This document shows positions 1 through 64,000 of a stretch of DNA of 64,000 bases, one piece after another. The notes beneath the pieces were generated by a model. The model was given only the letters and a program-made list of their open reading frames with translations. It was not told the DNA's origin and searched no databases. Position numbers and translations under genes: made by a program. Location: assembly GCF_902713615.1 (NCBI RefSeq), contig NC_052151.1, forward strand, positions 372,001 through 436,000, written 5' to 3'. The DNA comes from Scyliorhinus canicula. Taxonomy: Eukaryota. Numbering within the stretch: the first letter of the stretch is position 1; every line of letters starts with the position of its first letter.

Positions 1-3000
1 CTCTCTCTCCCCGGGCCCTGCAGCACCTTCTCTCTCTCCGGGCCCTGCAGCACCTTCTCTCTCTCTCCCCCCGGGTCCTGCAGCACCTTCTCTCTCTCTC
101 CCCGGGCCCTGCAGCACCTTCTCTCTCTCTCCCCCCGGGTCCTGCAGCACCTTCTCTCTCTCTCCCCGGGCCCTGCAGCACCTTCTCTCTCCCTCCCCGG
201 GCCCTGCAGCACCTTCTCTCTCTCTCCCCCGGGCCCTGCAGCACCTTCTCTCTCTCTCCCCGGGCCCTGCAGCACCTTCTCTCTCTCTCCCCGGGCCCTG
301 CAGCACCTTCTCTCTCTCTCCGGGCCCTGCAGCACCTTCTCTCTCTCCCCGGGCCCTGCGGCACCTTCTCTCTCTCCCGGGCCCTGCAGCACCTTCTCTC
401 TCTCCCCGGGCCCTGCAGCACCTTCTCTCTCTCTCCGGGTCCTGCAGCACCTCCTCTCTCTCCCCGGGCCCTGCGGCACCTTGTCTCTCTCTCCCCAGGC
501 CCTGCAGCACCTTCTCTCTCTCCCCGGTCCCTGCAGCACATTCTCTCTCTCTCCCCGGGACCTGCAGCACCTTCTCTCTCTCTCCCCGGGCCCTGCGGCA
601 CCTTCTCTCTCTCTCCCCGGGCCCTGGGGCATCTTCTCTCTCTCTCCCCGGGCCCTGCGGCACCTTCTCTCTCTCTCCCCGGGCCCTGCGGCACCTTCTC
701 TCTCTCCCCGGGCCCTGCAGCATCTTCTCTCTCTCCCCGGGCCCTGCGGCACCTTCTCTCTCTCTCCCCGGGCCCTGCAGCACCTTCTCTCTCTCTCCCC
801 GGGCCCTGCAGCACCTTCTCTCTCTCTCCCCGGGCCCGGCGGCACCTTCTCTCTCTCTCCCCGGGCCCTGCAGCACCTTCTCTCTCTCTCCCCGGGCCCT
901 GCAGAACCTTCTCTCTCTCTCCCCGGGCCCTGCAGCACCTTCTCTCTCTCTCCCCGCGCCCTGCAGCACCTTCTCTCTCTCCCCGGTCCCTGCAGCACCT
1001 TCTCTCTCTCCCCGGGGCCCTGCGGCACCTTCTCTCTCTCTCCCCGGGACCTGCAGCACCTTCTCTCTCTCCCCCGGCCCTGCAGCACCTTCTCTCTCTC
1101 TCCCTGGGCCCTGCGGCACCTTCTCTCTCTCTCCCCGGGCCCTGCAGCACCTTCTCTCTCTCCCCAGGCCCTGCAGCACCTTCTCTCTCTCCCCAGGCCC
1201 TGCAGCACCTTCTCTCTCTCTCTCCGGGCCCTGCAGCACCTTCTCTCTCTCCCCAGGCCCTGCGGCACCTTCTCTCTCTCTCCCCTGGGCCCTGCGGCAC
1301 CTTCTCTCTCTCTCCCTTGAGCCCTGCGGCACCTTCTCTCTCCCTCCCCGGGCCCTGCGGCACCTTCTCTCTCTCCCCTGGCCCTGCAGCACCTTCTCTC
1401 TCTCTCCCCTGGGCCCTGCGGCACCTTCTCTCTCTCTCCCCTGGGCCCTGCGGCACCTTCTCTCTCCCTCCCCGGGCCCTGCGGCACCTTCTCTCTCTCT
1501 CCCCAGGCCCTGCAGCACCTTCTCTCTCTCTTCCCAGGCCCTGCAGCACCTTCTCTCTCTCCCCAGGCCCTGCAGCACCTTCTCTCTCTCTCCCCGGGCC
1601 CTGTGACACCTTCTCTCTCTCCCCTGGGCCCTGCGGCACCTTCTCTCTCTCTCTCCCCGGGTCCTGCAGCACCTTCTCTCCCTCTTCCCACGCCCTGCAG
1701 CACCTTCTCTCTCTCTCCCCGGGCCCTGCAGCACCTTCTCTCTCTCCCCGGGCCCTGCAGCACCTTCTCTCTCTCCCTGGGCCCTGCAGCACCTTCTCTC
1801 TCTCTCCCCGGGTCCTGCAGCACCTTCTCTCTCTCTCCCCGGGCCCTGCAGCACCTTCTCTCTCTCCCCGGGACCTGCAGCACCTTCTCTCCCTCTCCCC
1901 ACGCCCTGCAGCACCTTCTCTCTCTCTCCCCGGGCCCTGCAGCACCTTCACTCTCTCTCCCCTGGCCCTGCAGCACCTTCTCTCTCTCCCCGGGCCCTGC
2001 AGCACCTTCTCTCTCTCTCCCCGGGCCCTGCAGCACCTTCTCTCTCTCTCCCCGGGCCCTGCAGCACCTTCTCTCTCTCCCCCAGGAGCTGCAGCACCTT
2101 CTCTCTCTCTCCCCGGGCCCTGCAGCACCTTCTCTCTCTCTCCCCGGGCCCTGCGGCACCTTCTCTCTCTCCCCGGGCCCTGCGGCACCTTCTCTCTCTC
2201 CCCGGGCCCTGCAGCACCTTCTCTCTCTCTCCCCGGGCCCTGCAGCACCTTCACTCTCTCTCCCCTGGCCCTGCGGCACCTTCTCTCTCTCCCCCAGGAG
2301 CTGCAGCACCTTCTCTCTCTCTCCGGGCCCTGCGGCACCTTCTCTCTCTCCCCCAGGAGCTGCAGCACCTTCTCTCTCTCTCCGGGCCCTGCGGCACCTT
2401 CTCTCTCTCCCCCAGGAGCTGCGGCACCTTCTCTCTCTCCCCAGGCCCTGTGGCACCTTCTCTCTCTCTCCCCGGGCCCTGCAGCACCTTCTCTCTCTCC
2501 CCGGGCCCTGCGGCACCTTCTCTCTCTCCCCGGGCCCTGCAGCACCTTCTCTCTCTCCCCGGGCCCTGCAGCACCTTCTCTCTCTCTCCCCGGGCCCTGC
2601 GGCACCTTCTCTCTCTCTCCCCGGGCCCTGCGGCACCTTCTCTCTCTCTCCCCGGGCCCTGCGGCACCTTCTCTCTCTCTCCCCGGGCCCTGCGGCACCT
2701 TCTCTCTCTCTCCCCGGGCCCTGCAGCACCTTCTCTCTCTCCCCCCGGGCCAAGCGGCACCTTCCCTCTCTCCTCTGTGCCCTGCAGCACCTTCTCTCTC
2801 TCCCCAGTCCCTGCGGCACCTTCTCTCTCTCTCCCCTGGGCCCTGCGGCACCTTCTCTCTCTCTCCCCGGGCCCTGCGGCACCTTCTCTTTCTCTCCCCG
2901 GGCCCTGCAGCACCTTCTCTCTCCCCGGGCCCTGCAGCACCTTCTCTCTCTCCCCAGGCCCTGCGGCACCTTCTCTCTCTCTCCCCTGGGCCCTGCGGCA

Positions 3001-3631
3001 CCTTCTCTCTCTCTCCCCTGGGCCCTGCGGCACCTTCTCTCTCTCCCCGGGCCCTGCAGCACCTTCTCTCTCTCTCCCCTGGGCCCTGCGGCACCTTCTC
3101 TCTATCTCCCCGGGCCCTGCGGCACCTTCTCTCTCTCTCCTCTGGGCCCTGCAGCACCTTCTCTCTCTCTCCCCGGGCCCTGCGGCACCTTCTCTCTCTC
3201 TCCCCGGGGCCCTGCAACACCTTCTCTCTCTCCTCGGGCCCTGCAGCACCTTCTCTCTCTCTCTCCCCCAGGAGCTGCAGCACCTTCTCTCTCTCCCCGG
3301 GCCCTGCGGCACCTCCTCTCTCTCCCCGGGCCCTGCAGCACCTTCTCTCTCTCCCCGGGCCCTGCGGCACCTTCTCTCTCTCCCCGGGCCCTGCAGCACC
3401 TTCTCTCTCTCTCTCCCCGGGCCCTGCAGCACCTTCTCTCTCTCTCCGGGCCCTGCAGCACCTTCTCTCTCTCTCCCCAGGCCCTGCAGCACCTTCTCTC
3501 TCTCTCCCCGGGGCCCTGCGGCACCTTCTCTCTCTCTGCCCGGGTCCTGCAGCACCTTCTCTCTCTCTCCCCTGGGCCCTGCGGCACCTTCTCTCTCTCT
3601 CCCCAGGCCCTGCAGCACCTTCTCTCTCTCC
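1..3631. repeat. CT-rich minisatellite, unit ~30-33 bp GGGCCCTGC(A/G)GCACCT(TC)nCCCC
   Basis: Tandem units read directly. Unit length varies with the internal (CT)n tract. The array runs off the window start. Confidence 0.97.
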
Positions 3632-5262
3632 CTACCCTACGTACTCTCATCCCACGTACTCCCCGCGTTGGAGATCTCTACTGCCTCCCGAAAATACACA
3701 AGGCCAACACACCAGGCCGCCCTATCGTTTCAGGCAATGGGACCCTGTGTGAGAACCTCTCTGGCCACATCGAGGGCATCTTGAAACCCATCGTACAAGG
3801 TACACCCAGCTTCTGTCGCGACACGACAGTCTTCCTACAGAAACTCAGCACCCATGGACCAGTTGAAGCAGGAACATTCCTCGTCACAATGGATGTCTCG
3901 GCACTCTACACCAGCATCCCCCATGACGACGGCATTGCTGCAACAGCCTCAGTCCTCAACACCGACAACTGCCAATCTCCAGACGCAATTCTGCAACTTA
4001 TCCGCTTCATTCTGGATCACAACGTCTTCACCTTTGACAACAAATTCTTCATCCAGAGGCACAGAACAGCCATGGGGACCAAATTCACACCTCAATATGC
4101 CAACATCTTCATGCACAAGTTTGAACAAGACTTCCTCACCGCACAGGACCTTCAACCAACGTTATCCACCAGATACATCGATGACATTTTTTTCCTTTGG
4201 ACCCACAGCGAAGAATCACTGAAACGACTACACGATGAGATCACTAAGTTCCATCCCATCATCAGACTCACCATGGACTATTCTCCAAATTCTGTTGCAT
4301 TCTTGGACACACTCATTTCCATCAAGGACGGTCACCTCAGCACTTCGCTTTACCGCAAGCCCACAGACAACCTCTCGATGCTCCACTTCTCCAGCTTTCA
4401 CCCTAAACACATTAAAGAAGCCATCCCCTATGGACAAGCCCTCCGTATACACAGGATCTGCTCAGACGAGGAGGAGCGTAACAGACACCTACAGATGCTG
4501 AAAGATGCCCTTGTACGAACGGGATATGGCGCTCGACTCATCGATCGACAGTTCCAACACGCCACAGCAAAAAACCGCACCGAACTCCTCAGAAGACAAA
4601 CACGGGACACAACTGACAGAGTAAGCTTCGTCGTCCAGTACTTTCCTGGGGCGGAGAAACTACAACATCTTCTTCGCAGCCTTCAACACGTCATCGATGA
4701 AGATGAACATCTTGCCAAGGTCATCCCCACACCCCCACTACTGGCCTTCAAACAACCGCGCAACCTCAAACAAACCATTGTTTGTAGCAAATTACCCAGC
4801 CTTCAGAACAGTGACCACGACACCACACAACCCTGCCAGGGCAATCTCTGCAAGACGTGTCAGATCATCGACTTGGATACCACCATTACACATGGTAACA
4901 CCACCCACCAGGTACGCGGCACATACTCGTGCGACTCGACCAATGTAGTCTACCTCATACGCTGCAGGAAAGGATGTCCCGAAGCGTGGTACATTGGCGA
5001 GACCATGCAGACACTGCGACAACGAATGAACGGACATCGCAAGACAATCACCAGGCAGGAATGTTCCCTTCCAGTCGGGGAACACTTCAGCAGTCAAGGG
5101 CATTCAGCCTCTGATCTCCGGGTAAGCGTTCTCCAAGGCGGTCTTCAGGACACGTGACAACGCAGAATTGCCGAGCAAAAACTTATAGCCAAGTTCCACA
5201 CACATGAGTACGGCCTCAACCGGGATCTTGGATTCATGTCACACTACATCCACCCTCCACCA
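3632..5262 (+). mobile_element. Penelope-like retroelement (RT + GIY-YIG endonuclease), 5'-truncated, one nonsense codon
   Basis: Translation shows LPKIHK..PGRPIVS, MDVSALYTSI, TAMG, RYIDDIF, a Cys linker (PCQGNLCKTC) and VVYLIRC...WYIGET...RMNGHR. After TGA 5155-5157 the frame continues QRRIAEQKLIAKFHTHEYGLNRD. Confidence 0.93.
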
Positions 5263-5818
5263 TCAGTCTCTGGTCGGGGGTTCACGATGGGGTCGCGTGA
5301 TCGGCCGGCTAGCTTTACCGTGTCCTCCAGGTCCTGGGCCCCTTTCTCGTGAAGACGCTGCCGCACATAATTGGATTGGACCCCTGCAACATACATGTCT
5401 TGGACGGCGAGTTCCATGTGCTGAGTGGCTGTCACGGCCTGGAAGTTACAGTTGCGAGCTTTAAGGTTGCGCAGATAGTCTTCTAGCAACTCCCCAGGGC
5501 GCTGGCGATGAGTTGTAAAGATGTACCGCGCGTAAACTTCATTTACGGGCTGCACGTACAGGCAGTCAAGTATCGCGAGGGTCTCGGTATAAGAGTCAGT
5601 AACATCAAGTTGAGTAGAAATACGACGGCTCACCCGTGCGTGGAGAAGACTTAGTTTCTGTTCATCAGTAACAGAGGAGGTCGTCGATGCAGCCAGGTCG
5701 GCCTTGAGGCACCGAAGCCAATGCAAAAACATTTCCTTTGCCTCTGCGGCCTGTGGATCGAGTTCCAGTCGGTCAGGTTTGAGGGCTGATTCCACAGTAG
5801 TTTTTAAGCCGATTAAAT
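5263..5818 (-). mobile_element. LTR retrotransposon (Gypsy-like) gag fragment
   Basis: ORF 5244-5795 (LKPDRLELDPQAAEAKEMFLHWLRC...RQRPGELLEDYLRNLK) has a retrotransposon gag-like RQ.PGE motif and lies directly downstream of an LTR-like sequence. Confidence 0.75.
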
Positions 5819-6104
5819 TGATGCGACCATCTATTCACTCAGAGACACGAGTTGGAGAACACTGTGGCTTTAATCGGCTTACAACTGAGCCTGCCTGCGA
5901 CTGCACGGTACTGAGGGTGGACTCGCAGGACCGCAGCACTTATACTCCCTAAAGGGGGCGGAGCCGAGGGCGGAGCCGAGGGCGGAGCCCTGTACATGCT
6001 CCTCATCTCCCCCTGTGGGCAGAGCCGCGCAGCGACTCACAGATGGAGCCCACATGGACACAGTAATGTACAGTGTGAATTATAGTGGTTACACATTCAC
6101 CACA
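5819..6104 (-). mobile_element. 5' LTR (~286 bp) of the Gypsy-like element
   Basis: The minus strand begins TGTGGTG and ends GCATCA. It contains a TATAAG (~5938-5943), a downstream ATTAAA (~5869-5874) and three tandem GGCGGAGCC GC-boxes. Confidence 0.65.
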
Positions 6105-6915
6105 CCTGGTACACATGTTCGTGGTGCATGTGTGTGTGTGATACATGCATACATATGTGGTTCATGCGTGGATAGTGCATGCGTGTGTGGTGCTTGCATG
6201 GGTGGTAAATGCGTGTGTGCAGATGTATGTGCGGTACATGCGTGTATGGTAAATGTGTGGGGACCATGTGTGTGGACCATGTGTGTGGTACATGTGTGTG
6301 TGGTACATGTGTGTGTGTGGTTAATGTGTGCGCAGTGTGTGCGGTACAAGCATGTGTGGTACATGTGTGTATGGTACATGCCAATGGTACATGTGTGTGT
6401 GGTACATGTGTGTGGTACATGCATGTGTGGTACATGCGTGTGTGGTTCATGTGTGTGGTATGTGTGTGTTTTACATTGTGTGTGTGTGGTACATCTGTGT
6501 GCGGTACATGTGTGTGGTATATTTGTGTGTGGTACATGCATGTGTGGTACATGTGTGTGTGGTTCATGTGTGTGATACATGCGTGTGTGGTACATGTATA
6601 TGATACATATGTGTGGTACATGCGTGCATGTTACATGATGTGCGGTACATGTGTATGTGGTACATGTGTGTGTGGTACATGCATGTGCGGTATGTGTGTG
6701 CAGTACATGTGTGTATGCTATATGCCTGTGCGGTACATGTGTATGTGATACATGTGTGTGTGGTACATGCATGTGAGATACATGCATGTGAGGTACCCAT
6801 GTGTGCGGTACATGCATGTTCAGTACTTGCATGTACGGTATATTCATGTGCGGTTAATACGTGTGTGGTACATACGTGCATGTTACATGTGTGTGTGATT
6901 CATGCATGTGGTACC
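6105..6915. repeat. Degenerate TG-rich GGTACATGTGTGT repeat
   Basis: Read directly. Second copy at 24661-25382. Confidence 0.9.
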
Positions 6916-7109
6916 AAGCCTCCAGTCCCAGACATTGAGCCCTGAACAACCGATTACTACAGGCAGTGAGGAGAAAGGAGAAGGAGCTGTTGTTTCTCTG
7001 TGTTTACAGCGAGGCAGAGCTCAAAATCAGAGACATAAATCAGACTGATCGGGCAGGAAACATTAGTGACAGGAGGGAGGTTTACAAAGGGACAGTGGAT
7101 CACTGCTGT

Positions 7110-7240
7110 TATTGATCCACATTAATGACCCAGACTTGGTACAGGGAACAATTGTACAATTTGCAGATGACACAAAGATCGTGTGTACGGTGAACTATGA
7201 CGAGGATAGTGATAGACTGGTAGAGAATATAAGAGGCAGA
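7110..7240 (+). mobile_element. Old CR1/L2-type RT fragment
   Basis: IHINDPDLVQGTIVQFADDTKI matches the RT YINDL...KFADDTK region. Copy at ~25576-25706. Confidence 0.6.
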
Positions 7241-7824
7241 GCAGAAACAAATGCTTTTGAAGATGGTGTGGTTGCAGTGACAGAGATTCCCCAGCAGAGG
7301 GAACCCACGCTCCATCGTCCAGCTCAAAGACAAGAATGAGTGACAGGAATTGGGAGATGTTCCCTCTGGAACTGATCAATAATTTTAGCACCAGGGACAA
7401 CCTTCCGACTCTAATATCTTCATTAAACATCACCACTCATGCCTAAGGCAAGTCAGAATTCCGGATCCCGAACTGCGTTTCCTCTTCCTGATCCAAATGC
7501 AGAATCCTTAAACTTGATCAATGTTTGGAATTCCTAATCCTGATTGCTGCTTTTGATCATGATCCAGGGATTCCTGCACTTCCTGACACATCCAGGATTG
7601 TTCCTGATTCCTATCCAGGATTTCTTTCCCAGAGCAGTATCTGGAATTCCTGCTCTTGATCCCTATCCGGGATTCCTGATCCCAAATCCAATGTGGGATT
7701 CATATACCCAAAGCAGCATCTGGGGTTCCTGTTCCTGAACCCAGTCTGTACCGTCAACACAAAGCATTGCAGTAACTCACCAAGGCTCCTTAGACAGCAC
7801 CTTCCTTTACCGGGGTCGACCTGC

Positions 7825-9150
7825 GTTTGGATTATTTACGCGGGCAGGCCTGCGTTTGGATTATTTATCTTGGTCTGGGTTGCGGCTATGTTTGGATTGT
7901 TTATCTGGGTCGGGACTGTGTTTGGATTGTTTATCTGGGTCGGGCTGTGTTTGGATTGTTTATCAGGGTCGGTGCTGTGTTTGGATTGTTTATCTGGGTC
8001 GGGGCTGTGTTTGGATTGTTTATCTGGGTCAGGGCTGTGTTTGGATTGTTTATCTGGGTCGGGGCTGTGTTTGGATTGTTTATCTGGGTCAGGGCTGTGT
8101 TAGGATTGTGTATTAGTGCGCCTGTGTTTGGATTGTGTATCTGGTTTGGGTCTGTGTTTGGATTGTGTATCTGGGTCGGGGCTGTGTTTGGATTGTTTAT
8201 CTGGGTCAGGACTGTGTTTGGATTGTTTATCTGGGTCAGGGCTGTGTTTGGATTGTGTATCTGGGTCAGGGCTGTGTTTGGATTGTTTATCAGGGTCGGG
8301 GCTGTGTTTGGATTAGTTATCTGGGTCAGGGCTGTGTTTGGATTGTTTATCTGGGTCAGGGCTGTGTTTGGATTGTTTGCCTGAGTCGGGGCTATGTTTG
8401 GATTGTTTATCTGGGTCAGGACTGTGTTTGGATTGTTTATCTGGGTCGGGAATGGGTTTGGATTGTTTATATGGGTCAGGACTGTGTTTGGATTGTTTAT
8501 CTGGGTCGGGAATGGTTTTGGATTGTGTTTCTGGGTCAGGGCTGCGTTTGGATTGTTTATCTGGGTCGGGGCTGTGTTTGGATTGTTTATCTTGGTTGGG
8601 ACTGTGTTTGGATTGTTTATCTGGGTCAGGACTGTGTTTGGATTGTGTTTCTGGGTCGGGGCTGTGTTTGGATTGTTTATCTTGGTCGGGGCTGTGTTTG
8701 GATTGTTTATATGGGTCAGGGCTGTGTTTGGATTGTTTATCTGGGTCAGGGCTGCGCTTGGATTGTTTATCTGGGTCAGGGCTGTGTTTGGATTGTTTTT
8801 CTAGGTCAGGGCTGTGTTTGGATTGTTTTTCTGGGTTGGGTGTGTGTTTGGATTGTTTATCTGGGTCAGGGCTGTGTTTGGATTGTGTTTCTGGGTCGGG
8901 GCTGAGTTTTGATTGTTTATCTGGGTCGGGGCTGTGTTTGGACTGTTTATCTGGGTCGGGACTGTGTTTGGATTGTTTATCTGGGTCAGGGCTGTGTTTG
9001 GATTGTTTATCTGGGTCAGGACTGTGTTTGGATTGTTTATCTGGGTCAGGGCTGTGTTTGGATTGTTTATCTGGATCGGGACTGTGTTTGGATTGTGTTT
9101 CTGGGTCAGGGCTGTGTTTGGATTGTGTTTCTGGGTCAGGGCTGTGTTTC
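7825..9150. repeat. 30-bp minisatellite GTTTGGATTGTTTATCTGGGTCAGGGCTGT
   Basis: About 44 tandem units read directly. Confidence 0.97.
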
Positions 9151-9289
9151 AGGAACTGTTGTGGTTCTCGGTGAGTTAATGACAGGCAGAGTGCTGACTC
9201 CGCCCCACTGTTGTTTTTGGGTTTCTGGTGTTGAGGTAAGTTTGTGAGACGGGCTGAGAGCGTGAGAGGGAACGACTGAGAGAGAAAGT

Positions 9290-9660
9290 AGGAGTGAGAG
9301 AGAGAGAGAGAGATTGAGAGTGAATGAGTGGCTGAGATAGGGAGTGGATTTGCAGGAGACTGAGACAAGTGACTGGTGTGAGGAAGTGGGACTCTCGGGG
9401 TAAAGGCGGGGAGAGAACTTGAGGGAGAGGCTGATTGAGGAGTGAGTGAAAACAGAGTGTGAGCAAGATACTGAGGGACTGAGAGGAAGTGAGAGAGAGA
9501 GAGAGAGAGAAAACGAGAGACAAAGGAAGAGTGTGGAGGACAGAGTGACTGAAGGAGAGACACAGAGAGTGAATCAGAGAAAGTGAGAGAGACTTGTGTG
9601 CGAGAGTAAGCGAGAGATCGAGACAGCGGAAGAGAGAGCGAGGGACTAGACACACGGGAC
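9290..9660. repeat. GA-rich low-complexity tract
   Basis: (GA)n runs within purine-rich sequence. Confidence 0.7.
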
Positions 9661-9867
9661 CAGGGGACCTGTGAACAGAACCGAGGAGTGAAGTGGATTC
9701 TGTGAGGAGGTGAGCTGCAAACCATCAACAACGCAATGATCGGGGTGGGGGGGGGGGGAGGGAGGTGGGGGGGAGGGGGGTGGGGGGAGAGAGGGGCCAC
9801 GATTTAACACTGACAGGCCTATTGTATAACCAGCACTGTACCCCCCCCCCCCCCCCCCCCCAGTACT

Positions 9868-10085
9868 GGGGGCTGGGTCAGCTGAGTTGGTGGACAGCTG
9901 GTTCGTGAGGCACAGCGAAGCCAATGGCGTGGGTTCGATTCCCGCACCGGCTGAGGTTATTCAGCAAGGTCCCACCTTCTCACCCTCGGCCCTCGCCTGA
10001 GGGGTGATGACCTTCCGGTTAAATCCCCACCGGTCAGCTCTCCCCCCCCCCCCCCACCGCCTCTGGTCATCGGGGGCTATGGCCA
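9868..10085 (+). mobile_element. tRNA-derived SINE
   Basis: A-box-like CAGCTGAGTTGG and B-box GGTTCGATTCCC followed by a non-tRNA body. Copy at ~28405-28625. Confidence 0.65.
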
Positions 10086-10171
10086 CGTCCCCTGTGCCCC
10101 GCTGTTATTCACTGACGCTCCTATCGTACCCCAGTGTGATTTTGTTATTTTAGGTTTTTCCATCTTGTTGG

Positions 10172-10785
10172 TTCAGCTCCATGTTTGAACCAAGGCTGTA
10201 ATGAGGTCAGGAGCTGAGTGACCCTGGGGGAACCCAAACTGAGTGTCCGTGAGCAGGTTATTGCTGAGTAAGTGCTGCTTGATAGCCCTGTTGCTGACTC
10301 CTCCCATCACTTTGCTGCTGATGGAGAGTAGACTGATAGGGCGGTAATTGGCTGGGTCGGATTTGTCCTGTTTCTTGTGTACAGGACAGACCTGGGCAAT
10401 TTCCCACATTGCCGGGTAGATGCCAGGGTTGTAGCTGTACTGGAACAGCTTGGCTAGGGGGGCGGCAAGTTCTGGAGCACATCTACAATACTATTGCTGG
10501 GATATTGTCAGGGCCCGGGGCCTTTGCTGTATCCAGGGCCTTCAGCTGTTTCTGGATATCACACGGAGTGAATCGTATTGGCTGAAGATTCACAGCTGTG
10601 ATGCTGGGGACCTCCGGAGGAGACCGAGATGGATCATCCACTCGGCACTTCTGGCTGAAGATTGTTGCGAATGCCTCAGTTTTCCTTTTGTTCAGATGTG
10701 CTGGGCTCCTCCATCATTGAGGAAGGGGATATTTGTGAAGCCTCCTCCTCCAGTGAGTTGTTTAATTCTCCACCATTCACGGCTG
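10172..10785 (-). mobile_element. CR1-clade LINE RT fragment
   Basis: WEIAQVCPVHKKQDKSDPANYRPISLLSISSKVM...QFGF. Copy at ~28711-29322. Confidence 0.85.
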
Positions 10786-11385
10786 GAAGACATTAAGAAT
10801 ATTGCATTCTACGTATTGGGCATTTTCAGGGTTAAAAGCCTGGGGTTGGAGTGTGTTTAACTGCAGTGGTCATGTTTTTATAAAAAATCATTCTGTTTTG
10901 CAATGCCTGGGTGCTGTTAGCAGCCGGAAGGTGAAATTGACAAAGGAATTGTTTTTCAGTCTGGGCTAATGGACTGTGGTTTGACTGGGGAAGTCCCTGT
11001 GGAGTTAATGTGCTTTGTCTCCTGCAGAGATCATTTATTTTTCAGCTTGGGGAGATGAGGTCATTGCTGAGTGGAGTTGAGAAAGGCAGAGAGACATTTT
11101 GAAAAGCTTTAGAGAGGCAGTTTTTGTGGAGAAACTTTGGAGAGCGGAGTTGAATTGTGAGCTGCCAGATGCTCCACAATTCTCCCACAGTGAGATAGAC
11201 TGAGAGCCGGATGTTTATTTTCTTGTTGTTTAATGGGAAATTGAGTAGTTGTGTTTAAAGTGTAAATTGTCCGCTGTTCTTTTGGGAAGTTAAAAGTTAA
11301 TAACGGTTAGTAGTTATAATAAAGTTTTGTTTTAAAAATAACCACTCACTATTTCTTCATAGAATCTCTCCTGGAGTGAATCATT

Positions 11386-12210
11386 GGGCAGGATTCTCTG
11401 AAAATGGGGCTATGTCCCCCAGGCCGGCAGGAAAACCGGCGCCAACTTCTCCGGAGTCAACAGCTCCGAAAGTGAGGAATTCTCCAATTTCTCAGGGCTA
11501 GGTTGACGTCGGAGTGGTTGGCACAGCTCCAGCCGGCACCGAAGGGCCGGCGCGAGTTCGCACATGAGCGGAACGGCCGGCGTGATCTCACGCATGCGCA
11601 GACCGGCCGGCGTGATCTCACGCATGCGCAGACCGGCCGGCGTGATCTCACGCATGCGCAGACCGGCCGGCGTGATCTCACGCGTGCGCAGACCAGCCGG
11701 CGTGATCTCACGCATGCGCAGACCGGCCGGCGTGATCTCACGCATGCGCAGACCGGCCGGCGTGATCTCACGCATGCGCAGACCGGCCGGCGTGATCTCA
11801 CGCATGCGCAGACCGGCTGCCGTATTTCCACGCATGTGCGGGGATTCCCTTTTCTGCGCCGGCCCTGGGCAATATGGCAGAGCCCTACAGGGGCCTGGCG
11901 CGGAGTAAAGAAGGCCCCCCCATGGAAGCAGCCCACCTGCCGATCGGTACGCCCTGATCACGCACCAGGCCACCGTGGGGGCCCCCCCAGGGTCGGATAC
12001 CCCGCACCCCCCCCCCCCCCCCCAGGACCGCCCCCACTTATCTGCCAGGTCCCGCCATGCGTGAGATGAGTCATTCACGCCGATGGGACTGGCCAAAACT
12101 TTACGGCCACTCGGCCCATCGGGGGGGTGGGGAGGAGGCGCTGTCAATGGCCAAAAATGGTGCCGGAGAGAGGGCAGCCAACCCTGGCACAGGGTCGGAG
12201 AATCCCGGCC
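11386..12210. mobile_element. MITE / non-autonomous DNA transposon (PIF/Harbinger-like ends) with internal VNTR
   Basis: Imperfect 15-bp TIRs GGGCAGGATTCTCTG / CGGAGAATCCCGGCC (12/15 complementary). GC-rich interior with no transposase. Confidence 0.7.
11575..11817. repeat. 30-bp CpG-rich VNTR GGCCGGCGTGATCTCACGCATGCGCAGACC x8
   Basis: 8 units counted here and 10 in the copy at ~30114-30416. Confidence 0.95.
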
Positions 12211-12612
12211 GTTGTTTCTGAACAGCCTTAAAATAAGCTAAATTATTGGGGTTTTGGTTCAGTATCCTAGCAACTGTTGGGGCCTGGTCTGGGATTGGAA
12301 TAACCACCATTCACGGTTGGATGTGGCAGGACTGTAGAGCTTAGATCTGATGCGTTGGTTGAGGAATCGCTGAGCTCTGTCTATTACTTGCTGCTTATGC
12401 TGTTTGACTCACAGGCCTGTGTTGTAGCTTCACCAGGTTGACACCTCAGTTTATCGGTATGTCTGATGTTGTTCCTGACGTGCTGTCCTGCGCTCTTCAT
12501 TGAACCAGCGTTGCTCCCCTGGCTGGGTGGTAATGGTAGAGTGGGGGATATGCTGGGCTATGAGGTTACAGATTGTGGGTGAATACAATTCAGCTCATGG
12601 ATGCCCAATCTT

Positions 12613-12952
12613 CATAGAATCATAGAATTTACAATGCAGAAGGAGGCCATTCGGTCCATCGAGTCTGCACCGACCCTTACAAAGAACACCCTACCCAAGC
12701 CCACGTATCTACCCAATCCTCATAACCCAGTAACCCCCACTTAACCTTTTTTGGTCACTGAGGGGCAATTTAGCCTGGCCAATCCACCTAACCTGCACAT
12801 CTTTGGACTGTGGGAGGAAACCGGAGCACCCGGAGGAAACCCACGCAGACACGGGGAGGACGTGCAGACTCCACACAGACAGTGACCCAGTGGGGAATTG
12901 AACCTGGGACCCTGGAGCTGTGAATATACTGTGCTAACCACTGTGCTACCAT
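12613..12952 (-). mobile_element. HE1-like V-SINE
   Basis: On the minus strand: tRNA-like head, V-domain core GTGGGTTTCCTCCGGGTGCTCCGGTTTCCTCCCACAGTCCAAAGA and a CR1-type (ATTCTATG)n tail. Confidence 0.85.
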
Positions 12953-13217
12953 TGGTGTTATTGAATTCAAATTCCACCATTGTAATGATGCACTATCACA
13001 GATTTCATTGTAACCACACAAGGATTTATGAATAAAAAGGATTGTACACGGCTACACATCTCCTGCCGAAGAGGGTCCTCCACCCCGGGGTGATTCCCAC
13101 TCTCACTCCCAATTGGTCCCCCCAACCAGGTGATCCTTACCGCCAGTATTGCCCTTAAAGGGACATGCACCGATGTACAATTGGGACCGTGAACCCCAAT
13201 TTACAGAAATCTTCAGT

Positions 13218-13435
13218 AGGGGCTGGTTTAGCTCACTGGGCTAAATCGCTGGCTTTGAAAGCAGACCAAGCAGGCCAGCAGCACGGTTCAATTCCCGTAC
13301 CAGCCTCCCCGGACAGGCGCCGGAATGTGGCGACTAGGGGCTTTTCACAGTAACTTCATTGAAGCCTACTCGTGACAATAAGCGATTTTCATTTTCATTT
13401 CATTTCATTTTTCATTTCATTTCATTTCATTTTCA
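13218..13435 (+). mobile_element. tRNA-derived SINE with (TTTCA)n tail
   Basis: A-box TAGCTCACTGG, B-box GGTTCAATTCC and a microsatellite tail. Near-identical copies at ~31816 and ~49068. Confidence 0.85.
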
Positions 13436-13519
13436 GATGGAGGTGTCGAGTGGATGATCCATCTCGATCTTCTCCAGAGGTCCCCAGCAACAGAGTCCTT
13501 GTGGAGACAAAGACCCGTC

Positions 13520-13872
13520 TATCCCATTTAGCACGGTGGTAGTGCCACACAGCACGATTGAGGGTCTCCACAAGGACTGTGCGGTGGTCACTTCTACCGA
13601 TACTGTCATGGACAGATCCATCTGCAGCAGGCAGGTTGGTGAGGATGAGGTCAAGTATGTTTTTCCCTCTTGTTGGTTCCCTCACCACCTGCTGCAGTCC
13701 CAGTCTAGCAGCTATTGTCCTTTAGGACCCCGGCCAGCTCGGCCTGTGGTGGTACCGAGCCTCTCTTGGTGATGGACATTGAAGTCTCCCACCCAGAGCA
13801 CATTCTGTTCCCTTGCTTCCCTCAGTGCTTCCTCCAAGTGGTGTTCAACATGGAGGAGTAACTGATTCATCA
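13520..13872 (-). mobile_element. CR1-clade APE endonuclease fragment
   Basis: VLWVGDFNVHH...VREPTRGKNILDLILTN...SDH motifs. Copy at ~32118-32470. Confidence 0.8.
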
Positions 13873-14199
13873 GCTGAGTGGGGGGGGGGGGGGTGTGTTG
13901 TGGGGGGGCTGGCACAGGGGTGGGGGGGGGGGGAACTGGCGTGGAAGGGGAGTGGGTAACCAGCATGTTTGACCTTATGCTATGATACTTCATGGGGTGC
14001 GGAGTCAATGTTGGCACAAGGAAGGATTAATAAGGAGGACTTTGCAGGATTCACAGAGCTGGGTTTACTGTTGCTGTTTACCGCTGCCACATTGATCCTG
14101 GGAAATCCGTGCGGCGTCATTCCTTACTGACTTATCTTTCACAGTTTGATACTGCCAGGTGCCTGTAAACCTCTATGGCTCTATGACTAATGTAGTGAG

Positions 14200-15892
14200 T
14201 TACTAGTCTAGTGTATTAGTCTAGTGAATTGCTAGATTAATCTAGTGGATTATCAATCCAGTGGATTACTGGTCTGGTGGATTTGTCTAGTGGATTACCA
14301 GCCCAGGGGATTTCCAGCAAGTGAATTACTGGTCCAGTGGATTACCAGTCAAGTGGATTACCAGCCCCCGGGGATTACTGGTCCAGTGGATTACCAGTCA
14401 AGTGGATTACCAGCCCCCAGGATTACTGGTCCAGTGGACTAACAGTCAAGTGGATTATTCGTCTGGTAGATTACCAGTCAAGTGGATTACTGGTCCAGTG
14501 GATTACCAGTCCAATGGATTACCAGCCTAGGGGATTATCAGTCCAGTGGATTACTAATCCAGTGGATTATCAGTCCAGTCGATTATGGGTCCAGTGGATT
14601 ACCAGTCAATTTGATTACCAATCCAGCGGATTACCAGTCAATTGGATTACTGATCCAGTGGATAACAGTCCAGTGGATTACCAGTTAAGTGGATTACTGG
14701 TCCAGTGGATTACTAGTCCAGTGGATTACTAGTCCAGTGGATTACTAAACCAGTGGATTACTAGTCCAGTGGGATACTCGTAACGTGGAGCTGACTAGGG
14801 GCACAGATACATAGAAGTAGGAGCAGGAGGAGGCCTTCTGGCCCTTCGAGCCTGCTCCACCATTCATCGCCATCATGGCTGATCATCCAACTCAATAGCC
14901 TAATCCTGCTTTCTCCCCATAGCCTTTGATCCCATTCTCCCCAAGTGCTACATCCAGCCGCCTCTTGTTCAAAGTTTTAGCATCAACTACTTCCTGTGGT
15001 AATGAATTCCACAGGCTCACCACTCTTTGTGTGAAGAAATGTCTCCTTATCTCTGTCCGAAATGGTTTACCCAGAATCCTCAGACTGTGACCCCTGGTTC
15101 TGGACACACCCCTCATTGGAAACATCTTCCCTGCATCGACCCTGTCCAGTCCTGTTAGAATTTTATAAGTCTCTATGAGATCCCCCCTCATTCTTCTGAA
15201 CTCCAGCGTGAACAATCCCAACCTCGTCAATCTCTCCTCATATGACAGTCCCACCATCCCAGGAATCAGTCTGGTAAACCTTTGCTGCTCTCCCTCGAGA
15301 GCAAGAACATCCTTCCTCAGAGAAGGAGACCAAAACTGCCGACAATACTCCAGATGTGGCCTCACCAAGGCCCTGTATAATTGCAGCAACACATCCCTGC
15401 TTCTATACTCGAAACTTCTCGCTATGAAGGCCAACATACCATTAGCCGTCTTTACCGCCTGCTACACCTGCATGCTTACCTTCAGCGACTGGTGCACAAG
15501 GACAAGGTCTAGTGGATTCCCAGTCCTGTGGATTACTAGTCCAGTGGGATACTCATAATGTGGATCTGTCCGGTGGATTACTAGTTCTGTGGGTTACTAG
15601 TACAGTTGATTTATCTAGTGGATTACCAGAGTTGCAGATTACTAGTCCAGTGGATTACCAGTTCAGCAGATTATCAACCCAGTGGATTACCGATCTTGTG
15701 GATTATTAGTTCAGTGGATTGCTAGTCTTGTGGATTACTAGATACATGGATTACTAGTCCTGTGGATCTGTCTGGTGGATCACCACTCCAATGGCTTACC
15801 AGTCCAACGTGTTACCAGTCCAACAGGTTACTAGTCCAGTGGATTACCAGTCCAGCGGATTACAAATTCAGTGGATCGCCGAGTGGATTAAA
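14200..15892. repeat. Degenerate 16-bp minisatellite TGGATTAC(T/C)AGTCCAG, interrupted by a CR1 3' fragment
   Basis: Units are present on both sides of 14808-15503. Copy at ~32800-34492. Confidence 0.85.
14808..15503 (-). mobile_element. CR1 LINE 3' end (ORF2 C-terminus + 3'UTR)
   Basis: ORF 14892-15437 LLQLYRALVRPHLEYC.QFWSP...RGHSL...FFTQRVVSLWNSLP. Confidence 0.9.
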
Positions 15893-16654
15893 GTGCCCGG
15901 TGTTTAGTTACAGGGACTGCACTTTCTTCAATAAGGCTGTCTGTCACAGTTGTTACTCTCCCACATCTACACAGGATTAGAAGATACAGTTAGCCCTTCC
16001 ACTATCTCCAATCCCACCTCCGTTAGCAAACCAATCAGGAGCAGGCGACTGATCCACTCTCAGCACAGCTGAACTTCCTGGTAGATCCTGCCCATCCGTG
16101 ACCTCCACTTCCTGTCAGCATCAGTACATACTGATAGAAAATACTCAGTTTTCCATCCTTGCTCTTCACTATTTACATGGTTAAAGATTTTAGATTCTCT
16201 TCAATATTAACAGTCATTCTACTCTCTCATTTTGCAAGTCTTATTTTCCTTTTCACTTCCCCCTCAGCCTGACCTGGTTGTCACTTGACAAACTCACCCG
16301 GTGTACATCGTCTACTCTCTTTATTGTTTATCACATTCTGTATCTCCCTCGTCATCCAGCGTGTCCTGTATTTGGACCCCTAACGTTTGCCCTTCAGCTC
16401 GTGCCTGAAACATCTCATTGATGATCACCCATTGTTTCTGTTACAGTTTGCCATGTCAATCTCTGATTCCATTTCACTCCGCCCAGGAACCCTCTCATCA
16501 CATTAAAATTAACCCTCTTCCAACTTAAAAGATTGACTTTAGATTGTTCCTTGCTCTTCATTACTGATCAAAACATGATAATATGATCACTCTTACCCAC
16601 GTGTTCCCCGCAGACACTTGATACACTTGCTCTTCCCCATTATTCTTCCACATA

Positions 16655-19600
16655 CCAGTGAGGCTAGAAATGGGAAGATAGTACAGCTCAACACCTGATT
16701 AAACAGCTTGTGCAGGAGAGAGGGTTTCCGATTTCTGGACCATTGGGATCTCTTCCAGGGCAGGGGTGACCTGTACAAGAAGGACGGGTTACATCTAAAC
16801 TGGAGGGGCACCAATATCCTGGCTGGGAGGTTGCTAGAGTCACTCGGGAGGGTTTAAACTAGTTTGGCAGGAGGGTAGGAACCAGAGCAAAGGTGAATTA
16901 ACTGAATGGGAACTAGAGAGTAGGGCCTGTAAGACTCAGGAAGTGCAGACAGTGGTTGCTCATCAAAGAGGTTCTGGTAGACTGAAGTGCATTTGTTTCA
17001 ATGTGAGAACAGATAAGGCAGATGAATTGAGAGCTTGGAACTATGATGTTGTTGCCATTTCAGAGACTTGGTTAAGGGAAGGACAGGATTGGCAGCTAAA
17101 CATTCCAGGATTTAGATGTTTCAGGCAGGATAGAGGGGATGTAAAAGGGGTGGAGGATTTACTCCATTGGTTAGGGAGAATATCACAGCTGTACTGCGGG
17201 ATGACACCTTGGAGGGCTCATGCAGCGAGGCAATATGGGTAGAGCTCAGGAACAAGAAGGGGATAATCACATTGTTGGGGGGTTACTATAGACCTCCCAA
17301 TAGCCAGGGGAGATAGAGAAACAGATATGTTGGCAGATATTGGCAATGTGTAAAAGTAACAGGATTGTTGTGATGGGAGACTTCAACTTCCCCAATATTG
17401 ACTGGGACTCACTTAGTGCTGGGGGCTTAGACGGGGCAGAGTTTGTAAGGAGCATCTAGGAGGGCTTCTTAAAACAATATGTAGATAGTCCAACGAGGGA
17501 AGGGGCTGGACTGGAACTGGTATTTGGGAATGAGCCCAGCCAGGTGGTAGAAGTTTCAGCAGGGGAGCATTTCGGGAACAGTGACCACAATTTAGTGAAC
17601 CTTCAGGTACTGATGGATAAAGATAAATGTAGTCCTCAGGTGAAGGTGCTAAATTGGGGGAAGGCTAATTACAACAATATTAGGCGGGAACTGAAGAATG
17701 TAGATTGGGGGGCAGATGTTTGAGGGGAAATCAACATCTGGCACGTGGGAGGCTTTCAAGTGTCAGTTGATAGGACTTCAGGACCGGCACGTTCCTGTAA
17801 GGGTGAAAGATAAGTATGGCATGTTTTGGGAACCTTGGATAACGAGAGATATTGTCGGCCTAGTCAAAAAGAAAAAAGAGCCATTTGTTAGGGCTAGAAG
17901 GCTGGGAACAGACGAAGCCTGTGTGGAATATAAGGAAAGTAGGAGGGTACTTAAGCAAGGAGTCAGGAGGTCTAAAAGGGGTCATAAAAAGTCATTGGCA
18001 AATAGGGTTAAGGAAAATCCCAAGGCTTTTTATACATATATAAAAAGCAAGAGGGTAGCCAGGGAGAGGGTTGATCCAAGCAAGGACAGGGGAGGGAATC
18101 TATGTGTGGAACCAGAGGAAATGGGTGAGGTACTAAAGGAGAACTTTGTGTCAGTATTCACCAAAGAAAAGGACTTGGTGGATGATGAGTCTGGGGAAGG
18201 GAGTATAGATAGTTTGGGTCATGTTGAGATCAAAAAGGAGGAGGTTTTGGGGATCTTGAAAAATATTAAGGTAGATAAGTCCCCAGGGCCTGATGGGATC
18301 TACCCCAGAATACTGAAGGAGGTTAGAGAGGAAATTGCTGAGGCATTGACAGAAATCTTTGGATCCTCACTGTCTTCAGGGGAGGTCCAGAGGGTTGGAG
18401 AATAGCCAATATTGTTCTTTTGTTTGGTGAGCCTTATGTCAAGTGGCAGGGAAGTTATTGGAGAGGATTCTTCGAGACAGGATTTACTCTCACTTGTAAA
18501 TAAGTGGGTGTGGGTGTATTAGCGAGAGGCAGCATGTTATTGTGAAGGGGAGGTCCTGTCTCACAAACTTGATCATGTTTTTTGAGGAAGTGATGAAGAT
18601 GATTGATGAAGGTAGGGCAGTGGATGCCGTCTATACGGACTTCAGTAAGGCCTTTGGCAAGTGAGCTGCCAAGATGGATACAGAACTGGTTCGGTCATAG
18701 AGACAGGGGGTAGCAATGGAAGGGGGCTTTTCTGATTGGAGGGCTGTGACTAGTGGTGTTCGTCAGGGATCAATGCTGGGACCTTTGCTGTTTGTAATAT
18801 ATAGAAATGATTTGGAGGGAAATAATAATAATAATCACTTATTGTCACAAGTAGGCTTCAATGAAGTTACTGTGCAGAGCCCCTAGTCGCCACATTCCGG
18901 CACCTGTTCGGGGAGGCTGGTACGGGAATTGAACCTGCTGCAGCTGGCATTGCTGCATTACAAGCCAGCTGTTTAGCCCACTGTGCTAAACCAGTCCCTA
19001 AAATGTATCTGATTAGTACGTTTGCGGATGACACAAAGGTTGGTGGAATTGCGGATAGCGATGAGGACTGTCAGGATACAGCAGGATTTAGATCGTTTGG
19101 AGACTTGGACGGAGAGATGGCAGATGGAGTTTAATCTGGACAAATGTGAGGTTATCATTTTGGAAGGTCTAATGCAGGTAGGGAATATACAGTGAATGGT
19201 AGAACCCTCAAGAGTCTTGACAGTCAGAGAGATCTAGGTGTACAGGTCCACAGGTCACTGAAAGGGGCAACACAGCTGGAGAAGGTAGTCAAGAAAGCAT
19301 ACGGCATGCTTGCCTTCATTGGCCAGGGCATTGAGTATAAGAATTGGCAAGTCATGTTGCAGCTGTATAGAACCTTAGTTAGGCCACACTTGGAGTATAG
19401 TGTTCAATTCTGGTCGTCACACTACCAGAAGGATGTGGAGGCTTTAGAGAAGGTGCAGAAGAGATTTACCAGGATGTTGCCTAGTATGGAGGGCATTAGC
19501 TATGAGGAGTGGTTGAATAAACTCGGTTTGTTCTCACTGGAACGACGGAGATTGAGGGGCGACCTGATAGAGGTCTACAAAATTATGAGGGGCACAGACA

Positions 19601-19827
19601 GAGTGGATAGTCAGAGGCTTTTCCCCAGGGTAGAGGGGTCAATTACTAGGGGGCATAGGTTTAAGGTGCGAGGGGCAAGGTTTAGAGGGGATGTACGAGG
19701 CAAGTTTTTTACACAGAGGGTAGTGGGTGCCTGGAACTCGCTGCCGGAGGAGGTGGTGGAAGCAGGGACGATAGTGACATTTAAGGGCATCTTGACAAAT
19801 ACATGAATAGGATGGGAATAGAGGGAT
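16655..19827 (+). mobile_element. Degenerate near-full CR1 LINE (ORF1 esterase tail, APE, RT)
   Basis: FRFLDHWDLFQGRGDLYKKDGLHLN (SGNH-like ORF1 end), ISETWL, MGDFNFPNIDW, KSPGPDG, FADDTK, LVRPHLEY. Frameshifts and stops are present. Confidence 0.92.
18822..19000 (-). mobile_element. tRNA-derived SINE with (TTA)n tail nested in the CR1 RT
   Basis: Its reverse complement resembles the 13218 SINE body (GAATGTGGCGACTAGGGG...GTGACAATAAG). It splits the RT between NDL and FADD. Copy at ~37424-37605. Confidence 0.8.
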
Positions 19828-20148
19828 AGAATCAAAGATTTTACAGTGCAGAAGGAGGCCATTTGGCCCATTGTGTCTGACCGACCCTATCTAACCCCAC
19901 ACCTCCATCCTTACCACCTATCCCAGTAACCCCACCTAACCTTTTTGGACACTAAGGGCAATTTATCATGGCCAATCGACCCAACCTGAAAATATTTGAA
20001 CTGTGGAGGAAACCGGAGCACCCGGAGGAAACCCACACACACATGGGGAGGATGTGCAGACTCTGCACTGACAGTGACCCAGGCCGGGAATCGAACCTGG
20101 GACCCTGGAGCTGTGAAGCAACAATGCTAACCACTGTGCTACCTTGCC
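19828..20148 (-). mobile_element. HE1-like V-SINE
   Basis: Same V-domain core as 12613-12952. Copy at ~38436-38756. Confidence 0.8.
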
Positions 20149-20265
20149 CCAGTCAAGGGATATGGTCCCTGGGAGGGGCTTTTAGTTCAGATGGGCAGCA
20201 TGATTGGTGCAGGCACGGAGGTACGAAAGGCCTTTTACTGTGCTTATTGTTCTTTGATCTTTGTT

Positions 20266-23200
20266 CACTGTACCCCAGTGTTATACAGTGACAGACCCTT
20301 CCCACCAGTACTGTGTCCCAGTGATATACAGTGACAGACCCATCCCCACCAGTACTGTACCCCAGTGTTATACAGTGACAGACCCCTCCCCACCAGTACT
20401 GTGCCCCAGTGTTATACAGTGACAGACCCTTCCCACCAGTACTGTACCCCAGTGTTATACAGTGACAGACCCGTCCCCACCAGTACTGTACCCCAGTGTT
20501 ATACAGTGACAGACCTGTCCCCACCAGTACTGTACCCCAGTGTTATACAGTGACAGACACGTCCCCACCAGTACTGTACCCCAATGTTATACAGTGACAG
20601 ACCCGTCCCCACCAGTACTGTACCCCAGTGTTATACAGTGACAGACCCGTCCCCACCAGTACTGTGCCCCAGTGTTATACAGTGACAGACCCTTCCCACC
20701 AGTACTGTACCCCAGTGTTATACAGTGACAGACCCTTCCCACCAGTACTGTACCCCAGTGTTATACACTGACAGACCCGTCCCCACCAGTACTGTACCCC
20801 AGTGTTATACAGTGACAGACCCGTCCCCACCAGTACTGTACCCCAGTGTTATACAGTGACAGACCCGTCCCCACCAGTACTGCACCCCAGTGTTGTTCAG
20901 TGACAGACCTCTCCCCACCAGTACTGTATCCCAGTGTTATACAGTGACAGACCCGTCCCCACCAGTACTGTGCCCCAGTGTTATACAGTGACAGACCCGT
21001 CCCCACCAGTACTGTACCCCAGTGTTATTCAGTGACAGACCCTCCCCACCAGTACTGTACCCCAGTGTTATACAGTGACAGACCCTCCCCACCAGTACTG
21101 TACCCCAGTGTTATACAGTGACAGACCCTCCCCACCAGTACTGTACCCCAGTGTTATACAGTGACAGACCCTCCCCACCAGTACTGTACCCCAGTGTTAT
21201 ACAGTGACAGACCCTTCCCACCAGTACTGTGTCCCAGTGATATACAGTGACAGACCCCTCCCCACCAGTACTGTATCCCAGTGTTATACAGTGACAGACC
21301 CCTCCCCACCAGTACTGTACCCCAGTGTTATACAGTGACAGACCCTCCCCACCAGTACTGTACCCCAGTGTTATACAGTGACAGACCCTTCCCACCAGTA
21401 CTGTGTCCCAGTGATATACAGTGACAGACCCCTCCCCACCAGTACTGTATCCCAGTGTTATACACTGACAGACCCGTCCCCAGCAGTACTGTACCCCAGT
21501 GTTATTCAGTGACAGACCCGTCCCCACCAGTACTGTACCCCAGTGTTATACACTGACAGACCCGTCCCCACCAGTACTGTACACCGGTGTTACACAGTGA
21601 CAGACCCACCCCCACCAGTACTGTACCCCAGTGTTATACAGTGACAGACCTGTCCCCACCAGTACTGTACCCCAGTGTTATACAGTGACAGACCCGTCCC
21701 CACCAGTACTGTACCCCAGTGTTATACAGTGACAGACCCTTCCCACCAGTACTGTGTCCCAGTGATATACAGTGACAGACCCCTCCCCACCAGTACTGTA
21801 CCCCAGTGTTATACAGAGACAGACCCGTCCCCACCAGTACTGTACCCCAGTGTTATTCAGTGACAGACCCGTCCCCACCAGTACTGTACCCCAGTGTTAT
21901 ACAGTGACAGACCCGTCCCCACCAGTACTGTACCCCAGTGTTATACAGTGACAGACCTGTCCCCACCAGTACTGTACCCCGTGTTATACAGTGACAGACC
22001 CGTCCCCACCAGTACTGTACCCCGTGTTATACAGTGACAGACCTGTCCCCACCAGTACTGTACCCCGTGTTATACAGTGACAGACCAGTCCCCACCAGTA
22101 CTGTACCCCGTGTTATACAGTGACAGACCCCTCCCCACCAGTACTGTACCCAGTGTTACACAGTGACAGACCCGTCCCCACCAGTACTGTACCCCAGTGT
22201 TATACAGTGACAGACCCGTCCCCACCAGTACTGTACCCCAGTGTTATACAGTGACAGACCCACCCCCACCAGTACTGTACCCCAGTGTTATACAGTGACA
22301 GACCCACCCCCACCAGTACTGTATCCCAGTGTTATACAGTGACAGACACGTCCCCACCAGTACTGTACCCCAGTGTTATACAGTGACAGACACGTCCCCA
22401 CCAGTACTGTACCCCAGTGTTATACAGTGACAGACCCGTCCCCACCAGTACTGTACCCCAGTGTTATACACTGACAGACCCGTCCCCACCAGTACTGTAC
22501 CCCAGTGTTATACAGTGACAGACCCCTCCCCACCAGTACTGTACACCAGTGTTATACAGTGACAGACCCGTCCCCACCAGTACTGTATCCCAGTGTTATA
22601 CAGTGACAGACCCGTCCCCACCAGTACTGTATCCCAGTGTTATACAGTGACAGACCCTCCCCACCAGTACTGTACCCCAGTGTTATACAGTGACAGACCC
22701 GTCCCCACCAGTACTGTATCCCAGTGTTATACAGTGACAGACCCGTCCCCACCAGTACTGTATCCCAGTGATATACAGTGACAGACCCGTCCCCACCAGT
22801 ACTGTACCCCAGTGTTATACAGTGACAGACCCTCCCCACCAGTACTGTACCCCAGTGTTATACAGTGACAGACCCTTCCCACCAGTACTGTGTCCCAGTG
22901 ATATACAGTGACAGACCCCTCCCCACCAGTACTGTACCCCAGTGTTATACAGAGACAGACCCGTCCCCAGCAGTACTGTACCCCAGTGTTATTCAGTGAC
23001 AGACCCGTCCCCACCAGTACTGTACCCCAGTGTTATACAGTGACAGACCCGTCCCCACCAGTACTGTACCCCAGTGTTATTCAGTGACAGACCCCTCCCC
23101 ACCAGTACTGTACCCCAGTGTTATACAGTGACAGACCCATCCCCACCAGTACTGTACCCCAGTGTTATACAGACCCATCCCCACCAGTACTGTACCCCAG

Positions 23201-24160
23201 TGTTATACAGTGACAGACACGTCCCCACCAGTACTGTACCCCAGTGTTATACAGTGACAGACCCGTCCCCACCAGTACTGTACCCCAGTGTTATACAGTG
23301 ACAGACACGTCCCCACCAGTACTGTACCCCAGTGTTATACAGTGACAGACCCGTCCCCACCAGTACTGTACCCCAGTGTTATACACTGACAGACCCGTCC
23401 CCACCAGTACTGTACCCCAGTGTTATACAGTGACAGACCCCTCCCCACCAGTACTGTACACCAGTGTTATACAGTGACAGACCCGTCCCCACCAGTACTG
23501 TATCCCAGTGTTATACAGTGACAGACCCGTCCCCACCAGTACTGTATCCCAGTGTTATACAGTGACAGACCCGTCCCCACCAGTACTGTATCCCAGTGAT
23601 ATACAGTGACAGACCCGTCCCCACCAGTACTGTACCCCAGTGTTATACAGTGACAGACCCATCCCCACCAGTACTGTACCCCAGTGTTATACAGTGATAG
23701 ACCCGTCCCCACCAGTACTGTACCCCAGTGTTATACAGCGACAGACCCGTCCCCACCAGTACTGTACCCCAGTGTTATACAGTGACAGACCCGTCCCCAC
23801 CAGTACTGTACCCCAGTGTTATACAGTGACAGACCCGTCCCCACCAGTACTGTACCCTAGTGTTATACAGTGACAGACCCGTCCCCACCAGTACTGTACC
23901 CCAGTGTTATACAGTGACAGACCCCTCCCCACCAGTACTGTACCCCAGTGTTATACACTGACAGACCTGTCCCCACCAGTACTGTACCCCAGTGTTATAC
24001 ACTGACAGACATGTCCCCACCAGTACTGTACCCCAGTGTTTTACAGTGATAGACGCGTCCCCACCAGTACTGTACCCCAGTGTTATACACTGACAGACCT
24101 GTCCCCACCAGTACTGTACCCCAGTGTTATACACTGACAGACCCCTCCCCACCAGTACTG
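20266..24160. repeat. 44-bp minisatellite CAGTACTGTACCCCAGTGTTATACAGTGACAGACCCGTCCCCAC
   Basis: About 88 tandem units ending at the N gap. Confidence 0.97.
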
Positions 24161-24660
24161 NNNNNNNNNNNNNNNNNNNNNNNNNNNNNNNNNNNNNNNN
24201 NNNNNNNNNNNNNNNNNNNNNNNNNNNNNNNNNNNNNNNNNNNNNNNNNNNNNNNNNNNNNNNNNNNNNNNNNNNNNNNNNNNNNNNNNNNNNNNNNNNN
24301 NNNNNNNNNNNNNNNNNNNNNNNNNNNNNNNNNNNNNNNNNNNNNNNNNNNNNNNNNNNNNNNNNNNNNNNNNNNNNNNNNNNNNNNNNNNNNNNNNNNN
24401 NNNNNNNNNNNNNNNNNNNNNNNNNNNNNNNNNNNNNNNNNNNNNNNNNNNNNNNNNNNNNNNNNNNNNNNNNNNNNNNNNNNNNNNNNNNNNNNNNNNN
24501 NNNNNNNNNNNNNNNNNNNNNNNNNNNNNNNNNNNNNNNNNNNNNNNNNNNNNNNNNNNNNNNNNNNNNNNNNNNNNNNNNNNNNNNNNNNNNNNNNNNN
24601 NNNNNNNNNNNNNNNNNNNNNNNNNNNNNNNNNNNNNNNNNNNNNNNNNNNNNNNNNNNN
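24161..24660. other. Assembly gap (500 N)
   Basis: Run of N. Confidence 1.
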
Positions 24661-26290
24661 CTGCATGGGTGGTAAATGTGTGTGTGCAGATGCATGTGCG
24701 GTACATGCGTGTATGGTAAATGTGTGGGGACCATGTGTGTGGACCATGTGTGTGGTACATGTGTGTGTGGTACATGTGTGTGTGTGGTTAATGTGTGCGC
24801 AGTGTGTGCGGTACAAGCATGTGTGGTACATGTGTGTATGGTACATGCCAATGGTACATGTGTGTGTGGTACATGTGTGTGGTACATGCATGCGTGGTAC
24901 ATGCGTGTGTGGTTCATGTGTGTGGTATGTGTGTGTTTTACATTGTGTGTGTGTGGTACATCTGTGTGCGGTACATGTGTGTGGTATATTTGTGTGTGGT
25001 ACATGCATGTGTGGTACATGTGTGTGTGGTTCATGTGTGTGATACATGCGTGTGTGGTACATGTATATGATACATATGTGTGGTACATGCGTGCATGTTA
25101 CATGATGTGCGGTACATGTGTATGTGGTACATGTGTGTGTGGTACATGCATGTGCGGTATGTGTGTGCAGTACATGTGTGTATGCTATATGCCTGTGCGG
25201 TACATGTGTATGTGATACATGTGTGTGTGGTACATGCATGTGAGATACATGCATGTGAGGTACCCATGTGTGCGGTACATGCATGTTCAGTACTTGCATG
25301 TACGGTATATTCATGTGCGGTTAATACGTGTGTGGTACATACGTGCATGTTACATGTGTGTGTGATTCATGCATGTGGTACCAAGCCTCCAGTCCCAGAC
25401 ATTGAGCCCTGAACAACCGATTACTACAGGCAGTGAGGAGAAAGGAGAAGGAGCTGTTGTTTCTCTGTGTTTACAGCGAGGCAGAGCTCAAAATCAGAGA
25501 CATAATCAGACTGATCGGGCAGGAAACATTAGTGACAGGAGGGAGGTTTACAAAGGGACAGTGGATCACTGCTGTTATTGATCCACATTAATGACCCAGA
25601 CTTGGTACAGGGAACAATTGTACAATTTGCAGATGGCACAAAGATCGTGTGTACGGTGAACTATGACGAGGATAGTGATAGACTGGTAGAGAATATAAGA
25701 GGCAGAGCAGAAACAAATGCTTTTGAAGATGGTGTGGTTGCAGTGACAGAGATTCCCCAGCAGAGGGAACCCACGCTCCATCGTCCAGCTCAAAGACAAG
25801 AATGAGTGACAGGAATTGGGAGATGTTCCCTCTGGAACTGATCAATAATTTTAGCACCAGGGACAACCTTCCGACTCTAATATCTTCATTAAACATCACC
25901 ACTCATGCCTAAGCCAAGTCAGAATTCCGGATCCCGAACTGCGTTTCCTCTTCCTGATCCCAATGCAGAATCCTTAAACTTGATCAATGTTTGGAATTCC
26001 TAATCCTGATTGCTGCTTTTGATCACGATCCAGGGATTCCTGCACTTCCTGACACATCCAGGATTGTTCCTGATTCCTATCCAGGATTTCTTTCCCGGAG
26101 CAGTATCTGGAATTCCTGCTCTTGATCCCTATCCGGGATTCCTGATCCCAAATCCAATGTGGGATTCATATACCCAAAGCAGCATCTGGGGTTCCTGTTC
26201 CTGAACCCAGTCTGTACCGTCAACACAAAGCATTGCAGTAACTCACCAAGGCTCCTTAGACAGCACCTTCCTTTACCGGGGTCGACCTGC

Positions 26291-41263: not shown

Positions 41264-41279
41264 ATGAATCATGTGGATG
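41264..41279 (+). other. 3' part of a candidate upstream exon of LBH-like (ATG AAT CAT GTG GAT G | GTGAGT donor)
   Basis: Consensus donor ATG|GTGAGT at 41279/41280 in the only unique island between two arrays. Phase 1 matches the frame of the downstream exon. The 5' boundary is unknown. Confidence 0.5.
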
Positions 41280-41342
41280 GTGAGTGTGTTGCGTAGAAAG
41301 CGCAGCCTCTCCATCTCTGAGAGTTAAAATCGCTGTGCACTG

Positions 41343-42340
41343 AGGAGGTGACTGTTTGTGTTTTCTCCCAGGCCTGTGTGCTGAGGTGACTGTGTGTTTG
41401 TGTTTACTCCCAGGCCTGTGTGCTGAGGTGACTGTGTGTTTGTGTTTACTCCCAGGCCTGTGTGCTGAGGTGACTGTGTGTTTGTGTTTACTCCCAGGCC
41501 TGTGTGCTGAGGTGACTGTGTGTTTGTGTTTTCTCCCAGGCCTGTGTGCTGAGGTGACTGTGTGTTTGTGTTTACTCCCAGGCCTGTGTGCTGAGGTGAC
41601 TGTGTGTTTGTGTTTACTCCCAGGCCTGTGTGCTGAGGTGACTGTGTGTTTGTGTTTACTCCCAGGCCTGTGTGCTGAGGTGACTGTGTGTTTGTGTTTA
41701 CTCCCAGGCCTGTGTGCTGAGGTGACTGTGTGTTTGTGTTTACTCCCAGGCCTGTGTGCTGAGGTGACTGTGTGTTTGTGTTTACTCCCAGGCCTGTGTG
41801 CTGAGGTGACTGGTTGTGTTTACTCCCAGGCCTGTGTGCTGAGGTGACTGTGTGTTTGTGTTTACTCCCAGGCCTGTGTGCTGAGGTGACTGTGTGTTTG
41901 TGTTTACTCCCAGGCCTGTGTGCTGAGGTGACTGTGTGTTTGTGTTTACTCCCAGGCCTGTGTGCTGAGGTGACTGTGTGTTTGTGTTTACTCCCAGGCC
42001 TGTGTGCTGAGGTGACTGTGTGTTTGTGTTTACTCCCAGGCCTGTGTGCTGAGGTGACTGTGTGTTTGTGTTTACTCCCAGGCCTGTGTGCTGAGGTGAC
42101 TGTGTGTTTGTGTTTACTCCCAGGCCTGTGTGCTGAGGTGACTGTGTGTTTGTGTTTACTCCCAGGCCTGTGTGCTGAGGTGACTGTGTGTTTGTGTTTA
42201 CTCCCAGGCCTGTGTGCTGAGGTGACTGTGTGTTTGTGTTTACTCCCAGGCCTGTGTGCTGAGGTGACTGTGTGTTTGTGTTTACTCCCAGGCCTGTGTG
42301 CTGAGGTGACTGTGTGTTTGTGTTTACTCCCAGGCCTGTG
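41343..42340. repeat. 42-bp tandem array GCCTGTGTGCTGAGGTGACTGTGTGTTTGTGTTTACTCCCAG (24 acceptor copies)
   Basis: First CCCAG ends at 41371 and the last at 42333. The 962-bp spacing equals 22x42 plus one 38-bp unit near 41810. Confidence 0.97.
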
Positions 42341-42353
42341 AGCTGCTGACGCT

Positions 42354-42428
42354 ATGACTGGGGTGGTGAATTCTGGCTCCATTGATCAGATGGAACTCAG
42401 TTCCCGCAAGGACACGCTGTGTTTCCAG
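42354..42428 (+). CDS. lbh: LBH-family protein, coding exon A (MTGVVNSGSIDQMELSSRKDTLCFQ)
   Basis: Resembles the LBH segment MTEVMMNTQPMEEIGLSPRKDGLSYQ (from memory). Acceptor CCCAG at 42333 and phase-0 donor CAG|GTTAGT at 42428/42429. Confidence 0.85.
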
Positions 42429-42577
42429 GTTAGTCCGTTCAGTCAGGGAATGGCTGTTAAAGCTCGAGAACATCTTCAATAACAATCATTTCTTATCGGT
42501 CAGCAGCCAGATTGGGCAATGTCAGTTTGGCTTTCAAAAGCTGAATAAAGGTGAGAGGGGTCCCCAAATTGTGAGAT

Positions 42578-45500
42578 TCCAGATCCCCAGCCAGTGATCC
42601 CAGTGCCAGATCCCCAGCCAGTGATCTCAGGGCCAGATCCCCATCCAGTGATCCCAGTGCCAGATCCCCATCCAGTGATCTCAGGGCCAGATCCCCATCC
42701 AGTGATCCCAGTGCCAGATCCATAGCCAGTGATCTCAGTGCCAGATCCCCAGCCAGTGATCTCAGTGCCAGATCCCCAGCCCGTGACCCAGCTCCAGATC
42801 CCCAGCCAGTGATCTCAGTGCCAGGTCCCCAGCCAGTGATCTCAGTGCCAGGTCCCCAGCCAGTGATCTCAGCCCCAGATCCTCAGCCAGTGATCTCAGC
42901 CCCAGATCCTCAGCCAGTGATCTCAGCCCCAGATCCCCAGCCAGTGATCTCTGTGCCAGATCCCCAGTCAGTGATCTCAGTGCCAGATCCCCAGCCCGTG
43001 ACCCAGCTCCAGATCCCCAGCAGGTGATCTCAGTGCCAGATCCCCAGTCAGTGATCTCAGTGCCAGATCCAAAGCCAGTGATCTCAGTGTCAGTTCCCCA
43101 GCTAGTGATCCCAATGCCAGATCCCCAGCCAGTGATCTCTGTGCCAGATCCCCAGTCAGTGATCTCAGTGCCAGATCCCCAGCACGTGACCCAGCTCCAG
43201 ATTCTCAGCCAGTGATCCCAATGCCAGATCCCCAGCCAGTGATCTCAGTACCAGACCCCAGCCAGTGATCTCAGTCCCAGATCCCCCGCCAGCGATCCCA
43301 GCGCCAGATCCCCAGCCAGTGATTTTAGCACCAGATCCACAGCCAGTGATCCCAGTGCCAGATCCCCAGCCAGTGACCCAGCTCCAGATCCCCAGGCAGT
43401 GTTCCCAGTGCCAGATCCCCAGCCAGTGACCCAGCTCCAGATCCACAGCCAGTGATCCCAGTGCCAGGTCCCCAGCCAGTGATCTCAGGGCCAGATCCCC
43501 ATCCAGTGATCCCAGTGCCAGATCCCCAGCCAGCGATCCCAGTGCCAGGTCCCCAGCCAGTGATCTCAGGGCCAGATCCCCATCCAGTGATCCCAGTGCC
43601 AGATCCCCAGCCAGCGATCCCAGCGCTAGATCCCCAGCCAGTGATCTCAGTGCCAGATCCCCAGTCAGTGATCTCAGTACCAGATCCCCAGGTAGTGATC
43701 CCAATGCCAGATCCCCAGCCAGTGATCTCAGTGCCAGATCCCCAGCCCGTGACCCAGCTCCAGATTCCCAGCCAGTGATCTCAGTGTCAGATCCCCAGTC
43801 AGTGATCTCAGTACCAGATCCCCAGCCAGTGATCTCAGTCCCAGATACCCAGCCAGTGATCTCAGTCCCAGATCACCAGCCAGTGTTCCCAGTGCCAGAT
43901 CCCCAGCCAGTGATCTTAGCACCAGATCCACAGCCAGTGATCCCAGTGCCAGATCCCCAGCCAGTGACCCAGCTCCAGATCCCCAGCCAGTGATCCCCGT
44001 GCCAGATCCCAAGCCAGTGATCTCAGTGCCAGATCCCCAGCCAGTGTTCCCAGTGCCAGATCCCCAGCCAGTGATCTCTGTGCCAGATTCCCAGTCAGTG
44101 ACCTCAGTGCCAGATCCCCAGCCAGTGATCTCAGCCCCAGATCCTCAGCCAGTGATCCCAATGCCAGATCCCCAGCCAGTGATCTCTGTGCCAAATCCCC
44201 AGTCAGTGATGTCAGTGCCAGATCCCCAGCCAGTGATCTCAGTCCCAGATCACCAGCCAGTGTTCCCAGTGCCAGATCCCCAGCCAGCGATCCCAGCGCC
44301 AGATCCCCAGCCAGTGATCTTAGCACCAGATCCCCAGCCAGTGACCCAGCTCCAGATCCCCAGCCAGTGATCCCCGTGCCAGATCCCCAGCCAGTGATCT
44401 CAGGGCCAGATCCCCATCCAGTGATCCCAGTGCCAGATCCCCAGCCAGCGATCCCAGCGCTAGATCCCCAGCCAGTGATCTCAGTGCCAGATCCCCAGCC
44501 AGTGATCTCAGCCCCAGATCCTCAGCCAGTGATCCCAATGCCAGATCCCCAGCCAGTGATCCCAGTGCCAGATCCCCAGCCAGTGATCCCAGAGCCTGAT
44601 CCCCAGCCAGTGATCTCAGTCCCAGATCCTCCTCCAGTGATCTCAGCCACAGATCCCCAGCCAGTGATCCCAGAGCCTGATCCCCAGCCAGTAATTCCAG
44701 CACCAGAACCATAGTCAGTAGCCCCAGAGCCTGATCCACAGCGAGTGATCTCATTGCCAGACCCCCAGCCAGCGATCCCAGCGCCAGATCCCCAGCCAGT
44801 GATCTCAGCCCCAGATCCACAGCCAGTGATCTCAGCCCCAGATCCCCAGCCAGTGATTCCAGCCCCAGATCCTCAGTCAATGATGCCAGTCCCAGATCCC
44901 CAGCCAGTGATCCCAGCACCAGATCCCCAGCCAGTGGTCTCAGTCCCAGATCCCCAGCCAGTGATCTCAGCACCAGATCCACAGCCAGTGATCTCAGCCC
45001 CAGATCCCCAGCCAGTGATTCCAGCCCCAGATCCTCAGTCAATGATGCCAGTCCCAGATCTCCAGCCAGTGATCCCAGCACCAGATCCCCAGCCAGTGGT
45101 CTCAGTCCCAGATCCCCAGCCAGTGATCTCAGTGCCAGATCCACAGCCAGTGATCTCAGTCCCAGATCCCCAGCCAGTGATCTCAGTCCCAGATCCCCAG
45201 CCAGTGATCTCAGCGCCAGATCCACAGCCAGTGATCTCAGTCCCAGATCCTCAGTCAATGATGCCAGTCCCAGATCCCCAGCCAGTGATCTCAGTCCCAG
45301 ATCCCCAGCCAGTGATTCCAGCACCAGAATCACAGCCAGTGATCCTAGTCCTGAACCTCCAGACAGTGATCCTAGCTAGATCCACAGCCAGCGATCTTAC
45401 CACCAGATGTAGAGCCAGTGATCCCAGCCCCAGATCCCTAGCCAGAGATTCCAGAGCCTGATCCACAGCATGTAATCTCTGTGTCAGATCCACAGCCAGT

Positions 45501-47098
45501 GATCCCAATGCTAGATTCTCAGCCAGTGATTTCAGCACCAGATCCTCCTCCAGTGATCTCAGCCACAGATCCCCAGCCAGTGATCTCAGTGCCAGATCCC
45601 CAGCCAGTGATCTCAGTCCCAGATCCCCAGCCAGTGATCTCAGCGCCAGATCCACAGCCAGTGATCTCAGTCCCAGATCCCCAGCCAGCGATCCCAGCGC
45701 CAGATCCCCAGCCAGTGATCTTAGCACCAGATCCCCAGCCAGTGACCCAGCTCCAGATCCCCAGCCAGTGATCCCCGTGCCAGATCCCCATCCAGTGATA
45801 TCAGGGCCAGATCCCCATCCAGTGATCCCAGTGCCAGATCCCCAGCCAGCGATCCCAGCGCTAGATCCCCAGCCAGTGATCTCAGTGCCAGATCCCCAGC
45901 CAGTGATCTCAGCCCCAGATCCTCAGCCAGTGATCCCAATGCCAGATCCCCAGCCAGTGATCCCTGTGCCAGATCCCCAGCCAGTGATCCCAGAGCCTGA
46001 GCCCCAGCCAGTGATCTCAGTCCCAGATCCTCCTCCAGTGATCTCAGCCACAGATCCCCAGCCAGTGATCCCAGAGCCTGATCCCCAGCCAGTGATCTCA
46101 GTCCCAGATCCCCAGCCAGTGATCTCAGCACCAGATCCACAGCCAGTGATCTCAGCCCCAGATCCCCAGCCAGTGATTCCAGCCCCAGATCCTCAGTCAA
46201 TGATGCCAGTCCCAGATCCCCAGCCAGTGATCCCAGCACCAGATCCCCAGCCAGTGGTCTCAGTCCCAGATCCCCAGCCAGTGATCTCAGCGCCAGATCC
46301 ACAGCCAGTGATCTCAGTCCCAGATCCCCAGCCAGTGATCTCAGTCCCAGATCCCCAGCCAGTGATCTCAGCGCCAGATCCACAGCCAGTGATCTCAGTC
46401 CCAGATCCTCAGTCAATGATGCCAGTCCCAGATCCCCAGCCAGTGATCTCAGTCCCAGATCCCCAGCCAGTGATTCCAGCACCAGAATCACAGCCAGTGA
46501 TCCTAGTCCTGAACCTCCAGACAGTGATCCTAGCTAGATCCACAGCCAGCGATCTTACCACCAGATGTAGAGCCAGTGATCCCAGCCCCAGATCCCTAGC
46601 CAGAGATTCCAGAGCCTGATCCACAGCATGTAATCTCTGTGTCAGATCCACAGCCAGTGATCCCAGTGCTAGATTCTCAGACAGTGATTTCAGCACCAGA
46701 TCCTCCTCCAGTGATCTCAGCCACAGATCCCCAGCCAGTGATCTCAGTGCCAGATCCCCAGCCAGTGATCTCAGTCCCAGATCCCCAGCCAGTGATCCCA
46801 GCGCCAGATCCACAGCCAGTGATCTCAGTCTCAGATCCCCAGCCAGTGATCCCAGTGCCAGATACCCAGCCCGTGATCTCAGTGCCAGATCCACAGCCAG
46901 TGATCTCAGTCCCAGATCCCCAGCCAGTGATCCCAGCGCCAGATCCCCAGCCAGTGATCCCAGTGCCAGATCCCCAGCCAGTGATCCCAGTGCCAGATCC
47001 CCAGCCAGTGTACCCAGTCCCAAATCCTCAGCCACTGATCCCAGTGCCAGATCCCTATCTGGTGATTCCTGCTCCAGATCCCAATCCAGTGAATCCAG
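42578..47098. repeat. 27-bp intronic minisatellite CCAGATCCCCAGCCAGTGATCTCAGTG with higher-order structure
   Basis: About 165 units filling most of LBH intron 42429-47281. Confidence 0.96.
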
Positions 47099-47281
47099 TT
47101 GCTTAGTGAAGCCCGGGATTGGGTTATAGATGGATGCAGGTCTTGGTGGACTGTGGGAGGGACTGCGGGTGGTGGGGTAGTAGTGCTTATTCAAACAGTG
47201 ATGATGAGAAGGGTCTCCAGTGTTGGAAGGTGCCCAGTCTCCCTGACCTGTCCCTCACTATTATCTTCTTTTCTTGCCCAG

Positions 47282-47476
47282 ATATTTCCTGATCCCTCCG
47301 ACTTTGACCATTTCTGTCGACTGAAAGATCGTCTCCCATCCATTGTGGTGGAACCAAGTGAGGGAGAGGTGGAGAGTGGGGAACTGCGATGGCCACCAGA
47401 GGAGATGGTGGTCACTGAGGAAGTAAGTGCGGAAGCCAGCAAAGAGAGTGAGACGCTGGTCAGTATGGAGCAATAA
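47282..47476 (+). CDS. lbh: LBH-family protein, terminal coding exon (IFPDPSDFDHFCRLKDRLPSIVVEPSEGEVESGELRWPPEE...MEQ*)
   Basis: Signature LBH domain RLPSIVVEP.EGEVESGELRWPPEE. Polypyrimidine acceptor ending CCCAG at 47281 and TAA at 47474-47476. The spliced product is 89 aa; it may be an lbh-like paralog rather than the LBH ortholog. Confidence 0.95.
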   Translation: MFPDPSDFDHFCRLKDRLPSIVVEPSEGEVESGELRWPPEEMVVTEEVSAEASKESETLVSMEQ

Positions 47477-47493
47477 CTGAACCTCTCACGAAC

Positions 47494-47499
47494 AATAAA
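47494..47499 (+). promoter_or_regulatory. Candidate polyadenylation signal AATAAA
   Basis: 18 nt after the stop codon. Alternative AATAAA sites at ~47973 and ~48024. Confidence 0.3.
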
Positions 47500-48089
47500 C
47501 TGAGTGCCTCTGGAGAAGGTGAGAGGATGAAGATCTTCCCGCTGGAAGCCAAACCAGGGGGAGGACTACCCTTGAGGCCTGGCCTGGATAGGCTTGGCCT
47601 GGAATTTCTGGACATTTCCAGAGACCTCAGATTGTGTGGGCTTGCTGTAAGTGTGCTGTCCTGTTCGGCGGATAGACGCTTCTATCCTTTACAAAGCCTC
47701 AGAACTATTATTTTTTTCCTCAGTGTTTTGTTTACTGAACTGTGATATCTGCAATGAGATTTGAGGGGGGGTTGTGCCAAGGCCTGTCACTGTATATTTG
47801 CAGTTGGCACCAATCCCATCAACCACATGCAAAGTGTTAGAACCCACACGGGTCTGACGGGGTCGGAATGATTAACTACCCTGTGCACCTTCCAGCTCCC
47901 TCGGTAAGGGAATGGGGACCTTTACCAATGCCTGACTGTGCATCAATAGAGTTGGCCAGTCAGGCAGTGAGTAATAAAGGCCCAGTGGGGAGCTACTGGA
48001 GATGTATATAATAGTAGTTGTAAAATAAAGTAGATTTTGCTTCACAAACTTGGTGTGGACTCTTTGTGGCCTTTACAAAATAATACTAC

Positions 48090-48670
48090 TGTTTAGAAAA
48101 CACCAAAGTATATCATAGAGTTCACCTGACCTACAACTGTTTATTAATTTTGGTTATGGGGAGCACAAGGGCCTTCCTTTCAAATGTTATTCAACAGAGA
48201 CCTTAAGCACTTTTAATCAAAAACAAAGTTTATTCTACAAAGTTAGTTAACATTTGTATAAACACACACAGGAAGAATTTTCATCAACAACAAACGTTGA
48301 TTTGTAGTTGATCTGTGTCACACAGCTACAGTAATCTATGCATAACCCTTAATGAATTCCCTCTTAACTGTTCCAATTCACTGACAAGTAAAACTAGAAA
48401 CCCCTTTTCAAAGGTGGGGCTCAGCACCCGGCATTCTTACTGGTATAAGACTTGTTATTGATGCTCTGTTCCCCTTTTCAAACAGCAGGTTTGAATTACT
48501 TCCGGAAAGCAATTATCTCTTTTAAGTTATCAATAAGTCTGGAAACAACTTTTAAAATGAAGCTGGAGAAACACTTCTTTCAACCTGTGCAGTTCAAACC
48601 CAGTCCAAAACTCAAAGCGAAAAGTAAAACCCAGAGCCACAGCCCAGCTCCGCCCACATAACGACATCAC
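48090..48670 (-). mobile_element. Probable LTR fragment
   Basis: Non-coding, with minus-strand AATAAA signals and an LTR-like appearance. Boundaries are uncertain. Confidence 0.35.
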
Positions 48671-48955
48671 GCCTTTACAAAACAATGCTACTCTGTAAGA
48701 AAACTAAAAGTGGTTCAAACGTACACGGCCTCGGAGACGCTCAGGATCCTCACCCCCACGATTCCCTGAGCGATTAGAACGGTCAAGCCCTGCCTCTTGG
48801 TCCTGCATAGGCCTGGACCCTGCCAGTCACATACACATACAAACATAGAAAGGAGGAGTAGGAAGAGGCCTTCGAGCCTGCTCCAACATTATTTTATGGG
48901 ATGTGGGAGTCGCTGGCTGGACCAGCATTTATTACCCATCGTGGAGGGCATTTAA

Positions 48956-49304
48956 AAAAAAAAATCTTTTTATTGCCATTTTTCATATTTATAAACAGTT
49001 GTCTATATCCATCATTTTTTTCTTGCCCGCACTAATTTACTTTATTGTACAGAAAGGTTTATTTAGCGGTGAGCGGTTTAGCTCACTGGGCTAAATCACT
49101 GGCTTTCAAAGCAGACCAAGGCAGGCCAGCAGCACGGTTCAATTCCCGTACCAGCCTCCCCGGACAGGCGCCGGAATGTGGTGACTAGGGGCTTTTCACA
49201 GTAACTTCATTGAAGCCTACTCGTGACAATAAGCCATTTTCATTTCATTTTGTCCTTCATTTAACTGCCCTCTGGATCGATCTATAGTTCCACCCCTTCC
49301 CCGT

Positions 49305-49339
<35 letters not shown>

Positions 49340-49686
49340 GGTTGCGCAGTCCTTTGCTTCCTCGTCTATCTTGGGTTTTTAACCTTGGCTTACTCCTCGC
49401 TGCCGGCCTCGAGCAGGTTTTGGAACAGGACGACGAACTGCCCCCAGTATCCAGGAAGCCTTCCTCTGACCCTCGGATGGCGTACTGAATCTTCTCCAGG
49501 TGGAGAGATTCCGAGAGGTCAGCGAGCCAGTCTGCAGCTTTGGGCGGTGCTGCCGATCGCCAGCCGAGCGGGATTCTCCGGCGTGCGATTAGGGAAGCGA
49601 AAGCAAGGGCATTGGCCCCCTTCCCCATGTGTAGCTCTGGCTGCTCCGATACCCCGAAGATTGCCACAATTGGGCATGGTTTCCAA
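48956..49686 (-). mobile_element. L1/Tx1-clade LINE 3' end with 12-bp TSD
   Basis: ORF2 C-terminus ALAFASLIARRRI.LGWRSAAPP..DWL.DL, minus-strand AATAAA near the end, and GAGGGCATTTAA at 48944-48955 and 49687-49698. Confidence 0.8.
49068..49250 (+). mobile_element. tRNA-derived SINE nested in the L1/Tx1 3'UTR
   Basis: Near-identical to 13218-13435. Confidence 0.85.
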
Positions 49687-49720
49687 GAGGGCATTTAAGA
49701 GTCAACCACATTGCTGTGAG

Positions 49721-50819
49721 ACTCCTACCTCAGACTCCTATTCATTGACTACAGCTCCGCCTTCAACACCATAATCCCAACTAAGCTCATATCAAAGCTC
49801 CAAAACCTAGGACTAGGCTCTCCACTCTGCAACTGGATCCTCGATTTTCTGACCCACAGACCACAATCAGTAAGAATCAACAACACCTCCTCCACAATAG
49901 TCCTCAATACCGGTGCCCTGCAAGGCTGTGTACTTAGCCCCCTACTCTACTCCCTGTACACACACGACTGCGTGGCAAAACTTGGTTCCAACTCCATGTA
50001 CAAGTTTGCTGACGATACGACCATAATGGGCCGGATCTCGAATAACGATGAGTCAGAATACAGGAGGGAGATAGAGAACCTAGTGGAGTGGTGTAGCGAA
50101 AATAATCTCTCCATCAATGCCAGCAAAACTAAAGAGCTGGTCATCGACTTCAGGAAGCAAAGTACTGTACACACCCCTGTCAGCATCAACGGAGCCGAGG
50201 TGGAGATGGTTAGCAGTTTCAAATTCCTAGGGGTGCACATCACCAACAATCTGTCCTGGTCCACCCACGTCGACGCTATCACCAAGAAAGCACAACAGCG
50301 CCTATACTTCCTCAGGAAACTAAGGAAATTCGGTATGTCCACATTAACCCTTACCAACTTTTACAGATGCACTATGGAGAGCATCCTATCGGGCTGCATC
50401 ACAGCCTGGTATGGCAACTGCTCGGCCCAGGACCGCAAGGAACTTCAGAGAGTCGTGAATATCGCCCAATCATCACACGAACCCAGCTTATTCACTCTTC
50501 CAACTTCTTCCATCGGGCAGGAGATACAGAAGTCTGAGAACACGCACGAACAGACTCAAAAACAGCTTCTTCCCCACTGTCACCAGACTCCTAAATGACC
50601 CTCTTATTGACTGACCTCATTAACACTACACCCTGTATGCTTCATCCGTGCCGGTGCTTATGTAGTTACATTTTGTATATCTTGTGTTTCCCTATTATGT
50701 ATTTTCTTTTTATTCCCTTTTCTTCCCATGTACTGAATGATCTGTTGAGCTGCTCGCAGAAAAATATTTTTCACTGTACCTCGGTACACGTGACAATAAA
50801 CAAAATCCATCCAATCAAA
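49721..50819 (+). mobile_element. Rex1/Babar-clade LINE RT and 3' end
   Basis: [69 protein letters not shown] and an (ATCCA)n-type tail. Confidence 0.88.
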
Positions 50820-51060
50820 TGTAGGCCAGACCAGGTAAGGACGGCAGATTTCCTTCCCTAAAGGACATTACTGAACCAGATGGGTTTTTACTACAATCGA
50901 TAATGGTTTCTTGGTCATTGTTAGACTTTTAATTCCAGATTTTTATTGAATCCAAAGTTCACCATCTCCAGTGATGGGATTTGAACCCAGATCCCCAGAG
51001 CATTACTCTGGGTCTCTGGATTACTAGTCCAGTTAGGATAACACCACTCCACTGCCTCCC

Positions 51061-51420
51061 CTATTCATTATGATCACGGTCCAACTCAATAGCCTAACCC
51101 CACTTTCTCCCCCATATTCTTTGATCTCCTTCGCTTTAAGTGCCATGTCTAACTGCTTCGTGAAAATATATAATGTTTTAGCATCAACTACTTCCTGGGG
51201 TGATGAATTCCACAGGCCGACCATTCTCTGGGTGAAGAAATGTCTCCTTATCTCCGTCTGGAATGGTTTACCCAGAATCCTCAGGCTGTGACCCCTGATT
51301 CTGGACACACCCATCATTGGTAACATCTTCCCTGCATCTACCCTGTCTAGTCCTGTTAGAATTTTATACGTCTCTATGAGATCCCCCTCATTCTTCTGAA
51401 CTCCAGCGAGAACAATCCTG
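51061..51420 (-). mobile_element. CR1 LINE 3' fragment (its tail continues at ~48835-48890)
   Basis: RGHSLRILGKPFQTEIRRHFFTQRMVGLWNS, closely related to 14808-15503. Confidence 0.85.
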
Positions 51421-53427
51421 CCTTGAACACCTCAGATCTGTCTTTCAGTAGGGAGTCAATCTTGCGGTTGAGCCATGGTTTCCGGTTGGGGAACGTACGT
51501 ACTGCTTTCTTTGGCACGCAGTCGTCCACACATTTGCTGATGAAGTCTGTGACGGTGGTGGCATACTCATTTAAGTTAGTCGCTGAGTTCTTAAATATGG
51601 ATCAGTCCACTGTCTCCAAGCAGTCACGTAAGAACTCTTCTGTCTCCTCGGACCAGCACTGCACAACCTTCTTAGCTGGATTCTCCCGCTTGAGTTTCTG
51701 CTTGTAAGCCGGGAGAAGAAGCACAGTCTTATGGTCTGATTTCCCAAAGTGCGGTCGGGGGATGGAACGGTAGGCGCCCTTGATTTTTGAGTAGCAGTGG
51801 TCAAGAGTGTTGTAGCCCCTGGTGGTACAGGAGATGTGCTGGTGGAATTTTGGCAGTACACTCTTGAGGTTGGCTTTGTTGAAGTCTCCGGCTACGATGA
51901 ACAAGGCCTCCGGGTGTTCTGTTTCATGGTTGTTTATGACTGTGTCCAGTTCATCCAGCGCCTTCCTCACTTCTGCCTGGGGTGGGATGTAGGCCGCTGT
52001 GATAATGGCTGAAGTGAACTCACGTGGAAGATAGTATGGGCGGCACTTTACGGTCAGGTATTCCAGGTCTGGGGAGCAGTAGGTCGCCAGGGTCGCCACA
52101 TCCAAGCACCAGGAGGAGTTGATGAGGAGGCAAACCCCTCCACCCTTCGCTTTGCCTGAAGATGCCGTGCGGTCCGCCCGGTGAATAGAGAAGCCTTCAG
52201 GTTGTATGGCACAGTCCAGTGAGGCAGGGGTGAGCCATGTCTCTGTGAAACAGAGCACACAGCAGTCTCTTACTTCACTCTGAGAGGTAAGTCTGGCGTT
52301 AAGTTCATCCAGCTTGTTTTCAATCGCTTGGACGTTTGCCAGGAGTATGCTGGGGAGAGGGGTCTTGGAAACCGCTTTGCTTCAGTCTAACCTGCAGACC
52401 GCTGCGTTTCCCTCGCTTTCCTCGGTCGGCGGCGACTGAGGCTGGATGGTCTCGGGATGCGATGTGAGGTGTGGCCTTGTGGGAGGTAGGTGGTTGTGTT
52501 TGGTAGGGTCCCGGGCGCTGGCTTCGATTTGGAGTTGCCAGGGAGGCGAGTTTGCCCCTGCATTCTGTAAATATGGAGCGATCGAGTCCTCACGCGGGGT
52601 CTCCGCTGGTCCGGGGGTCTTTAGTCCAGATTTGGGTCGGAGGCAGGGCCTTCCTGGGTCAGGTTGGGCCAGGTGCCGTCTTCGGCTCCAGCATTGGTAG
52701 TCTGGTCGGTGGCTCCTGGAATCGGGCCTTGGGGTAGGCATGGTCAGGTCTCCACTTGGATTCTTCTTTCCTCCGTCTGCCGATAAAGCGGGACGCTGGG
52801 CAGGTCCCTCCGGATCGGGCATTGCGGAGGCTGGGTCGGGCGTGCCGGGGGCTGGCGTCGCTTCCCAGGCCAGGGCGGGTCCCTCCGGATCGGGCATTCC
52901 GGAGGCTGGGTCGGGCGTGCCGGGGGCTGGCGTCGCTTCCCAGGCCAGGGCGGGTCCTGCGCGAGGTCTCTCCGGGGTCCCTCCGGATCGGGCATTCCGG
53001 AGGCTGGGTCGGGCGTGCCGGGGGCTGGCGTCGCTTCCCAGGCCAGGGCGGGTCCCTCCGGATCGGGCATTCCGGAGGCTGGGTCGGGCGTGCCGGGGGC
53101 TGGCGTCGCTTCCCAGGCCAGGGAGGGTCCTGCGCGAGGTCTCTCCGGGGTCCCTCCGGATCGGGCATTCCGGAGGCTGGGTCGGGCGTGCCGGGGGCTG
53201 GCGTCGCTTCCCAGGCCAGGGCCTGCGCGAGGTCGAGGCCGGACTTCCCGTTCAGGCCTCATCTGCTTCCAGGTCAAAGCCAGGGTCGGGTCGGCCCACG
53301 GACATCGGAGGATCTTCAAAGCTGTACGTAAACATAAAAGAGAAAGGTTAGAGATAGTGTATCCTGTTAAAATTAAGTTTTAAAAGGTTAGTATGGTTAT
53401 AAGAGATGTGATCTGTGTGAGAGAGCT
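51421..53427 (-). mobile_element. Rex1/Babar-clade LINE 5' part (5'UTR with tandem repeats + APE endonuclease)
   Basis: ORF 51602-52258 CFTETWL...KGGGVC...YIPP...AGDFN...TLDHCY...SDH, with a GC-rich upstream region. Confidence 0.85.
52803..53222. repeat. GC-rich 75/98-bp alternating tandem repeat
   Basis: Units start at 52803, 52878, 52976, 53051 and 53149. Confidence 0.9.
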
Positions 53428-53888
53428 TGAATACCGCCCAGTCCATCACACGAACCTGCCTCCCATCCATGGACTCCATCTACACCTCCCACTGCCGGGG
53501 GAAAGCGGGCAGCATAATCAAGGATCCCTCCCACCCGGCTTACTCACTTTTCCAACTTCTTCCATCGGGCAGGAGATACAGAAGTCTGAGAACACGCACG
53601 AACAGACTCAAAAACAGCTTCTTCCCCACTGTCACCAGACTCCTAAATGACCCACTTATGGACTGATGAACTTATGGACTGATCTGATCTCTCCACATAT
53701 TTCCCCTACTGATTAGTACTGTACTCCTGTATGTGTCACCCGATCCTGTGTCTGTGTATTTACAGTGTGTATTCATCGTATGTCCTATGTTTTTCCAAGT
53801 ATGGAACGATCTGTCTGGATTGTACGCAGAACAATACTTTTCACTGTACCTCAGTACACGTGGACATAAACAAATCCAATCCAATCCA
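53428..53888 (+). mobile_element. Rex1/Babar-clade LINE 3' end
   Basis: [38 protein letters not shown] with an (AATCC)n tail. Confidence 0.85.
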
Positions 53889-54270
53889 GCAATTAAATAA
53901 GGGTAACTACAAAGACATGAGGGAGGAGCTGGCCAGAGTTGATTGGAGAAGGAGCCGAGCAGGGAAGACAGTGGAACAGCAATGGCAGGAGTTTTTGAGG
54001 GTTATTCGGGAGGCACAACAGAAATTCATCCCAAGGAGGAGGAAACATGCTAAGGGGAGGACAAGGCATCCATGGCTGACGAGGGAAGTCAAGGACAGCA
54101 TCAAAGCAAAAGAAACAGCATACAAAGTGGCGAGGATTAGTGGGAAGCCAGAGGATTGGGAAGCCTTTAAAAGCGAGCAGAGGACAACTGAAAAAGCAAT
54201 AAGGGGGGAGAAGATGAAATATAAGTGTAAGCTAGCTAGTAATATAAAGGAAGACAGGAAGAGGATTTTC
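53889..54270 (+). mobile_element. CR1 ORF2 middle fragment
   Basis: NKGNYKDMREELARVDW...PWLTREVKDSIKAKE.AYK...LASNIKED. Confidence 0.8.
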
Positions 54271-55450
54271 CGTGGCGACCATGTAGTGAGCCACCATTTG
54301 GTGGCTCCCACTCAAAGCGGATTTCTTCGGTCTTTTCCCCACCCAAAGGGTGTAGTATTTGGGAGCAAGAAGTACAGGAGTTCCCGGGGAAGGTAATACT
54401 CCTCTGGTGTGGCTGGTGTATGGATCCGGCGTTCCTGGGGAAGGTAACACTCCTCTGGTGTGGCTGGTGTATGGATCCGGCGTTCCCGGGGAAGGTAACA
54501 CTCCTCTGGTGTGGCTGGTGTATGGATCCGGCGTTCCCGGGGAAGGTAACACTCCTCTGGTGTGGCTGGTGTATGGATCCAGCGTTCCCGGGGAAGGTAA
54601 TACTCCTCTGGTGTGGCTGGTGTATGGATCCGGCGTTCCCGGGGAAGGTAATACTCCTCTGGTGTGGAATCTTTGTGGTGCGCCACAGGGAAAGATGGCA
54701 GAGGGCAATGGGGGCGGCTGCTTGCCAGGTAGTTGATGGAGCAGCTGATAAAGTTCCTCAATGATAAGTTTTGGCAGCAGAGTTACAAGGCCCTGAAAGA
54801 CTAAGCCATGGTGGTGAGATCTGGGACGAGCGAGCGAGCGGAGCAGAGGCTGGAGTCCCAGGGCCTGACCATCCAGAAAATGGAGGAGGCGATTGGGGAC
54901 CACGAGGAGCAGTTGGCCTTGTTGGTGGCTAAGATGGGAGTGACGCGGGAGAGCCGGAAAAAAGCTGAGGGAGAAGGTGGAAGATTTGGAGAATCGCTCC
55001 AGGAATAAAACCTAAGGATTGTCGAGCTGCCTGAAGACGTTGAAGGTGCGGAGGCTGCGGTGTATGTGGCAAAGATGTTGGAGAGGTTGATGGGGGAGGG
55101 GGCCTTTGACTGGCCCCTGGAGGTGGACCAGGAGCACAGGGCACTGAGGAGGAGGCCACAGGCAGGCGAGCTGCCGCCGACAATGGTGGTGCGACTCCAC
55201 CGCTTTCTGGACAAGGAGAAGATCCTTCGATGGCTGAGGTTGACCAGGAAATGTACCTGGGAAGGACCTGGGTGTGGACCTGGTGAAGAGGAAGGCCACG
55301 TTTAACCAGATTAAGGCCGGATAAAGGGGGGTGAGGTTTGGGGTACCCGGCTCACCTCTAGATGGCTTTCCAGAAACCAGAGTACTGCTTCGGCCCACCA
55401 GAGGAGGCGATGGAATTTATGAGGGACAATGAACTGGGAGGAGGGTGAGG
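54271..55450 (+). mobile_element. L1-clade LINE 5'UTR + degenerate ORF1
   Basis: Coiled-coil followed by (frameshifted) ENRSR..NLRIVELPEDVEG...EVDQEHRAL...MVVRLHRFLDKEKILRW, similar to L1 ORF1p. Confidence 0.75.
54380..54667. repeat. 51-bp tandem repeat x5.6
   Basis: GTTCCCGGGGAAGGTAAYACTCCTCTGGTGTGGCTGGTGTATGGATCCGGC at 51-bp spacing. Confidence 0.93.
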
Positions 55451-55615
55451 ACATGGAACTTTGGAGGAGTTTTGCGTGTTCTTTAAAGTGTTTTGTAGTG
55501 GGATTTCAGGGCGGGTTTTGACGGGGGAGCAATGATGGTGAGGGTGCCTTTTGTTACTGGTGAGGGATAGGTAGTTGGGGCGGTTGGGGGGGGGAGGTAT
55601 TGGAGGGAGGTGAAA

Positions 55616-55867
55616 TGTTCTTGTCGGATGGCCTGATTTATATTACAAGAACACTTGTAGCTAAAGCTATAAATGATTTATTCACATTAACTGTGAGTCA
55701 AATATATACAAAACAACAGATGAATAACAGTATGAACATGTAAAAGCAACTTCTCTCCCAACTTCCAAGTCAGACTGAGGTCACCTGACACTAACATTCA
55801 CTTATTATACTAATGAGACTTCTAATGGTCTGTCAGTGAATTACAACACAACCATGAGATCACCACA
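55616..55867 (-). mobile_element. 3' LTR (~252 bp) of a Gypsy-like element
   Basis: On the minus strand, PPT AAAGGAAAGGGGA lies directly before TGTGGTG, with an internal AATAAA and an end at ...AGAACA. Confidence 0.75.
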
Positions 55868-56445
55868 TCCCCTTTCCTTTGAAGGAATAAATTAGTACAT
55901 TATCATCAGTATATTTACATGTGATATCATTAACCTGTGAGTCTAACAATATTAATTGTTTTTTTAAAACTGGTTTAACAAATATCCATGTATATATGTG
56001 TATATATGAACAAGAAAAAACAGCAAGCATAGTTCGTACAAATAGTCCAAATCTACAAATTGAGTCAATCAGGTTTTCTTCTGACTGTGGCTGATCTTCT
56101 CAAATTTGACCTTGCTGCTCAGAACTTGTAGATTCAATGTCCTCCGTGACATTCTCATGCTCAGGGACTGCTGTAATATCTGACACTGCAGCCGACGTTG
56201 ATTCTGACCTAGATTCATCATCCATCACATTGTTATGAAAGAGTGCGCGATGATTTCTTCTAAACACCAACCCTTCATCAGTCTGTATATTGTAGGAACG
56301 AGCTGCTACTTCTTCAAGTACAATGGCTTTTCTCGATCAGTTCCCTGAATTTTCGATTCTCACAATGTCAGCACAACTCAGAGGTGGTAACATTCTGGAC
56401 ACTCTATCATTGAACTGCTTTTGTTTCTCTTTAATGTTTGAGTGG
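55868..56445 (-). mobile_element. Gypsy-like integrase C-terminal remnant + 3' region
   Basis: LPPL...DIVRI...ARSYNIQTDEGLVFRRNHRAL...LRRS...RRKPD, typical of a Gypsy pol tail. Stops are present. Confidence 0.75.
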
Positions 56446-57998
56446 GTTTGAGGCAGAGGGGTTTGAGTGAGGTAGTGAGGCAGAGGGGTTTGAGTGAGGT
56501 AGTGAGGCAGAGGGGTTTGAGTGAGGTAGTGAGGAAGAGGGGTTTGAGTGAGATAGTGAGGCAGAGGGGTTTGAGTGAGATAGTGAGGTAGAGGGGTTTG
56601 AGTGAGATAGTGAGGCAGAGGGGTTTGAGTGAGGTAGTGAGGCAGAGGGGTTTGAGTGAGGTAGTGAGGAAGAGGGGTTTGAGTGAGATAGTGAGGCAGA
56701 GGGGTTTGAGTGAGATAGTGAGGTAGAGGGGTTTGAGTGAGGTAGAGGGGTTTGAGTGAGGTAGTGAGGCAGAGGGGTTTGAGTGAGGTAGTGAGGAAGA
56801 GGGGTTTGAGTGAGATAGTGAGGCAGAGGGGTTTGAGTGGGATAGTGAGGTAGAGGGGTTTGAGTGAGGTAGAGGGGTTTGAGTGATGTAGTGAGGCAGA
56901 GGGGTTTGAGTGAGGTAGTGAGGCAGAGGGGTTTGAGTGAGATAGCGAGGCAGAGGGGTTTGAGTGAGATAGTGAGGTAGAGGGGTTTGAGTGAGATAGT
57001 GAGGTAGAGGGGTTTGAGTGAGGTAGAGGGGTTTGAGTGAGGTAGTGAGGCAGAGGGGTTTGAGTGAGGTAGTGAGGCAGAGGGGTTTGAGTGAGATAGT
57101 GAGGTAGAGGGGTTTGAGTGAGGTAGTGAGGCAGAGGGGTTTGAGTGAGGTAGTGAGGAAGAGGGGTTTGAGTGAGATAGTGAGGTAGAGGGGTTTGAGT
57201 GAGGTAGAGGGGTTTGAGTGAGATAGTGAGGTAGAGGGGTTTGAGTGAGATAGTGAGGCAGAGGGGTTTGAGTGAGATAGTGAGGCAGAGGGGTTTGAGT
57301 GAGATAGTGAGGCAGAGGGGTTTGAGTGAGATAGTGAGGTAGAGGGGTTTGAGTGAGGTAGAGGGGTTTGAGTGAGATAGTGAGGTAGAGGGGTTTGAGT
57401 GAGGCAGAGGGGTTTGAGTGAAATAGTGAGGCAGAGGGGTTTGAGTGAGGCAGAGGGGTTTGAGTGAGATAGTGAGGTAGAGGGGTTTGAGTGAGGTAGA
57501 GGGGTTTGAGTGAGGCAGAGGAGTTTGAGTGAGGTAGTGAGGAAGAGGGGTTTGAGTGAGATAGTGAGGCAGAGGGGTTTGAGTGAGATAGTGAGGTAGA
57601 GGGGTTTGAGTGAGGTAGTGAGGAAGAGGGGTTTGAGTGAGGTAGTGAGGTAGAGGGGTTTGAGTGAGGCAGAGGGGTTTGAGTGAGGTAGAGGGGTTTG
57701 AGTGAGGTAGTGAGTAAGAGGGGTTTGAGTGAGGTAGAGGGGTTTGAGTGAGGTAGAGGGGTTTGAGTGAGGTAGTGAGGAAGAGGGGTTTGAGTGAGGT
57801 AGAGGGGTTTGAGTGAGGTAGTGAGGAAGAGGGGTTTGAGTGAGGTAGTGAGGTAGAGGGGGTTGAGTGAGGTAGAGGGGTTTGAGTGAGGTAGTGAGGA
57901 AGAGGGGTTTGAGTGAGGTAGAGGGGTTTGAGTGAGGTAGAGGGGTTGAGTGAGGTAGTGAGGAAGAGGGGTTTGAGTGAGGTAGTGAGTGTAGAGGG
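56440..57998. repeat. Purine-rich minisatellite, 27-bp GAGGGGTTTGAGTGAGGTAGTGAGGCA with a 19-bp variant
   Basis: Read directly. Ends at the N gap. Confidence 0.95.
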
Positions 57999-58498
57999 NN
58001 NNNNNNNNNNNNNNNNNNNNNNNNNNNNNNNNNNNNNNNNNNNNNNNNNNNNNNNNNNNNNNNNNNNNNNNNNNNNNNNNNNNNNNNNNNNNNNNNNNNN
58101 NNNNNNNNNNNNNNNNNNNNNNNNNNNNNNNNNNNNNNNNNNNNNNNNNNNNNNNNNNNNNNNNNNNNNNNNNNNNNNNNNNNNNNNNNNNNNNNNNNNN
58201 NNNNNNNNNNNNNNNNNNNNNNNNNNNNNNNNNNNNNNNNNNNNNNNNNNNNNNNNNNNNNNNNNNNNNNNNNNNNNNNNNNNNNNNNNNNNNNNNNNNN
58301 NNNNNNNNNNNNNNNNNNNNNNNNNNNNNNNNNNNNNNNNNNNNNNNNNNNNNNNNNNNNNNNNNNNNNNNNNNNNNNNNNNNNNNNNNNNNNNNNNNNN
58401 NNNNNNNNNNNNNNNNNNNNNNNNNNNNNNNNNNNNNNNNNNNNNNNNNNNNNNNNNNNNNNNNNNNNNNNNNNNNNNNNNNNNNNNNNNNNNNNNNN
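57999..58498. other. Assembly gap (500 N)
   Basis: Run of N. Confidence 1.
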
Positions 58499-59538
58499 GA
58501 AGACAGAGAGTGGTAGTTGATGGGAAATGTTCAGAATGGAGTTCAGTTACGAGTGGCGTACCACAAGGATCTGTTCTGGGGCTGTTGCTGTTTGTCAATT
58601 TTATAAATGACCTAGAGGAGGGCGCAGAAGGATGGGTGAGTAAATTTGCAGACGACACTAAAGTCGGTGGAGTTGTAGACAGTGCGGAAGGATGTCTATA
58701 GATAATAGACATAGATAAGCTGCAGAGCTGGGCTGAGAGGTGGCAAATGGAGTTTAATGTGGAGAAGTGTGAGGTGATTCACTTTTGAAAGAATAACAGG
58801 AATGCGGAATATTTGGCTAATGGTAAAATTCTTGGTAGTGTGGATGAGCAGAGGGATCTCGGTGTCCATGTACATAGATCCCTGAAAGTTGCCACCCAGG
58901 TTGATAGGGTTGTGAAGAAGGCCTATGGTGTGTTGGCCTTTATTGGTAGAGGGATTGAGTTCCGGAGCCATGAGGTCATGTTGCAGTTGTACAAAACTCT
59001 AGTACGGCCGCATTTGGAGTATTGCGTACAGTTCTGGTCGCCTCATTATAGGAAGGACGTGGAAGCTTTGGAACGGGTGCAGAGGAGATTTACCAGGATG
59101 TTGCCTGGTATGGAGGGAAAATCTTATGAGGAAAGGCTGATGGACTTGAGGTTGTTTTCGTTAGAGGGAAGAAGGTTAAGAGGTGACTTAATAGAGGCAT
59201 ACAAAATGATCAGTGGGTTAGATAGGGTGGACAGCGAGAGCCTTCTCCCGCGGATGGAGGTGGCTAGCACGAGGGGACATAGCCTTAAATTGAGGGGTAA
59301 TAGATATAGGACAGAGGTCAGAGGTGGGTTTTTTACGCAAAGAGTGGTGAGGCCGTGGAATGCCCTACCTGCAACAGTAGTGAACTCGCCAACATTGAGG
59401 GCATTTAAAAGTTTATTGGATATGCATATGGATGATAAGGGCATAGTGTAGGTTAGATGGGCTTTAGTTTTTTTTTCCATGTCGGTGCAACATCGAGGGC
59501 CGAAGGGCCTGTACTGCGCTGTATCGTTCTATGTTCTA
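58499..59538 (+). mobile_element. CR1 LINE RT C-terminal half + 3'UTR
   Basis: [38 protein letters not shown] and a (TTCTATG)n-type tail. Confidence 0.93.
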
Positions 59539-61637
59539 AGTAACTATGGTGATGGGGATCAGTAACTATGGTGATTGGGGATCAGTAACTATGGTGATAG
59601 GGGATCAGTAACTATGGTGATGGGGATCAGTAACTATGGTGATGGAGATCAGTAACTATGGTGATAGGGGATCTGTAACTGTGTTGATGGAGGATCAGTA
59701 ACTATGGTGATGGGGGATCAGTAACTGTGGTGATGGGGGATCAGTAACTATGGTGATAGGGGATCAGTAACTATGGTGATAGGGGATCAGTAACTATGGT
59801 GATGGGGGATCAGTAACTGTCGTGATAGTGGATCAGTAACTATGGTGATTGGGGATCAATAACTGTCGTGATAGTGGATCAGTAACTATGGTGATTGGGG
59901 ATCAATAACTATGGTGATGGGAATAAGTAACTATGATGATAGGGGATCAGTAACTATGGTGATGGGGGATCAGTAACTATGGTGATAGGGGATCAGTAAC
60001 TGTGTTGATGGGAGATCAGTAACTATGGTGATGGGGGATCAGTAACTGTGGTGATGGGGGATCAGTAACTATGGTGATAGGGGATCAGTAACTATGGTGA
60101 TAGGGGATCAGTAACTATGGTGATGGGGGATCAGTAACTATGGTGATGGGGATCAGTAACTATGGTGATGGGGATCAGTAACTATGGTGATAGGGGATCA
60201 GTAACTATGGTGATTGGGGATCAGTAACTATGGTGATGGGATCAGTAACTATGGTGATGGGGGATCAGTAACTATGGTGATGGGGATCAGTAACTATGGT
60301 GATGGGGATCAGTAACTATGGTGATGGGGATCAGTAACTATGGTGATGGGGATCAGTAACTATGGTGATGGGGGATCAGTAACTATGGTGATGGGGATCA
60401 GTAACTATGGTGATGGGGATCAGTAACTATGGTGATGGGGGATCAGTAACTATGGTGATGGGGGATCAGTAACTATGGTGATGGGGATCAGTAACTATGG
60501 TGATGGGATCAGTAACTATGGTGATGGGGGATCAGTAACTATGGTGATGGGGATCAGAAACTATGGTGATGGGGGATCAGAAACTATGGTGGTCGGGGAT
60601 CAGTAACTATGGTGATAGGGGATCAGTAACTAATGGAATGGGGGGGTCGGTAACTATGGTGATGGGGATCAGTAACTACGGTGATGGGGATCAGTAACTA
60701 TGGTGATAGGGGATCAGTAACTATGGTGATGGGGATCAGTAACTATGGTGATAGGGGATCAGTAACTATGGTGATAGGGGATCAGTAACTATGGTGATGG
60801 GGGATCAGTAACTGTGGTGATGGGGATCAGTAACTATGGTGATAGGGGATCAGTAACTATGGTGATGGGGATCAGTAACTATGGTGATAGGGGATCAGTA
60901 ACTATGGTGATGGGGATCAGTAACTATGGTGATGGGGGTCAGTAACTAATGGAATGGGGGTCAGTAACTATGGTGATGGGGATCAGTAACTATGGTGATA
61001 GGGGATCAGTAACTATGGTGATGGGGATCAGTAACTATGGTGATGGGGGTCAGTAACTAATGGAATGGGGGTCAGTAACTATGGTGATGGGGGATCAGTA
61101 ACTATGGTGATGGGGATCAGTAACTATGGTGATGGGGGATCAGTAACTGTGGTGATGGGGGATCAGTAACTATGGTGATAGGGGATCAGTAACTATGGTG
61201 ATGGGGGTCAGAACTATGGTGATGGGGGATCAGTAACTATGGTGATGGGGGATCAGTAACTATGGTGATGGGGGATCAGTAACTATGGTGATAGGGGATC
61301 AGTAACTATGGTGATGGGGGATCAGTAACTATGGTGATGGGGATCAGTAACTATGGTGATGGGGGTCAGTAACTATGGTGATTGGGGATCAGTAACTATG
61401 GTGATGGCGATCAGTAACTATGGTAATGGGGGATCAGTAACTATGGTGATGGGGGATCAGTAACTATGTGATGGGGGATCAGTAACTATGGTGATGGGGG
61501 ATCAGTAACTATGGTGATGGGGAATCAGTAACTATGGGGATGGGGGATCAGTAACTATGGTGATGGGGGTCAGTAACTATGGTGATTGGGGATCAGTAAC
61601 TAATGGATGGGGGATCAGTAACTATGGTGATGGGGGT
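59539..61637. repeat. 22-23-bp minisatellite GGGGATCAGTAACTATGGTGAT
   Basis: About 90 tandem units. Confidence 0.96.
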
Positions 61638-61659
61638 TTATGGGATGTGTCCTGGTTTC

Positions 61660-62345
61660 CACCCGGAGTGTTTATTCAGTGGGAATCGCGGCGGCTTCCG
61701 GGAGAAAAGTGTCCGGAATCCGGGAGAGAAACCGAGAGGGAGACAGAGAGACAGAGACCCCGGGACCGAGAGACTGGGCCCCGGGACCGACCGACCGAGA
61801 GAGAGAGAGACAGAGAGAGAAACCGAGACCCCGGGCCCGAGAGAGAAACCGAGAGGGAGACAGAGAGACAGAGACCCCGGGACCGAGAGACAGAGACCCC
61901 GGGCCCGTGAGACAGAGACCCCGGGCCCGAGAGACAGAGACCCCGGGCCCGAGAGACTGGGCCCCGGGACCGACCGAGAGAGAGACAGGGCCCCGGGACC
62001 GAGAGACTGGGCCCCGGGACCGAGAGGGGGGACACAGGTAGGGAGGGAGCCCCGGGACCGGGTGGGAGCCCGGGGACTGTGTCCGGGACACAGAGGGCGG
62101 CACCGAGACACCCTCACCCACACTGAGAGAGAGTGGGGCCCGGGCCTGAGGGGCAGACCCGGGGGGGGGGGGGGGGGGGGGGGGGGGAAGGGGTCTGAGG
62201 GCCGAGAGGGACTGAGGCTCCCCAGGAGTGAGGGTGTGGGAGACTCTCCCGGAGTGAGGGTGAGACTCTCCCGGAGTGAGGGTGAGACTCTCCCGGAGTG
62301 AGGGCGAGACTCTCCCGGAGTGAGGGTGAGGGAGAGACTCCTGGA
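61660..62345. promoter_or_regulatory. CpG-rich island with short GA/CCCGGG repeats; candidate promoter or first exon
   Basis: Dense CpG, an ETS-like CTTCCGG at ~61696, and donor-like CAG|GTAGGG (~62038) and CAG|GTGAGT (62493). Confidence 0.35.
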
Positions 62346-62683
62346 ATGAGGTTGAAGAGGAGAGTGGTTCCCCCCAGCGAAAGGAAGACGTTTGACTCCT
62401 GAAGAGGGTTACAGTGGGTGCTGCACCTCAGTGGTACCCGTGTCGGTGGTTAGACTTTGCGAACCCAGCAGTGCCAAGGGGGAACCAGGCAGGTGAGTAC
62501 CTATTTCAACACTTCTCTACACCACCATCAGAACTGATGAGAAGGTCAACACATCTTCCCGAACATATCATTTTGAATTTAAATTTGGCTCAAATCTCTA
62601 CCTGTATTTTATTTGTTCAACCCACGTTGCTAGAATTTGACCTACTCTGGTAGCCGCAGCATTCTATATCATGACTGTTACCT

Positions 62684-62892
62684 GGTCACCCAATCGCTGG
62701 CCGAGTTGGTGGTGGAGGCAGAGACCCTAAACGCTTTTTAAAAACTACCTGGATCTGCACTTTAACTGCTGTAAGATACAGGGCAATGGACCGGATGCAG
62801 GAAGGGGGGATTAGAAAGGGCATCAGGGTGTCCTCGGCTGGCATGGACAAGGTAGGCCAAATGGCCTCCTGTGCTGTAACTTTTCTATGATG
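62684..62892 (+). mobile_element. CR1 3' end fragment
   Basis: VVEAETLNAF-like sequence and the tail GGCCAAATGGCCTCCTGTGCTGTAAC...CTATGA. Confidence 0.65.
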
Positions 62893-62972
62893 ATTGTGAG
62901 GGGATCCATCCATTGAGATCCAGTGCCAATGAGGGTGATCCACATTAGCAGCCAATACAATGATCCAATAAC

Positions 62973-63300
62973 TTAGAATCCCTGCAGTGCAGAAGAAGGC
63001 CATTTGGCCCATCGAGCCTGCACTAACCGTCTGAAAGAGCTATCCTCCAACGCCCGCTTCCTGCCCTAATCTGAAACCCCTTGAACTAACCAAAACATCC
63101 CTGGATACAAAGGGCAATTTATCATGTCTAATCCACCTAACCTGCACATCTTTGGACTGTGGGAGGAAACCGGAGCACCCGGAGGAAACCCACGCACACA
63201 TGGGGAGAAAGTGCAAACTCCGCACAAACACTCCCCCAAAGTCGGAACCGAACCCGGCGCTGTGGGACAGCGGTGCTAATAACTCTGCCACCGCCGCACC
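62973..63300 (-). mobile_element. HE1-like V-SINE
   Basis: V-domain core as at 12613. Confidence 0.8.
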
Positions 63301-63489
63301 TCCCAACCCCATAGTAGTGAATACAGAAACAGGTGGGTACTGAAATGAACACGTGGCTGGGGAGATGGTAAAAGAGGAGGGCTTTACAGCAGGCTTGAAG
63401 GGCCGAATGGCCTCCTGCTTCTATTTTCTATATTTCTATGTTCAAAAACTATAGAGTAATAATGATACTGACCCAGATATTGATCAGGA

Positions 63490-64000
63490 TCGAAAGAGAA
63501 AATGCTGGAAAATCTCAGCAGGTCTGGCAGCATCTGTAGGGAGAGAAAAGAGCGAACGTTTCGAGTCCAGATGACCCTTTGTCAAAGCTAACAGACAGAG
63601 AGAGTGGGAAATATTTATACTGTGGAGTGAGAATGAAAGACGAATCATAGCCACAGAAACCCAGGGAAACCGGGTGCTAATGGCCACAGATACCAAAGGG
63701 AAAGAGTGTTAATGGCAGTCCCCAGAGAGAACAAAAGATGTGAAAGGTCAAACAGCAGGGAAACTAACATCAGAGGGTGAACTGTAGATGTGGGGGGAGG
63801 GGAAGGGGGAAGCAAAGAGGGGAAAGGTGGATAAGATTGGGGGGGGGGGGTTAAATATATATAAAGAAAGGCAAGAGAGAAAGAAATAGTAAAAGACAGT
63901 TAAAATGAAGTGGGATGAAAACAAATGGGTCGAGGTGGGGTCCTAATCATCTGAAGTTGTTGAATTCGATGTTGAGACTGGAAGAGCTGTAGTCCAGATA
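63490..64000 (-). mobile_element. Penelope-like element 3' end (ORF end + pLTR/3'UTR)
   Basis: The minus frame ends SLNIEFNNFR* (TGA 63947-63949), resembling a PLE GIY-YIG C-terminus. A hammerhead motif lies downstream. Confidence 0.75.
63551..63589 (-). ncRNA. Minimal type I hammerhead ribozyme motif (U3-A8 variant)
   Basis: Minus strand reads AGCT-TTGACAA-A-GGGTC-ATCTG-GACTC-GAAA-CG-TT-CGCT. Confidence 0.6.

What the first reader, a model, noticed from the sequence alone, without database searches (positions are those of the whole stretch)
41343..42340. LBH splice acceptor amplified into a 24-copy tandem array
Seen: the 42-bp unit is the intron/exon junction of the LBH exon. It has a branch-point-like GTGAC, a T/G-rich tract, CCCAG and the first exon bases GCCTGTG, and only the last copy (AG at 42332-42333) continues into LBH. 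With one unit, the intron from donor 41280 would be 92 nt. Each unit also contains a donor-like GAG|GTGACT 14 nt after its AG, so it could act as a 14-nt micro-exon. Inference: the spliceosome faces 24 near-identical acceptors, so VNTR copy number could set 5'UTR length, uORF length and LBH output.
Basis: partly seen in the sequence, partly recalled or inferred. Interest (0 to 1): 0.75.

Follow-up and report, generated by a model that had tools for sequence, protein, structure and literature searches.

The report
Splice-acceptor minisatellite before catshark LBH exon
In the small-spotted catshark, a 42-base piece that spans the probable end of an intron and the first 12 bases of the first coding exon of the LBH gene is repeated 24 times in a row; this is a clean example of a known kind of exon-boundary repeat, and nothing here shows that the extra copies are used.

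Summary
A 42-bp tandem array (23.7 copies, 98% matches) gives 24 CCCAG|GCCTGTG sites 42 nt apart. Of its 23 interior units, 21 are identical. The array runs 12 nt into the first coding exon of Scyliorhinus canicula LBH, annotated 'LBH-like' (89 aa, Pfam Lbh).

It fits the exon-boundary minisatellites known as 'mirages' in amphioxus (Adh3, and a globin gene with an acceptor-side array) and known on the donor side in human F7, IFI6 and CBS. This scan has already noted four others in the same genome: ERGIC3, LAMTOR1, FPGT and an MHC class I gene.

The functional claim is untested: that copy number sets 5'UTR length, uORF length and LBH output. No read or contig from four runs lay on the exon stretch. 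The read tool turns away long repeats, so I did not send it the array. No orthologous shark DNA was served.

My best reading (0.55) is a recently expanded, tolerated repeat in a 5'UTR intron, with only the AG next to the exon used. Only that AG is followed by a full-size exon with a good donor. In the documented precedents the genuine site is always used; only IFI6 and CBS add pseudo-sites, the two nearest it.

The upstream exon ending at 41279 has modest support: a donor matching 8 of 9 consensus positions, with 0.06 expected by chance. There is no CpG island or other promoter evidence there. This is a new member of a known kind, of low to moderate interest.

The parts
38875..41187 (+). 44-bp minisatellite, 52.7 copies, upstream of the island. 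It is unrelated to the 42-bp unit but related to the 27-bp array downstream.
   Evidence: TRF. Unit comparisons: 44 vs 27, 1 of 2000 shuffles reached the score; 42 vs 44 not significant.
41264..41279 (+). Its 5' limit is unknown; candidates are an acceptor-like CCAG|C at 41201 and a TATA-like TATTAA at 41233. Inferred, not shown.
   Evidence: Sequence. It is the only strong donor in the 165-nt island. Donors of this quality occur at 0.38 per kb in non-array sequence, so 0.06 are expected in the island. No CpG island: o/e 0.12-0.18.
41280..41331 (+). Donor GTGAGT and the unique left part of the putative 5'UTR intron.
   Evidence: 8 of 9 matches to MAG|GTRAGT.
41332..41371 (+). Diverged leftmost copy ('unit 0'): GCTGTGCACTGAGGAG + GTGACTGTTTGTGTTTTCTCCCAG, holding the first AG. 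Its pyrimidine tract is the best of the copies scored (13 of 16).
41372..42333 (+). 23 units of 42 bp (one of 38 bp). Each is 14 exon-like nt (GCCTGTGTGCTGAG) followed by 28 intron-like nt (GTGAC..TTTACTCCCAG). 21 of the 23 are identical.
42334..42428 (+). First coding exon of LBH: 20 nt of 5'UTR, whose first 12 nt belong to the periodic tract; an in-frame TGA at 42339-42341; ATG at 42354; 25 codons; donor CAG|GTTAGT at 42429.
42429..47281 (+). Intron between the two coding exons. 92% of it is a 27-bp minisatellite (42579-47055, 166 copies).
47282..47476 (+). Last coding exon of LBH (IFPDP...VSMEQ plus stop). The 3'UTR follows, with AATAAA at 47494, 47973 and 48024.
   Evidence: (Pfam Lbh, 3.5e-17). 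55-95% of the sampled 3'UTR words are held by 18 runs from 6 studies.

Best explanation
This is an exon-boundary minisatellite of the 'mirage' type. The repeated piece is 42 bp: the last 28 nt of the intron that precedes the first coding exon of catshark LBH (branch-like GTGAC, T/G-rich tract, CCCAG), the first 12 nt of that exon, and 2 junction bases. It was multiplied by slippage or unequal exchange. Two short imperfect direct repeats bracket the piece, GCTGTGCACTGAG on the left and GCCTGTGAGCTG on the right, and may have seeded the process. The interior copies are almost identical and both edge copies are diverged, which is the usual sign of recent expansion or continuing homogenisation. 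The array lies in non-coding sequence: a 5'UTR intron whose donor is at 41280 or further upstream. It contains no ATG, so extra copies cost little. In pre-mRNA the AG next to the exon (42333) is most likely the one used. Only it is followed by a 95-nt exon with a good donor. Each interior AG is followed by just 14 nt, a weaker donor that lacks the +5 G, and then only 28 nt to the next AG, too short for an intron. Shown: the anatomy, the gene identity, the edge divergence and the frame arithmetic. Inferred: that 42333 is a used acceptor, where the upstream exon lies, that interior copies are silent, and how the array arose.
For: Array anatomy and near-perfect homogeneity. Overlap with the exon is 12 nt only. 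LBH identity and CDS limits 42354-47476, with an in-frame TGA at 42339. All five shark LBH proteins are 89 aa and begin at this exon, so anything upstream is non-coding. Splice-site quality: candidate donor 8 of 9 consensus positions, unit donor 7 of 9, exon donor 8 of 9; unit tract 11 of 16 pyrimidines against 14 of 16 for the last exon's acceptor. A donor this good is unlikely by chance in the 165-nt island (0.06 expected), and acceptor-like sites of this quality occur at only 0.74 per kb. Precedent: amphioxus mirages include an acceptor-side array in BflGb6, and RT-PCR showed regular splicing (PMC3087553). In the human donor-side arrays the genuine site is always used; IFI6 and CBS add only the two nearest pseudo-sites (PMC1557585). 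42% of this window is tandem array, so the region is prone to such expansions.
Against: There is no RNA evidence at all. laid nothing on 42280-42578 in four runs, three of which hold 81-88% of the sampled 3'UTR words. The tool warns that its filter can drop contigs, and the raw-read run is no test. The first AG (41371) has the best tract (13 of 16) and lies only 92 nt from the candidate donor, so intron definition could favour it. There is no CpG island or clear promoter near 41.2 kb, so the upstream exon is uncertain. Pyrimidine-rich tracts ending in AG also occur in other minisatellite units of this window, so the array might have supplied the acceptor rather than copied it. No orthologous DNA could be read to tell these apart.
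Confidence: 0.55

Rival explanations
1. One reading: several of the 24 acceptors, or the 14-nt pieces between an AG and the next GAG|GT, are used at appreciable levels. Copy number would then tune 5'UTR length, uORF length and LBH translation.
For: All interior copies match the last one from the branch-like motif through 7 nt past the AG. The first copy has the best pyrimidine tract and would leave a 92-nt intron. The frame entered from ATG 41264 is open through the unit, adding 14 codons per retained unit. IFI6 and CBS show that the pseudo-sites nearest the genuine site can be used (PMC1557585).
Against: No transcript evidence. Retaining many units would put a long uORF and up to about 1 kb of extra leader before a conserved developmental gene. 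The 38-nt unit 11 breaks the open frame, so uORF length would not scale with copy number. A 14-nt exon with a 7-of-9 donor and 28 nt to the next AG is a poor splicing unit. In the precedents the genuine site is always used, with at most the two nearest pseudo-sites added.
Confidence: 0.12
2. The LBH exon at 42334-42428 is really the first exon, or is reached from a start inside or just after the array. The array would then be a promoter-proximal or 5'-flank minisatellite, never a splicing substrate, and its CCCAG only resembles an acceptor. It could act, if at all, as a cluster of repeated protein-binding sites; each unit carries the forkhead core TGTTTAC.
For: Shark LBH proteins all start in this exon and lack the N-terminal stretch that tetrapod LBH proteins of 99-112 aa carry. 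No RNA support for any upstream exon. A TATA-like TATTAA at 41233 would leave an upstream exon of only about 15-20 nt. TGTTTAC occurs 22 times in the array against 6 in the rest of the window, both strands. Pyrimidine-rich tracts ending in AG occur in other minisatellite units of the window.
Against: The region is CpG-poor and the unit has no TATA box. By my own knowledge, not tested here, the homologous exon is internal in other vertebrate LBH genes. A donor matching 8 of 9 positions lies at the right distance upstream, with 0.06 expected by chance. The forkhead core is one 7-mer among hundreds of possible motifs, so it is only a lead.
Confidence: 0.2
3. The copy number, or the array itself, is an assembly artefact from mis-assembled long reads in a repeat-dense, gap-flanked region.
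For: The window has two 500-N gaps and an 18.5-kb near-duplicate placed straight after one of them. Perfectly homogeneous arrays are hard to size.
Against: A 1-kb array lies well within long-read length. The array has private variants at fixed places (units 4 and 11) and clean unique flanks on both sides. Arrays of the same kind recur elsewhere in this genome.
Confidence: 0.05

Closest known systems
Amphioxus 'mirages': minisatellite-like tandem duplications of exon-intron boundaries (Adh3; globin genes BflGb6 and BflGb9)
   Same: The tandem unit spans a splice junction. BflGb6 repeats the 3' end of an intron plus the 5' part of the next exon, which is the acceptor side, as here. Interior copies are homogenised and edge copies diverged. 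The copies carry AG/GT signals, yet RT-PCR shows regular splicing (PMC3087553).
   Different: The amphioxus globin units are 150-160 bp, with 3-6 copies at 81-100% identity, and include coding sequence. Here the unit is 42 bp, there are 24 copies with 21 of 23 interior units identical, only 12 nt of 5'UTR are included, and the animal is a vertebrate. Splicing was not measured here.
Human splice-donor minisatellites: F7 IVS7 (37 bp, 5-9 copies), IFI6/6-16 (25 pseudo-sites), CBS IVS13, LMNB2, PDGF
   Same: The array's edge unit spans an exon-intron boundary, so the authentic site is followed by identical pseudo-sites. The arrays vary in copy number. Only the authentic site is used, or at most its two nearest neighbours as well (PMC1557585).
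   Different: Those arrays repeat the 5' splice site and lie downstream of the exon. This one repeats the 3' splice-site region (branch-like motif, tract and AG) and lies upstream of the exon. The silent copies would therefore be met before the genuine one during transcription.
Other exon-boundary arrays noted by this scan in the same catshark genome (ERGIC3 acceptor x9 or more; LAMTOR1 donor x136; FPGT donor x270; MHC class I donor x37)
   Same: Same genome and same design: exon edge plus splice signal copied head to tail. ERGIC3 is also on the acceptor side. These are AI notes that I did not check.
   Different: LBH's array touches only the 5'UTR, so misuse would not break the protein. It has more acceptor copies than the ERGIC3 array.
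NAGNAG and other tandem acceptors
   Same: Neighbouring AGs compete for one exon.
   Different: Those are two AGs 3 nt apart that share one branch point and tract. Here each AG has its own branch-like motif and tract, 42 nt apart, 24 times over.

Membership tests
Exon-boundary minisatellite ('mirage') | Head-to-tail array with a minisatellite-size unit (about 10-160 bp) | tested here: met
   Period 42, 23.7 copies, 98% matches; 24 sites in register.
Exon-boundary minisatellite ('mirage') | The periodic tract runs across a real exon-intron junction, so the unit holds exon bases plus the splice signal | tested here: inconclusive
   The tract ends at 42345, 12 nt inside the sequence that follows AG 42333 and 9 nt before the annotated ATG. 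That AG 42333 is a used acceptor rests on consensus, on the in-frame stop and on the gene structure in other vertebrates. No RNA was laid.
Exon-boundary minisatellite ('mirage') | The genuine site is the copy at the exon-side edge of the array | tested here: met
   Only the 24th AG continues into the LBH leader and ATG; the other 23 continue into GCCTGTGTGCTGAG|GTGACT.
Exon-boundary minisatellite ('mirage') | Interior copies homogenised, edge copies diverged | tested here: met
   21 of 23 interior units are identical. The left copy at 41332-41371 and the right 12-nt copy both differ from the interior consensus.
Exon-boundary minisatellite ('mirage') | Copy number varies between alleles or individuals | not tested
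   The read tool was used once, beside the array, because it turns away long repeats. No second haplotype of this stretch is in the window.
LBH gene (Pfam PF15317) | Lbh domain and full-length identity to an annotated LBH protein | tested here: met
   Pfam Lbh E 3.5e-17 on 47282-47473. 100% identity to the 89-aa 'LBH-like' protein of Scyliorhinus canicula, and 70-95% to four other shark LBH proteins. The CDS span of 5123 nt equals 42354-47476.
VNTR that regulates through alternative splice-site choice | Transcripts that use different repeat copies as splice sites, in proportions that follow copy number | not testable with these tools
   Nothing was laid in four runs on 42280-42578.

The most novel reading that the evidence does not exclude
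The catshark genome produces minisatellites at splice junctions far more often than chance allows. The scan has now noted at least five: LBH, ERGIC3, LAMTOR1, FPGT and an MHC class I gene. That would point to a mechanistic link between splice-signal sequence, or co-transcriptional events at exon edges, and the birth of arrays. At LBH, the 24 acceptors, or the 22 repeated TGTTTAC sites, would then act as a copy-number-dependent dial on leader length, uORFs or transcription of a developmental regulator.
Probability: 0.08. Interest if true: 0.7.

Novelty: new member of a known kind. Interest (0 to 1): 0.3.

Why it matters
Arrays of identical splice sites are natural experiments on how the spliceosome picks one site among equals. 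The donor-side cases (F7, IFI6) have been exploited in this way. Acceptor-side arrays are documented far less often, and one with 24 nearly identical acceptors, each with its own branch-like motif and tract, would make a good test bed. It could pit exon definition against first-come-first-served choice of the 3' splice site. Because it touches only a 5'UTR, variants would be viable and probably differ between individuals. As it stands the array is most likely a tolerated by-product of a very minisatellite-rich region. Its recurrence in this genome may be more interesting than this one locus.

Tried and rejected
1. RNA evidence. I looked for runs with the 3'UTR (47477-48060), avoiding the conserved coding part. 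This gave 18 holders, 14 of them guessed to be RNA. I then laid X1, X2, X3 (contigs, three studies) and X23 (raw reads) on 42280-42578, which is the last unit plus the exon. Nothing was laid in any run. The tool says its filter can drop contigs; an LBH mRNA contig also carries the coding exon that is strongly conserved with mammals, so it may have been filtered out. This is no test, not absence.

2. Orthologous loci. Scyliorhinus torazame, Mustelus asterias and Carcharodon carcharias are on record, but no DNA is served ('file too large'). The S. canicula record also gave no DNA. No Logan-derived shark LBH protein appeared, so no cDNA contig could be fetched.

3. A coding upstream exon like the tetrapod N-terminus: no such motif in six frames of the window.

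4. Descent of the 42-bp unit from the flanking 44-bp or 27-bp units: not significant. Homology between the unit and the exon beyond 12 nt: not significant.

5. Copies of the island or of the unit elsewhere in the window: none.

6. Rfam on the whole window: no match at gathering score.

7. Pfam on four upstream ORFs: nothing.

8. The joined exon-to-exon mRNA or protein model was not typed or searched. The exons were searched separately by reference, and the full protein came from the database (P0001). The uORF frames across the putative joint were read by hand.

9. Mammalian hits were not fetched or compared. The N runs at 24161-24660 and 57999-58498 were left as they are.

Full report
**What is there**

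Positions 41353-42345 hold a 42-bp tandem array of 23.7 copies with 98% matches and no indels. A 31-nt core of the unit occurs 23 times in the window, all inside this array, against none in 100 shuffles.

In register there are 24 CCCAG|GCCTGTG sites. The G of each AG lies at 41371 through 42333. The spacing is 42 nt everywhere except one 38-nt unit at 41792-41829. Of the 23 interior units, 21 are letter-for-letter identical.

Each interior AG is followed after 14 nt by GAG|GTGACT. The branch-like GTGAC puts its A 24 nt before the next AG. The last AG runs into GCCTGTGAGCTGCTGACGCT and then ATG at 42354.

**The gene**

- 42354-42428 translates to MTGVVNSGSIDQMELSSRKDTLCFQ and ends at a CAG|GTTAGT donor.
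- 47282-47476 encodes IFPDP...VSMEQ and matches Pfam Lbh at 3.5e-17.
- The two pieces together equal the 89-aa NCBI protein 'LBH-like' of Scyliorhinus canicula, so the window is small-spotted catshark. That protein's CDS span of 5123 nt equals 42354-47476.
- A TGA at 42339-42341 is in frame with the ATG, so everything upstream is leader.
- Four other shark LBH proteins are also 89 aa and start at the same methionine.
- I searched the exons separately by reference.

**Anatomy of the array edges**

The unit shares 12 nt with the exon (GCCTGTG[T/A]GCTG) and nothing significant beyond that.

On the left, about 41332-41371, lies a diverged copy: GCTGTGCACTGAGGAG followed by GTGACTGTTTGTGTTTTCTCCCAG. 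Collapsed to one copy, the locus would therefore read: a short imperfect direct repeat, 28 nt of intron end, then the repeat again at the exon start. That is a plausible seed for slippage, though this step is inference.

Identical interior units with diverged edges are the usual picture of a recently expanded or still homogenising minisatellite.

The unit is not related to the 44-bp array upstream (38875-41187) or the 27-bp array downstream (42579-47055). Those two arrays are related to each other. Tandem arrays make up 42% of the non-N window.

**Is it a splicing substrate?**

This rests on two unverified points.

First, is AG 42333 a used acceptor? In favour:
- It has a YAG|G with 11 of 16 pyrimidines in the tract. 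Sites this good occur at 0.74 per kb in non-array sequence.
- It lies 20 nt before the start codon.
- By my own knowledge, not tested here, the homologous exon is internal in other vertebrates.

Second, does an upstream exon end at 41279? In favour:
- ATG|GTGAGT matches 8 of 9 consensus positions.
- It is the only strong donor in the 165-nt unique island, where 0.06 such donors are expected by chance.

Against:
- The region is CpG-poor, with o/e 0.12-0.18.
- The only TATA-like element (41233) would leave an exon of some 15-20 nt.
- The alternative 5' edge, an acceptor-like site at 41201, would need yet another exon upstream.

**Attempts at direct evidence**

Eighteen runs from six studies hold 55-95% of the sampled 3'UTR words, and 14 of them are guessed to be RNA. 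I laid three of these plus one raw-read RNA run on 42280-42578, the last unit plus the exon, chosen because the read tool turns away long repeats. Nothing was laid.

The tool warns that its filter can drop contigs. An LBH mRNA contig carries a coding exon that is strongly conserved with mammals, so it may have been filtered out. I treat this as no test.

**Most likely working**

I read this as a tolerated exon-boundary minisatellite inside a 5'UTR intron, with only the exon-side AG used (0.55). The reasons:
- Only that AG is followed by a 95-nt exon with an 8-of-9 donor.
- The interior AGs are followed by 14 nt, a 7-of-9 donor without the +5 G, and just 28 nt to the next AG. That is too short for an intron and too small for exon definition.
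- Using early AGs with the rest retained would place up to 1 kb of leader and a long uORF ahead of a conserved regulator. The frame entered from ATG 41264 is open along the unit.

Against this reading, the first AG has the best tract (13 of 16) and would make a neat 92-nt intron. Use of the first copy, followed by re-splicing from the unit donor, cannot be excluded.

**Comparison with what is known**

Tandem repeats that span an exon-intron boundary were named 'mirages' in amphioxus Adh3. They also occur in amphioxus globin genes, including an acceptor-side array in BflGb6, and RT-PCR showed regular splicing there (PMC3087553).

In humans the donor-side cases are F7 IVS7, IFI6 (6-16), CBS, LMNB2 and PDGF. 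In each the authentic site is used, and IFI6 and CBS add only the two nearest pseudo-sites (PMC1557585).

This scan has already noted arrays of the same design elsewhere in this catshark genome: ERGIC3 (acceptor side), and LAMTOR1, FPGT and an MHC class I gene (donor side). Those are unchecked notes, but they show that the LBH array is not a one-off.

**Verdict**

The structural reading is supported on the condition that 42333 is a real acceptor. The regulatory inference is untested, and precedent does not favour it. This is a new member of a known kind. It stands out for being on the acceptor side, for its 24 almost identical copies, and for lying in a vertebrate developmental gene. Interest 0.3.

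Noticed in passing
window 6195-24160 and 24662-41187; gap 24161-24660: An 18.5-kb segment, including the 44-bp, 30-bp, 16-bp and 15-bp arrays, is repeated straight after a 500-N gap. The unique parts are 97.3-98.2% identical. It is either a recent tandem segmental duplication or two haplotypes assembled in series, so the LBH upstream region may be half as long as drawn.
   Followed up: partly
window 38875-41187 and 42579-47055: The 44-bp and 27-bp minisatellites that bracket the LBH 5' island are related to each other (1 of 2000 shuffles reached the alignment score). The 1.4-kb island with the 42-bp array and the exon therefore sits between two branches of one satellite family.
   Followed up: partly
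whole window: 42% of the non-N sequence is tandem array, in more than 20 arrays with periods of 15-173 bp. Several units are pyrimidine-rich tracts ending in AG, for example the 31-bp unit at 1-3630 with CCCTGCAG. Acceptor-like motifs are therefore not rare in this genome's minisatellites.
   Followed up: partly
window 41372-42333: Each standard unit carries TGTTTAC, the forkhead-factor core: 22 copies in the array against 6 in the rest of the window on both strands. The diverged left copy and unit 4 have TGTTTTC instead. This is one 7-mer among many possible motifs, so it is only a lead.
   Followed up: no
Scyliorhinus torazame record GCA_003427355.1 (protein P0002): The orthologous 89-aa LBH protein (95% identical over the last coding exon) is recorded with a CDS range of 270 nt, meaning no intron between the two coding exons. 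The range is 5123 nt here, 3804 nt in Mustelus and 1527 nt in Carcharodon. It may be a retrocopy, a model built on a collapsed assembly, or a quirk of the record. No DNA was served.
   Followed up: no
window 47477-48060 vs 42280-42578: Runs X1-X3 hold 81-88% of the sampled 3'UTR words, yet no contig of theirs was laid on the first coding exon. The likely cause is the tool's filter for human-like contigs. An LBH transcript form without this exon is not excluded.
   Followed up: no
window 35340-35700 (+) and 49690-50100 (+): Both stretches look like LINE-type retrotransposon coding remnants, endonuclease or reverse-transcriptase-like, by eye from the translations. The annotated 643-aa minus-strand gene that starts at 35255 begins in this transposon-rich sequence and may be a weak model.
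   Followed up: no
window 49308-49338: A long run of about 30 C residues lies about 1.8 kb downstream of the LBH stop codon.
   Followed up: no
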